A DNA stretch of 64,000 bases. Source: Penicillus capitatus (lineage: Eukaryota > Plantae > Chlorophyta). The notes beneath the pieces are model-generated. The model made no database searches. It was not told where the DNA came from and saw only the letters and a program-made list of their open reading frames with translations. The translations under genes were made by a program, and so were the position numbers. Of this stretch, positions 1-64,000 are shown in pieces (positions within the stretch are counted from its first letter, which is position 1; every line of letters starts with the position of its first letter). The stretch is from assembly GCA_965649825.1 (NCBI GenBank), contig OZ287696.1, positions 1,832,081 to 1,896,080 of the forward strand, in the 5' to 3' direction.

Positions 1-13
1 CTGAGAATATGAT

Positions 14-610
14 CTAATGATGCAGACATGAATGAGTAAGATCAAAGTGAAGGAGAAATTGACATACTTTTCCGATCGTCTGGAAAAAAATTCTTGCGAC
101 CTGCATCCAGCGCTCCGTCTTTTCGTAGTGAAGCACAGAGAAGCGAGCATCTTTGTAGGCATGCAGCTCTGTCGCCTTCTCCTCGTTCTTATCCGTCACC
201 TTCTTTTCATCGAAGGTGACCGATACCGGGAAGAGGAGACTGAGAACGAAAGCGAGTGTGCTCTTGCTGTCGTACGCCTTGACGATCGGGCCTCGATTCA
301 TGCAAAACGCGATGATCCTTGCTGGTGTCATGAAAAGAAACTCAATAATGCTATACACTGCTGCTATGGCTTCCTCATTCTTCTGTGCGTCGAACAAGAT
401 GCACATGATCGCCAGAACTGGAGTCAGAATCATGGCTCGCACTCCTCGCGACCAACCAGGACGTGCCGGTGCCACCACACAGCGCATCCAGTAGTACAGG
501 ACAAAGTGTCCAGCGACAAAAACATAGAAGCGTGTTGAGAAGTCCAGATTAAGTTCTGCGACCTTTGCCATGATGCCCTCCATGAGAGCGCTCCATCCCG
601 CGGTTTCCAT
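14..610 (-). CDS. MBOAT-family wax-ester synthase / long-chain-alcohol O-acyltransferase-like protein (5' part; continues beyond window start)
   Basis: Hydrophobic ORF with PGWSRGVRAMILTPVL...RIIAFCMNRGP...FVLSLLFPV, resembling the N-terminal half of plant wax synthases; donor-like AAA|gtatgt near the window edge. Confidence 0.55.
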   Translation of the reverse strand: METAGWSALMEGIMAKVAELNLDFSTRFYVFVAGHFVLYYWMRCVVAPARPGWSRGVRAMILTPVLAIMCILFDAQKNEEAIAAVYSIIEFLFMTPARIIAFCMNRGPIVKAYDSKSTLAFVLSLLFPVSVTFDEKKVTDKNEEKATELHAYKDARFSVLHYEKTERWMQVARIFFQTIGKVCQFLLHFDLTHSCLHH

Positions 611-856
611 CAGATGAAACACTGCGACTCAGGTTGTAGTCCGCCCAGTGTCCAGAGTTTCCCGTTCGTGTTCAGCTGTGCCTCGCGCACTCTCCTGACG
701 ACAGAGAGACGCAGACAGTGATGGCAGCGAAGGTGGCTCGCAAGATACAAGACGCGAATGATTGGTGCTGCGTGTATATTAGTCACCCCTCGTGTTGATG
801 TGACGTCGGTGGATTGAAGCCATCGAACGCTTCAACGACCGATCCATCGTCACCGT

Positions 857-2059
857 ATGCCCCTCCGCAAAAAAGTTCGCTCCGCCGATAGTTTTAACGT
901 TTTAGCTTCGTGGCTACAACAACCTAGCCACCTCGTCGGCGACAGTCAGCTAATAGAAAACTCGACTGGAAGTGCTTCTCTGGGCTATCTCTCGACTGCC
1001 GAGGATTTACTGAACGCCGACCAAAAGTCTGAACCTGGCACGCATCTCCGACACGACAGCTGCATTTCTCCATTCAGCCATCAGACACGAAAAGAGGGAC
1101 ACCGAACGCATCGCCAGGCGCATTCTCTTAGTGAAGGTATTTCTTTCTGTCGCCGCTTCACATCTGATGCACTGTACAGTTTCGTCGCGCGTTTGGCATC
1201 CAGGAGTGGAAACGCTGCTAACAGAGTACTACAAGGTAAGCCTTCGCTATCAAGGTATGAGATGATGGCGGATGTACAGTTGTTGGACACGACAGCCCCG
1301 AGGGACTCCTCGTTCGTCGCTGAGCGCTATCGCAAGTCGTTGATGGAGTGCCTGTTTGGTGCGTTGACCACAAAGCTGCCGACCTTTCTTCAGCTCCGCA
1401 CGATTTCCCAGAACTTTGGAGCATGGATGGATCGCTGCACGACAGAATCGCCAATAATTCTGTTGATTGCTCTGGTGACTGGGCTGCAGTTTCTGCGGTT
1501 CTTGTACATAAGCGTCGGGCTCCCACTCATCGTCTGCGTTGTATTGGGGAGTCTGGGACTCTTCATTTTGCAAAAAAGTGAGAAGAAGTACAAGGCATCG
1601 ATGCGCAAGAAAAACGACAACATCGCCACCCTCAGCGTATTCGAAGGCGGAAAACACGCAAACGCCCTTTCGAATGGAGCACGGTCTTATCGTACAGCGA
1701 ACCCCGCTGGTAAGTCCCCTTCTGCAATGCCCTGTATCCAAGTGTCCCGGCAGATGCGTCACAGCTTCCTCTGGCCAGTATCGAATGGTCTTCAGAGTTG
1801 AGGCGAGTCGCCGTTCCTGAGACCGATGGCAGCGATGCTTTTCAAGACACATCACCTCTTCAGAATCCACCGAATACCATCCATACGATGACAGAGAGCG
1901 AAATGCTTGAGCACGACATCCGGCAAATCCGGATAGCGCTTTTGGGATCCAGAGAGGGCGATTTAGTGCCACCATCCGGCAGCAATAACACAAGCTGGAT
2001 CATCGAAGCCGTTCAAGAGTCTCCTCCAATCCACTCCATGCCTTCCATGCGATCGCATG
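857..2059 (+). CDS. Hypothetical membrane protein (intron ~1709-1760; 3' end uncertain)
   Basis: 314-aa ORF with hydrophobic segments ([39 protein letters not shown]); G|gtaagt donor splices into the 1798 frame; no family recognised. Confidence 0.45.
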
Positions 2060-2280
2060 TATGTTATGTAGATTGTGTCATTTGGTGGGCCTCGAGTGTT
2101 TGCATGAAGAGAGAACAGATATTCATTCCATTCGCACCAAGATTGGCGAGCTGCGTGACGCTGTTGGCGTTTGAAGACAAGACAGCTTGCAAAAATGTCG
2201 TTAACGTTGATCTTTTAGCATTTCGTTTATCGAACAGCGCTGTCGTGTTGCGTTTCCGTGCATTGGATTGGATCATCATC

Positions 2281-3033
2281 ATGATGCGGTCGCGGTTGTC
2301 GTCGCTTTTGTCTGGTCTGAGGAGTGGCGCGTTCAGTCATATTGTAGAAGAGGGATCGGCACGACGTGCCTTTTCCGCTGTCGACGATACCACTCTTCAA
2401 CGCGTGCGCGGCGTCGTCAAGTGGTTTAACTCTGTTAAAGGATTTGGATTCATAACGCCCGATGCCGGCGGCGAAGATCTCTTTGTACACCAGGTAAGTC
2501 TGCACGCATCGTGGCGATCTCGGTTTTCAATGCGAGCTGTGATCGACTAGACGAACATACAAGCCCAAGGCTTTCGCAGTCTGCGTGAAGGTGAAACTGT
2601 TGAATTCGAAGTTGCACGAGGACAGGATGGCCGAACACGTGCCGTTAACGTAACAGGGCCAGATGGAGCTGAACCTCAGGTATAGAAGATACCCTGTCTG
2701 CTGGACATCTAACACGTCACATCAATCATTGGTTTATAGGGTGAACCAGGTGGCCGTTACGTAGGACGAGGGGCTGGAGGAGGATATGGTGGAGGGTATG
2801 GAGGAGGATACAGCGGTGGAGGAGGGTATGGAAGCGGCGGATATGGAGGCGGAGGGTATGGAGGAGGCGGTGGTGGCTACAGTGGCGGCGGATATGGAGG
2901 TGGTGGATATGAAAGAGGTGGCGGCGGCGGAGGTTATGGAGATGGCGGGTCAGGATCCCGAAGTCGAGGCGGCAGAGGAGACTACGGTGGATACCAGCGA
3001 GGTCAAAACGATTTTGGAGATGAAGAATACTGA
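2281..3033 (+). CDS. Cold-shock-domain, Gly-rich RNA-binding protein with N-terminal mitochondrial-type presequence
   Basis: Exons 2281-2493, 2551-2679, 2740-3033 (GT-AG). [28 protein letters not shown]|[19 protein letters not shown]...AVNVTGPDG, then GGGY repeats. Confidence 0.9.
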
Positions 3034-3365
3034 ACGGAGGGATCGATCATCTATCTGCCGATCCTCCATCTCTCTCCCATAGATGTCTGACACATCTCTA
3101 TCGTCTTTGAACAATCGAGTGTGGCTAACATTTCTGTCTGTTAATCGTGCGTGCGTTCGATCGAGTGATCGTTGTCCATTGCGTGCCGGGTCATGAGTAA
3201 GTAGCTTTGATGTGGATTGAGGGACTGATGTGACGTATGAGGCATTAAATGGCGGCACGTCTTGACGATGTAGACGGTCCTTTGAAGTTTCGCGTTGTTC
3301 GCATCTGACTTCGTCCACAGTTTCACGCGTCGTGGACATTGCTTTCTTCTGTCGTCGTCGTTCTC

Positions 3366-4153
3366 ATGTCGCGTTGCAAAGGGAGCGTTAAATGGTTCAA
3401 TTCGACCAAAGGCTTCGGCTTCATCACTCCGGACGATGGAGGCGCGGATTTGTTTGTCCACCAGGTGAACGAACGCACACTATATATTTGTTCAGCACAC
3501 GGTCGGGCATTGTGTACGCGACGAAATTGCAAAGATCTTTGAATGCAACGCAACGGAGCGGAGGTTGACCGGCGTCGCGTTTCCCGCGGCACCGTGGAAT
3601 AGAAGTGGACGAGAATAATCCTGTGGTGTGCGTAGACAAGTATCCAGTGCCAGGGTTTCCGCAGTCTCCGTGAGAACGAGCCTGTCGAGTTCGATATTTC
3701 ACAAGGCGAAGATGGTCGCACAAAGGCTATCAACGTGACTGGCCCGAACGGCGCCGAGCCTCAAGTACGTCGCTATAGCGCGCGAAGTTTTGTTGGTGCT
3801 TTGTGACATCGAGGCTTTTCGCCTTATAACCGGCGATAGCGCGTACGTACGTACGTTCTTCGAGGTTCCAACCTGTGGTTCGGCAGGGCGAGCCGCGTGG
3901 TGGCGGTTACGGTGGCGGAGGCTATAGTGGAGGCGGATACAGTGGTGGTGGTGGATACGGCGGAAGTGGAGGCGGATACAGTGGAGGAGGTGGTGGTTAT
4001 AGCAGTGGAGGAGGTGGATATGGTGGAGGTGGCGGCTATCGTTCTGGAGGTGGTGGTGGATACGGCGGCGGCGGTGGATATCGTGGTGGCAATGGGCGTG
4101 GGGGTGGAGGTGGTGGCTACCGCGGTGGCGGTGGCGGCTATGATCAATACTAA
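3366..4153 (+). CDS. Cold-shock-domain, Gly-rich RNA-binding protein, tandem paralogue without presequence
   Basis: [28 protein letters not shown]|[19 protein letters not shown]...GPNGAEPQ|GGY/RGG tail; same two intron positions as the upstream copy. Confidence 0.92.
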
Positions 4154-4532
4154 ACCTTCTCATCATCATCAATAACGACCAACGAATGATGCGCATTTGT
4201 AGCATGAGTTTTGTTGCCGCGCTCTATTTTTTGAATTTTTGTCCTATCCGATATTTTGATGGAGGCACAAAGATAACATCAGGAATCCGAATCAGAATTC
4301 ATTGAATCATTCTCAACCAATGGAATTCCTTGACGGTTTTGCACGAGAAGATCCTACATGAGAGATATGAGTATCATCTTTTTGGTGGTTTCTTTATATC
4401 ATCATTCGCAGCATCGAAAGTCTATTCACATAGAGAAATTCATCGGATAAGCAATCTGAAAATGAGCAACGGTCTGGACCTTAACTGAGAGTTTCTGGAC
4501 TCTTTTGACAGCACTACACTTGACTCATGTTA

Positions 4533-5230
4533 TTATGATGAAGCACGTTTGTCGGTTCGCCCCTTATATTGATGTTCCCTAACCTTTTTTCTTTGTGGTG
4601 CCACTTTCTTGTTTTTGGTGTTGTGCATTTTGTGCCAACTCTGAACATTCAAGTTGGCTTGCTGAATGTTGAGATTAGTACATAAGTGTGAGATGATGAT
4701 GCTACACACAAAACTGACAATCCTAGATTTGCAGATTGCATCTGTCTCTTGAAGATTTACCATTACCTGTCGAAACAGTGTCGCATCGCCATGACCGATA
4801 CGCGAACCTTCCGCCGCTATACACGACCCTCTCGTCGAAGATGCCTTCTGTTCATCGAACAAAAACGCAAAGAAGGCAACGCCCTTCGACGCGAAGCCAC
4901 GAAAAGGCGACGGCTGTCGGAAACGGAACAGAGTCCGTGGCAAGACGAAAGAGTATTCGACGTTCTCGTACACGTTCTGAAACGGGTCCACGAAAGCGCA
5001 AACGGCAGAGAAGATGTTGTTGCCCATCTCGCCTGCGCTCCGCAACAAATCACCTGTGGCCTTTAGCTGAACAATGCCTCTCTGGTGTGTCTCCTGTGGC
5101 GTGACGTTTCCAAAACGGTGAAGGTCTTGGACACGGCGACGTCATCGCCAAGACCTTCGTAATAGGAGCCTCTGTGCACCGTCATTGAGTGTGAGGCCAA
5201 TCGCTATCTGTGTCTGTAGAGGCCATAAGA
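4533..5230 (-). CDS. Probable uncharacterised multi-exon gene (model unresolved)
   Basis: 171-aa open terminal exon plus a protein-like upstream frame (GSYYEGLGDDVAVSKTF); no family recognised. Confidence 0.25.
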
Positions 5231-6024
5231 GCCATGAAGAGAAGACTGTCCGGCAGTCCAGATTGGCGGAGTGTTCTTGATGACTGCAAGGACAGACCGG
5301 TTGGGTTGCTGACGCCGTGGACGTGCTGGAATGGCACTTGTGTATTAGAATGATGTGTACGCTGTGAAACGCAGTGTGGCGTGAATGGAAGGCACTGTTT
5401 CGCGTAAAACACACTCGACGTTCGTCGACACTCCACAGACATTCATATGTTACATGCATCAATCGGCACTGTTTTCGTCGAGGACAGTGACGTCTAGTAC
5501 ACGCGATGGGTACAGTAGGCGAATATATGAAGCGCCCAGGAGACTGTATGCAAAATACTGTCATTGCTAAAAGTCACGCGTTTGTCGCCATTCGCGGCAA
5601 TGCCGAGCGCAGCGATGGGATGTTGCTTAAAAGCGTGACCGCGTAGAAAAAAGAGTGAGATAATAACAGCGGCTGCGGTTGATGGGACGTCCCTCTCTCA
5701 TCGATGGAATAACCTCTTTCAGGCGGCATCGCATCCATGGGTGATGCAGAAATGCATCGTAGATATGCATTCGATGGAAGAAATTTATAGCGAGTAACCT
5801 CAAACGAGCAGAGCGTGGAGGAATCGTCCGTAACAAAGCCGAAAAGCGGCGGCGGAATCCTGGCGGCTGTCCTCTCACACAGCATCTCTCTAATCAGACG
5901 CATCGACACACAGCGCATCTTTTATCAAGATCCTTCCGTCACAGTTTACACAGTTGGATGGATTGGTCAGACAAATAGAACAAGACAGAAATATCTGTAC
6001 ATAAAATCATGGGACCATTTTTGA

Positions 6025-7049
6025 CTACGTCGCGGCAAAGTCTGTGAAACCGGACTTTATGAAGATCTTTTTGGCGATGATGGCCAGAATCAAGAACCCG
6101 AGAACGTACGTCAACGATGTCCAGATCCATTCGGAACGCGTGCTGTCTTGCTGCTCTGTTGGACGTGTGCTGCGAGCAGATCGATCTTCTGTCCCCACAC
6201 TCGGCTCTCCCTTTGTCTCCGCTGCCGTCGGTAATGCACGGGATAGACCTGTTGCTGTCACGATCACTTTTGAATGCACACGTATGAGGAGTGACTTGGA
6301 GAGGCAGAAGAGGGCCTTGTGTTTTGTATGCGACAGAGGAGCTTCTCATGAAGATGTCGTGCTAGTTTTCGACGTTCTTCTGATCCAAATTCCGCAACCG
6401 TTGATCTCGATTCCGCCGCCAATTTTTTCCGCACACTCGGATCCAGATCCTGCACAGCCGTATCTCGCTGTCTCGAGTCGATAAAGGGGAAGGGTGGCTT
6501 GCTATGGAACCCAGAGCACCCTTGCCAGGCGTCGGGAGGAATGCCACCAGTGCCGTCAGCGCTGTTCGCATGCTCCACGACGGCTGCCAGTGTTCCGGAT
6601 GGTAATCCGAGATCGATAAGCAAATCTTAGTATTCGTCTCAAAACGACCGTTCTTGGTGAGCATCATAAAGGAGGGTGGTTTAAACGGATAATCTGAAGG
6701 CAACAAAATGCGTCCATGATACATACCGCCCTGTAAACACCATCGCAACGACATGCTTCTCGGTTTGGAAAGCGTGGGCACTTCAAAGTCTGTGTCTGGC
6801 GGGCCACGAATAACGAAATGCCACTCGAAGATGTTTTCCTAAGGATGGTATCTGTGAGAGGCCATGGGAGAGCAATGCAGAAGCCCCTTGCCTCGAAAGC
6901 TTGCGCGACGAAGTCGACAGAGTCGTCTCGCTCCATCTCGCGCATTTCCTGAAGTGCAGTGGTTTGTGCAGATGAGATGAGGTCGGAGTAGTAACCTGGA
7001 GGATACGTTTGACCGCAGGGTTACGCAAGTTATACCTCGTTTCAGCCAT
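6025..7049 (-). CDS. UBC32: ER tail-anchored ubiquitin-conjugating enzyme E2 (UBC32/UBE2J1 type)
   Basis: MAETRYNLRNPAVKRILQ|EMREM...ENIFEWHFVIRGPP|GGMYHGRILLPSDYPFKPP...GRFETNTKICLSISDYHPEHWQPSW; C-terminal TM LTYVLGFLILAIIAKK. Confidence 0.9.
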
Positions 7050-7404
7050 GGAGTGGAAAAGCGCGTGCCTTAGTTCTTTGCGTCGAAAGGAAGGAGAACG
7101 CGTGTCTTTGGCCAATTAATGTCGAAGATGCGAAAATGATGACAACAGGGGAAACAGCGATGGAGGCTGGGTCAGGTGCGTGCACGCGTCTCTATGTACA
7201 GTGCTACAGAAATCCGCTGTCGATACACGAGAGGCGATAGAGTTGTTGACGTGTGTCGTGCGCAGAGACAGGAGTGGCGGCGATCCGCAGAAAAAGGAAC
7301 GGGAAAAAGGTTTGCGTTGGAAGTCACACTTTGCCATCGGATCGAGGTGAACCTGTCTGTGACTGTAGCTGAAAAAGGAGAAAAAGTGTGAGAAGAAGGA
7401 GATC

Positions 7405-8292
7405 ATGGCTGCGAAACCTCCTTCGGTGAATGTACTGGGACCATCGCCGAAATCACTGAAGAAGGTGAAAAAGATGGTATTCTTGATCTTTAAGGTTTTG
7501 CTTGACCACTATGCGTTGGTTTTATGATAACAGAAGCAAAAGACAAGAAAGCAGTGCGACGCTAGTGTTCCTGCAGTCGACGAAATGGCACCGGTCAAGC
7601 TGAAAAGGAAGCGTTTGACCAAAAAGGGCGAAAAATCGAAAGAGAAGAGAAAAAAAGAAAAGAATTCGGCGCCGCCGCCGCCGCCGGAATCGAACGAGCA
7701 GCAGATAGACGATGTACGACGAGGCTGTCCCTTTCTCGCATCTATGTCCTTTTCGGTGCACAGAGAGCAGAGGACGTTTCTCACAAACGAAAACATTTGG
7801 AGAAAAACGGGGATGTCTCTGCATTGCCTAAAAAACACAAAAAGAAGCGAAAGAAAGAAAAGAGTAAGACCGCAGAGACATCTCCACCGAAGAAAGAAGA
7901 GATGCCAAGAGAGAACGAAGAAAAGGCAACAGATGTGACACCGTCCGAAGCAATGGATGAAAAACCTGAACCGGCCACAAAGAGTGTCCAATCCACAACA
8001 AGATCTTTTCGAAGAGTGACCGATGAAGAATGGCTTGGGAAGAAAGGAGCTTGGGACAACTCATATGAAGCCACCTTCGGCTCTTCGGGCTGGGGCGCCA
8101 AGGCACAACAAGTGCTAGGTCGTCTTTCTTACCTTCACTCCTGTCCGTTTATGTGACATGTATTGTGCAGCCACCGTCCGCGGGAAGAATTTTCGTCACG
8201 AGAAGACGAAGAAAAAGAGAGGCACGTATTTCGGCGGCAAGATTTCGGCAGACGTTATCAATTCGATCAAGTTTGATAGTGATGAGGACTAG
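7405..8292 (+). CDS. SRP40: Lys-rich nucleolar protein with SRP40/Nopp140 C-terminal domain
   Basis: K/E-rich low-complexity region, then FRRV...DNSY...[10 protein letters not shown]|[24 protein letters not shown]...[10 protein letters not shown]. Confidence 0.85.
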
Positions 8293-8316
8293 GCGAAAAG
8301 GGTGTGATCGTGTGCA

Positions 8317-11300
8317 TTACTCTTTGACCGTACTCCTGTGTCTCCAAAAATCAAAATCTTCCTTCATCACATCGGGATCGGATGCGCCCTGTCGGAGCGT
8401 GTCGTAATAGATTTTGCGTTTCGGATCTTCGGTATCGAGCAACGGAGGAGGCGGAATAGTTTCGTCCTCTCCCAGAGAATAGCGACGAATTGCCGCTAAA
8501 CGACGATGACTGGATTTCTTCCGGAGAATCTCACGGATCTACACAACGTGCCCGTCGATGAGGAAGAATGGTATCTACTGTGGAAGGACCTGTCGGAATT
8601 TGGCTTTTGCCACCTCAGGAGTTAACAGCTTGAAGACATCGACATTGCCGATGATGACTTCCGCAGCGAGTCGTGCTGTCTCTTCCGAAATCTCGAAATC
8701 CTTCTCGATGATGAAGATCGGCCGTTCAAACATCGTCGGCTGCACAAAAATGAAATGCACCTGTGCGGAAGGCGTGGATGGATCTGAGCTTACGGCGGCA
8801 TCGATGGCGTCGATGAAAGAACAGAAACCGCACTTCCCTTTGTTCTCAACGAGTTCCTGCTCTGCAGGATCGTTCGTCGATTCGTAGATTTCTTCGAGAC
8901 TGATCACGGGCTCCGGAATGTTACTCTCTGCCAGAGGTGTGGTCTTGATGATCTCGACGATCTTCGAACCGTAGATCAATTCCCTTTCGTCTGCTTCTAT
9001 ACATTCCGCCACTCTCTTAATCACATGGCGGTACTGATCGACTATTCGTCGTGTCCTGCACTCATCTCTTCCACAAGGCAAAACAGATCATGAGACATAC
9101 CGTTGATAGGCAACCTCTTGCAGGTATGCCGAGTAACGTTCGAACCAATGAAAGGTCTGTTTCAGTGTCGCATCGTCTTTTCCTGTCATTTGCATCGGGA
9201 TATGTCTTCACAAGAAACGAATGATCGCATCGCAGGAGGCATGCATCATTGGGAATATATACCTGAATGCTGGATGGAGATTGGACTGGGCCACCAGGTA
9301 ATGCGCAAGATCTCCGGCAACGGAGATGTCTTCAGAACTGGAGAGGGTAATATTTTTGGTGCCAAAGAGCACCTCTTCTGCTGCCCGAGTCGACAAGAGA
9401 GGCACCAACAGACCGGCACAGAGTTCGATCATAGTCGGCTCCCGTTCGAGTTTCACAACATTTTCTTCGTGGCCCGGAAAAGTCAGTTGATGCCATTTGT
9501 CTCCTTCGCTGCCGTATTCTCTGTTCTTGAATAGGATTCGGCCCAGAAGATCTCCTTGAGGACGCATCGTAACGGCATCGATCTCCGGAATACCTGGTGT
9601 GATCGCCAGGCATACGGCTCGAGTTGCTTGGACGGTGATGAGGAAGTTCTTGGCCTTTGAGTCTGGCAGTCCTTCCTGTGGCAATCCGAGTTTCGCCTTC
9701 TCGATGGCTTCTTCTATGTGAAACATCTCGATGGTGGCGGTATCTGAAACCACAGTTTCGCTCACATTGGCAGCACGGACCGACAGAATAGCAGCTTCAT
9801 TCAGCAGATTCGCCAGATCTGCTCCGGAATAGCCTAAAGCACCTCAGTGTGATACATCCTTGATCGTGACCTGAGAAAGAACCCAGTGCGAGTCTCGCCG
9901 TCTCTTCCAGAATCTGAGCTTTGCGTTCTTGGTCTCTGCCAATCGGTTTGTTACGTGCATGGACTTCCAAGATCCTTAATCGATTGGTTTCGGACGGTAA
10001 TCCCATGTAGATGACTCGATCGAAACGTCCAGGACGCATCAGTGCCCTATCCATTAAACCGATCCGATTCGTCGCACCAATGACCAGAACCTGCCACACG
10101 TGCACAACAGGTCACCCCTAGCGTTGATGTGCCAGAGGAATACATTGTCGTCTGGGTAATTTGCTCCGTCCATTTCTACCAGCAGTTGCATCAGGCCTGC
10201 TTCCCTTTCAGCAGTTCCAGAATCTCCACCAGGTCCTCGGCGTTTACCAATAGCATCAATCTCGTCTGGCAAACCACACGATGCATCTTAGGATAGACAC
10301 GCACCATAGAGTGAGCAAGCGACCTATGAATATGACACTGGGAGCCCTCTCTCGTGCCATCTTAAACAGGTTTCGAATCCGTGCGGCAGCAATTCCTGCA
10401 CGCACACACACCGTTAGCCTGGATGATGTCTCCTGTCATCACGTGAAACACCTCAACCTGAAAACAGCTCGACAAATTCAGCACCGTTGCAGCTGTAGAA
10501 TGGCATGTTCCCTTCCCCTGCCATCGCCTTGGCCAAGTAGGTCTTTCCTGTACCAGGTGGTCCTTCCAACATGATTCCCTAATACAGCCATTCACAGGAC
10601 GGTCTTGATCAGGATTACGATGGCACCTTTGGCGGTTTTGCTCCCATACGTTTGTATTCTTTGTCTCCTCGCATTATCTTGATGACTTCGATGATGTTTG
10701 ATTTGACCTTGTCGATTCCGGCCACATCTTCAAATCGTACACCGGTGTCGTTCCGTTCCTCTCCTTCACCGATATTGAACTCCACGGCACGTGGTCGTGC
10801 ATACTGCTTCATCAGTTCTGCCATGGGATCTGACTTCTGCCCGAACCTCTCATTGTACTGACAGACACATCATGCCTTCTCACAAAGACTGCTTGCCGAT
10901 TCTCACCTTCATGCCGACCCATACGGCGATACGAAGAGCAAAGAGTGCGAGGATAGGAGTGAACTGGCCGATGAAATCGTTGAGGAAGACATAGCTTCAC
11001 ATTTAATCACAGAAATCTCGAAAACGGCAGAGATGGAGGCATTGCCTTACGCATCGTTTGGGTCCAACACCACCAGTTCCGCAGTGACTTGATGTTCCTT
11101 CAGCATCCATTCGTATTTCATCCGGCCATCGCGTGTCCTGTGATACTGATTGCGTTTCATCAACCTAGACTCTCTAACTGAACACAGGGAACGGTTGAGA
11201 GCGGATTTAGTCAGACCGTAGAAACGTCTCATCTTCCCAGATGTCTCCTGGCAGTTCACAGTAATAACGCATCTTCTCCATCTTCCATTCAGGTTTCTGA

Positions 11301-12216
11301 TCCACATACACCACACTGATCACCACACGGCGCATCGCATACAGTCTAGTGAGCGATATGGATACGCACCTCCAATCGTTCTTGTCATACTTGACGCCAG
11401 CTCTGTAGTTTGAAGCGTGAGTCTCAAATGGCACCTGGGTGTTGCTGTGAGAGGATACCAAGAGAACGGATGCTTGCCTCGACGATAGCGACCTGACCGT
11501 CTGCCAGAAGATACACACGTTTGACGCGTTTCTGCAGCAGGAGTTGGATCAGACGCGCATAGGAGATCTTAAGGGTGCCAATCATCGGCAGGTATTCGCC
11601 ACTTCCTGACACAGCGCTCCATAACAACGATGATAGATAGCTGGAGTTCAGCCACACCAAAGTAGATTTTGTCACGCAAATTCTTTATCTTCTTGCCCAC
11701 ATCTCCCAAAGAGAATGCAGCGAAAGAGGCAGCATTCATATACACCACCTGATGAACCGCACGTACATAACAGAACGTCAGAAATCGCATGCCTCTACCT
11801 CCAACTCACAGTCCTCGCCCTGGTTTTCAGAATCTCTGCAGATCCATTATCACAGATCCATCGGATCATCAACGATGAGAGGTTGATCTTTACCGTGTGG
11901 GTGAGGTTGAAGGTTCCGGAAGATCGTCTTCGATCTCAGACGAGCGACCAATCTCACTCTAAAGACCGAAGAGTGACATGTAAGCGAGAGGGTGAGCTGT
12001 CTTCCGTGCCCTGTTCGGAGAAATGCTGCGAATACGTTGTATACGACGCCTGGGCGTCGGGATGCTCGTCAGACCGTGCCTTATGGCGATCCCCCTCCAC
12101 GATAGAGCCTGAAGCGCCACGCCACGGTCGTTTCGTCGGGCCCGACTCGCGACTCGGATCCATTTCGTCGCGAGGCCCATTTGGAAAGGAACCCACGTAC
12201 GACAAACGCGCCACAT
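8317..12216 (-). CDS. ftsH: Plastid FtsH-family AAA ATPase, proteolytically inactive (FtsHi) type; start approximate
   Basis: FEDVAGID, Walker A GPPGTGKT, Walker B DEIDAIG, SRH GATNR...RPGRFDR; the HEXXH position reads VQATR; many introns. Confidence 0.85.
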
Positions 12217-12306
12217 AGATGACGTCATTATCAAGGAACACTTAAAACGCATCCTCTCCGTTTAAACATCAAAAACCATGTATCATGTCGATAAAGGACA
12301 TGAGTC

Positions 12307-13242
12307 TCAGCCGTATCGATCGAAACGGACCATGACCGTTCTTCCGTCCAAGTCCGTCATGTGTGTGCTTGAGATGGCCTTCTCTGCATCTTCCTGCTGT
12401 TCGAATTTCACAACACCGTATCCCCTATGACAACACTCTTTCTCACTCTTTAATCGAGAGAGGCTGTTTAATGACCTGGAACGTCCCACGTCATCGTACT
12501 GGATTTCGGCATCGACGGCATTGAACTCTGAGAAAAAATCCATGAGGCGTTCCGAAGAAACAGACCATGGCAAGTTGTGCACCACCAACTGTGCACCCAT
12601 CCATCACTTCCCTGACGTCATCGATTGAAAGAACGGGACATTACTTGCAAACCCGATGAGAAACGGCCGAGTCCAGTGTCGGGGTCTGTACCATACTTTG
12701 GCGTATCGGCATACTCTCCGGTGCGTGTAATGTTGTAGGGATCTGACATGCTGGCACCCTACAAGGCATGTCTCGCATACACGTCATTCAAGGATCGTTT
12801 ACCATAGGCTCGTTGCCATCTGGTCCAGTAACTTGCACGGCCCGCACACGGCCATCTTCTGAATCGTCTATCGCAAATTCCACACTCTCACCATCGCGCA
12901 GGGCACGATATCCAGAACAAATAATATTCGTCTAGGGTAAGACAGACGCCATTAGAAATTAGCGAGGAGTTTTTTAAAGAGGAAACGGACTTGGTGCACG
13001 AAGATGTCGCCTGAGCCGTCGTCGGCTTCGATGAAGCCATACCCTTTCTTCGGATCGAACCATTTGACAACACCTTTCTTCTTTTCCGGCGAAAAAGAAG
13101 AGGGTTCGTAGTCTTCGTCGTAAGCGACGGCCATCAGGCGCAGACGCAAGACATTGGGTTTATGCCTTCGAAACGAAGCGCGATCTGGTTTGGTGGCGGC
13201 AGAGACGCGACCCGAACGTGTAAGACGGTGCTGCAACAACAT
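12307..13242 (-). CDS. NAB1: NAB1-like CSD+RRM RNA-binding protein with N-terminal transit-peptide-like extension
   Basis: [15 protein letters not shown]...DIFVHQ; [10 protein letters not shown]; SGLQ|LVVHNLPWS...YDDVGRSR|GYGVVKF...[13 protein letters not shown], matching the Chlamydomonas NAB1 architecture and its [13 protein letters not shown] motif. Confidence 0.8.
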
Positions 13243-14066
13243 GGTTTATGCGCGAACGGACGCGGATTCGAAGAAGAAACGGAACGGACAAGGCGGCACT
13301 CTTATGAGCAAAGGCGTTCGAAAAGACGAATTCGATGTGACTTGTGAGCAAGATGACTCAAACACCGAACAAACATACACATGAGTGATCGAATGGTCCA
13401 GATCGTTTCTTGTTTTGTGGATATAATGAAAGAAATGTCTGTGTGGTGGGGTGTGCGTGCAAAAGCCCTTTGTGCATAGAGTGGCAAAAGGGGGACGATT
13501 CGTTGAGATGCGGATGTCATGCATACTATCCATATGGGCGAGCAATGACATGTCCAAAGTCCATTTTTTCTAAGCGGCAAGGATATCAGTCTTCTGACAC
13601 GTTTGCTGCCTTGATGGAGAATTTGGCATGACTTACGATAGAAACAGACAATGTCATCATTGTCATGTCTCATGCGGCAACATCCTCTTCACATGCAAGC
13701 AATTCTCAAAAAACGAAATGTTACATAGCCCATTCATTGTTTAGGCAGTCCGTAAAATGTCTCAAACATTCACAACGTTTCCTTTGTCAATAGTGACCCA
13801 TGGGGTCCAGTCCGTCGTGTTGCCTGACGGAAAACAGCTGCTGTGTTGCTGTGCAGGTGTATCCGTAGTCGTGTTGTAGCACAGTAGTGGTCTGCTGTCC
13901 GTTGCGATGGATCTGCAAGGTGTGGTGTTCGTGCGCTGCGGTTGTAGTAATGACGTAACGACGCATGCTACAACATCTGACGTCAGAGATCTGAGGTTGT
14001 CCGCGGGCTACTTAATCGTTCATTCTGCCTAGTTTCTACCTTTGTTTTCTGCTTTTACTTGTTACG

Positions 14067-15176
14067 ATGCGTTTGTTCATCGCCGCTCTGGTGTCTTGCT
14101 TCTTAGTCACTGCCCATGCCGCGGGGTTACCTGGGGTAACATGCTGCTACCTTTCGCCGCGGCGTTCTAAAAGATCTCTTCTCTCGCGTAGGCTTACCTG
14201 GCAGGCGCCGTGTGGGAAGGCGTGTGCGACGAAGGAGTCAAACAGAGTCCCATCAACATCGACACGAGAAGTGCGCGTCGTCGACGCCTCGACTGTTTTC
14301 GACGGTCGGTGCGTTTGTCTAGACGTAACGAAGGTGCCGAGCGCGAATGGACATATCGAACTCGTCAACATGGGAATCCTCGCAAATTATACGGAGTTCT
14401 TCACCGGTACGTCGCTGGAAATCCTCTTCGAAGATTTCGCGACGAAGCCTGAAGTGCGGATTCCCGCAAACGAATATACCATCGGCAACAGCACAAAAGT
14501 CGAAAAAGGTCAGATGTTGGAGCTTGAGCTTCTCCAGATGCATTACCATACCGTCAGCGAGCACACGATTAATGGTTTCCACGCCCCCGGAGAACTTCAT
14601 ATCGTCACCAAAGTGAAAGATGGCGAATCCGATTATTGCGATACAGTTGGGTGTCTTGCCGTTTTTGGCATCTGGACTGTCTTCGAAGGAGAGGGCGGGA
14701 AACCGAATGAAGTTCTCGAACAGATGTTCGCCACAGAGCTCCACGCAGCCGGTGTGGATCACGGCGAAAAGAAGCACGAATTGTTGAATCTGAATGAGGT
14801 GTTGCCGGAGTCATTGGATTACTACACATATCTTGGGAGCTTAACAACGCCTCCCTGTTCCGAAATCGTCTCATGGCATATGTTTGCTCAACCGATTGTT
14901 GTCTCGCCCGAAGTGATTGAACAGCACCAGTTCTTGGTGGCAGCTACTCCTGGCGACGATTGCGTCTTTAAATTCGGAGACACGTGTTTTCCGCCACGAG
15001 AGAAAACAGATTACCGTCGTATTCAGAAGTGGAACAAACGATATGTCCACTATGTGGAGTACGCTGGAGAAGAACTGGAAGGAAGAGAGCAAGCAGAAAA
15101 AACGACAAAAGAAGAGGACCATTCTGAGGAAGAGCACTCAGACGAAGAACACTCAGACGAAGAGCACCATCCTTGA
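14067..15176 (+). CDS. Secreted alpha-carbonic anhydrase 1 with His/Glu-rich C-terminal tail
   Basis: Signal peptide MRLFIAALVSCFLVTAHA; QSPINI, QMHYH, SEH, GELH, YLGSLTTPPCSE; two 5' introns. Confidence 0.93.
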   Translation: MRLFIAALVSCFLVTAHAAGLPGVTCCYLSPRRSKRSLLSRRLTWQAPCGKACATKESNRVPSTSTREVRVVDASTVFDGRCVCLDVTKVPSANGHIELVNMGILANYTEFFTGTSLEILFEDFATKPEVRIPANEYTIGNSTKVEKGQMLELELLQMHYHTVSEHTINGFHAPGELHIVTKVKDGESDYCDTVGCLAVFGIWTVFEGEGGKPNEVLEQMFATELHAAGVDHGEKKHELLNLNEVLPESLDYYTYLGSLTTPPCSEIVSWHMFAQPIVVSPEVIEQHQFLVAATPGDDCVFKFGDTCFPPREKTDYRRIQKWNKRYVHYVEYAGEELEGREQAEKTTKEEDHSEEEHSDEEHSDEEHHP

Positions 15177-15694
15177 TCGTGAATAGCGGCCTATGGATGA
15201 ACTTATTTATATTCTTATTTTTTCTTTGCTTGGCACACAAAGCAGCAAATAATATTCCATCCCGTCCGTCTTTCTTTTTTCTCTGAATGCCAGCACATCA
15301 ACACATCGCACAAGACGAACTGACAGATCATGGTTGAGAAGAGAAGAGGACATTGGTATGGGTGGGGTATTGAATGTAGACGGATCGTGATGGATCCGGC
15401 CTAGTCCGATCATGGCAAGTCTCATGGAATACTTACTTGATGCAAGTGTAAAAGCAAGATCCGGAAGGTGTGCTGTAGCGTAAGATCTCTTTCATCGCAT
15501 CGCTGGATTCGTTCGTTCGAGAGAGGACGGCGCATTATCGACATGGTTATGAGGTGACGTCTCGTTGCCAGACGCCATGCGTCGTGACGTAATGTCAAAT
15601 ACAGTAATGGGCTATTTGACCCGCTCCGCGTCGACTCGTTCTGTGCGTTCGTTGACTGCCTTCTCTGCTTTGCTTTCTCGGTTTTGTCGATAGA

Positions 15695-16728
15695 ATGCAC
15701 TCGCTGCTGTTCACTGTCTTTATGACTTACCTCATCACCTTTGCGTCTGGTGGACAGGTATCCAACGGTTTAGAAACGGTACCTCGGAACTGAACAGTAC
15801 ATACAATACATAGGGCGCATTTGATTACCATCCAATGTCCAAGTGGCCAGACATCTGTGCCGTCGGGACAAACCAGAGTCCAATCAACATCGACACCAAC
15901 AGTGCGCCGCAACGGTAGCCGTCCTTCGAAGTCAACTGTTTTGACATTGTAGACGTCGAACCTTCGCCACCAGATGCGTGCCGCGTGGAAATCGGCACCT
16001 TGGGTACGCTCAGTGCGTACACCGTTTTCTCGACGGGTGTCTCACTGGAGGTCGCTTTCGACGAGTGGTCCACCCAACCCGACGTGCGCATTCCTGCCAA
16101 CGACTATACGATCGGCAACAGCACGACGCTAAAACCGGGAGAGATGTTGGCGGTCGAGCCAGTCCAAATGCACTATCACACTTTCAGCGAACATACCTTC
16201 GATGGATTTTACGCCCCTGGAGAACTCCACATCGTCGCGAAGGTGAAGGACAATGCGTCCGACTACTGTGATAAGACAGGTGGTTGTCTGGCCGTTTTCG
16301 GCATCATGACGGCACTAGTGGGCGAAAACGCCCGGACGCATGAAACCTTTGATCACCTCTTCCACGAGATCCCGGATGGGGTGGGCATCGAGAATGGCAT
16401 TTTTAAGGCGAAGAGACTCAACTTGGACGATTTTTTACCGTCCAGTCTTGACTACTACACCTACTTAGGAAGCCTAACCACGCCGCCCTGTACGGAGAAA
16501 GTGACATGGCATGTCTTCACAGAACCGATCTCGGTGAAGCCAGAAGTGATCGAGAAACATCAAATGATGGTCTCTTATACTCCGGGATCTGATTGCGCGT
16601 TCACCGTCTTCGGCACCTGCTTTCCACCGCGAGAGAAAACCAATTGCCGTCGAACGCAGCCTCTGCTCGAACGCAAGGTGTATTTGGTTGAAGACGATGT
16701 GCATGGATGTTTTGGATGCAGTGACTGA
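15695..16728 (+). CDS. Secreted alpha-carbonic anhydrase 2
   Basis: Signal peptide MHSLLFTVFMTYLITFASG; QSPINI, QMHYHTFSEH, GELH, GSLTTPPCTE; same intron positions as CA1. Confidence 0.93.
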
Positions 16729-17156
16729 TCATGATCGACGTCATGTCTCAACCATTTCTCCCTTTTATTCTGTGTTCTAACGCTTTCAGAGATTTGGGTT
16801 TCGTCTGCTACACAGGATTCTCATTCTGACAGTGTGACTAGAAATCTGGGCAGTACGGACTTGATGGACAGGAGTTAGACGAGAGCAGACATTAGGCTAT
16901 TGCAATAAGATGCTGTTCTTTTCTGCTAAACGTACCGCCGTCATCTGCATGCAGGATGGACGGATGGACTGCCATGCGTACATGGAATCTAACAAGGCAC
17001 AGACTGTCATCAGTGCTGCTCGAGCACTTTTCTCGACACGAGGCTTGTGCATTGTGGTGGCCATTGGCATACAGGTAGGTGTGCGGTCAGAATGCTAGAT
17101 GGCCATGGGTGTGTCGCCTGCGAGGTTTGCCATGATCGTTAACTCGTTGGCGGGCG

Positions 17157-17179
17157 ACGAACGAACGAACGAACGAACG
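17157..17179. repeat. (ACGA)5 microsatellite
   Basis: Read directly from the sequence. Confidence 0.9.
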
Positions 17180-17726
17180 CATTCAAGCTTTGTCGAAAGG
17201 GTCTTTTCTCCGAACGGCGATCGTTGTTGACGCCGTTACTTACGACCGCTTCCGATCAGAACGCATTCATTCCAACGCAACGAATCTTCGAGGCGCTCTC
17301 TCCAGAGAGTTTAAAGACAAAACAGGCATTCTCTTGGAATCCGCTGCGGGGATAAGTCTGTACCGACAAGACGGGTTTCTAGACAGGCTATTTCTTGCGC
17401 TTGACTTCGAATTCGTCTTACTAGACACGCGGTTTTTTATGGACGGTAAGGAAAAAGATCTTCTCTTCTTCTTTCACTTTGGGGACGCGGGTCTCCTGTG
17501 AAATTTATTGATAAACCGTCAGCTTACTGTCAGAGGTCTTGAGCCCTGGAAGCTATCTGCAAGAATCGATTTCGGCCAGGTGTTTTGCATATCGTGGTCT
17601 CAAATCACTCGGATGACGAAGCTGAATGGTCGTTAATTAAAGCGGTTGTGTATTTAAACGCGAGTTGTCGGCCTTACATTTAGTCGCATTCTCGCGTTGG
17701 GTTTCTTGAAGTTTTGAAAAAAAGCC

Positions 17727-18743
17727 ATGTATCCGTCCTCCTTCCTTGTGGTAGTTCTCTCCGTGTTTATCGCTGGCGTCCATGGAGTCGGGGTATCACA
17801 CGCCGTCTTTAACGATTCGCTTCGTTTCGAATCTTTGTCTTGTGTCGTTTAGCTTGATGTCCGCCACAAGTACTCTGCGAGAGCTCACTGGCCAGATGTG
17901 TGCGAACATGGTCACCAACAGAGTCCTATCAACATCGATTCAAAAGGTGCGGTCACATGTTAATGACCGTGCTGCGTAACAACGCGTCTTGCGCTAGGCG
18001 CGGGTGCCGCACCCGGCCACGCCGGAAGCGTTCAGTTCGGTACGTTGGGTACATTAAAAGAGTATACGGTGTGGTTCACGGGATCGCGTTTACAACTTAA
18101 ATTTGATAAGTGGTCGAAAGAAGCAACTATCCGCGTGCCGGCCAGCCAGTACATGGTCGGCAACAGTACCAATTTGAAAATCGGTGACATGCTCGCCATC
18201 GAGCCCAGGGAGATGCATTACCACACCATGAGTGAGCACACGGTTGACGGATGCTATTTTCCGGGTGAACTGCATATCGTGACCGAAGTCAAGGAGGGCG
18301 AATCGGACTACTGCGATCTGACGGGCGGCTGCTTTTACGTGTTTGGTGTGATGACGGGTTACGAAGGAGAAGGCAAAACCGCGAACAAGGAACTGAAGAA
18401 GCTGTTTTCCAAGATGCCCCAAGGAGTCGGTACCACAGTTGGCATGAATTACAAAGAGAAGCTTAGTATGGACAATTTTCTGCCGATCAATCGAGATTAC
18501 TTTACGTACCTTGGCAGTTTGACAACACCACCCTGTTCTGAGGTGGTCACCTGGTTGGTTTTTACTAATCCCATTACAATCTCCAAGAAACTCGTCGAAG
18601 ACCACCAAATGTTGGTTTCTTTCACTCCTGGAGATGACTGTACGTATTCCTTTTTTGGAGTCTGCACACCGCCTAGAGAGAAAACGAACCATCGCCTTAT
18701 TCAGCCCTACCACGGGCGCCAGATTTTTTTGGTGAAAACATAA
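17727..18743 (+). CDS. Secreted alpha-carbonic anhydrase 3
   Basis: Signal peptide MYPSSFLVVVLSVFIAGVHG; QSPINI, EMHYHTMSEH, GELH, GSLTTPPCSE; same intron positions. Confidence 0.93.
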
Positions 18744-19350
18744 ACCTGTAGGATTCGTGATACAATCGTATGGAGGCATAGAAAAAAAAGCGACATGCAG
18801 ACACTTCTGCATTATCCTTTGATTGATACGAATACAAGTATTCCTGGAATGTGTCGCCGGTCAAGATATGGATGGATCTGTTTGTCTGTCACAGTTTTAC
18901 CAGTATTCTTTTCTTTGTTTATCCGCAATCAAGAAAACTCAGTCCACAGAGTAAACGTCCTGTTCGGTTACCTTCTTGCTAACGTATGTCAGTCAAGCTG
19001 TTGAACGTAGCTGTTCAATTTAAGACTGTATGGAAATAAGGCCTAGACAATCCTTGTGAGCTGGAAGTCAGTGTTTCTGAATCTGTGGGAGAGAGAATGC
19101 ACGAACGGCAACGTGCCTTTTCACTGGGTCTGTGAATCGTGGTTGTAAGACTTTAGATCGGCTAACGGTTGTCCTGAATCGAACATGTCGAAAGTCACAG
19201 ATGGTCGATACGTTCATTGTCGCTCCCGCCACGTATCAGCCCATCCAAATGGTCTGGTCCTCTCGGCCTTCATAGAAGTAAGCGCATTCTCGTATCGACT
19301 GTGTCGTTACCGGCGACGGGCTGCACGTTTAGAAAGCTCGGAGGACAGAA

Positions 19351-19692
19351 ATGGCGGAAGCGTCTCGAGAAGTCTGCTCTGTTAAGGAATCCTCGCCGCC
19401 GAACACGGTAGACATGACCCATCCAATTCGATCGGTTTCATCGCGTCCGACAGTAACGCAGAACAGTATCCCTCCTGTCTGCAATGTGTACTTCCTCTTT
19501 TTCTTTTCTGGTCTGTTCATCTCGCCACTGCTTCTCATCGGTGGCATGTTTGGTGTATACTCCGACAAGCCTTACGAATTCTGGGCGGGTAAGGCAAGCG
19601 CCATCGCATGTATGGTGTACACGGTCGTCTTCGTGATAGCTGGTTCGATCATACCACTGTTGGGTAACGGAACGACAACATTCGAGATTTAG
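19351..19692 (+). CDS. Small two-TM membrane protein, hypothetical
   Basis: Intronless 113-aa ORF with two hydrophobic helices joined by YSDKPYEFWAGKASAIA. Confidence 0.5.
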   Translation: MAEASREVCSVKESSPPNTVDMTHPIRSVSSRPTVTQNSIPPVCNVYFLFFFSGLFISPLLLIGGMFGVYSDKPYEFWAGKASAIACMVYTVVFVIAGSIIPLLGNGTTTFEI

Positions 19693-20376
19693 TGCACCGG
19701 CTGCGTCCGACGCCATTGACAGCAACGATGTTTTCATTCCAAAAATGACTTTCTCGTCTTAAACTTACCACCTGCTCGCTGTCGTGCATAGTTTGATGGG
19801 TGATTTCAATTGGGTTCCTCGTCTCGGTAAATGCATTACTTATTACGAAACAGGGGGTAGATCTTATCGCGCAAGCTATGTCTGCTGTGTTTTACTTCCT
19901 GTATTCTTCAATGTTTGTACCGTCTCTACCACTTTGTGCTGGACAATGATGGTTCATGTAATGGTTACGCAGGCCTTATGATCATTTTGATCGCTTGGAA
20001 ATGCACCGATCGGGTGGTCCGTTGTTGTTTGATGTGTCGACACGGTAATCCGATTGATGGTATTCGAAATCTACCTGCCTCCATTCATGACCACGCGATC
20101 AGCAACTGAGATACTCAGGACCGTCGATTGTGGATAGGCATTTGACGCATCGCCCTCGGCGAGATATGTGTCCGTCGGCTGCCTCTATGAACTCCGTCGA
20201 GAAGATTGGCGATCGCGGCGAGAAGTCGATTTCACGGTATACGCTTTCGGCCTGTATCCGCGATATAACCGAGATTTCAATCACGCAGACCTCACACGTC
20301 ATTTCTCCAGAGACGGAAGAGAATTGTCAAAGAATGGGTCAGTCGCGGCCAAAAAGAAGTGCGATCGATCATCGCG

Positions 20377-22066
20377 ATGCTCGATCGGCCACGTGGTCTC
20401 ATGCCATGCACAATAATGTCTGCTCGTTATGCGCGTACGATCGCGCCTTGTTCGCGACTTCTGACGAAGTGGCACCATTATCTGCGCGTCCGACGTGTGA
20501 TAGCCTCCTACGAGGGCGCCGCAGCAAACGGTACCAAAACAGCCGTCAGCGCTACGCGACCAGAGGTTCATTCAGTGCTCCTTTCGCTGTCCTGTAACAA
20601 ACATCATGGCTGTAGGTTTCGCAGAGAATTCGCGAAACACAAGATCCTACCGTGGTTTTGACACGAAAATATGTTACAGGAAGGGCAGACTGTCTGTCTC
20701 TGGGACAAGGCATCGTTTACTGGACACCACCCATCGAGGCACTCGATGCTGTTCTCCCGTTGGCCAAGACCGATCCCATGATCTCTTCCTATGGTCCCGA
20801 TGAAGGCATCCCCGAACTCAGAGAGAAACTCAGACAGAAGCTTGCCGTCGAGAACGGTCTCGAAGAGGTGCACCCTGATATACCCGATCGATCGTCCACG
20901 ATTCTTTGTGCCGAAGTACGATGTGATCGTCACCGCCGGAGCAAATCAAGCTTTCATAAACTGTCTGCTGACATTCTGCGATCAGAACGATGGCGTCGTG
21001 ATGTTCAAACCGTATTACTTCAATCACGCCATGTCCATGCAAATGACTGGCTCCTCTGCACGCCTCATCGAGGGCGTCTGTGATCCAGATACGTTCCAAC
21101 CGGACCTTGATTGGCTCGAGCAGAGGTTCCACGAACCGGATCCACCGAAGATGGTGGTTCTGATCAATCCCAACAATCCCACAGGTCTGTGGCGAGATAG
21201 ATCTTAAGACGCGTTCCATATGAACCGATCGATAGGTGTCTTGATGTCAAAAGCGTCGCTAGAAAGAGCAGCCGACATCTGCGAGAGACACGGAGCGTGG
21301 CTCTTGGTCGACAATGCCTATGAGTACTTTGTTTACGAAGGCCGACAGCATCACTGTGTCTCGGGTGCCCATATCATTCACATCTTTTCATTCTCAAAAG
21401 TGAGCGATCCTTTACGGATGAAATGGCCACGTTTGACGTCTTCTGCAGTCGTATGGGATGATGGGGTGGCGCGTCGGATACATTGCCTATCCCAAATTCG
21501 ACGGAGATCAGTCTATCGAACGCGAGCTCCTTAAAGTGCAAGACTCCATCGCCATCTGCTCCTCTCAAGTAGGACAGCATTTGGCGCACGCATGCCTCGC
21601 TGTCGGTTCAGAGTGGGTTACACAACATGTCCGTTCGATCGAACGTAACGCCTATGCACGATCATCTCACACAAATACACGTGTGACGCTAGGCCATCGC
21701 CAAGCAGTGCTCGAAGCGCTCACGCCTCTTGGCACAATGGGAGATGGTATCTACGGTGGAGACGGCGCTTTCTATATCTGGGTTCGACTGCCAGATGGCT
21801 GCGAAGACGACGACCGTGTCGTTCGTTGGCTCGTTCAGAATCATGGTATCTGTTTAATTCCTGGCACCTCCTGTGGTCTACCAGGTCTGCCTATCCACGC
21901 ATCATCTGCCCATCCCTCATGTATCTTCGTTCTACAAGGCTACGTGCGTATCGCCTTTGCTAATCAACCATACGAAAAGTGTCAACTCGCCTGCGAGCGT
22001 TTGAAGGCTGGATTGAAAGAACTCGTGACCAAGGGCCCGACGGTCATGCGACTGCTTTCCTCGTGA
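20377..22066 (+). CDS. ISS1: PLP-dependent class I/II aminotransferase, ISS1/VAS1 type
   Basis: SLGQGIVYWTPP...ISSYGPDEGIPELR; VTAGANQAF; PYYFN; NPNNPTG; DNAYEYF; FSFSK|YGMMGWRVGY; WLVQNHGICLIPG; collinear with Arabidopsis ISS1/VAS1 as I recall it. Confidence 0.85.
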
Positions 22067-22253
22067 TGGCGAGGTCGGATGTCTCTGCATCTGTTCGTAC
22101 TGTGTGAGTGTTAACCGCCATGAGGACGATAGGATTCTTGCACCTGCGTTCAGTTTGCTCTTCCGTCTCTTTCATGCACTCTTGACCAAACGAGCGTCGC
22201 AACGAAGTGTCGCTTTGCCGTCTGTGTGTTCGAGAACGACCCTTACTTAAACT

Positions 22254-22895
22254 ATGCGGCAAGTGCGTTTCAGTCCAGGGCCATTTTTAGACCAGTACGA
22301 AGATGGCCACCCACCTGAAAAACACTCTGAAGAAGAACGACGGCGTTACCGCAGTGGACTCCCTTCAAAATCCGATCTGGAGACTGCCACGGTCGACGCC
22401 TCGCGCTTCGAAGAGGCCTTTCAGCAGTGGATAGGGCGGTACGAGGGTCAACAGAATTCAACACCACATCGCAATAAAGAGAACACGCTTCTTATGGGTC
22501 CCAATGATGACGTTGTCGAAGGAGAATCCATTCCAGCGTCAGACTATAGCTATCATGCTTACAAGGCATCGGACAAAGGACGCATGAACACCAAAGAGTG
22601 CTTTGTGATTGATATCTCGGCCGTTTCGGCCTGTACAGATCCTACAACGACGACCACTCGCAACATTCCATCCACTCGGCATGTGCTGCTAAGTTGCTGT
22701 GGGTCAAGACAGGAAACAACAGAATCCACGACGCATCATGACAACCCTTTTCAGTCTTCTTCTTGCACTGTTCCACTGTGAGCTGGATGCCATTCGATCA
22801 TGATGTGACTGCTGTGTCGTGTCTGTAGTTATATGAAGCACGCCATTGTTGGAGCTCTGCTCACCGGAGCGGTGCTTCTCTTCACGAATCTATGA
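22254..22895 (+). CDS. Hypothetical tail-anchored protein
   Basis: 175-aa ORF plus a final exon MKHAIVGALLTGAVLLFTNL*. Confidence 0.4.
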
Positions 22896-23533
22896 GGACG
22901 GAGAGACATCTTACGTCCGGAGGATATAGCTGTCTTCTTTGCGTTCTGCGAACTGGCTGTTATTTAGTTAGTCGGGGTCCATTGTTGTTTTCCCTTAAGA
23001 TTTCTGGGAAATGTCAGAATATATCAACCCTCCGTTCGTTTCAATAAATCGCTATGCAATTCTTCTGTCTGGATTTCGTCTTTCTTATGCTGTCCCAGAC
23101 TTCCTAATTTTTCCAGTGATCCTTTCCCCGGGCTTGGAAGTTTCGATTTGATTGTTTGTACATGTGAGCAGGTCGTTCGTTCCAAGTTTCACCCCGGACA
23201 ATAAATTCAATTCTCTGTGTATGAGGTATGGATTCAACGCTTCATGAGTGTCTGCCGTCTCTCGCACAGTGCATGGGATTTCATCCTAGCTACAAGGCGC
23301 CCTCGGGAGGCAACATTGAATAAGATAAGCAACAACAACAACAAAGCAATGGATACGTAAGAGGATACCTGATTTTGGCCCTGACAGCACGTCGTGATCG
23401 ACACTTCTTCCTTGCGTGACGCCCATCTTCTGATTTTTTGTTTAATAAGGGAGACGTTCACTTGTAACGCTTGACCAAGGAGTGACCAAGATTTCATCAT
23501 TATCATTATACACTTACATACCCTGAGTGAGAC

Positions 23534-24199
23534 TTATGGACACCAGTATTGTTCATGGGCTTCTCTTCTGGATGCCATCACTATGGCCCCACATCTCACA
23601 CAATGGAAACAAGAACCATCTTCCAAGGCATAACGATTTAAATCTTCTCTTCCAGTTTCCTACGACATGGGTGGGTATATAACTATGCTTTCCCTGGGTA
23701 TGCCATACGGCAAGAATACAGTCCTCAATGTTGGGCGAGGTGCTGATGACTTCTGCATGACTTTGAGATGTGACCTAATAGATCAGCACCCATATATCGA
23801 AAAAAAGGGAGAGTGGCGCAACATGACGTGTGTCCAGACCCAAACCTTGAAAAAGATTTGTTAGATGATCGATGTTTCTTTCTGGAGGTGCCGCATCGTT
23901 ATTGACACCCCTCAAGAATTCTGCACAGGCTCTAGAGGCGCACATTCTCTACACACTTTGAGAGAGTGCGTGTCTCTACCGACCTTTGCACAGCATCTTT
24001 AGCCAGCTCGTCATTCCCCACCAACCGCAAAGCAGATAAGACACGCTAGAAACACACTTTCTCATTTTACAAGGGCGGCGGCGGCGGCGAAGCGCGCTTG
24101 AAATGCCGCTTCGGGATGACCGGTCTGTAACAGAAGGTGTGCTTCTCCTAAGATGCGTCGTATGCGCGATGTCGATTGCCGTAGAACGCCGTCGCTCAT
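23534..24199 (-). CDS. Small conserved green-plant C2HC zinc-finger protein (spliced; not visible in the ORF track)
   Basis: ILGEAHLLLQTGHPEAAFQ|RVLSALRLVGNDE... across a GC-AG intron (24046-24097); last exon ETGREDLNRYALEDGSCFHCVRCGAIVMASRREAHEQYWCP*, resembling plant ETGR...DGSSFICLQCGG...H...YWC proteins. Confidence 0.62.
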
Positions 24200-24419
24200 C
24201 GTTTCTCGAGAGCAATGGGATAGATTTCTTTCAGTCGGAGAGGTTCCTAGATGGTTAGTCAGATTGTTGGTTGGTTCGTTCGTGCAACACGAAGATATCA
24301 TTTGCAACATCTATCGCATGAAAAAACGAGACATGGTATACTACACTGGCAGTCAAAACCACAGATATCCAGAACTCCATTCGTCGTCACTGCATCCACG
24401 GCAAGGAATGGGCGGACAT

Positions 24420-24917
24420 CTATGCAAACGATGACGGTGAGTGGGCTAGATGGTCACACATATCACTGCGGATCAGGGCAGAGGGGCAACATTCCGGACA
24501 CTCGCATGACATTCGGGAATACAGCACTGCCATCAAGAACAATGCAACCGTCGAGAAGTAAGCAACAAGTGCGTTGTCACAGTCTGTCGTGTCATTCGTT
24601 CTGCTTTTTCTGTGGCAAAGTGGAGCATGAAGGAGAGGGGGATAGATGCAATGCGGACGGACTTGGAAGCGACTCGAGCCAATTCTGACGCACTGAAAGG
24701 CGATGGCCGCGACACCAATAAAGATAACGGCGTTCATGACGCGGACGCCTATCGAAGGCGCATTTGCGGCGGCATTTCCCGTCTGGGAGTTATTGGTATC
24801 GTCACCCGGACACTCCTCCGAGACACATTGGTCTGTCGTGCGACGGCTGCCGTTCTCAGGACTGCGACAAGTCGTCACGACGCTGGTATTCTCGATTGCT
24901 TGAGAAGAACTGCTCAT
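24420..24917 (-). CDS. Hypothetical membrane protein
   Basis: ORF with two hydrophobic segments and a Cys-rich end; one probable intron. Confidence 0.4.
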   Translation of the reverse strand: MSSSSQAIENTSVVTTCRSPENGSRRTTDQCVSEECPGDDTNNSQTGNAAANAPSIGVRVMNAVIFIGVAAIAFQCVRIGSSRFQVRPHCIYPPLLHAPLCHRKSRTNDTTDCDNALVAYFSTVALFLMAVLYSRMSCECPECCPSALIRSDMCDHLAHSPSSFA

Positions 24918-25301
24918 TGTCGTGAACCGAGATAGAAGATCGAAAAGATGCAGCAACCGTAAAAATTGAGATCTTGATGGAAGTTTCATCATCTCGATGG
25001 CATCTCTGATCCCCTCTGCAGTAAGAGTCCTTAGTGGATAGACATTTTCATGCAAGACGCTGCCGACTCTATGAGTGGTTACATATTCCTCGGCATACTA
25101 CCACGACAGTGGTGGGCACATCATCACCTATCCTCATCTGCCATCGTTTTATCGGAATGGAACAGCAATGGATCATAACGCCATTCAGATCGGAGGACTG
25201 TAAACTGTCGAACAAAGAACAAAGAATCTCCCAAAGAATCCACGCAAACAAGTATGAGACATTCAAACATTCCCACCTAAGTAACTCCCTTTCGGCCTCT
25301 C

Positions 25302-27332
25302 CTACTGCACGACTCCGTTATGAAAAGGACAATTTCCATCCTTCATATTGTGCTCCGTTGATGCGATCTCTGGGCCATGTTCGACGGAAGTGGGCAGCCG
25401 CTTCGTGAACTGAAGATAGAGTCCGTTTGCAGAATGTATCGTGGCGCCTAAGACAGTGTCATATGTGTTGATGCAGGTATCGTGTTGCATCGCGCACCTG
25501 ACGTCAGTTGCACCTCGGGTGCATCTGGGGCCAATCTGAAATCATACCGTTGCAAAATGGAAGCCACAATTTCGAGCGATTCCAACAAGGCAAATTGCGA
25601 TCCTGTACAGCAACACGCCGTTAGATAGGTGTTGCCTGGCATTGTTCTTCACCGATGCATTTTCTCCGTCCGGCCCCGAACGGAAGGTAGCGGAAATTCG
25701 TAGATATCTCATTCGGCATGCCTGCTTTCTTTGGAAAACGATCGGGATCAAATTCCAATGGGTTCTCCCACAGAACGGGTGATCGATGGAGGTTCCAGAT
25801 GGATAGAAAAATGTCTGCTCCTTTCGGCAGCTCGTACTTCCCAAGCTTGACAGACTCCAACGCCCTGCGGATCAGCACTGGCGGTTGTGGATAGAGTCGC
25901 ATGGCTTCAGCCAGAACCCTCATGCAAAGATCCAGTTGCAAAAGGGATGTTGATGTGACAGGTCCATCTCCTAACACACGATCAATCTCTTTCTGCATCT
26001 CTTTCACAAGATGCGGCTTTTTCGACAGCTCAAAGAACGTCCAGGTAAGAACAGCCGCCGTCGTTTCGTGGCCAGCAATGAGAAGGGTCATCAGATCATC
26101 CATGAGCTGCTGACCTGAGATCACTTCTCCACTGACAATGAGAAAATGCAAAATGCTCATGGTCGAGGAATCGAAGGCATCATCCTTTTCCACTGTCTCG
26201 TGGACATGCTGCACGAGACGATCGATGGTCTCGCGCATCACATTGAGACTCTCCTTCACACGACGCTGCTGAGGGATGAGGACGTCGACGAATGGCAACT
26301 TCCACCATGGCATGGCAGCCACACTTCGATGCTCAGCTTCGCGTAGCACAATATATACTGCCTGTCACATCAAGCTGCTCCACAAAAACAGACATCTCGT
26401 GGGAGGAAGGTGACTTGAATGACAGGATCGTCGTGTGTCGTGGCATCGAAGTCATGATTAAAGACAGCGCGGCCAATGATGTCTAATGCCAGCCTCGAAA
26501 AGAAGGCCTCCATTTCCACCGATTGTCCATCCTCTGCCGCCGCATGCAATTTCTCCAATCCCCTTTTTGTGCACTCGTTAAACATGACCATCATTCTCTC
26601 GATGAACGCTTTGTGCAGGGATGGCAGAATCGCACGTCGTCTTTCCATCCAGATCTCGCCGTTGGCAGGAATGAGACCGTTACCCATGACGAACTCCAGG
26701 ATATCCGAAAGAATCCCTTTGCTGTATTTCTCAGCCGATGTAGATAGGATCTCCCGCATCAGCTGCGGATCCGAGACGATCACGAAGGATTGTGGTCCAA
26801 AAGAGAGCTTGAAAATACCGCCATACACGCGGAAGAGCTCGTAGAGAGGCTCGAAGAAAGGTCGGTCGACCATCTCTGCGAGGCTACCGGATGCCTCAGG
26901 CAAAGAAGCGCGCTTTGTACGCAGATACCAACGACAGAACTGGGCACCTCTGTACGCCAATGCCCGACCTGGATAACATCATCCAACAACGCTGCCACGT
27001 GCAGGTGCCGAAGTACCGAAGGGTCCCATAGAAGCCAGAGATCGACGCCATGGCTGCGTTCGCTCTGCAATGTTCTTCCTTGAGAACTCCCCACTGAGAA
27101 TGCGTTCTTCGAGCGATGTCTCTTCTGGCGAAGCATCGATCGAGTCGCTGAGCGATATTCGACGCTGCGTCGGATGCTTTTGTTGGTGGATCGAGGATGG
27201 AGTGGCATCGCGGAGCAGACTGTTGACATGCAGCGACGTTCTGGACTGAAGAGGTTTTTGCGACGTCCTCGGGCGTCGCGGAGGTTCGGAACACAGGGGA
27301 CGGTCAGCAAAGCGGCAACGAGCTGCAGACAT
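25302..27332 (-). CDS. CYP97A: Cytochrome P450 CYP97A (carotenoid beta-ring hydroxylase, LUT5-like)
   Basis: PLYELFRVYGGIFKLSFGPQSFVIVSDP, YSKGILSDILEFVMG, AGHETT, EAMRLYPQPP, heme motif PFGAGRRKCIG; N-terminal transit peptide. Confidence 0.92.
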
Positions 27333-27375
27333 GCCTAAATAAACCCTAAAACCCCTCAGAATCCCACACGTCGCA

Positions 27376-28489
27376 TCAGAAAAGGGCGTCCTGAATGGCT
27401 CGGACTTTTGCAGCAGAGCCAAAAAAAGTCGGCGCGCCCCATTCACAACGATTCAGTTGCGCGGCGCTTTTGTCGTTCTTGGGCACAAAGACAAGTTTCC
27501 ATACGAGAGAGTAGCGTGGGCGATTGGCCAATGGCGACGGCGTCGACAGACGATGCATGATATCCTGATCCATCAACACTGCCCGACCTCTCTACCATCA
27601 CAGCCACGCTCTCCATCCGAAACGCATCGACTGGCGGACCTTCGGCCGAACAAAGATGCCTGTCTCGGTGTGCGAATCAAGGAACAGCGTCTCTGCATCC
27701 CATTCCCTCTCCCATTCAGAATTGAGATAGACCAACAGACTCACAAACAGAGGCTTTCCCGGCTCCTAATGCAACAGGGCGTTGAGGAATGCAGAGAGTA
27801 AGGGTGGCTGTCGTACGCCGTTGAAGTAGATACCGTGTTGCTGTGCCCAATCGGAGGCTTCGTCAAACGTCCAAGGATCGGCATCGACATGCCACTGAAA
27901 GCAATCGCCATACACCGCTGCATTCGCCACGAATTTATCACAGTCATAGTTTGCCGCTTCGTCTGTCTTCGATCCCGTATTGGACTGAATCTGCTCCGAT
28001 GGCATGTGGAAGATATCGACCTATGACATCCGACTGTTTGTATATCACACTTTTGTTTTCTCACACTTCTGGATAGAGTTTACACAATCGAGTATGGATT
28101 TCGACCATCGCTGGCGATGGACGATTCAACAGTTCCTTGATACAGGAATCCTGCAGAGCAGATGGACTGGGTAGATCGAAGACTTCTGTCCTTGCCTTGA
28201 GTCCCCATGACGGTGGCAGTCCTGCCTGATCACATGTAGCCCTCTGCCATCGTGTTTCGGGCGGCGCTTCATCTTCTCGCCACTGCGGTATGTTGACACA
28301 GTCAAACAAATCTTTCCTCATCGTCTCGTCGAAGAAATCATCCAACACCACCACGTGTCCATAACTCAAACGTGCTGAATCGGCGTCGGAAGGGACGATA
28401 CACGCTTCGGTGCAGATATTGATGGCGACTTTGGCGTTTTTTGGTTCCCACTGTGTCGGATGGGTGAGGACTTTCTGCATCGATGACAT
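27376..28489 (-). CDS. 2OG-Fe(II) dioxygenase (prolyl-4-hydroxylase-like fold)
   Basis: FQWHVDAD (HxD), SLLVYLN.EW, a His-containing HRLS strand and PRYS (RxS) across spliced exons. Confidence 0.72.
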
Positions 28490-28533
28490 CCTGTCGTATC
28501 GTCTTTGGCACGTGAACATCTCCCTACGCCATC

Positions 28534-29439
28534 ATGTCCCTCGCCTCAGTGACGCATCCGACGTTTGTTTCCGTTGCACCGCGACGCTGCATACGATGCA
28601 TCGACATTGCTTCGAAGCCTCGTGCATATACGACAGTGCGTCACTAGGTTCCGGCCGATCTGAGTGACATTCTGCAGAGCACATCGGATGGTGTAGGCGT
28701 GGAAGTGGCAGAAGAGGATGGTGGAGCGGCTGCATAAAAAGAAGAACGAACAGGATGAGCTGTTGCTGGTGCAACACGAGCCCGTCTATACCTTGGGCGC
28801 TGGAAGCAGTTTGAGTCATATCAGATGCTCAAGAGAGGCTCTCCCACATCCGCTGATTCGTACGGAGCGTGGAGGGGAAGTGACATTTCATGGTCCTGGG
28901 CAACTCGTGCTCTATCCCATTCTGGATCTGCACCGTTATCGATGTGACCTGCATTGGTACTTGAGGCAGTTGGAAGAGGTGGCTTTGATTGCTCTGAGGG
29001 AGGTCTCTGGAATCGAGGGCCGAAGAATCGAAGGATGGTCTGGTGTGTGGGTAAATGACGCGAAGATCGCAGCGGTGGGCATAAGAGCTAAACGGTGAAG
29101 CCATCCAGACGTCTCGCCTCCATTACTCTGTATCAACGACTGTTCGACAGGTGGGTCACCTATCACGGCCTGGCCTTGAATGTGGCAGTGGATCTGATGC
29201 CATTCGATGCCATCGTACCCTGTGGAATCGCAGATCGAAAAGTCACATCGGTGAAACAAGTGCTGCACGCCGATGCGCTCGACAGAAGAGCAGAACATAT
29301 GTGCTCGGCGGCTGATGCTTGGCTGATGAAGGAATACCGTTTTGGTTTGTTATCTGCTTTCTCTCGGGTGTTCAATGTCGATCTTCAATGGCACGAACAA
29401 GAAACGGTCACCGATATGCCGATCCCATCACAGCGATAG
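28534..29439 (+). CDS. LIP2: Octanoyltransferase (lipoyl biosynthesis, LipB/LIP2)
   Basis: [47 protein letters not shown]|[20 protein letters not shown]. Confidence 0.93.
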
Positions 29440-30066
29440 ACAGAGATCGTCATCGCATGAAGTATGCAGACAGACAGACCCATGGGAGTGCGTGTAATTA
29501 TGAAGCTGTGCATGACAACATGTGTCTCCCTCCTGTGAGACTGACTCAGTCTTACGTTTTTTTGTCAAACCAGGCTGCTCATTTCTCTGTGTACGTCACA
29601 TCAGACGACAATCTCACGCATCATGTCCCGCTCTGTAGGGTTTGGACGTTATCTAAAGACATATCACACTTACGAGACAGTGCCGACAACCACAAGACGT
29701 CCGTATATGTGTCGCTTCTCGTGCAGAACACGAGTGGATTGCTCTCGCTTTGCATTCGGCGCAAGTCCGAGATTTTTCGGACAGCAATAACGAACTCTAC
29801 TAGCGAAGAGGGGAACAGGTTTTTGCCGTCCCTTCCCTCCACGAGCGTTGCTTTTCTTTACCCTACTGATAAACATATCGTCATTGTTGCGCGACCTGTA
29901 CATCGATACCAATACAATGCCAACCGCCGCGGCGCGGAGTGGAGGATACAGTGAAGGCAGTACAGTCGTAGGAGAGGCGGCTAGAATAATTTTCAGCTCT
30001 TGTCGCGTCATCGTCATTTTTCTCGATTCTGAGAGCATTCTGGACGCATTGCGTTGTTCGGACTCG

Positions 30067-33000
30067 ATGGCAACGGAAGTGATTGAAACCGAAACCGGCT
30101 ACACAGAAAACTTCTTCGCACGCTTCTTGGGAAAAATCCGTATCTGCGACGATTGGTCGAAGGTCGATGGAAACTGGCGACGACACGTGGCGGTTGCCCC
30201 TACGAAAGGACGAACTTTTGTAGGACGAGACCATGGTATGTCTGCTGTCACGTCACGCTCTGGAGCAAAGCGTCTGTAGCTATTTTGGCGTTCGAGACGG
30301 CGGATTTGGTCAATGCCCTTCAAGCAACCCAACAGAAGTACACAAGCAGTTCACACTCGACGGTTAGACTCAAGCGGCGTTCTATAGGGAAAGAGCGATC
30401 GAAGCACCCCATTGTCTGATCGTGGAGACAACATCCGCCGTGACGATTCTCTCTGTCAATCCTACAGAACGATGCCTCTTGGTAGCACACGAGTCCACCG
30501 ATCTCTCACTCTACTCTCTCGATCTTGCACGAGACGCTCCTTTGACACTGAGCAAAATAATCTCGATGGATGTCCCTTGCCGATCGATTTCGTGGGAGAC
30601 CGCCACGTCCTCTGTCGTGTTGGATGCCAAAAACAGAGCATCACTCGTCAAGGCAGATGGGACGGTGCAGGAGTGGAAGACAACGGACGATCTCATTGCT
30701 TTGGATGTCATGGATTCGGTAGCTGTCTGGGTCAAGGCGGCGACGCCAGCCGTTCTCACCATCCATGGCTTCCGCGATGTGGACTTCGAAGAAGAGGCTT
30801 GTGAGCAATGCTGACAGTTCTTGCTGTGTTTCACGAGAGGCATGGTGGTTGTCTATAGACTCGGACTTAGACGATGATGAGACCATGGTGGTGAACTCTG
30901 TCAAAATCGTGGACACAGAACGACTCGTTGCGACGGTGGTGATCACGACCGGCGATGTTCGCAGAACAATGACTCTGTACAACATCACTTGGTCTCAGAC
31001 AACGGACAAGGTCGTCCTGTATCCAGAAGAGCTCGAAATCTGCCTGACACGCAAGGCAAGACCTGGATTCTCAGATGGCATTGAATGAGAGGCATCGTTG
31101 CTAGTTGGAGATGGTTCGTGCGCAAATGAGTCAGTGCCTCATGGTGACTCGGATTACGAGATGGGGATTGTGGCTGGTGGGCTGCGGTGAAGACATGTGC
31201 AATCCGTTTCGACTGATTGTGCAGAATGAAGAGTTTCCGGAGTTTGTTGGACCGGAGGAAGCGTTTGTTTGGCCAATCAATGAGAACAGCGACGATGATA
31301 ATCTCATGTTGGGAATGGGCGTCGATTTCTCGGTCCCGGTACGGCGGCATCGATCTCCGTAGAGTATTCTGAGGCAGATGGTTGCTGTAGTTGCGATTGG
31401 AGTCTCCAAATGACGAGAAAATCAAACGCCGATGTCATGTTGTTATCTGTGCCAGCGAAGATGGTCGTTTGATTATTTCGGCGATCGGCAGAGAGGGCAG
31501 TGATGTGACAGAGGATCCAATGACGCAAGGTACCTGATGCTCACTCGACGATGGGGCTCGTTCTTAAAATCTGTATGTACAGAACCAGGCCAACCAGAAA
31601 ACCCAACACGTGAGTGCAGTTTTTCAGTAGAGCGAGATGAGGATGAAGCGTTCGCTCGCCTTGCTTCCACAGAACCGCGTCCGGTGGTGGGGCTAACCAT
31701 TGATGAAGTCAACGGAATTCTTAACGGAGGCAACGAATCCGAGGGAGAGAAAGAGGCAGAGGCGAGAATCTCGAGCCACTGTCCAATCGAGTAACCTTTT
31801 CTTGTAGAAACCTTCCAAAGAAGAGAAAGAGAGGCTGAAGACATTGAAAGAGATCACGCTTCTAAAACTGATGCAAGAAAAGTACAACGAAGATGTTGCC
31901 AAGCACATCAGAGCCTTTGATGTTGAACACGATGTCTCGTAGACGGCAATAGCAATGCGCTCTCTGTGCATACCTAGGCTTCATGCAAGCTTGTCGAGGA
32001 AACGAGAAAGACAGAGATGAGAGCCATCGATCTGTGTCGGGAAGCACGTCGTACTGTTGAAAAGTATGAAGAGAATGATATGGACCAGGAGCTGCAGGAA
32101 AAAATGAAATGGATTCATCGTATGCGGAAGCGAATGTTAACGATCCATCAGATTACAGAGAGTTTCGTCTGCACCGTCCAGAAACGGGATAACGTGGAAG
32201 AGCGGTTGGAGTGGGATGTCGATGCAACGGTCACCCTACTCAAGAAAGAGAGGAAGGAGCTCAGACAGTCCATGATACGGGCACCATGGACAACATCTCA
32301 AACAGAAACGGAGATTGATCGGAAAGTGGCGCAACTCATGGAACAGTTTCCTGAAGAGCATCCAAAAGATGCCTCTGCCGAAAACATGAAGGATTTTTTT
32401 GAATGGGCGCCAGGACCCCTTCTGACGCAGATCAATGAACGGATCGGCACCGGAACCGGCGAGGACACACTGTGGATACGTATGGCCGGACCACTGCGTT
32501 GTGTACAAGACAGTATTTTCGCTGAAGCAGTAAAACGACCGCCAACAGAAACGGGAAGCTACGTGCTTCAAGTTTCGCCGTCTCAGGGCACTTTCCAGTG
32601 GGTTCCGGAAGTGACAGCCGCCGCGTCCAGTTCCTGTGCAGAAGACATCCCAATCCATCTGACAGAAAAAGACGCCGACCAGCTCGAGCTGTGTACAGAG
32701 GAAGAAATCAAACAGATTGTCCAGAAACAGTCAGAAAGCCATGCACGCGAATCCCAGAGGACAGCAGAGATGTCGGGCGAAGAATCCCAATGGTCAAAAG
32801 AGATCGAACAGTTTGCCCACGTGCTGCAGCGTGCAGCAATGCAGAACACCGCCGAAAGAGATCTCGCATCAAGGACAGGAGAGAAACTCCCACAAGCACC
32901 CGCTGCGCCAACCAAGGAGCAGTTCCTAAGAAACATAGGACAGAAGATGCCTAAAACAGAAAAGCCAAAGAATACCGTGTCCCGTCAAGGGGTCCATGCA

Positions 33001-33465
33001 AAAACCAAGACGCTGCCGATCGAGGCTGCTGCTTCCAAGACATCCCTACCAGAAACGAAACCCGCGATCCCCAGCAATCCATCAAATACTCAAGCCCCTT
33101 CGAATCCGCCAATCGCTGTGATGCAACAGCAGGGAGTTGGTACCTTTCAAGCAGCAGGATTTTCTGCTTTTGGACAGCCATCGCATGTCGGAGCAATGGG
33201 CGTGGCTCCGCAGCTGGGTTCATTGCAACAGCAAAAGACAGCGCTTTCTGGAACGACGTCGATTGGAGGTGGATTTGGTGCCTTTGCCAGTGGTGGCAAT
33301 GTGTTTGGAAGCTTTTCGCAGACACAAGGAGGACAAAGCCAGAATGCATTTGCAGCTATGGCGCAGAAACAAACAAGTGAGGCTTTCGGCAGAACGAAGC
33401 CAGGTGGAACATTCAATATCAGTGCCAAGCAAGAGAACGCCAAATTGTTTGAGATGCGAAAGTAG
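30067..33465 (+). CDS. NUP214: Nucleoporin Nup214/Nup159-like
   Basis: Beta-strand-rich N-terminal exons, coiled-coil middle, FG-type tail (GFSAFG, GGGFGAFAS, VFGSF) ending LFEMRK*, like plant NUP214. Confidence 0.7.
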
Positions 33466-33949
33466 ACGGGTTTGTGAACAGTCCCATCAATCATGTCAAT
33501 TTGAACGGCGACACATGTGTGAATAGCATTTGCATAAAGGCTTTTCACTAAGACGTTCTGCAACGGCACCCACTGAGTGAGAATGTTTGTGAAATCTCTC
33601 CAAAGCATTTCGCCAGGAATGTCGATCGGCTCAGGGGTCGTTCACTCGCCCGCTCCGGGCTTCTTTGCTGCAAGAATGTTCAGCCTCTCGAAAATGCAGA
33701 CCACCGAAGAAAAAGATACAATGAATTGAAATGGTTTCATAGACAGGCCTTCGATTCTAAGATCACACTCAATAAAACCGCTGCCCGGCAGAGGCGGTGA
33801 CTGAAAGTAAGGTATAGGTTATCGTATGGAGTGCATGCAGCATTCGGTATAAAGTATGCGGAAAGCTGGGCTTCTGCTCATGACTCGTGCAGCTTAGACC
33901 AATCGCTGAGTGGTTTGTATGCAATGTTCTGATGGCTTCATTACGATGT

Positions 33950-34630
33950 GTGCTTCGACGCATTCTGTATCGGGGGAGATGTTCTGTTTCTCCGTACTGC
34001 ACGTGTCACACTTCCCTTTCAATGTCTTCGGAGATCTCCGGAACTCACCCAAGATGATGTGGCATGGATGACAGCGAGGAATGATCTCTTGATGGAGAAT
34101 GTGTCATCCCCGGTCTCTTATTCCAAAGAAGAGGCAATGCCAATGATCTCAAGTATTCCCACGTCCAGTCTCGAGGTCTGGAATGCTTCCTCGTGTGCTT
34201 CCACCACGCGAATCTCAAGATCGGCATTTTCATGGTATCATCCTGCATCACGAAAAGCTCGGCAGGTTCTCTGTCTGTCTGTGATTGAAAGCGGATCATG
34301 GTGGTGTCCAACAACTTCTCATTTCCGTCACGAGTCATTCGCTGAAAGGACGACGGATGCTGGATGCATTTGTCCAAGCACAGTCTTCGCGGGAATGTCA
34401 AATGTGGAGAAGAGAGTAACTCGTTCTCCTCGAGAGAGAATCCGCGCATTCTTTCAGTATCTTGGATATCATGTGATTTCTCACTCTTTCACTAAGCTTC
34501 TGTTCAGTAGGAAGTCGACCGTTTCGAATGGCATCGAGAGCAGTGCGCATCAGCACTGCTACTGTGCGGATTCTTCTCTCTGTCTACTCGTGCGTTGTCT
34601 GCGAATCTCTACCAGACTCGATTGACCATA
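33950..34630 (-). pseudogene. Degenerate coding remnant, partly duplicated at 48420-48948
   Basis: Protein-like segments in different frames (MRTALDAIRNGRLPTEQKLSERV; DLEIRVVEAHEEAFQTSRLDVGILE) broken by stops. Confidence 0.3.
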
Positions 34631-35975
34631 TCAGATGTGTTTAAAGCAGTTTACTCCATCTATCTGCGCTCATGCAGCATCTCCGTCGTCTGATAGTGAA
34701 CAAGCAACATGACAGCAGTCAGTCATTACACGTTGTGGTGTACGGTAAGACGACAGTGTCTTGTGTCCGGAGACATCGCACGCCAGCTCATCTACTCGCG
34801 TGGCAAGATAGCAGATCTCCGTCGCCAGCATGAAGAGAATTCGCCGTCTCCTCGCCTCAGCTTAAAGAAAACAGCCAGGGCGAACAGTTGCAGAGTGCTT
34901 AGAAAACAAAACCACTGTACGACGGTATGCAATGCAATGCCTCGTCGCTTGCCGAATGACCAACGTCCGACGATCTCTTGTACATACCACATGCCTTCGC
35001 CTTCATTCGAGACTTGCCTCGTTTCATTTCTATGGAAGATGCGAGTTTAGCACGGGAGAAGGGTGGACTCGGCGAGACGCTGGTTTTTGTCCGACGACAA
35101 CCGAGAACCTACTCTTGTGCTGCTCGGCGCTTGTTGGCTCGGACGGCGGCCCCGTCGACCGGGTGAATGGGCGACCGCAACCACTGTCAGAATACAAATC
35201 GCGGAGCGTGTCTGGATTCAGACGCGCAGACAGCCAGTCGCCTGGAAAAGGGGCGCTAGTAAACGACGGACCGCGACGAGCGTGCTGCGTGTTTTACATC
35301 TTCTGAACGGGAGGGGATTATTTGGGACGCCGATTCTTCCCTCGAAGATGCGCCTGTCGACAGAGCAGCCGCGCCATGGACAACCCTGAGAATCGTTCAT
35401 TTCCGTTCCACGGCCTCGAACGTTCGCTCAGGTGACATGTCGGCAATCGGCGGCGTAGATCGCCTTCAACTTTGTGGTATGTTTCTTGAAGAGATCTTTC
35501 GGTTGTCGTCGCTAAAAACCGACGCGAGTCTCTGGTTTGTGGCGCGTACGCTATTCTCGACTGCTGCGGCATCAGCGGGAAATGGCAACAAGCGAGCGCA
35601 TCCTCGCGCCCGGGCGGTCAACTCAGTCACTGCATTAGGCAAGTCAGAGCCCGTTCCTCTTTCGCAGTGACCGTGCAAGGCGGTCGACCGTATTCGTTTC
35701 GCAGGGAAACTGCCTCGCTGAGTGCTGGGAGGCAAATGGACGCTAACCGTTGGGCAGATGCGCGCCCGCCAGAGCAGTCACATCGCGACTGATCCCGAAT
35801 GAGAGCGCGAGGATCCTCAAGAGCTTTCCATGCAGCACCATCTGCTGGGTCGCAGGCGACGGATACGACCGAATTGGAAAACGCAGCTGCCTGCAAACGA
35901 GGCAGCTGCCGAATTCGGACACGTCGCTTCGGGTTTTTCTGACTGAAATTCACACCGCTGACTGCAGCTGCATGG

Positions 35976-35982
35976 TATAAAT
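35976..35982 (+). promoter_or_regulatory. TATA box of secreted-protein gene, copy 1
   Basis: TATAAAT ~95 nt upstream of the ATG, conserved in all three copies. Confidence 0.6.
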
Positions 35983-36071
35983 TCGAGCAGAATTCTCCAC
36001 CACTGCCATTTCCCTTTACGCGTTTGTGTCTTCTGTGTCTCCGAGGTTCTTCGAACTCCGTCTCAAACACC

Positions 36072-36573
36072 ATGTCTGCCAACGCAGCTTTGTTCGTCTT
36101 TGCCGCTCTTCTCTGCCTCCACGCAGCAAGATCCCTTCCACCGCAGCAACCCTCGATGGCGAATGTTTGGTGTTCTGGCAGGTGAGCGCTTACCGCCCCA
36201 CCACAGAGTTGGTCGTCGACGAGAATGGCCACGTCAACGGCAAACAGTTTTTGAATACAGACAACGCTTATGGTATGGCGGGCAGCGTTGCGAAAACTCT
36301 TTTTATTTTGCATGTGCATGTGAAGTCCCAGGTGAGAAGTATGTTGGAAACCGTGTCTACAGTACTCGAGAACCAAATTATAACGAATGCATAAGATTCA
36401 TATGCGATAAGAGCAAGTCGCCAGATCTATTTCGTCAAGTGTCGAATGAGACTGGCTCTGTCTTAGTGGACCTTGTGGCATGGGACTATTACTCAGCGGC
36501 TGCTACATGCAATGGATACGATGCGGAGTATCCCGCCGAAAAAGCCGAGGGTTGGGTGAGAGGCCTGTGCTAA
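36072..36573 (+). CDS. Small secreted Cys protein with PAN/apple-like domain, copy 1 (112 aa)
   Basis: Exons 36072-36125, 36182-36272, 36326-36412, 36467-36573; signal peptide MSANAALFVFAALLCLHAVSA; mature end ...NECIRFIC...VAWDYY...TCNGY...GWVRGLC*. Confidence 0.8.
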
Positions 36574-36994
36574 ACAGGTCGCCTGAAGAACGCAAAGCCG
36601 ATCGCATTCTTTCCGGTCTAAGTTCTGGAGATTTTGCATGACTGTCTGGAACAATCCGGTTACCTTTGAATGTTCGATTTAATGAACAGCGCAGCCGTTT
36701 TTTGAATTCGGTCTCATGACGCATGCCCTTTCCAGCGATCATGCATCCCAATTCGGACTGCTGAGATAAGAGTGAATGTGCATGACTCGCGAAGAGAGTA
36801 GACGATGGCGCTAGATATCTCTGAGGCTTGGCAAATACATGGTGCACAAGAGGTGAGAAGATCTTTAACATAAGACAATCGAGATACTGAAGAAGCTCGT
36901 AACAACAGCGTCCGATTTTCTGTCATCATCCGTGGCCTTACAATCGCGTTTACGATGGTCGCACGCATCGAAGACAGATTTGGCTCCTGAACTA

Positions 36995-37625
36995 CTATTG
37001 CATACGAGCGGCCGACTTTGCCAATTGGTCTTTCTGGTAATACTCCACTCTGGCCTTCATATACGCATCAACAAACTCTCCGGCTGCCGTGTTTCCTTCC
37101 AGTGCAGTTGTCATCAACGCTTCGCTGCGCTCGTTAAGCTACAGCAAACGCAGCTGTTGGCGGATTCAGACAGGAGAGGATTGCATGGATGCCTCGTTTG
37201 TCAGATCCTGTAGCTGCTTCAACAGAAAAGGAATGCTGACGAGGGCGTTCAGCCGTTCGTGCTCTTTGACGGCGCCTTCGTACAAGCGTCGTGTGTCGGC
37301 GTAGTCGGACGATTTGACAATGGCGATCTGGTTCTTTCTGTCCCGGATTTCTGCCTCGCGTTCCAAGTTCTGTTCCGCTGCTTGGATGGTTCTTTCCTCC
37401 AGTTCTCGAGGCCGATCGAATATCTGCATCTCACACTTGTCACACAAACACACATGCGCTTTGCGCGTTCACCTTCAATTCTGTCGCTATTGTCGAAACC
37501 AATTAACGGTAGCTCTCCTCTTGGGTGACAAAGCGCATCAAATCGTCGTCTGAGCAGTTTTGCAGATATTGAACAATGGCATCGACTTGAGACATTAGAT
37601 TCATTTCTTGTGGGGGCTTCTGCAT
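36995..37625 (-). pseudogene. VPS37: ESCRT-I subunit VPS37 homologue with an in-frame TAA at 37503-37505
   Basis: DDLMRFVTQEESYR*LVSTI...ELEERTIQAAEQNLERE...LLKQLQ...SEAL...EFVDAYMKAR is collinear with plant VPS37 (Mod(r) domain). Confidence 0.72.
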
Positions 37626-38313
37626 TTGTTTTCGGAGTTGGCGAAAAGCGTGGTGTCGCCAAGATTTCTATGGAGATTTGACTTTCTCGTGCAGAAGAGG
37701 TGCATTTGGTTCTGAGACGCTTGTTGTCGTGTCAGCGGGGTCTGGTCTCTACAAAGGGCCTTCTTCTCTGGCTCTGCATGCCGGCTGACTCATCTGCCTA
37801 GGAACGTCGTGTCATCACGTGGGTATATAATGGCATATTCTGATCATTCAGGACCTTGCTCTGTAAAACAAAGAAGTCTTCAGCTGTGAACCTTTTCTGC
37901 TCGGCCGACCGGCGACAATGCTCGTAAAGCTTTAAGTCCGAAAACATTTCGATTCAGGATTTGACCAGACTGACGAAACTCGATGCAAATTACATTCGCA
38001 GTGTCACAACCATCCAGGCGCCTCCGAACGATGGAGAGCGACGGATGAGTGCGATCGTCGCAAATTCCTCATAACAGTAGGAGTATGTGTGTCAAAGGAA
38101 AGCTTTCACGCTTACAGAACTAAGGTCTACATATGTTTACGTTCATGTCTTTGTACGCCACAGGTGACATGACACGTCGTATAAGCGCCCCTTCGGAGAC
38201 AGAACCCTGAGAAATCTAGACAGTCACGATGTGACAGCCGTATCCTTTCGACAATGTGGCTGTCAAGTGCAAGGACAAGTTCGCAGCTTTTAAAGGCTAA
38301 GGTCAGGAATACT

Positions 38314-38930
38314 TCACCACCTTGGGTATTTGAAGACGGCAAATCCCTGTAAAAACATCTCGAGTTCCCGTGTTATCTGCTGAGCGTCGAAGTCCGTCGT
38401 CGTCGCGAGCGTATTGACTCTATGTTTTCTGACATCGTTTGCACGATTCCCGAGAGTACCGACCACTCCGTCCGCGACGGAAGATGGAGCCATGTCCTTG
38501 TTTGGCTCCGGAATGGTTCTGGGAAAAGGCGTCGAAAGCACATCGACTAGTTTGGCTCCATAGGCTAGTGACGCCTTCGAAAATGACCGCTCTGTCAATG
38601 CATCGTTTTCTCTCTGGCGGCGGCAAAGTATATACGATTGGTTACCCTTTCAGGCGCCGATACCAAGCACCACTTTGGCTTCATCAAGCTCCAGGTATGG
38701 AGGAAAAAGTGCGTCGTTTTTAGGTACGAGAATGCAGATCTTCGTTCCTTCTGCTGCCAGGATGACCGAACGGGGCAACAAACACTCCGGATGTTCACAT
38801 CTTCTATCGATTCAATGAATATGTCTCCTTCAATGGAACTGGCCACAACCGACAGTTCTCTTCTGATCTTCATACTCTTATACTCTCGAGTGGACAGGGA
38901 GGCTGCCTGGAATGCAGTTCGGGATTCGCT
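38314..38930 (-). CDS. Hypothetical protein, divergent from PRMT5 (model uncertain)
   Basis: Two open exons joined by a plausible 50-nt GT-AG intron. Confidence 0.3.
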
Positions 38931-38992
38931 TCATCCGTCTTGTCACAGCCGTCGGCGGCAATTGCTGCCAATAGCGTCTCTCTCGTGCAACA

Positions 38993-41379
38993 ATGCCGCT
39001 TGGAAAAAGAACAGAGTTCGGAAACTCGCGCTATGTGGGGTTCCAGACGCCGTTCACGCTCTCAACAGACGTCACTCTGAAGGTCGGCAACGAAAGAGAC
39101 GCAATAGTCGATCGACGGTAGCCACGCAGGAAGTCGAACGCGCGGGATTTGACTTCATCATCACGCCATTGCAGCGTCCTATCCGAGGCGTCACGCAGAG
39201 AGAATTCGTCCCCGACGATCTGACACCGATTTCGGGCGAGACGGGAAATCAGGTTAGCGCGATTTCAGAACGAAAGTGCTTGGAATCTAAACACGGTTGG
39301 CAGATCGTGGGACAGGTGACAACAGATGAAGGCGCTTTGGAACAGCAAATAGAATGGGCCATGCACTGTGGTATCCATGCCGTGGTCATCTCACTGACAC
39401 CCAAATCGCATGACCTCATGCACATCGCCCGCGTTGTGAATTCAGTATCCTTTTCTCTTTTCCCCGGTTCCCAAAGAAATCGTGGCCATTCTCTGCAGAC
39501 ACTGGAGGGCAGTGTTTCGAACATGGCCTACTGGATTCACATTAAACTGAATGACGGTTGTGTGTCTTGGCACTGTCTCATCATTTGATGTCTGTTTTAG
39601 AGGAAGAGGACCCATGGGAGACGTGGAATCAGTTGAGATGTCTCTGCCATCACCACTTTCTGTTAGGCGTTCTGCTGGAACTGACCGAAGATCTGCCACG
39701 TCCGCAGCAGATCACTCGCTACTATGGCGAACCTGTTCGAGCCATGCTGATCCCGACAAACTGCTTTGTCACTAACAAGAAAGGCTTCCCTGTACTGCCC
39801 AAGCAACATCGATTCCTCGCAGAGCGCTTTCTGTCGACGAATGTACAGGTAACGGGTCGATCCTCGCTGCTGTCGGGACAGCAAGGCTGATGCACGCAGC
39901 TGGTCTTGGCAGGAGATAATGGCATCCATGACTCTGCATCGAAGAACAATGCTGACGACTCTGCTGTTTCTTCCTTGATGCCACTCGAGAACATGACGCT
40001 TTACTTCGAATATCTCTGCTATCTCTTCAGAAGCCTGCCTACGTTGACAGAAGATCAGATTCTCTCCAGGCAATACTTTGATCAATTGCAGGTCAGATCT
40101 CTTTGCGCGTTCGTTGCCGAACTGAGCCGTTGGTGCTAGATTCCACTGGAACCCCTGAAGGACAATCTGGATGCCCACACTTACGACGTCTTCGAAAAAG
40201 ATGCGCCAAAGTACAGTGCTTATGAGGAGGCCATTCACGGTGCTCTTCTGGACTGGCCGCAAGAAGAACGTGTCAAATCTGTCGTGATCATGGTGGTCGG
40301 CGCAGGTCTGCTTCAGATTTAGCATCGTGAGACCTTACAGAGGCTGTGGTTCGAGGGAGAGGCCCATTAGTGCGCGCTTCCGTACGAGCGGCAAAGGACT
40401 GCGCGCGAAAAGTGCACATCTATGCCATCGAAAAGAACCCTTACGCTGTCATCGACCTCCGTATCCGAGCCACCGAGTGGCAGTCAGTGCTTGCCCGTCT
40501 GCGTCAAGTCCCTTACGCTCGGCGTGTGTCTTTCAGATGGGGAGACACTGTCACGATCGTACCTCACGACATGCGAACGTGGGATGCGCCTGAAAAGGCA
40601 GACATCTTGGTCAGCGAGCTTCTCGGGTCCTTTGGCGACAACGAGCTCTCGCCCGAATGCCTGGACGGTGCACAGCGTTTCCTCAAGGTCTCCCATCGAT
40701 GATCACCCCTGCAGTGCATTGCTGTGGCAACGACAGGAAGGTGGCATCAGCATTCCTGCTTCCTACACCAGTTTCTGCGCACCGATCACAGCCTCGAAGG
40801 CATACTCCTATGCAATGTCCTACAAGGATCGCAAGAACCTCGAAACCTCTTACGTCGTCAAGCTCTCGAATCATGATCTTCTTTCGTCCCCTCTCCCCGT
40901 TTTCACATTCTCTCACCCCAATCGGTAACCCGCTTCTGTCCAATTCCAATCGCTGTTGCACATTGATGTGGTTGCAGAAATCATCCCATCGACAATTCAC
41001 GGTACGCAAAGCTGCAGTTTCGCCGAGATGGAGATGCCCCTGCTTGCATGATGCATGGACTGGTTGGATACTTTGATACCGTACTCCACGGATCTGTTAA
41101 GTTGAGTACCGTACCCGAGAGGCACACCGAAGACATGGAGAGCTGGTTTTCCATGTTCTTTCCACTGACCTCTCCCATCTACGTTCCAAAGGGTCCCATC
41201 ACCATCGACGTGCATTTCTGGAGGCTGGTGGAGCAACGTCAGGTCAGGAGACCTTGTCGAATCCGCACGTCTATCATCCGTGCTCTCGTGTGTAGGTCTG
41301 GTACGAATGGGCAATCACGTCGCCGGAGACGACCATCATTCACAACACCAACGGTCACGCCATTTCCGTCGGGCGCTGA
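38993..41379 (+). CDS. PRMT5: Protein arginine N-methyltransferase 5
   Basis: MPLGKR...SRYVG; DPWETWN; GEPV; PLEPLKDNL...YDVFEKD..KY; VVGAGRGPLV; AIEKNP; [25 protein letters not shown]; SWFSMFFPL; VWYEW. Confidence 0.95.
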
Positions 41380-41532
41380 CATTCTGGGAAGCAAGATGCA
41401 CGTTTATTATACACTCTCGAGGCGTCGATGCGCTGAACGGCAAGACGGGACGGTTAGATGAACGTCGACATGAACGGACTGGATTAAAGACAGCGTCCAT
41501 TGAAACGTCCTCTCGACGCGAACGAACGATCT

Positions 41533-42369
41533 ATGGATGCAGCGAAACATGAGGAGACGCCGCCTGTCAAGATCGCTGAGAAAGAAATGGGCACAGAAGA
41601 ACAGCAATCGATCTTCGGCGGCAAAAGAACACGCCGGCAGAGAGGAGAGGGCGGACAGATCAACACCCCCGATGCGCAACAGAAACTCCGTCGGCGAACG
41701 CGCGCCCGACGTGACTGTTGGCAACTGGATCGATGGTCGCTCAAGGCCGTCTCGCAGATGAGGCTGTACACGAGGTGGATGCGCGAACAGGAGTACACGA
41801 TCCCGCTAATCTACCCAGGAGCTCGACCACATGTTGACTGGAGTGTCGCCGAGGAGGTTCCGTCGGCACTACGATATCGAGACGGTTCGGTGAAGATCGC
41901 TCTCAGCGCGTCGCCTCTGCCACGAAACGAAGTCATCATCAAAGCCGCCGAGCTTCGCTGCGATGCCTCTACGGATATTGCGTTCTACGAGTCCGACGGT
42001 GGTTTGTTCGGTGTCAACATCCAGGTGGCGTCGTTCTTGGTCTCCACCCGAAAGAGCGTTCGTCTCTCGCTGAATCAAGGTCCATGGCCTGCTTCGGAAA
42101 TTGTCATCAATCCCGCTGTCGTGCAGAAGCTGCAAAACGAAAGATTCTGCCGCCTCTGCGAAAAACTGCTCTCGCGTATGCGCGTCATATGCGAAAAGAT
42201 GCGCAAGGACAGAGTGATCGTATATTTGCGACTTGGACTCGATGTGGGAGACGATGAGCGCAGTCTGATCGTCTGCGCAACGGCGAGTTCATCGGCAGCC
42301 GCGCAAGAGACGGCGCACAACATCTGGAAGCGAATCTTAAAGCTGTCCCTTACAGATGATCATCATTAA
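41533..42369 (+). CDS. Hypothetical intronless protein (~278 aa)
   Basis: Long open frame between PRMT5 and RBL10; no family recognised. Confidence 0.55.
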   Translation: MDAAKHEETPPVKIAEKEMGTEEQQSIFGGKRTRRQRGEGGQINTPDAQQKLRRRTRARRDCWQLDRWSLKAVSQMRLYTRWMREQEYTIPLIYPGARPHVDWSVAEEVPSALRYRDGSVKIALSASPLPRNEVIIKAAELRCDASTDIAFYESDGGLFGVNIQVASFLVSTRKSVRLSLNQGPWPASEIVINPAVVQKLQNERFCRLCEKLLSRMRVICEKMRKDRVIVYLRLGLDVGDDERSLIVCATASSSAAAQETAHNIWKRILKLSLTDDHH

Positions 42370-42378
42370 ATCGTTTCG

Positions 42379-43482
42379 ATGCTGCAGAATTCCGTCCCAA
42401 AGTCTCTCTCGCTCTCGTACTCGTACTTTCCTCCTTCTTTTCTCCGGACACGACGATTCCAACGCTTTGGTCATGTCCTCAAATCGTCGCTGCTCGTTGC
42501 CTCCGTCGGCTCTTCTCTGGGTAGAAACAGACAGAGAAGGCATTCGAGACAAAGGCACGTCACTCGCCCTTCGGCATTCGGCGAAACCTCCGTTGGCTCT
42601 GTTCTAGTGCCTCGTCTGGCAACGATGGGTACTCTCGATTCGGAGCAGAGGGCAGACGGGTGACAGATACGTTGATTGTACTCAACGTGGCGATGTTCGG
42701 CCTGCAGTTGCTGACGGGAAAGACGCTGTTGCTCCACGGAGCCAAAGCACGCGATGACCATGCCTTTGCAAATGGACACAGCGTTCGGTTTAGATCAATG
42801 AATTCATCGCCAAGGGCCAAGTCTGGAGATTTCTCACGTCGGCGTTTCTGCACGGAGATCTGCTGCACTTAGGGGTGCGGTAAGGCCTGATGGAGATCTC
42901 TGTTTGCGACGCAGTCGTGTGCGCAGTTCAACTGTAACGCCTTGCATCAGATAGGTCCGTTGGTGGAGTCGACAAGTGGCAAGGCGCGTTTCACCACAGT
43001 CTATCTTGGCTCTGCTGTCGCTGGCGGCATCCTGAGCTTCTGCATGTCGCCGCACATGTCCATCGGCGCCTCCGGTACATTCGATGCGTGGCGGCTTCTG
43101 TGTTTCGACGTTCATCAGGGGCGATCTTTGGAATTGCCGGCGCCTTGGCGATGTTCGCCTGGCGACACAAGACCCTCATGGGCCCAACATCGGATGAACT
43201 CCTAAGAAGTCTTCGCGACACCGCCGCCATTAATTTCATGTACGGCCTGATTGTGCGACGCATCGACAACTGGTGACAGATGCTGCATCGGTTGGCGAAT
43301 CGTGCTGAGCGAGCACGTGCTTCAGGGGACACTTAGGAGGTCTTGTTGGAGGAGCTGCTCTGTCTTATGTTCTCGGTCCTCGACTGCGTCCCGTTCTCAA
43401 GAACAAGAGAGTTGTGGGAATGGCGGACAAGCCGTTCCTGCCGATATTCGTGATAAAAAGCCCGACAAGGTCGCAGAAATGA
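42379..43482 (+). CDS. RBL10: Plastid rhomboid protease (RBL10-like)
   Basis: LLHGAK|INEFIAKGQVWRF..AFLH, HLG|FNCNAL, SIGASG|AIFG, RRIDNW|GHLGGLVGG; catalytic Ser and His present. Confidence 0.88.
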
Positions 43483-45955
43483 ACTCGCCCCTTCGCCGTC
43501 TAGAGTGTGCGTTCCTTCTCGACATGTTTGTCGTACAACGATGCCTTTTGTACACTTTGACGTCAACCACATCTGCCGCCGTGCGTCTTTCGTTGACTGA
43601 ATCGCGATGCACGCCACTTCGATTTCGGAAATGCGAAGTGGATAGCGTTCTGTTTGCTGCCTCATGTTCAGTTGCTGCTCGCGCAGGACTGATCGATATT
43701 TTGCACGCGCTCGGTTACAAGAGACCGATGTCCATTTCGAGTTTCAACAAGCCGCATTTTGAGCTCATGGCCGATATCTTACTGTGGTTGGTGAAACGGT
43801 ACAGAGTGCCATAGATAACTTTGCAAACGCACTGAAGAGCATGGCCGCCTTCTTAGTTGTCATCCAGACATCGACCTGCCTGAAGAGATTGGCACAGAGA
43901 CGGAAAGGGTTGTCTTTCTGACGCATGCAGGATCGCTCCTGTACACAGAGTTTCATCTGAAGCTGGATCTCAAGCGCCTCTACGCGGCGGAAGGCGATGC
44001 CATCGGAGAGTTGCTGAAGGTGGCCACTCTGTTGCATGCCTCGCGGCATGCCGGAGGCCGCTCGGTTTTGCCCGGCATCTCTCAAGATGCTCGTAAACTG
44101 TTGCTGCTGTAGACAAGCGACGGGATGCGTTCGGAAGACGTGGATTGGACGCTTGTACGTCAAGACAGGAGGCGTATCCAGGAACTGATCGAGAACCTTG
44201 GCCGCACAACGTTTGCTCTGCAGAAGGCACTCGAATGCGAAAAATCAGGAAATGACAGCGCACGTCGAAAAGCGATTTCGGTTGCTGTCGACTCCGAGGA
44301 GTTCGTTGCTGCCTTTGACACCCTCTCCTCGAGAATGGACAGTGATCTGAGGTGAGCCGTGCCTTCGAATGCGCGTTGAATTTATGCGGCTGTGTGCATT
44401 AGGGCGAAATCCGGGCGACTAGATGAAGTCTCTGCCGCAAAACAGAAAATCGAAGAGGCTGTCGATTTCAAAAGAGCCGAACTGAGACGCAGCGAGAAAC
44501 GCCTTATCTCGTTGAACACGATACGGCCGTCGTACATGGATGAATACGAAGCGCTTCAGTCTGAATTCCATACTCTGTACTTCCACAGTGGCCTCCGCCT
44601 TGATGAAAACTGCAGCGTCGTGCACTTAGTTACAAACGCTACGTTGAACAGTTTAGGAACGTGAACCACTTGGAGTGTCGCCTCGCGAAGCATCGCAACA
44701 TCGAGATGGCGAAAAAGCATCGCGAGGATAGGGAGATGAAGAGATTACAGAAGCAATGGAAGTGGGCATATACATTCCAATGTCGTCGCTTGTTCTCACC
44801 GACCATCTGCTGTACGCATTAGAAAAGAAGACGGTGCATTCTCAAAGGGCGAACAGAGTGGCATCGATTCGTCTGACACCTCTTCGGACAATGAATGCAC
44901 AAAGGAGAGAAGTGCATCGTGTGGAATCGATGTTCACCTGTCACAGAGAATCCTTTCAGGGCTTAATATCGAGATTCTGTCGAGAGATGACGACGACGGA
45001 GTGACGTTCATCGACGGGCGCAAAGTCGTCGGACGGCTTGTTCATCACGACGACGCATCTGATGCGGAGATCGAAGATTCTAGTGTGGACATATCGAGTG
45101 TTGCAGAAGATACAGACGCGTGTGAAACGGAAATTGCATCCAGTGATGGCTCAGTAAGTGCTTATCCGTCTCATGACGCCAAAAGAAGCCTCTTGCAACA
45201 GAGTCATGCACTTTCCAAGACGGGTTCACGTTCGAATGACGACGTTGTCACACCGCCTGATGACTTCTAATATCATTACCCGCCTCGAGATTGTCTCTCT
45301 TGTATGTTTCGATCTTTTTGATATGGGCGTCGCTCAAGAACTGCCACGCTTGTGTTCGATATCGAAATCATGGAGATCAAGAAGCCTACATGACATTTGT
45401 GTGAGTACTTGGGACTGATTCTGTGATGACCGTTCCCATTGTAAGAAAAACGAATGCCATTTGTAGAGAATGCAAAGATCGAAGCGCGTGCCTCTCCTGG
45501 CTACGACGAGCAAATCATCCAAGACGACGCTAATGCTTCTGTGAGAGCTGTGCAGGATGACCAAGAGATGGATATTAAGAAGGAGGAAGGTGTTCTCGCC
45601 GCAGGGCTGTGTGTGTCTAGTGGGATTGGGTGCCTGTGGTCTTCTCTACGTGGACGTCTTCAACTGGCTCCCAGGATCAATACTAGAATGCCCCATCCGC
45701 TCGACTGCTTGGGGAACACCCCTGGAGAACACTTCGTGGCCCCAGCAACTGCCCAACGGACTCTATGCATGGGTCCTGGAAGAGGACCCGAAACGTCACC
45801 TCATCTTGCGCGGTTTGTTTCTGCAGTGGGTCCTGGAAGACATCGATGGCCTACCGAAGGATCTAGCCGAGTTTGCAGGGCATGTCTCGGTGGTAATGAA
45901 TATCTCTTCGCTCTGCGGTTTCACTGAAACAAACAAACTACAGAGGCAAGCATCA
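43446..45955 (+). repeat. Inverted duplication block X, left arm (true left end not resolvable because the partner runs off the window)
   Basis: Collinear reverse complement of 61492-64000 (coordinate sum 107446-107447). Confidence 0.95.
43607..45270 (+). CDS. IFT38: Intraflagellar transport protein IFT38 / CLUAP1 / FAP22, copy 1
   Basis: LHALGYKRPMSISSFNKPHFELMADILLWLVKR, TETERVVFL, LKRLYAAEGDAIGELLK, IRPSYMDEYE, acidic tail ending DDF*. Confidence 0.88.
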
Positions 45956-46130
45956 AGGTTGCTATGAGTGACATGCTTGGAAATGTTGACGTGCAGGATT
46001 ACAGAACCTCTGCGATCGGCTCTGTTCCGATGGATTCACTGTTCTGGTATTCCCTTGCGATCAACTTAAAAATCAAGAGCCGGATGTGCGACTGAGATTA
46101 AGGCACTCATCAAGGCAGGGGTACTACATC
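45454..46130 (+). CDS. Hypothetical spliced gene, copy A (3' end diverges from copy B)
   Basis: Exons in alternating frames, duplicated at 61391-61993. Confidence 0.35.
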
Positions 46131-46533
46131 ATCCTTCGAATGTCCTCCAAAGTGTGTAGTGATGTCCCATGAGGCCAGCTGAGATGAGGAGAGTGCGACG
46201 AGATCGAGGGTCCTATTCGTCTCGCCTAATAATACGCGTCGGCAGTTCTACCGGGAGCAATTGGCGGTCCTGATGAGAAGACGCGCAGAGCCAGCGTTTT
46301 TCGGGCACGGAAGGCAGCAGACCGCCTGGCGATCATGGCCATGAAGACGCCGTCGGTCGCGTTTCGTGATCGTCGAAGGGGACGCGCGTAAGACCGACCG
46401 AATTCAAAAAACGGCTGCTGTTCATTAAATCGAACATTCAAAGGTAACCGGATTGTTCAAGAGAGTCATGCAAAATCTCAAGAACTTCGACCGGAAAGAA
46501 TGCGATCGGCTTTGCGTTCTTCAGGCGACCTGT

Positions 46534-47038
46534 TTAGCACATGCCTCTCACCCAGCCTGCGGCTGGTTCATGGGGAAACAGCCTGGCGTATCCATTGCAC
46601 GTACCAGAATTCGTGTCAAAGTCCCATGCCAAAATGCCAACCCCTAGACAGAGCCACCATCATCCGACACTTGACTGAATAGATCTGGCAACTTACCAGA
46701 GCATAGGTGCTTAATGCAGTCTTTAATAGTCAGTTGTTGTGTTGTGGAGGCAGCTTTTCCAATGAACCTCAAATCCTTGACTTCGCATGCACATGCAAAA
46801 TAAACAAGAGTTCTCGTTACGCTGCCCGCCATACATTGATTGGCGAGGCCTGTCTTCAAGAACAGTTTGCCGACGACGTGTCCTTCTTCGTCGACTACCC
46901 ACTCTGTGGTAGGGCGGTAAGCGCTCACCTGCCAGAACACCAAACGTTCGCCATCGAGGGTTGCTGCGGTGGAAGGGATCTTGCTGCGTGGAGGCAGAGA
47001 AGAGCGGCAAAGACGAACAAAGCTGCGTTGTCAGACAT
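46534..47038 (-). CDS. Small secreted Cys protein with PAN/apple-like domain, copy 2 (113 aa)
   Basis: MSDNAALFVFAALLCLHA|VSAYRPTTEWVVDEEG...LANQ|FKDLRFIG...KDCIKHLCS|GVGILAWDFDTNSGTCNGYARLFPHEPAAGWVRGMC*. Confidence 0.8.
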
Positions 47039-47127
47039 GGCGTTTGAGACGGAGTTCGAAGAACCTCGGAGAGACAGAAGACACAAACGCGCAAGGGGAA
47101 ATGGCAGTGGTCGAGAATCCTGCTCGA

Positions 47128-47134
47128 ATTTATA
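47128..47134 (-). promoter_or_regulatory. TATA box, copy 2
   Basis: TATAAAT on the minus strand ~90 nt upstream of the ATG. Confidence 0.6.
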
Positions 47135-49443
47135 CCATGCAGCTGCAGTCAGCATTCTAAATCCAGACAGCAAACCCGAAGCGACCTGTCCGAATTCGAC
47201 AGCTGCCTCGTTGGTTGACAGCTGCGTTTTCCAATTCGGTCGTATCCGTCGCCTGCGACCCAGCAGATGGTGCTGTATAGAAAGATCTTGAGGATCCTCG
47301 CGCTCTCATTCGGGATCAGTCGCGATGTGACTGCTCTGGCGGGCGCGCATCTGCCCAACGGTTAGCGTCCATTCGCCTCCCAGCACTCAGCGAGGCAGTT
47401 TCCCTGCGAAACGAGCACGGTCGACCACCTTGCACGGTCACTGCGAAAGAGGAACGGGCTCTGTCTTGCCTATAAAGGGACTGGGTTGATCGCCCGGGCC
47501 CGAGGATGCACTCGCTTGTTGCCATTTCCCGCTGATGCCGCAGCAGTCGAGAACAGCGTACGCCACAAACCAGAGACTCGCGTCGGTTTTTAGCGACGAC
47601 AACCGAAAGATCTCTCCAAGAAACACGCCACAAAGTTGAAGGCGATCTCCGCCGCCGGCTGCATACATGTCACCTGCGCGAACGTTCGAGGCCATGGAGC
47701 GGAAATGGTCCTTCTCAGGGTTGTCCATGGCGCGGCTGCTCTGTCGACAGGCGCATCTTCGAGGGAAGAATCAGCTTCGTTAAACCCTCCCCCCGTCCAT
47801 AAGGATGGACAACGCGCAGCAGGTCCGCCGCGGTCCGTCGTTTACCAGCGCCGTCTTTTGCAGGCGACTGCCTGCCTGCGCGTATGAATCCAGACACGCT
47901 CCGCGAAGTGTCTTCTAACAGTGGTTGCGGTCACCCGTTCATCCGGTCGACGGGGCCTCCGTCCATCCTAACAAACGCTAAGCAGCACGAGAGCAGGTTC
48001 TCGCGTTTTCGGCAGCCAAAAACGAGCGTTTCGCCGCGTCCAACCATCTCCCGTTCTAGCTTCGCATCTTCCGTAGAAATGAAACGAGGCAGGTCTTGAA
48101 TGAAGGCATGGCATGTGCAAGAGATCGCCGGAGAGACGTCATTCGCCCGCCAAGCGACGAGGCATCGCACGCAGTCGTACAGTGATTTGTTTTCCAAGCA
48201 CCCTGCAACTGTTCGCCCTGGCTGTTTTCTTCAAGCTGAGGCGAGGAGACGGCGAATTCTCGTCATGCTAGCGACGGAGATCTGCTATCTTGCCACGCGA
48301 GTAGATGAGCTGGCGTGCGATGTCTTCGGACACAAGACACTGTCGTCTTACCGTAACACCACAACGTGTAATGACTGACTGCTGTCATGTTGCTTGTTCA
48401 CTATCAGACGACGGAGATGCTGCATGAGCGCAGATAGATGGAGTAAACTGCTTTAAACACATCTGATATGGTCAATCGAGTCTGGTAGAGATTCGCAGAC
48501 AACGCACGAGTAGACAGAGAGAAGAATCCGCACAGTAGCAGTGCTGATGCGCACTGCTCTCGATGCCATTCGAAACGGTCGACTTCCTACTGAACAGAAG
48601 CTTAGTGAAAGAGTGAGAAATCACATGATATCCAAGATACTGAAAGAATGCGCGGATTCTCTCTCGAGGAGAACGAGTTACTCTCTTCTCCACATTTGAC
48701 ATTCCCGCGAAGACTGTGCTTGGACAAATGCATCCAGCATCCGTCGTCCTTTCAGCGAATGACTCGTGACGGAAATGAGAAGTTGTTGGACACCACCATG
48801 ATCCGCTTTCAATCACAGACAGACAGAGAACCTGCCGAGCTTTTCGTGATGCAGGATGATACCATGAAAATGCCGATCTTGAGAGTCACGTGGTGGAAGC
48901 ACACGAGGAAGCATTCCAGACCTCGAGACTGGATGTGGGAATACTTGAGAATACAGACCAGATGTTACTGATCCTCTGTTCCGTATGTAGCCAGCTACAC
49001 CTTATCGCGAAGGATACTAACCGGCAGACAGTTGGTGAAGTGACGGACAGGTGTTGACGAAGAGTGTTGAGCTATATCCACAACTTAGATACAAACACAA
49101 AGTCATTCGATATGGTGCTCTTCCAAATGATCCAGCCTGTTTGCGCGTGTGGCTGTCGGCTGAGAGACGATGACATCCGCTAAGCGATAATGATCTTTCA
49201 GCAGATATCGAGTTCATGAATATTCGATGCCTATTCCAGACGTAATACCTAGCTTCTGTCTCATCACCTTTATTTTATAAGAAATTCAAATCAAGCAAGA
49301 TACACCTAGTGTCAGAGAGAGATTTCAGCGAATACGTTGTTGAGCATGGCATCTGTGTCATCAGTGGGTTCAGAAGAGACGGCATACATGCACACTTGAT
49401 GTGACGGACGTCTGTCGTACAAACCAAGCTACATCCAATCCCT

Positions 49444-50707
49444 TCATAAAATGGTCTGCATTTGGGAAATGCAACCAAGAAAGTCACCACCAAGATTGTC
49501 CAGAATAAAAAAAATGACGGGCTGCGACATCGACCAGTCCAACTTGTGTTCTGGAGACACTCTCGTTTCGTAGTCTACATGGACAAATGCCCTTTCCACT
49601 TCATCTATATTCTCGACCTACACAACTTCACTCTGTTAGGACAGATCCTCCACCCCTGGGCATACATATCCTCTCATCTCATACCTTTTTCTGAAGCTCA
49701 AGCGCAGAGTCGTGGGAGTTGAACAGCGGGATCGAACATGGCATGACGACATCGATTTCCACAAAGTATTTCAATCCCAGATGGTATGCCCGGATCGCAT
49801 CGACTTCACGGATGCCGTCATGCTGGCTGGCAAGATCGAGAATCTTATCCCGGAAATCTTTTGGAGCGCTCAATCCCACAATCTTCGCAATCTGCTTGTT
49901 GGCCAAGATCACCCAACAAACAATAATGAACAGAGATATACAAATGCCGCCAATCGGATCGACGTACCAGTACCTAAGGGCGATCGCCATAAGAACAATG
50001 TCCCGTTTAACAGCAGCCGAGCAAGCACTTGTGATCAAAGGAGGTTGAAACGGATGCAGCAACGACGACAACGACGTTGCTCAGGACATCATTCTTGTGA
50101 TCCTGTGCCAAAACGAGCGTCGAATCCGAAAGGGACCGAAGTAAAAAACAAAAAACAAAGAGACAGGCTTTCAGGGATATCGCCAAAGCCAGAATGCCAT
50201 ACACTGCGGCGTCCATCTTCGGTACCGGCGGGTCATCTACAGAGATCCACACACGCATGCCGTTGGCAAGAGACCGGCGACAGCGAGACGTACCGGAACC
50301 GATGCCAGATGCGAGATCTTCGGCTGCGCTCTGAATGACGAGCACCGCCACGATGGTCATGATGCACGCAATAATGAGAGCGCCCCGACAGTTTCAAGCC
50401 GTGCCTTGCCGATCGGATACTTCGGGTCGACTTTTCGCGTTCTGCTATCGCAGACAAAAACGACGAGCTGGGAGGTCAAGTCGACACTGGAATCGGCTAA
50501 TGAGGCCAGAACAGACTGGGAGCCGGAGACGATGAAAGCAAAGAGCTTTGCCGCAAAGAGGATGATGTTTGCTAAGGCTGACAGCCGTACAGCAAGAACG
50601 ACACGGCTGTTGCGAGCAGTATTGTCATGAGTGGCGGGGACGTCAATTTCGAGTGGTGCCGGTGTTATGGTTGAGACGCCAGCATTGCAGACTTGATTGT
50701 CAGACAT
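49444..50707 (-). pseudogene. MTP: Mn-type cation diffusion facilitator (MTP8/MTP11-like) with a 2-nt frameshift near 50377-50381
   Basis: SLADSSVDL (DxxxD), KYPIGKARLETVG, AQDHKNDVL, WYVDPIG, IRAYHLG...VEIDVV, VERAFVHVDY; the frame breaks between ETVGAL and IIACIMT. Confidence 0.8.
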
Positions 50708-50834
50708 TGGAGTCACTATGTGCGATGCCTGCAAAACGTGAAAAACGCAACAAATAGGTCGGCGAAATAGAATCGTTTGTGTCCATCTTCGCCCATTGGA
50801 CAACATTGCCACGACCGTACACCGTGGCGCCTGA

Positions 50835-51502
50835 TCAGACCGTCATTTTCTTGTAGATGGCGCAGAGACGCGACGGTTGGAATATCTGAAGGCATCACGG
50901 TAAGTCGGTCGTATGGATTGATTTGGGATACCTTGGCCTTAAACATGACGGTGGGCGGGACATTGATGATCATGTAGTCCGGATCGTCCAGGTAGCTCTC
51001 GAACTCCTGACGCGTGCATGTAGGGTCTACCATGCGCGAGACGGGTCAGAGGTTGGACCTGTGGCATGCCCTTTGTGGTGTTGGGGCTCCAAGGAACGGG
51101 CTGAAAGAGAAGCTCTGCGAATTCGCATGTGACGTCGTCTGGCAGTTGACATTCCTTGGCGACCTGTGTGAAAGGTACTCTCTTCGTGTGGCGTTGCTGA
51201 ATGACGACACCAGTTTGGCGAAGGTCTCGGATTTGAGCATTTCGTAGAGGGACGTCTGCGCCTGAGCAGAGGGGGACGGTGGGATGGTGCTTCTCGAAGC
51301 GTTGCAGGAATGTTCGTGCCTCGTCGGTGAGCTCAAAGTGGCCGTCGAAATTCTGGATCCCTCGAATGCCTTGTCTCACCCATAGCGCCTGATCGCGTCG
51401 CGTTCGGACGGTGAAGCATCGGCCAGGTCGAAAGCGGGCGATGTGTTGCAGGCATCGCAGCGGCGTTCGCGACGCGATGAAGGTAAAGGACGCGGCCGTC
51501 AT
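50835..51502 (-). CDS. Conserved hypothetical algal protein with probable transit peptide
   Basis: Spliced model MTAASFTFIASRTPLRC...PVPWSP...|EFESYLDDPDYMIINVPPTVMFKAK|IFQPSRLCAIYKKMTV* with clean GT-AG introns. Confidence 0.55.
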
Positions 51503-51956
51503 CGACAAGACGGATGTTTGTCGTAGGAAGGGCAAACGAACGAACCTGAACGTCGTCGTCCTTGACGTTAAACAGGATGCGGCTGTTCCCTGCTTTGAAC
51601 GACAGGCCTAAAGTGCGAATGCCTCCAGAGAACAACCCCTTGTCACACATAGACGCTCTCTCGTGAAGTGAGCACGCCATCGGAAGGGAGCTGCGGAGGA
51701 AGGAGCACCGAGAAGGGGACGCATACAGAGCGGGAGAGACGAAGTATGAGATGGCAGATTGTGAGATATAAGAGGAGCAATTGGAAACGTGTCCTTCCGG
51801 CACTCTTTGACGGTCTGAAGGAAATGACGATACTCGATGAAGGGAGACGCTGACGGAGGGATGTCTGAGCGTTCGAGACGCATTGTCCATGGATCATAGA
51901 CATTAGCAGCAAACAATGGATGGTCTATACAGATACAACGACGGAGCACGATGTTT

Positions 51957-53374
51957 TCACAGGGATCCTTCACATAGCTTCCCTAGCTCATCGTTGAACA
52001 GTTCCTACATCCACGTCCAACATGGACCGTTGTTCTCCACTTAGTAAGTGCGTGGCGTACTGGCTGATCAAGGAAAACGAAATGCCCTGCGCCAGGAATC
52101 ACGGAAATGCTTCTGTCTGTCTTGTGCTGCGGTGGCCCCTGTGCCGCTTCGATAGCTTTACAGACTTTGACGGCCGACCGTGGGTCCATCCAATCCGATT
52201 CTCCATAGATGAAGCTGACAGGCACCTTCAAATCCGACAGTCTTTTATCGAGAGGGTCCTTTCCCCAGGCAATCGGATGGAAGATGTGACGCAGAGCGTG
52301 TTCGCCACTGGGTCTCGCCGCCGAGATGTGATAGAAGTAGGACTGGAGAGACACCGATTCTGCCGATCCGACCCCGACACCCTCTCGAAAGCGGTTGCGA
52401 ACATAGCCTCCCACCAGACTCTGTCCCCACGGACCCATCGAACGGATGAGCATCTGTGGCGTGACGCCAGAGGAGAACAGAAACTTGAACCCTCGATAGA
52501 CATGTGATTGCCATGTCCACTTCGACTGCAGAGCCGCTGGCATTTGATAGTCCTCCGGCTTTCCCGACTGGAACCCGTTTCTCTCTGAGATGGAGTGAAA
52601 AGGTGGAAGGTTACCATGGCTGCTGGACTGACGAGAATGAGGTGTTGGACGTCTTCCGGATGACGTTGTGTGTACAGTGCAGCGAGATATCCGCCCAGAC
52701 TGTGCCCCACGAGAATCATTTTCTCCATTCCTTGGCGATCGTACCACGCCTTCAGTCCATCGATGAAGAAATCCTCCGTCTCGCGTGTGGTCTTGGCATC
52801 GAAATGCGGTCGCCCTGAATCGCAACGTCATGCCACCCCCAGAAGGAGGAGTGCGTGAATCACCCGATAGTCCAGTTCCCAGCCAATCCACGCAGTGCAT
52901 TCGGAAGTGTCGACACAAAAAATCGATGTTCCTATTCAACAGCAGCCCCTTCCTTTTCTGGTCTGTCATCCGAAGGGCAGAAGACCTGTAGTAGATGGCA
53001 GCGCCGGCACCGTATCCTTGTAGACAGACGATGGGTTGGGCATCCGGGTTGCCTCCTGAGATGCTGTGAATCACTTGGCCCTTGCTGCTCTCTCCGATGA
53101 CGGTGTTCGAGATTTGCAGAGGCGATCTGCAGACGCGCATGCATCGAGTGATCAGTAATGGAGGAGAGGGACGGAGAGAACTTGCAGAATTGCAGCAGTT
53201 GGCGTTCGGATTCGGCCGCTTCCGAAGTCGACGTCCTCGACCAACGCAATCGACTCCACCTGGCCAAAGAAGAGGACCTCAGTGCCGAAACAGAGCTTCG
53301 GAATGAAAGAGCAGTTACCAACTCGGTACGGTTACGGCCTCCTGCGTTGGCAGAACGGTCGGCACGACCGGCAT
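51957..53374 (-). CDS. CGI-58: Alpha/beta hydrolase, CGI-58/ABHD4-5-like lipase / LPA acyltransferase
   Basis: QGYGAG, DWLGTGLSGRP, GHSLGGY, LILVSPA, FIYGESDWMD, HFVFLD (HX4D motif). Confidence 0.88.
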
Positions 53375-55366
53375 TGCTTTGCTGGCCAAGGTTACCAGAC
53401 GAACGAACGTCTGTCGCCGAATCTTTGCAGACGGTGAACGAAGACAGCGAGATTTTGATGATGCAATGACAGCGTAATGATGTGCGGAGGCGATTCTGAA
53501 GCACGTCGATCGCTGAGGACCAAGTGCGCAACGCGTGTCGAAACACAGAAGAGAGATTCTGTCTGACAGGCCATCTAGTACTGTAAGGGTGGAGATGTTT
53601 GAGTCACTCATCGGCCGACTGAAGCAGACAGATCATCAATGGCGCGGACATCGGGGGTCCACTCCTCCGAGCGAGTCTCCAGAATGGGCACGAGCGTCAA
53701 GTGCAGCTTCGTTTTCCACGATAGCCCTACACTCATACGAGATAGGATACGCGAGGTGATCAGAGCATCGCACACAGAGAACGGATTTAGAAGAGTGAGA
53801 GATGGAGCTCATCTTGATCAGAACCTGACAGCCGGTTGTGTGAGCTTGCGTACAGCGCCCACTTTTTCTGGTTTTGCACCTTTCTTCACAGCGCCACGCA
53901 TCAGACAGTAAGCATTTGGCCACGATGCCTCTCATGCACATTTGCAGAAATGCAGAGGTCATGAATAATGTCCAATGTGTCAACATCCTCCTTCAACGCT
54001 CTTTAGAAACACCTAGGGTCATCTTGTCCTTCAAACGACGACAAATGCGCGAGATGTGATCCACGCGTCGTTGCAAATGCCAGACCGCTGTGAAATCTGG
54101 GAAACGATGCCAGCTCATCCATGCTCTCCATCAGTACAGACGCCGTTCAGCTTTTCACCACGAGAGACATCTGAACATCGGATCCACGATTCTTCAATAC
54201 TCTACACAGATCCTCACATGACAGGTAGGTGGTGGCTGTAAACTGTCTATGGTAGGTATACACACCGACTGTCACACTTTAAAGGAGACCATCGCCGTCC
54301 TCGATGGATCAGAGGTTAAGAACAGATAATGTATAGATAACTTAATGAATGATCCAAATGCTTCCAAAACGAAAACGGGCGCTTCTGCTTAAAGGACATT
54401 GTCACACAGAGCAGATAGATGACACAACAAATTTTACTAGCTCTATTCGCCCAGATCATCTCCAGCAACCTAAGCAGAATCAGCTCATGGACCTGCCGCA
54501 AACAAGTCATAAAGAGATGGGAAGACATCTCACTCACTCACTCACCTCGTGGACAGTCGTCGACGGACTCCTTCGTGTCTGTGCTCTTCTAGTGATCTAC
54601 AATCGATGCCCTTGCAGAGCCAGACAGTGTTGTTTATTACTTTTTTTGTGTAAAATTGTTAACGCGTCGAACTTCGGTGGGGCATCGCGCATGCGAGTAG
54701 ATAGGAAGGCTCTCGTCGACCTCTTGCTGGAATCCGCGTAAGAATCCGCGGCCTTTCGCAAGTGTCTCGGTCTCTCAGCGCGATCTTGAATGTCCGTGAA
54801 GGGCGGCGCGTTTGCCAACCGACGAAATAGATCGGCCTCGAGGTGTTGGGTTTTCGTCTAAAAGATCTCTTGCTAGCCGCTAAGGAGCGCAAACGGAGTT
54901 TGTGCTGCGGTGACGCGGGGGCATCTTTGTACGCTGTTTACCTGCGAGGAAAGGCACTAGGGACTCCATCCATCCTCGCGCCCGAGCGTTCGACGTGTTT
55001 TCTGCGCGGCGTAAGTGGAGCGAGTCCATGCCCCTTTCCGTTGTCGTCATGCAAGGCGACGAACGATTTTTCCACTCGGTGGAGAGACCGCCTCCGCAGG
55101 TGGTGGGAGGCGAATGGTCTCTAACCGTAGGGTGGGTGCCGCGCGCACCGGAGTCCGTCACATCGCTGTCTATTTCCGAAAAGGGGAACGAGAATTTTGC
55201 GCGCTGCAGATTTTTTTAGGCCAAGTTAGGTTAAAGGAAAGAAAGTCAGAAGAAAGCCCCAGAGTCCGAATCAAGGTATATTGACACAGATCAGGCCAAA
55301 AAACTTGTCAGCACGCATTTGCTGTCATGATTCAAGTGGTCGAGCACCTCGTCCACGACAGACAGC

Positions 55367-56250
55367 CTAGAATAGATTGGAGTGGAAACTGGTGCTGTGA
55401 GGCGGAAACTGGTGCTGGAACGACATCCTTGCCAGGAGAAGACTCAAGAAGACTTGAATCTTGCTGCCTAGAAAACCTTCAACTTTCATCTGAACCGGAA
55501 GGATGATCTCCATCACGACATGTTGGCGTACTGCCGGACAGGTGTCCTCGCTGGGAGCAGGAGAGTGACGCAACTGAGGTAATGAAATCGAATTCTGCGA
55601 TCGATCCTTCGCGTTTTTTCTGTTCAGTAGGACCGTCGATACAGCTGGTATCGGCCAGACCCAGGGCTTCATTCCCTGTTCGTTCGTGGGCCGTGTCGCA
55701 GACGGAGGGTCGTGCTAATATCTTGAGGTAGACTCTTCGGTTTGTCGCAGATTGTCACCAGCTGTAGATTCCGGTAGGATCCGTGGCTGGGATTCCCTTC
55801 ATCTGAAATTTCGGCGCGCCAGACACTGCTGCTGTTGTCATATCTTCTGCTGGCTCCAAGGAGCTTTAAGATCTCGAGGTCATTGAAGTCACACATGAGA
55901 TGCACGTGTCTTGACCACGCGGACAGCGATGCCTTGATCTCCAATGACACATAAACCTTCACACGACACACCTGTCACATCACCGAATTAGAGTGTGTCA
56001 GCACAGCATTACCTGATTTTCTGGTTCTCTTCCAAAATGCAGAACTCTTGTCTTTAATGGCGCGGCATTTGTGCGGTCATCACTCGTTCCACGTCTGTCA
56101 GGAGGATCCCATCCATCTCCGCGACTCTAGAGACAGATTTCGTCGACGACAATCCAATGAGAGAGGAGGTTCCCGACAGCATTCCTCCACTCCTCAATGC
56201 GAATCATGACCGCCGATGAGGAACAGGTGAGTTGAGCAGAATCCGGCGAC
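55367..56250 (-). pseudogene. Fragmented coding-like remnant beside the LINE ORF1
   Basis: Several short protein-like frames separated by stops; no family recognised. Confidence 0.2.
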
Positions 56251-56403
56251 CTCAGACATCGAGAGACGCCTCCTTGTCTTTCACTGCTTGTCAGCAAGTC
56301 ATCCATCCGTTCATTGCATAAAATATCTTCCGTACGACACTTTCGTTCCGCCGTTTCAAAACCCTTGCCGAACGACGGTGCCCGCACGCGTGTACTACGA
56401 ACG

Positions 56404-57852
56404 ATGCTTCCCTCAGGCTCTCAGACCGGAGGTCCTGACACCGCCCCCGACCCGGTGCGCACGGCGGTGGCGCAGGCCGCGAACACGGTCCGGTACCGGC
56501 GCGATCTGCGCCTGTCGCCAGAGGTGCTCGAAGCGATGAGCAAGAAGGAGCTCATCCTCGTCAACACTGCCCTCCAAGCTTGCCCAACGCACATCGCCGC
56601 AACCGTGGAACCCGTCACGCTCATCGCCGCAACCGTGGAACCCGTCACGCTCATCGCCAAGATCCGCGACTACCTGTCGGCGCACAGAAAGAAGGACGAA
56701 GCCCAGCTACGCCTAGTGACACGACTCGAGAACCTGCGCAACCAGCTTCTCCTGGCGCCAGAAGCCCCAGACTTGCCTCAAGAGGGAGAAACGAACACGA
56801 CCTCTCTCTGCCGCTCCCGCCACTCAGTACCGCCGAACCAATTCCTCAGAGCACTCTCCGATGACATCCGCTCGGCTACTACGCAGATCGAGGGTATCGC
56901 CTCGCCGCTCGTACCCAAGGAACACCCGTATGCCGCTCGTTTCTCCACGGCCATTTCTATGTTGCACGAGGTACACAATTGCATGCTGTTCTATCACAGC
57001 ATCACGGATTGGACACCGTCCGCCGCTCACTCCACGCCCCCTGCTCCTCCGGCCAGAGACCAAGCAGAGACAGAATCCGGAAGCGCTGCCCCTCGATCGT
57101 ACCGGGATGCCGCCCGAAAGGCCCTGCCCACGAAGACCCCTGCACAGCAGCAACGGAACGCCCAGGCCAGAGAACTGAGGAAGAAAACCCAGGAGCTCAA
57201 AGCTCAGATCAGATGCGATGAACGCAGCTTCCAGCTGTGTCCAGTGAAACTGCAGGGAGACCGACCGTCGTTCCGTCAGCTCGGAATCAGTCTGGAGCGA
57301 AAGCTCAAGATCAAGAACCTCAAGGAGCACGTGGAAGACATCCGCACAGATCACGGAGGCCGCTACTACGTGCAAATCCGTGCCGATCTGCGGGAGTCCT
57401 TTGAGAAATCGCTGGATCGCTGCCTGGAATGTGCAGGAGATGCCTGGGACCTCGAACTGCCGGATATTGGCACGTTCACAGTGAATAATCCGTACCTCTC
57501 GCCAACCAAAGACAAAGTCCCCGTGGTCATCAGCAATGTCGATCTGGACATAGACCCGGAAGCCGCAATCGCAGCCATCGCCGAACAGAATGCTTCGCGC
57601 TGGCAGATCCCTGCGCCCGAACTCGAAGCAGAGCACTTGGCAGCTCCTCACCGAATGAATCGCCGCAAACGTGACTCTGCCGGACAGCCCCTCCCGGAAT
57701 GGACACCCAGCAGGAACTTGAAGGTCTTCGTGTCGAAGACTCTCTATGAGCAACTGAAGGATCCCAAGACCGCGTTTGCCACGCTAGACTACATGGTACT
57801 TCCCATCCGCCCGTTTACACGGCCTCCCAGCGCCCCCCGAGAAGTCTCCTGA
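56404..57852 (+). mobile_element. Non-LTR retrotransposon gag/ORF1-like open frame, cut before the zinc knuckle, no ORF2 in the window
   Basis: Intronless GC-rich ORF with coiled coil, RSYRDAA motif and PVVISNVDLDIDPE...RMNRR...W.PS..LKVFV...IRPF, typical of LINE ORF1 proteins. Confidence 0.7.
56592..56658 (+). repeat. 30-bp tandem duplication inside ORF1 (IAATVEPVTL x2)
   Basis: catcgccgcaaccgtggaacccgtcacgct twice plus catcgcc. Confidence 0.95.
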
Positions 57853-59281
57853 TCCACATTTATTACATGCATACTTCTGATTTGTGTCTCGCTCTGCATA
57901 GTCTAAACATTGGATGTAGCCCTCTCCTCTGATGTTTAACTTGAAAAGGGGATGTAAGAAGCACCAACTTTATTATCCGTTCATTGCATGCGGTCCCCGA
58001 CAACCGTACACTTTCTGCATCCACTTCGATCTACTTTTCTTCTCCAGCTGTCATGCCCCCCACAGGATAGATCATCCAAACAAAGTACGCAATCGTGTGC
58101 GAGTAGATAGGTGTTTCTATCACAGTCACATGGATGTGTGATGTGACATCTTGACCAGGTAAGAACAAGAACAGGCACGATTCTGGGTCTAGGACACAGA
58201 ACGAGATTACAAGAGACATCACGCGTCTGTTCAGTAAACAGTTAGCTACTTTCTAGGCAGATTCCCACTGAAGGACGACAGACAAATGAAGTGTCAAGAG
58301 GCACAGCAGAGCACAGCAAACTCGTGCTATGCAAAAACAAGCCCCGAGTTGCGTACTAGACAAGATGCGTCGAAAGCTGATGTCGCCAAATAGAATGAAG
58401 GAGACCGACAGCAGCCAGCCAACACATGTGGCAGTGTTGCGGGCTAAACGACTCCCACAAATCACTGCGTTGACACATGGCTGGGAATCGCCAGTCTGAT
58501 GGCAGGCCGCGTGCCGTCAAACCACGCTTCTCTAAGGGTCTCCGCGTCCATGTGGAGTCTTCCTCGACCCACGACTCCGATGCCGCTATGCAGACGCGCG
58601 CCGACTGGACTGGAGATACGTCGCGTTTGGGTTATAGTGACCTGACGTTGTCTTGTTTTAAAGACATCGTACGTAGGCCAGCCTCCTATAGGAGTGTCTC
58701 CAACAGAAGCTCTCCGTTTTTGACAGAGATGAAGATTCGCCGTCTCTTCCCTAGGAGACAGAGCACAGAGAGACGAAAAGCTGGCTGGTGGTTTAAGAAA
58801 GGGTCCGTTTTTCTTCCGTGTACCGCATCGTCGCTCACCGATGACCTCGATCAACGACCGAATTCTCATGTACCCCTTGCCGCTCTTCGAGATTTATGTT
58901 GTTTGATCTGCAACGAAGATGCGTGCATGTAGCGAGGGAGAAACATCGACGCAGCAAGACGTTCATTCTAGGTTGCGAAAAACGCGAGAACGCGTTGTCA
59001 TGCCGATCAGAGTCTGTTAATTCGGACGTGCTGCGTGTTGTCCATCCCTCTGAAGGGGAGGGGGGTTGTTTGTGACGCCGATTCTCCCCTCGAAGATGCG
59101 CCTGTTGGCGAAGCAGGCGCGCCACGGACGACCTGAGAAGCGTCTATTTCCGCCCCACGGCCTCGAACGTTCGCGCAGGTGACATATCCGCATTCGTCTG
59201 CGTAGATCGCCGTCAACTTTGTGGTGTGTTTCTTGAAGAGGTCTTTTGCTTGTCGTCGCAAAAAACCGACGCGAGTCTCTG

Positions 59282-59619
59282 TGTTGGAAATGTAGCATCC
59301 TATCCACTGTTCGTAGCCGTCTGAAGCGGTTCGTTTCAGGGTAACCACCTTTGGCGCGCTGTCCATCAGATGCGACGGGTGCTAACCTCCGAGCCGATTT
59401 CTTCATAACAGTCGGGCGATGGTTTTCGAACGTGCCCTGAAGTTCGCGACTGATAGCTGTTGGGGTTAGGAAATCCACAACCATCGTGGGTATTTAAAGA
59501 CCGACAATCCTCTTGTAATTATCCTGAGTTCTTGGTGCTATCTCTGAGCGTTCATTGCCATCGTCGTCGCGTCGTTTCGACTCGTGTTTTGTTTCTCGTT
59601 GTGCAGAAGATTCCCAACA
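59282..59619. mobile_element. Solo LTR (338 bp), Ty1/copia-like
   Basis: Begins TGTTGG, ends CCAACA, flanked by a perfect 5-bp TSD CTCTG; copies 1 and 2 show the empty site gcgagt-CTCTG-gttt; internal TATTTAAA. Confidence 0.9.
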
Positions 59620-60065
59620 CTCTGGTTTATGGCGCGTACGCTATTCTCGACTGCTGCAGCATCAACGGGAAATGGCAACAAGCGAGTGCATCCTCGGGCC
59701 CGGGCGATCAACCCACAGTCCCTTTATAGGCAAGACAGAGCCCATTCCTCTTTCGCAGTGACCGTGCAAGGCGGTCGACCGTATTCGTTTCGCAGGGAAA
59801 CTGCTTCGCTCCGTGCTGGGAGGAAAATGGACGCTAACCGTTGGGCAGATGCGCGCCCGCCAGAGCAGTCATATCGCGACTGATCCCGAATGAGAGCGCG
59901 AGGGTCCTCAAGAGCTTTCCATGCAGCACCATCTCTGGGTCGCAGGCGACGGATACGACCGAATTGGAAAACGCAGCTGCCTGCAAACGAGGCAGCTGCC
60001 GAATTCGGACAGGTCGCTTCGGGTTTTTCTGACTGAAATTCACACCGCTGACTGCAGCTGCATGG

Positions 60066-60072
60066 TATAAAT
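60066..60072 (+). promoter_or_regulatory. TATA box, copy 3
   Basis: TATAAAT ~95 nt upstream of the ATG. Confidence 0.6.
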
Positions 60073-60161
60073 TCGAGCAGGATTCTACACCACTGCCATT
60101 TCCCTTTACGCGTTTGTGTCTTCTGTCTCTCCGAGGTTCTTCGAACTCCGTCTCAAACACC

Positions 60162-60666
60162 ATGTCTGCCAACGCAGCTTTGTTCGTCCTTGCCGCTCTT
60201 CTCTGCCTCCGCGCAGTAGGATCCCTTCCACCGCAGCAACCCTCGATGGCGAGCGTTTGGTGTTCTGGCAGGTGAGCGCTTACCGCCCTACCACAGAGAA
60301 TGTCGTCGACGAGGAAGGACACGTCGTCGGCAAATTGTTCTTGAAAACAGACCTCGCCAACCAAAGTATGGCGGGCAGCGTAACGAGAACTCTTGTATAT
60401 TTTGCATGTGCATGTGAAGTCCCGGATCAAAAGTGGGTTGGACAACCTAGCGTCTCAAAACAACAAGAGACTGTTAACGACTGCGCTTATTACGTATGCA
60501 TTCTCGGTATGTTGCCAGATCTATTCAGTCAAGTGTCGAATGAGGCTGGCTCTGTGCAGAGGGCCTTGTGGCATTTGACTATTACATACCATCTAATACA
60601 TGCAATGGATACGCCACGCTGTTTGCCTATCAACCAGCCGGAGGCTGGGTGAGAGCCGTGTGCTAA
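60162..60666 (+). CDS. Small secreted Cys protein with PAN/apple-like domain, copy 3 (113 aa)
   Basis: All three introns GT-AG. MSANAALFVLAALLCLRA|VSAYRPTTENVVDEEG...LANQ|IPDQKWVG...NDCAYYVCIL|EGLVAFDYYIPSNTCNGYATLFAYQPAGGWVRAVC*. Confidence 0.82.
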
Positions 60667-61390
60667 ACAGGTCGCCTGACAGACGAAAAGCAGATCGCAT
60701 TCTTTCCGGTCTAAGTTCTTGAGATTTTGCATGACTCTCTTGAACAATCCGGTTACCTTTGAATGTTCGATTTAATGAACAGCGCAGCCGTTTTTTGAGT
60801 TCGGTCGGTCTTACGACGCGCGTCCTCTTCGACGATCGCGCAAAGCAATCGATTACGTCTTCATGGCCACGATCACCACCAGGCCGTTTTGCTGCCTGCC
60901 ATGCACTTAGTGCTGGCTCTGTGCATCTTCTTATCAAGATCAACTTCTTCTTGCAGAACGGCAGGCGCGAACACCTTCTTCTCGTCGAACTCTGCTTATC
61001 GACGCCCAGCGTGTTTGTCATGTCGCGGCAGATGCCAGGCATTCAAACGTAGAATGCCCATCCGCGAAGGAAAGACACGCACGGCTCCCGCACGCGGAGC
61101 CCTCAGGTGCTGCAAGCACGGACGCCTGAGCTACGGACAGCTATGTAGACGCGACCTCGGAATCCAATTCGACGAAGCACGCGTCGAAGAAGACGGCAGG
61201 TGCACCTGGCGGATTTGCGATTCACCACGCCAGGAGGCAACACCCTTCGGCGCATCGGCCTTTTCCGTTTTCTTCGCTCGTCGGAGAAAGAAAAACTGGG
61301 CCACAACGCGTCGTTCTGAAAATGGAGACTTGGCCGATCGGACACGGAGTTGTTGAGCACCAGGTTTACAGATGGATCACTGTCAGACAA

Positions 61391-61993
61391 TCATTGTTCT
61401 GAGTGCACCAGTGAGACAATGGCCGGTTCGAGTTTCTCCAAGACGAATTGTCGAGGACAGAGATCGCGAGGCATGTCATCACGGCCGCTTGTGATGCTTG
61501 CCTCTGCAGTATGTTTGTCTCGGCGAAGTCGCAGGGCGAAGCGACATTCGTCATCACCGAGGCATTCCCTGCAAACTCGACTAGATCCTTCGGTAGGCCA
61601 TCGATGTCTTCCAGGACCCACTGCAGAAACAAACCGCGCAAGATGAGGTGACGTTTCGGGTCCTCTTCCAGGACCCATGCATAGAGTCCGTTGGGCAGTT
61701 GCTGGGGCCACGAAGTGTTCTCCAGGGGTGTTCCCCAAGCAGTCGAGCGGATGGGGCATTCTAGTATTGATCCTGGGAGCCAGTTGAAGACGTCCACGTA
61801 GAGAAGACCACAGGCACCCAATCCCACCAGACACACACAGCCCTGCGGCGAGAACACCTTCCTCCTTTTCAATATCCATCTCTTGATCATCCTGCACAGC
61901 ATCCACAAACGCGTTCGCGTCGTCTTGGATGATTTGCTCGTCGTAGCCAGGAGAGGCACGCGCTTCGATCTTTGCATTCTCGACAAATGGCAT
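61391..61993 (-). CDS. Hypothetical spliced gene, copy B
   Basis: Inverted copy of 45454-45955 with a different last exon. Confidence 0.35.
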   Translation of the reverse strand: MPFVENAKIEARASPGYDEQIIQDDANAFVDAVQDDQEMDIEKEEGVLAAGLCVSGGIGCLWSSLRGRLQLAPRINTRMPHPLDCLGNTPGEHFVAPATAQRTLCMGPGRGPETSPHLARFVSAVGPGRHRWPTEGSSRVCRECLGDDECRFALRLRRDKHTAEASITSGRDDMPRDLCPRQFVLEKLEPAIVSLVHSEQ

Positions 61994-64000
61994 TCGTTTT
62001 TCTTACAATGGGAACGGTCATCACAGAATCAGTCCCAAGTACTCACACAAATGTCATGTAGGCTTCTTGATCTCCATGATTTCGATATCGAACACAAGTG
62101 TGGCAGTTCTTGAGCGACGCCCATATCAAAAAGATCGAAACATACAAGAGAGACAATCTCGAGGCGGGTAATGATATTAGAAGTCATCAGGCGGTGTGAC
62201 AACGTCGTCATTCGAACGTGAACCCGTCTTGGAAAGTGCATGACTCTGTTGCAAGAGGCTTCTTTTGGCGTCATGAGACGGATAAGCACTTACTGAGCCA
62301 TCACTGGATGCAATTTCCGTTTCACACGCGTCTGTATCTTCTGCAACACTCGATATGTCCACACTAGAATCTTCGATCTCCGCATCAGATGCGTCGTCGT
62401 GATGAACAAGCCGTCCGACGACTTTGCGCCCGTCGATGAACGTCACTCCGTCGTCGTCATCTCTCGACAGAATCTCGATATTAAGCCCTGAAAGGATTCT
62501 CTGTGACAGGTGAACATCGATTCCACACGATGCACTTCTCTCCTTTGTGCATTCATTGTCCGAAGAGGTGTCAGACGAATCGATGCCACTCTGTTCGCCC
62601 TTTGAGAATGCACCGTCTTCTTTTCTAATGCGTACAGCAGATGGTCGGTGAGAACAAGCGACGACATTGGAATGTATATGCCCACTTCCATTGCTTCTGT
62701 AATCTCTTCATCTCCCTATCCTCGCGATGCTTTTTCGCCATCTCGATGTTGCGATGCTTCGCGAGGCGACACTCCAAGTGGTTCACGTTCCTAAACTGTT
62801 CAACGTAGCGTTTGTAACTAAGTGCACGACGCTGCAGTTTTCATCAAGGCGGAGGCCACTGTGGAAGTACAGAGTATGGAATTCAGACTGAAGCGCTTCG
62901 TATTCATCCATGTACGACGGCCGTATCGTGTTCAACGAGATAAGGCGTTTCTCGCTGCGTCTCAGTTCGGCTCTTTTGAAATCGACAGCCTCTTCGATTT
63001 TCTGTTTTGCGGCAGAGACTTCATCTAGTCGCCCGGATTTCGCCCTAATGCACACAGCCGCATAAATTCAACGCGCATTCGAAGGCACGGCTCACCTCAG
63101 ATCACTGTCCATTCTCGAGGAGAGGGTGTCAATGGCAGCGACGAAGTCCTCGGAGTCGACAGCAACCGAAATCGCTTTTCGACGTGCGCTGTCATTTCCT
63201 GATTTTTCGCATTCGAGTGCCTTCTGCAGAGCAAACGTTGTGCGGCCAAGGTTCTCGATCAGTTCCTGGATACGCCTCCTGTCTTGTCGTACAAGCGTCC
63301 AATCCACGTCTTCCGAACGCATCCCATCACCTGTCTACAGCAGCAACAGCTTACGAGCATCTTGAGAGATGCCGGGCAAAACCGAGCGGCCTCCGGCATG
63401 TCGCGAGGCATGCAACAGAGTGGCCACCTTCAGCAACTCTCCGATGGCATCGCCTTCCGCCGCGTAGAGGCGCTTGAGATCCAGCTTCAGATGAAACTCT
63501 GTGTACAGGAGCGATCCTGCATGCGTCAGAAAGTCGACCCTTTCCGTCTCTGTGCCAATCTCTTCAGGCAGGTCGATGTCTGGATGACAACTAAGAAGGC
63601 GGCCATGCTCTTCAGTGCGTTTGCAAAGTTATCTGTGACAGTCTGTACCGTTTGACCAACCACGGTAAGATATCGGCCATGAGCTCAAAATGCGGCTTGG
63701 TGAAACTCGAAATGGACATCGGTCTCTTGTAACCGAGCGCGTGCAAAATATCGATCAGTCCTGCGCGAGCAGCAACTGAACATGAGGCAGCAAACAGAAC
63801 GCTATCCACTTCGCATTTCCGAAATCGAAGTGGCGTGCATCGCGATTCAGTCAACGAAAGACGGACGGCGGCAGATGTGGTCGACGTCAAAGTGTACAAA
63901 AGGCATCGTTGTACGACAAACATGTCGAGAAGGACGCACACTCTGGAAGGCGAAGGGGCGAGTTCATTTGTGCGACCTTGTCGGGCTTTTTATCGCGAAT
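61492..64000 (-). repeat. Inverted duplication block X, right arm (runs off the window, includes the RBL10 3' end)
   Basis: Reverse complement of 43446-45955. Confidence 0.95.
62177..63840 (-). CDS. IFT38: IFT38 / CLUAP1, copy 2
   Basis: Same exon structure, frame open; N>T, L>P, V>D, E>D and F>I changes in the 5' half, near-identical 3' half. Confidence 0.85.

Follow-up and report, generated by a model that had tools for sequence, protein, structure and literature searches.

Three genes of four exons in the window

Three paralogous four-exon genes, here called copies A, B and C, lie in the window, that is, the whole stretch of 64,000 nucleotides that was analysed (Table 1). In a 1.2-kb alignment of the three, with copy B reverse-complemented, the mean column identity is 88%. 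A 21-nt promoter segment around the TATA box, GCATGGTATAAATTCGAGCAG, is identical in all of them and has exactly three occurrences against zero expected. The distance from TATAAA to ATG is 91-96 nt in every copy. No further copy was found in the window, where the weak match SCNGYAG (19945-19977) seems fortuitous.

Table 1. Positions of the three gene copies, their exons and introns, and the conserved blocks beside them
Feature	Position	Strand	Remark
Copy A, gene	36072-36573	+	
Copy B, gene	46534-47038	-	
Copy C, gene	60162-60666	+	
Copy A, promoter and 5′UTR block	35636-36071	+	conserved
Copy A, TATA box	35976-35981	+	TATAAA; 21-nt segment identical in 3 copies
Copy A, exon 1	36072-36125	+	first 18 codons of predicted signal peptide
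Copy A, intron 1	36126-36181	+	GC donor (GCAAGA)
Copy A, exon 2	36182-36272	+	predicted VSA cleavage site and conserved N-terminal segment YRPTTELVVDENGHVNGKQFLNTDNAY
Copy A, intron 2	36273-36325	+	GT-AG, 53 nt
Copy A, exon 3	36326-36412	+	hypervariable; predicted C-x4-C helix at its end
Copy A, intron 3	36413-36466	+	GC donor (GCAAGT), 54 nt
Copy A, exon 4	36467-36573	+	AWDYY...TCNGY...GWVRGLC, then stop TAA
Copy A, 3′UTR-like block	36574-36713	+	conserved; similarity stops ~140 nt past stop codon
Copy B, promoter and 5′UTR block	47039-47483	-	homologous to that of A
Copy B, TATA box	47129-47134	-	21-nt segment match
Copy B, exon 1	46985-47038	-	
Copy B, intron 1	46929-46984	-	GC donor (GCAAGA)
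Copy B, exon 2	46835-46928	-	
Copy B, intron 2	46781-46834	-	
Copy B, exon 3	46697-46780	-	hypervariable
Copy B, intron 3	46644-46696	-	
Copy B, exon 4	46534-46643	-	includes stop codon
Copy B, 3′UTR-like block	46417-46533	-	homologous to that of A
Copy C, promoter and 5′UTR block	59716-60161	+	homologous to that of A
Copy C, TATA box	60066-60071	+	21-nt segment match
Copy C, exon 1	60162-60215	+	
Copy C, intron 1	60216-60271	+	GT donor (GTAGGA)
Copy C, exon 2	60272-60365	+	
Copy C, intron 2	60366-60419	+	
Copy C, exon 3	60420-60506	+	hypervariable
Copy C, intron 3	60507-60559	+	
Copy C, exon 4	60560-60666	+	includes stop codon
Copy C, 3′UTR-like block	60667-60806	+	homologous to that of A

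In copies A/B/C, exon 1 has 54 nt, exon 2 91/94/94 nt, exon 3 87/84/87 nt and exon 4 107/110/107 nt including TAA, and the introns have 56 nt (intron 1), 53/54/54 nt (intron 2) and 54/53/53 nt (intron 3). The predicted CDSs of 339/342/342 nt contain zero internal stops; with the 56-nt intron 1 of the window copies retained, the frame runs into TGA. Across the window copies and eight related loci, the exon length differences are always multiples of three (exon 2 91/94/97 nt, exon 3 84/87/96 nt), and the intron lengths vary by 1-10 nt across the window copies and related loci.

GC donors are found in three of the nine introns (intron 1 of A and B, intron 3 of A) and GT in the other six, so copies A and B may be spliced poorly. 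Introns as short as these 53-56 nt are normal for this genome; those of the CYP97 gene, which also lies in the window, are GT-AG introns of 44-48 nt. The gene model, as read from the DNA, is backed by the same intron positions and intact ORFs in the three window copies and in eight or more related loci. Copies A and B lie within about 20 kb of DNA that is extra relative to a related genome and partly inverted and duplicated, since the syntenic region of its contig L004 joins the window's 28.1-33.6 kb directly to 53.9-62.1 kb.

The predicted proteins are of 112-113 aa, and the three N-termini read MS(A/D)NAALFV(F/L)AALLCL(H/R)AVSA and then YRP. The putative signal peptide, MSANAALFVFAALLCLHAVSA with cleavage before YRP, has 21 aa with an n-region, a 12-residue hydrophobic core, V at -3 and A at -1. 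It is followed by a conserved 27-aa segment, YRPTTExVVDEEGHVVGKLFLKT, and by a variable C-terminal domain of about 64 aa with four Cys. From these features the protein would be secreted. The CYP97 N-terminus in the same window is Ser/Arg/Pro-rich and transit-peptide-like and lacks a hydrophobic signal peptide. The plastid is therefore primary, and a protein with a signal peptide takes the secretory route. Plastid targeting through an ASAFAP-like reading of ASA-YRP is ruled out by the primary plastid and by the acidic segment after the cleavage site.

The gene content of the window is that of a photosynthetic eukaryote, with three alpha-carbonic anhydrases in tandem, a PRMT5-like ORF, a cold-shock-domain ORF and the CYP97 carotenoid hydroxylase, whose best named relatives are from Coccomyxa (52%) and land plants (about 50%). 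An alternative code with TAA and TAG as Gln is ruled out by exons of 240-900 codons without either triplet. GC content and intron size rule out a chlorarachniophyte as the source, and scans for Rfam families and tRNAs gave zero hits.

An earlier note on this DNA had described much of this gene structure. Its three sets of coordinates are correct, and the minus strand of copy B was left unstated there. The TATA box that it claimed is the TATAAA within the 21-nt segment common to 3 of 3 copies, and the stop-free splicing that it claimed is borne out by the four-exon model, which gives an intact CDS in 3 of 3. It had placed the frame-breaking indels in introns, and the 1-nt indels between copies do sit in introns 2 and 3. 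Its signal peptide of 21 aa ending in VSA has typical sequence features in all three copies, and its motif G-x13-C-x4-C-x6-A[WF]D-x6-TCNGY-x10-GWVR[GA]xC, ending at the stop codon, is exact in all three. Its description of the family as algal is consistent with the green-type CYP97 carrying a transit-peptide-like N-terminus.

Relatives and the contrast between exons and introns

When a profile of the three proteins was run against 5.8 billion proteins, the only matches were 10 ORFs, all in ENA metagenome assemblies and all unspliced read-through translations of the same gene type. An 8-sequence profile against the same 5.8 billion added one more family ORF; both of these searches were word-indexed. 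The exhaustive hmmsearch of 1.84 billion representatives gave one further family ORF and one spurious Ig-repeat match, the latter because intron-derived columns remained in the profile. The JGI metagenome scan gave zero family members. A collection of 15 billion proteins contains neither the exact spliced proteins nor their variants with retained introns, and the spliced product of the family genes is in none of the protein collections searched.

The family is unannotated and lineage-restricted. The earlier note had called it a hidden, three-member family: hidden it is, as the proteins are unannotated and absent from the 15-billion-protein collection, and the number three holds within the window, but at least 12 loci exist across the close relatives.

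The relatives' contigs belong to two closely related metagenome-borne genomes, ERZ25074695, with flanks 92-94% identical to the window, and ERZ26696514, which is itself 70-82% identical to the window. These two genomes contain at least nine further loci with the same gene structure. Intact spliced ORFs with the same intron positions are at L001, L006, L002, L003, L004/L005, L007, L010 and L012/L013, and L008 and L011 are doubtful gene models. The 11 aligned members follow the pattern [DE]C-x4-C-x5/6-[AS]W-x-[FY]-x6/7-C-x-[GA]-[YFM]-x10/11-GW-x3/4-C, in which four Cys, A-W and one Gly are invariant and one Trp is nearly so.

The neighbour genes vary by locus and include FKBP, a kinase, NCD3G/Ephrin_rec_like, a beta-propeller lectin and POT1/Ras/GYF. 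In the relatives an FKBP gene is located about 2 kb downstream of a family gene, and tblastn gave no match to it in the window.

The main feature of the family, which the earlier note had missed, is that exons 3 and 4 are hypervariable while introns and flanks are conserved. Between the window copies, the nucleotide identity is 91-97% in the 5′ flank (400 nt upstream), 94-98% in exon 1, 93-98% in intron 1, 79-89% in exon 2, 92-96% in intron 2, 53-64% in exon 3, 85-89% in intron 3 and 72-79% in exon 4. The signal peptide has a nucleotide identity of 94-98%. Farther from the genes, identities of 99-100% between B and C (1.4 kb downstream) and between A and B (1.3 kb upstream) mark very recent flanks. 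In amino acids, identity is 46-93% for the N-terminal segment and 20-50% for the C-terminal domain, in which the four Cys are invariant.

Between the window and the relatives, identity ranges over 57-96% in the introns against 34-54% in exon 3. The intron conservation exceeds the neutral expectation. Conservation of such short introns may come from splicing constraints on tiny introns or from their use as recombination arms. As to conserved RNA structure, intron 3 has a weak stem only, with zero covariation. In the variable exons, substitutions are spread over all base pairs with no adenine bias, which rules out DGR-like targeted mutagenesis.

In the C-terminal domain, the dN/dS by the Nei-Gojobori method is 3.2 for B-C (Fisher p=0.02), 1.8 for A-C, 1.6 for C-L001 and 1.2 for A-B, the four closest pairs, of which B-C alone is individually significant above 1; the exon 3 alignment is near saturation and dS is raised in the variable exons too. 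The C-terminal dN exceeds the intron divergence by a factor of 5-12. In the N-terminal segment, dN/dS is 0.2-0.6, so the sense frame is under purifying selection.

Two colinear contigs of one relative, L001 and L006, share 97.6% identity over 16 kb. Scored per 100 alignment columns, their identity falls to 55-58% exactly over exons 3-4 and is 97-100% on either side, and their domain proteins are 26% identical. L001 is closer to copy C of the window (50% in amino acids, 74% in exon 3 nucleotides) than to L006 (26% and 43%). From synteny and similar coverage, L001 and L006 are haplotype-like and putatively allelic. The haplotigs of the second relative, L004/L005 and L012/L013, are near-identical at this gene. 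The overall pattern suggests a fast-evolving recognition molecule.

A predicted PAN-like fold

The earlier note had assigned a PAN/apple fold, atypical in having four Cys, and had proposed AlphaFold with Foldseek as a check. By sequence, 0 of 8 members match the Pfam PAN models (PAN_1 PF00024, PAN_2 PF08276, PAN_3 PF08277 and PAN_4 PF14295) at E<=10, and the family profile found nothing among PDB sequences, PAN chains included. Against six verified PAN_1 domains, hhalign gave the expected PAN register at a non-significant E=0.34 and a probability of 0.2%, with eC..C....AWDf......C.Gy of the family set against C..C......C.aF.f......C of PAN_1.

By structure prediction, a single-sequence AlphaFold model is helical with a pLDDT of 51. 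AlphaFold2 was given a 9-row alignment, which is shallow and has intron-derived residues in some rows, and one of five models folded, with a mean pLDDT of 65 and 74-92 over residues 60-112; the other four are unfolded at 42-47. The folded model has the order E58-63, H67-77, E82-86, E91-95 and E107-111.

With this model, the top 50 Foldseek matches in PDB are all PAN/apple proteins, at E-values of 0.02-0.8. Among them are the HGF N domain, Sarcocystis SML-2, factor XI/kallikrein, plasminogen, AMA1, EtMIC5, TgMIC4 and a PAN-bearing fungal copper oxidase, and SML-2 aligns to the model at an rmsd of 2.2 A over 57 columns with a probability of 1.0. The top matches in BFVD are mostly Apple/PAN proteins of giant viruses, at E 0.007-0.1. 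The proposed check returned PAN/apple proteins, at such E-values and from one folded model in five. The assigned fold has support, short of proof, from the predicted structure and Foldseek, and is non-significant in Pfam, PDB-sequence and hhalign comparisons.

The core spacing C-x3/4-C ... A-[FW]-x-[FY]-x6-C is present in the 11 aligned members and is the same in PAN/apple proteins. Its part A-[FW]-x-[FY]-x6-C is spaced as in plasminogen PAp and the HGF N domain, with 10 residues from A to Cys as in PAp. The PAN/apple proteins (HGF N, plasminogen PAp, factor XI/prekallikrein, SML-2, Toxoplasma MIC4 and Eimeria MIC5) also share the topology predicted here, a two-Cys helix on an antiparallel sheet with a central hairpin. 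They are extracellular protein- or carbohydrate-binding modules, and such binding is putative for the algal family.

They differ from the algal family in several respects. There is no significant sequence similarity between them, and the algal family has only four Cys, one of which is the last or near-last residue. The algal protein is a single domain of about 64 aa that is extremely variable and comes after the family-specific conserved segment of 27 aa.

In the PAN core, one disulfide joins the first helix Cys to the central-strand Cys, and another joins the second helix Cys to a Cys two residues before the A-F-x-Y strand; apple domains have an additional bridge between the N- and C-termini. 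The count of four Cys, all invariant, agrees with the earlier note, and the canonical Cys before the A-[FW] strand is missing, which leaves the canonical core disulfide set incomplete. The residue two positions before A-W is of the Leu/Ile/Val/Ala/His/Lys/Glu/Thr type in 11 of 11 members and never Cys, and the fourth Cys is C-terminal. The disulfides may have been rewired by pairing of the second helix Cys with the C-terminal one, and the predicted bridges are Cys70-Cys92 and Cys75-Cys112 when numbered as in copy A.

One rival reading gives this secreted, hypervariable family a non-PAN fold. AlphaFold would then have been steered by the short motif C-x4-C...A-W-x-Y...C, and the true domain would be another or a new small disulfide fold. 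Such a fold agrees with the four unfolded models and the helical single-sequence one, with the failure of every sequence-based PAN test and with the exchange of the canonical third core Cys for an extra C-terminal one. However, two independent structure libraries, PDB and BFVD, return almost only PAN/apple proteins, the best local hhalign alignment, though non-significant, is exactly in the PAN register, and the order of the predicted secondary structure fits PAN. We consider the non-PAN fold doubtful, while it is the strongest of the rival explanations. The minimal PAN-like fold is probable, with moderate support from these predictions.

Possible roles and comparable systems

As the explanation of the whole, we favour, at a little better than even confidence, a secreted binding module with a PAN-like fold under diversifying and probably balancing selection. 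Each copy has a TATA box and four exons, separated by three short introns (53-56 nt), and encodes a predicted precursor of about 112 aa that the 21-aa signal peptide would route into the secretory pathway. The conserved 27-aa N-terminal segment would serve as a pro-region or docking region. The C-terminal four-Cys domain of about 64 aa would fold most likely as a minimal PAN/apple module in the order of a strand, the C-x4-C helix, the AW[DA][FY] strand, a hairpin, the C-x-G-[YF] strand and the C-terminal GW..C strand.

In this domain, the scaffold residues (4 Cys, A-W, G and W) are fixed and the remainder is driven apart among paralogues, orthologues and haplotype-like contigs, with the signal peptide, UTRs and introns kept meanwhile. 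The most likely role would be extracellular binding or recognition by a surface under diversifying, probably balancing, selection. The setting may be an arms race with microbes or viruses, or cell-cell recognition. The binding partner would change quickly or vary by individual, as a microbial or viral surface or a conspecific cell might do.

The conopeptides and similar families offer the closest mode of evolution. Another hypervariable secreted family of this type is the crotaline venom PLA2 genes. These families resemble the algal one in having a conserved signal or N-terminal region and a hypervariable part on a fixed Cys framework, in introns and UTRs more conserved than the mature-peptide exons, and in dN and dS raised in the last exons. 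These features are found in the algal family, as a likeness in the mode of evolution and not as homology. In the conopeptide genes, intron conservation extends through a superfamily and between species, and both dN and dS increase toward the mature-peptide exon (PMC3862624). [quoted passage not shown]

The conopeptides differ in being from animals with a venom gland rather than a green-lineage alga, in having kilobase introns rather than those of about 54 nt and in adopting a knottin or defensin fold rather than the PAN-like one predicted here. Moreover, the algal family has no recognisable propeptide cleavage site or known toxic activity. The family is best described as a variation on known kinds, with a PAN/apple-like fold, as predicted, and a conopeptide-like evolution.

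This likeness brings up a prepro-toxin or antimicrobial peptide, in which the 27-aa segment would be a propeptide removed after secretion and the four-Cys domain an effector against competitors, grazers or microbes. The architecture fits that of conopeptides and MgCRP-I, a conserved signal or pro region before a hypervariable Cys-rich mature part, and so do the introns conserved across species and the climb of both dN and dS toward the last exons. Yet the alignment has neither a dibasic nor any other recognisable processing site between the conserved segment and the variable domain, the domain lacks an obvious cationic or amphipathic character, and the predicted fold is that of a binding module, unlike known toxin or antimicrobial peptide folds. 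We think such an effector unlikely.

SCR/SP11, the S-locus cysteine-rich pollen ligand of Brassicaceae, is a small secreted protein whose signal peptide is conserved and whose mature part is highly polymorphic, and it resembles the algal family in having divergent variants on otherwise similar haplotypes. By analogy with it or with gamete recognition, the algal protein could be a ligand for self/non-self or mating compatibility, with alleles kept across species by balancing selection and flanks homogenised by recombination. The divergent domains on the near-identical flanks of L001 and L006 would suit such a ligand, as would the closeness of L001 to copy C rather than to L006, which is a trans-specific pattern.

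However, the allelic status of L001 and L006 rests on synteny and coverage, and the haplotigs L004/L005 and L012/L013 hardly differ at the gene. SCR has a defensin-like 8-Cys fold and a single locus tightly linked to a receptor kinase, whereas the algal family is multi-copy and dispersed as many paralogues. No linked conserved receptor gene was found among the family loci, the neighbours of which differ. This makes a mating or self/non-self ligand quite improbable.

It is very improbable that the copies are non-functional repeats, either decaying pseudogenes or non-coding segmental duplications with ORFs intact by chance, or that an antisense gene uses the introns as exons: the copies do lie inside large, recent inverted duplications, and most loci have stop-free antisense frames of 120-256 codons over the 5′ half, but in 11 loci from three genomes the frame is preserved along with the 4 Cys, A-W, G and W, the exon indels are of 3n only despite a nucleotide divergence of 50-65%, the N-terminal dN/dS below 1 tells of purifying selection on the sense frame, and the antisense gene is ruled out by a frame broken in L003 and L004 and by no Pfam match.

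Beyond the favoured reading of a secreted, diversifying PAN-like module, there could be an algal hypervariable recognition system. Balancing selection would keep ancient divergent PAN-like variants across species and haplotypes, and the introns and UTRs would be homology arms that swap variable exons between dispersed paralogues. We take this as rather unlikely; if true, it would be an allorecognition, mating-compatibility or innate-immune repertoire new to green algae.

Algae interact closely with viruses, bacteria, grazers and partner cells. Very few of the proteins that algae use for extracellular recognition are known, and to our knowledge a hypervariable family such as this one has not been described in them. 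The signatures seen in the family (dN>dS, a divergence island within near-identical haplotype-like contigs, and conserved introns) also mark venom-peptide, immune and mating-recognition genes in animals and plants. The genes are about 500 nt long and their variable domain has 64 aa on a fixed scaffold of four Cys, so that the family is a compact, easily cloned candidate. Its absence from the 15-billion-protein collection means that short multi-exon genes can be overlooked.

The PAN/apple fold is widely used, as in apicomplexan adhesins, plant S-domain receptors and giant viruses. Should the PAN-like fold be confirmed, the algal family would be a PAN/apple variant of unusually small size, with a disulfide that has been rewired. 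A functional link to the viral Apple/PAN proteins, for instance through competition for shared surface ligands, is speculative. These viral proteins differ from the algal ones in being larger, often multi-domain and without sequence relationship. Those of Mimiviridae, Marseilleviridae, Tetraselmis virus 1 and CeV-01B are the best structural matches in BFVD, and the hosts of such viruses are protists and algae.

Duplicated DNA around the family genes

Large inverted segmental duplications with 98–99% identity flank the three family copies in the window. At locus L004 of a related metagenome-borne genome, the sequence equivalent to window 33.6 kb is joined straight to that of 53.9 kb. Therefore, about 20 kb of the window is extra duplicated or inserted DNA, and this stretch holds copies A and B together with a PRMT5-like ORF. 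Downstream of the family gene, at a distance of about 2 kb, the relative carries an FKBP_C-domain ORF at four loci (L002, L004/L005 and L007), which is therefore part of the duplicated unit there. The FKBP exon of the relative was not found in the window by tblastn. Mobile elements are also close to family members in the relatives, where Ty3-type LTR retrotransposon ORFs (gag-protease, RT and integrase) and a LINE (RVT_1 and endonuclease) both lie within a few kb. At L006, the retroelement begins where the colinearity with L001 ends.

Features in the window and at the related loci (L numbers)
Feature	Position	Strand
Inverted duplication pair	window 43513-45955 vs 61492-63934	
Inverted duplication pair	window 34147-34741 vs 48356-48950	
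FKBP_C-domain ORF	L002 12265-12603; L004/L005 12325-12561; L007 12366-12596	-
Retroelement ORFs	L006 1-4026; L007 13883-18387; L002 19568-20510	
TGCATG x1, adjoining TATA box, copy A promoter	window 35965-35975	
TGCATG x2, back to back, directly before intron 2 acceptor (TTTTGCATGTGCATGTGAAG), copy A	window 36300-36325	
TGCATG x1, 3'UTR, copy A	window 36625-36635	
Antisense stop-free frame over copy A	window 35627-36376	-
Antisense stop-free frame over copy C	window 59834-60445	-
Alpha-carbonic anhydrase ORF 1, eukaryotic-type domain (Pfam)	window 14067-15176	+
Alpha-carbonic anhydrase ORF 2, eukaryotic-type domain (Pfam)	window 15985-16728	+
Alpha-carbonic anhydrase ORF 3, eukaryotic-type domain (Pfam)	window 18045-18743	+
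CYP97-type cytochrome P450 (carotenoid hydroxylase) gene	window about 25383-27446	-

Intron 1, repeated hexamer and antisense frames

Intron 1 is 56 nt and frame-shifting in the window copies; in the more distant relative (L002, L003, L004, L007 and L012) it is 57 nt, in-frame and open, so the gene callers translate through it (P0002, P0004 and P0008). Its donor, GC or GT, differs among the family members. The conserved non-coding parts of copies A, B and C share a repeated TGCATG hexamer, placed in B and C as listed for A.

On the opposite strand, stop-free frames of 120–256 codons cover the promoter and exons 1–3 of the family genes at most loci, including the corresponding region of L001, L002, L006 and L007; the frame is broken at L003 and L004. 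The antisense frame opposite the family genes has no Pfam match; the sense frame and the base composition probably produce it as a by-product.

Other coding sequences in the window

An isolated DGSCNGYAGL-like translation at 19945-19977 (+) resembles the TCNGY motif of the family (tblastn E 0.3–0.5). No family feature other than this stretch is present there, and it is probably a chance match.

The introns of the CYP97 gene are GT-AG and only 44–48 nt long, and its closest named match, from Coccomyxa, has only 52% identity. The CYP97 N-terminus is rich in Ser, Arg and Pro and transit-peptide-like, without a signal peptide. Thus, the source appears to be an alga of the green lineage that is poorly sampled and has very short introns. 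The three tandem alpha-carbonic anhydrase ORFs have Pfam domain E values of 4e-26 to 5e-30, and 14067-18743 looks like a tandem carbonic anhydrase gene cluster.

Follow-up and report, generated by a model that had tools for sequence, protein, structure and literature searches.

Why do the coding exons of a small gene differ far more between its copies than the introns that lie between them? This question is raised by three paralogues, here designated A, B, and C, which we found by repeat search and alignment in a 64-kb stretch of eukaryotic DNA (about 51% G+C; hereafter, the window). The original prediction for copy B held that a mature domain of 64 amino acid residues is hypervariable between conserved introns and flanks, and ascribed this to diversifying selection or to cassette-like exchange of exons. 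Exons that outpace their own introns are a textbook sign of adaptive diversification, seen mainly in animal venoms and in immune and reproductive proteins.

Each of the three copies is a four-exon gene of about 113 codons, with in-frame coding sequences of 339 (A), 342 (B), and 342 nt (C). When three frames were read, only one exon model yielded an intact coding sequence in all three copies (Table 1). There are three introns of 53-56 nt in each gene, all in phase 1 except intron 1. The intron positions are kept in the 10 modelled members of the family, namely A, B, C, and seven loci from two related genomes, and the intron phases of A, B, and C recur in these seven loci. The donor of intron 1 is GCAAGA in A and B, GTAGGA in C, and GTAAGA in more distant homologues, and the donor of intron 3 is GCAAGT in A versus GTAAGT in B and GTATGT in C. 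As the sites with GC donors have GT in paralogues, these segments are real GC-AG or GT-AG introns and not coding sequence; by the aligned sites, the donor type has flipped between recent copies.

Table 1. Positions in the window of the three paralogues, the duplications that hold them, and neighbouring genes
Feature	Position	Strand	Remarks
Copy A, whole gene	36072-36573	+	
Copy A, exons	36072-36125, 36182-36272, 36326-36412, 36467-36573	+	Introns 1 and 3 have GC donors
Copy B, whole gene, ATG to TAA	46534-47038	-	TAA at 46536-46534
Copy B, exon 1	47038-46985	-	Putative signal peptide of 18 codons, MSDNAALFVFAALLCLHA; 94-98% identical across copies
Copy B, intron 1	46984-46929	-	GC-AG, 56 nt
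Copy B, exon 2	46928-46835	-	Conserved N-terminal segment VSAYRPTTE.VVDE.GHVVGK...; last 7 or so codons already variable
Copy B, intron 2	46834-46781	-	54 nt
Copy B, exon 3	46780-46697	-	Most variable exon, 57-68% nucleotide identity; predicted strand 1 and Cys-x4-Cys helix
Copy B, intron 3	46696-46644	-	53 nt
Copy B, exon 4	46643-46534	-	Variable loops, fixed AWD / C-x-G-Y / GW..C frame, stop codon
Copy C, whole gene	60162-60666	+	
Copy C, exons	60162-60215, 60272-60365, 60420-60506, 60560-60666	+	All donors GT
GC donor sites	46984-46979 (B); 36126-36131, 36413-36418 (A)		Compare 60216-60221 in C
TATAAA box	47129-47134	-	96 nt 5' of the B ATG; invariant in A, B, and C
Duplication arm with A	34147-36713	+	Inverted relative to the B arm
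Duplication arm with B	46396-48950	-	
Duplication arm with C	59023-60939	+	Inverted relative to B 47827-46268
Cluap1/IFT38-like gene block	43446-45976	+	Adjoins B
Inverted duplicate of this block	61471-64000	-	Adjoins C
Tandem alpha-type carbonic anhydrase genes (three)	14067-15176, 15985-16728, 18045-18743	+	49-58% identical, saturated dS
CYP97A-type (LUT5-like) plastid carotenoid hydroxylase exon	25621-26349	-	E 6e-73 to Arabidopsis LUT5
Cold-shock-domain ORF	1798-4150	+	Followed by GGYGG-type Gly/Tyr-rich repeats, 2776-2940 and 3905-4147

Word-based searches and exhaustive HMMER recovered homologues only from two ENA metagenome assemblies, in which they lie on long eukaryotic contigs as unspliced gene calls; one assembly has at least three loci and the other at least five, some of them haplotype pairs. 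A weak match to a sushi-repeat protein (P0131, E = 9e-4) was discounted as chance, amplified by the repeats. One locus, L001, is orthologous to C; its flanks are 92-94% identical and it holds one copy. The Ostreobium quekettii genome is diploid, has 52.4% G+C and a large trypsin expansion, and was annotated with a gene prediction that allows GC donors; the genome paper makes no mention of the family (10.1101/2020.07.21.211367). As far as these searches reach, A, B, and C belong to a previously undescribed, lineage-restricted family.

Several further observations were made at these loci. Intron 2 of B, of C (60366-60419), and of L001 is 54 nt long, in frame, and free of stop codons, so that its retention would add CMAGSVTRTLVYFACACE, with three Cys; the intron is 53 nt long in A and 44-51 nt in other family members. 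L002:10001-10510 and L006:10001-10510 resemble two haplotypes; they are 97-100% identical and differ by six non-synonymous and no synonymous changes, all in exon 2, which is conserved elsewhere, five of them within eight codons (GHVVGKLVLNK versus GHIVSKVVFYK). The genes of L004 and L005 are identical. Trypsin-domain genes occur in related loci, and a gene call of 8,284 residues without Pfam matches runs off the end of L007 (1-293, minus strand). The orthologous copy in L001 is adjoined by a CYFIP gene, whose best named relative is from Caulerpa lentillifera, a siphonous green alga (44% identity).

The window also contains genes for a cold-shock-domain/Gly-rich protein, three alpha-carbonic anhydrases, an aminotransferase, PRMT5, Cluap1, and an alpha/beta hydrolase. 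The neighbouring genes, including those of the Cluap1/IFT38-like and CYP97A types, indicate a flagellum-bearing and plastid-bearing alga. Together with the indirect clues from the CYFIP relative, the trypsin-domain genes, the G+C content, and the GC donors, they make Ostreobium, a borer of coral skeletons, or a close relative a plausible host. No receptor-like or mating-type gene was recognisable by Pfam searches of the large ORFs in the window and the related loci, and no Rfam match was obtained anywhere in the window. At 56305-56319 and 57975-57989, a perfect direct repeat of 15 nt, ATCCGTTCATTGCAT, flanks a segment of 1,655 nt (56320-57974) that is unmatched in L001 and contains most of a 512-codon ORF without Pfam matches; the repeat suggests that this segment is an insertion that duplicated its target site.

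The contrast between exons and non-coding DNA is seen in every pair of copies. Identities are given here in the order A-B, A-C, and B-C. The 500 nt upstream of the genes are 93, 96, and 94% identical, and the 150 nt 3' of the stop codon are 96, 93, and 95% identical. Exon 1 (53/54, 52/54, and 51/54) and intron 1 (55/56, 52/56, and 53/56) are similarly conserved. Exon 2 is 80, 79, and 89% identical, and intron 2 is identical at 49/53, 49/53, and 52/54 positions. Exon 3 falls to 48/84, 52/84, and 57/84; intron 3 again has 45/53, 45/53, and 47/53 identical positions, and exon 4 is 72, 73, and 79% identical. Over the 64 codons of exons 3-4, only 22, 25, and 27 amino acid residues are identical (34-42%), and these values match exactly those of the original prediction. 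Its counts for the first two copies (53/54 in exon 1, 55/56 in intron 1, about 48/54 in intron 2, 45/54 in intron 3, and about 47/80 in exon 3) were likewise reproduced, and the well-conserved 3' UTR that it described corresponds to 93-96% identity in the first 150 nt past the stop. The limits of the variable domain need correction: exons 3-4 are variable as claimed, but the variability begins in the 3' third of exon 2, so that the variable stretch runs from the last codons of exon 2 over intron 2 to exon 3, and over intron 3 to exon 4, skipping both introns. The secreted protein is probably of about 94-95 residues (exons 2-4) and not just the 64 residues of exons 3-4.

In terms of substitution rates, dN in exons 3-4 is 0.45-0.57, versus a K of 0.07-0.11 in the introns and 0.05-0.065 in the flanks, a five- to ten-fold difference. 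When the non-synonymous sites of exons 3-4 were compared with the introns, Fisher tests gave p values of 1e-9 to 3e-10. The same was found for the orthologous pair C and L001, in which exon dN is 0.36 and flank K is 0.09, the introns and flanks again being more conserved. The differences among A, B, and C are scattered single substitutions together with a few 3-nt indels. As introns 2 and 3 are conserved between variable coding segments, this pattern argues against a regional mutator and against segments of different age.

Is the variable part under selection for amino acid change, or merely free to change? Estimated by the NG86 method, dN/dS in exons 3-4 is 1.20 (A-B), 1.85 (A-C), and 3.58 (B-C), with unsaturated dS values of 0.42, 0.31, and 0.13, respectively. 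Between B and C, about 50 non-synonymous differences are found in exons 3-4, versus about 5.5 synonymous ones. In pairwise Fisher tests, dN exceeds dS significantly in B-C (p = 0.008) and B-L001 (p = 0.044) alone; for A-B the difference in exons 3-4 is non-significant (p = 0.40). For the codon site-model check that the original prediction had proposed, we used our own GY94 likelihood with F3x4 frequencies, not codeml, on the sequences of A, B, C, and L001, and omega in exons 3-4 exceeded one. The one-ratio model (M0) gave an omega of 2.27 (likelihood ratio test versus 1, p = 0.0014), a value that, like the other codon-model results, may be affected by the uncertain alignment of exon 3. Model M2a fitted better than M1a (2dlnL 29.0 in exons 3-4 and 43.0 across the mature region; p = 5e-7 to 5e-10) and placed about 32% of sites at an omega of about 8; only four close sequences entered these site models, and M2a tests can be inflated by gene conversion of the kind seen at this locus. 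In the deep pairs L002-L004, A-L004, and L003-L010, dS is saturated (1.1-1.8) and dN/dS is uninformative.

The sites of high posterior probability lie before and in strand 1 of the predicted structure, on one face of the helix, and in two loops, whereas the posterior is about zero at C70, C75, A82-W-D, T91-C-N-G-Y, G106-W, and C112. The three ordinary carbonic-anhydrase paralogues of the window, taken for comparison, show saturated dS, dN of 0.3-0.4, and dN/dS far below 1, the very picture that the original prediction had named as contrary to its claim and that is absent from A, B, and C. Taken together, diversifying selection on exons 3-4 is supported by these sequence comparisons, and this part of the prediction is borne out.

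Very high amino acid divergence in proteins that have no homologue of known function might also arise if the three copies were decaying pseudogenes under relaxed constraint. All 10 modelled members, however, keep open frames, splice sites, and the scaffold of four Cys, Gly, and Trp, and omega is significantly above 1 rather than equal to it. Moreover, omega is 0.2-0.8 in the signal peptide and N-terminal segment among A, B, and C, which indicates purifying selection in another part of the same genes. We consider decay scarcely credible.

A second feature of exons 3-4 calls for another kind of explanation. In the pairs that include A, dS (0.31-0.42) exceeds intron K (0.085-0.106) and is 3-6 times the K of introns and flanks, and the same excess is seen where the two copies encode the same residue (4/14 and 5/16 synonymous sites). 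This synonymous excess is not predicted by selection at the protein level alone. It would be expected if the paralogues were old, and if conversion had homogenised their introns, UTRs, and promoters while selection kept the pre-existing exon differences, as in MHC genes. Patches in the flanks that are 99-100% identical, which reflect recent conversion or duplication, agree with such a history, as does the upstream K among A, B, and C (0.05-0.065), which is lower than that between C and its syntenic orthologue in L001 (0.09). In B-C, by contrast, there is no such excess: dS (0.06-0.14) equals non-coding K (0.065-0.07) while dN is 0.45, and synonymous changes at unchanged codons number 1/18. In addition, introns of 53-56 nt would have to be converted with the exons of 84-110 nt on either side spared, exactly to the splice sites, and an omega above 1 is unexpected from age alone. 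Thus, homogenisation of old paralogues as the full explanation appears unlikely to us; it cannot by itself explain conserved islands of 53-56 nt that end exactly at splice sites, nor the pair B-C. Homogenisation of the non-coding DNA probably adds to the contrast between exons and introns in the case of copy A.

Each copy is held in a unit of about 2.5 kb, and the units form inverted duplications (Table 1). The flanks bear patches of 600-1000 nt at 99-100% identity; for example, positions 34197-34795 of the A arm are 99-100% identical to the B arm. The Cluap1/IFT38-like blocks next to B and C are 97.6% identical overall, and 1000 nt of them (61991-62990) contain one mismatch. As read from these alignments, gene conversion of the flanks also occurs. 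The match of the Cluap1/IFT38-like blocks reaches the end of the window, and a larger palindrome, perhaps with PRMT5 and another copy of the family, may extend past the 64 kb.

The close similarity of these blocks (97.6-100%) lies within the range of heterozygosity, and it is conceivable that B and C, and perhaps A, are divergent alleles or haplotypes of one recognition locus under balancing selection that were mis-assembled from a heterozygous diploid. The single copy in L001 at the orthologous place would fit this, and so would the diploid genome of the candidate host Ostreobium quekettii, which was assembled from short and Nanopore reads and has a heterozygosity of 1.29% (10.1101/2020.07.21.211367). 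Nevertheless, B and C are inverted in one contig, with about 10 kb of unique, gene-bearing sequence between them, and the identity of the arms decays gradually toward their inner ends. The third copy lies in a different context, and the related genomes hold several dispersed loci. An allelic origin is therefore a doubtful reading, to which we give rather little weight.

A block of about 1.07 kb 5' of the ATG is also shared (A, about 35003-36071; B, 47039 to about 48123; and the loci L008 and L010). It is 72-83% conserved across contigs and species and has a common, sharp outer boundary. No conserved ORF of a hidden upstream gene was found in this region of about 1 kb. The block may be a shared promoter or regulatory region, or the edge of the duplication unit.

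The raised dS in exons 3-4 and their low ratio of transitions to transversions (0.5-0.8, versus 1.0-1.7 in non-coding DNA) could instead reflect a mutational mechanism targeted to coding sequence, and not selection: error-prone repair, accelerated segment switching in exons (ASSET), or copying from donor cassettes. ASSET is known in three-finger toxins (PMC2474615, PMC2711939). In A, B, and C, however, introns 2 and 3 inside the variable stretch are spared, as are the structural codons. The changes are dispersed single substitutions and not replaced blocks, and selection for amino acid change also yields an excess of transversions. Exchange of exons as cassettes, the other half of the original prediction, found no support: tblastn of every variable domain against the window and the 10 related loci gave no match below E 0.03 outside the known genes, so that no extra fragments resembling exons 3-4, and hence no donors, were found there. 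A purely mutational origin of the pattern is, in our estimation, very improbable.

What kind of protein would carry such a surface? The product of exon 1 in A, B, and C is MS(A/D)NAALFV(F/L)AALLCL(H/R)A, 18 residues that coincide exactly with the exon; its hydrophobic core and the site between HA and VS suggest a signal peptide. The original prediction had also described a fixed Cys/Trp/Gly scaffold, and in the alignment of 10 members the four Cys and the Gly of C-x-G-[YF] are indeed invariant and the two Trp nearly so. No Pfam match was obtained with the three proteins from the window and the 10 domain sequences, PAN families being absent even at E <= 10. Searches of PDB sequences with single proteins and with the family profile gave chance matches only (in the case of the profile, to Ig), and no similarity to known toxin families was detected by Pfam, PDB sequence, or Foldseek searches.

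Structure was predicted with AF2. The model from a single sequence reached a pLDDT of 50.6. With an alignment of seven rows, consisting of fragments from the window with P0001 and P0002 and representing only about four or five different proteins, the pLDDT was 73-89 at residues 56-112, with the order E-H-E-E-E and an N-terminal hairpin of low confidence. Of the four invariant Cys, two form the C-x4-C motif of the predicted helix; the third is in strand 3 and the fourth at the C-terminus. When variable residues were mapped on this model, as had been suggested, they fell in strand 1, on the face of the helix, and in loops. Among the 50 PDB matches listed by Foldseek, almost all were PAN/apple modules; the best of those listed was the Sarcocystis lectin SML-2 (2yil; rmsd 1.5 A over 56 columns, probability 1.0, E 0.02), and others were the HGF N domain, apple domains of factor XI and prekallikrein, an Eimeria PAN module, MIC4, and AMA1. 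These matches are weak (E 0.02-0.5, TM 0.3-0.48), and a PAN/apple-like fold is the best structural lead from the model, not an established membership. Modules of the PAN/apple class bind glycans or proteins outside the cell, and a predicted fold of this class fits a surface under diversifying selection.

On balance, we think it reasonably probable that A, B, and C are functional paralogues encoding secreted, PAN-like binding proteins under diversifying selection, with gene conversion acting on the arms that hold them. Each protein would consist of a signal peptide of 18 residues, a conserved N-terminal segment of about 30 residues, and a C-terminal module of about 60 residues with two probable disulfides and a predicted fold like a minimal PAN/apple domain. 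The copies would be young (non-coding K of about 0.05-0.1) and would lie in nested inverted duplications, between which gene conversion still transfers sequence. Substitutions that change amino acids would have been fixed in the exposed strand, the helix face, and the loops at several times the neutral rate, with the structural residues (four Cys, Gly, two Trp, AWD, and CxGY) held in place. Such a protein may serve in extracellular binding or recognition, in the manner of a lectin or adhesin, with an ever-changing target, which could be a microbial or host surface, or a partner in self or mate recognition. The sequences show the gene structure, the family, the exon-specific divergence, an omega above 1, and the conserved scaffold; for these three proteins, we infer secretion, disulfide pairing, a PAN-like fold (from the model), a binding function, and an ecological driver.

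A more speculative proposal goes further: the family could be a recognition locus of a siphonous endolithic green alga, for self/non-self recognition, mating, or the discrimination of microbes or the coral host, in which selection on point mutations is combined with a substitution process specific to exons, and in which conversion between the arms of a palindrome keeps the remainder identical. An exon-specific process is hinted at by the raised synonymous change and the transversion bias with spared introns. We regard this proposal as a long shot.

How does this family compare with known systems? Cone-snail conopeptide superfamilies show the same accelerated-evolution architecture, and error-prone repair has been proposed for conopeptides. 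As in snake PLA2, three-finger toxins, and conopeptides, the copies studied here are young duplicates, tandem or segmental; as in venom families generally, their mature exons are less conserved than the signal peptide, introns, and UTRs, dN/dS exceeds 1 with a fixed cysteine framework, and the variable part has some excess of synonymous changes and transversions. The accelerated-evolution pattern of venom gene families has been described in detail (PMC2474615, PMC2711939, PMC6062510). Unlike the venom genes, A, B, and C have tiny introns (53-56 nt) and no visible block-wise segment switching; they are related to the venom genes neither in sequence nor in fold, and the algal host has no venom apparatus.

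The predicted module resembles PAN/apple domains in its modelled core of strand, helix, and three strands, in a helix with two Cys that may pin it to the sheet, in its length of about 60-90 residues, and in its putatively extracellular location. It differs from them in that neither Pfam PAN models nor PDB sequences match it, profile searches included, in its C-x4-C spacing of the helix Cys, and in standing alone as a single domain, outside any larger adhesin or protease. Its third Cys also lies in a different strand from that in what we take to be the textbook PAN/apple pattern. With the MHC type of intron homogenisation the family shares exons that diverge more than introns, conversion of the flanks, and some elevation of exon dS; it differs in that the copies are treated as paralogues, that conversion tracts are usually much longer than these introns, and that dS is not raised in B-C. 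Like plant SCR/SP11, lysin, and bindin, the proteins are small, putatively secreted, and braced by cysteines, and combine a hypervariable surface with an omega above 1, although neither a linked receptor gene nor a mating-type context was recognised in the window, their neighbours being PRMT5, Cluap1, carbonic anhydrases, and CYP97.

To our knowledge, almost nothing is known of the molecules that such algae use toward microbes, hosts, or mates. The family offers a concrete candidate for an interaction surface, about 95 residues long, probably with a PAN-like scaffold that tolerates extreme surface change, and the locus provides a clean natural experiment, with gene conversion and diversifying selection at work only a few hundred bases apart. 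The evolutionary principle was already known; what is new is its occurrence in an unannotated algal family. If the recognition-locus proposal were true, the family would be an algal counterpart of the hypervariable loci of venom and immune systems, with an unexplained mutational input specific to exons.
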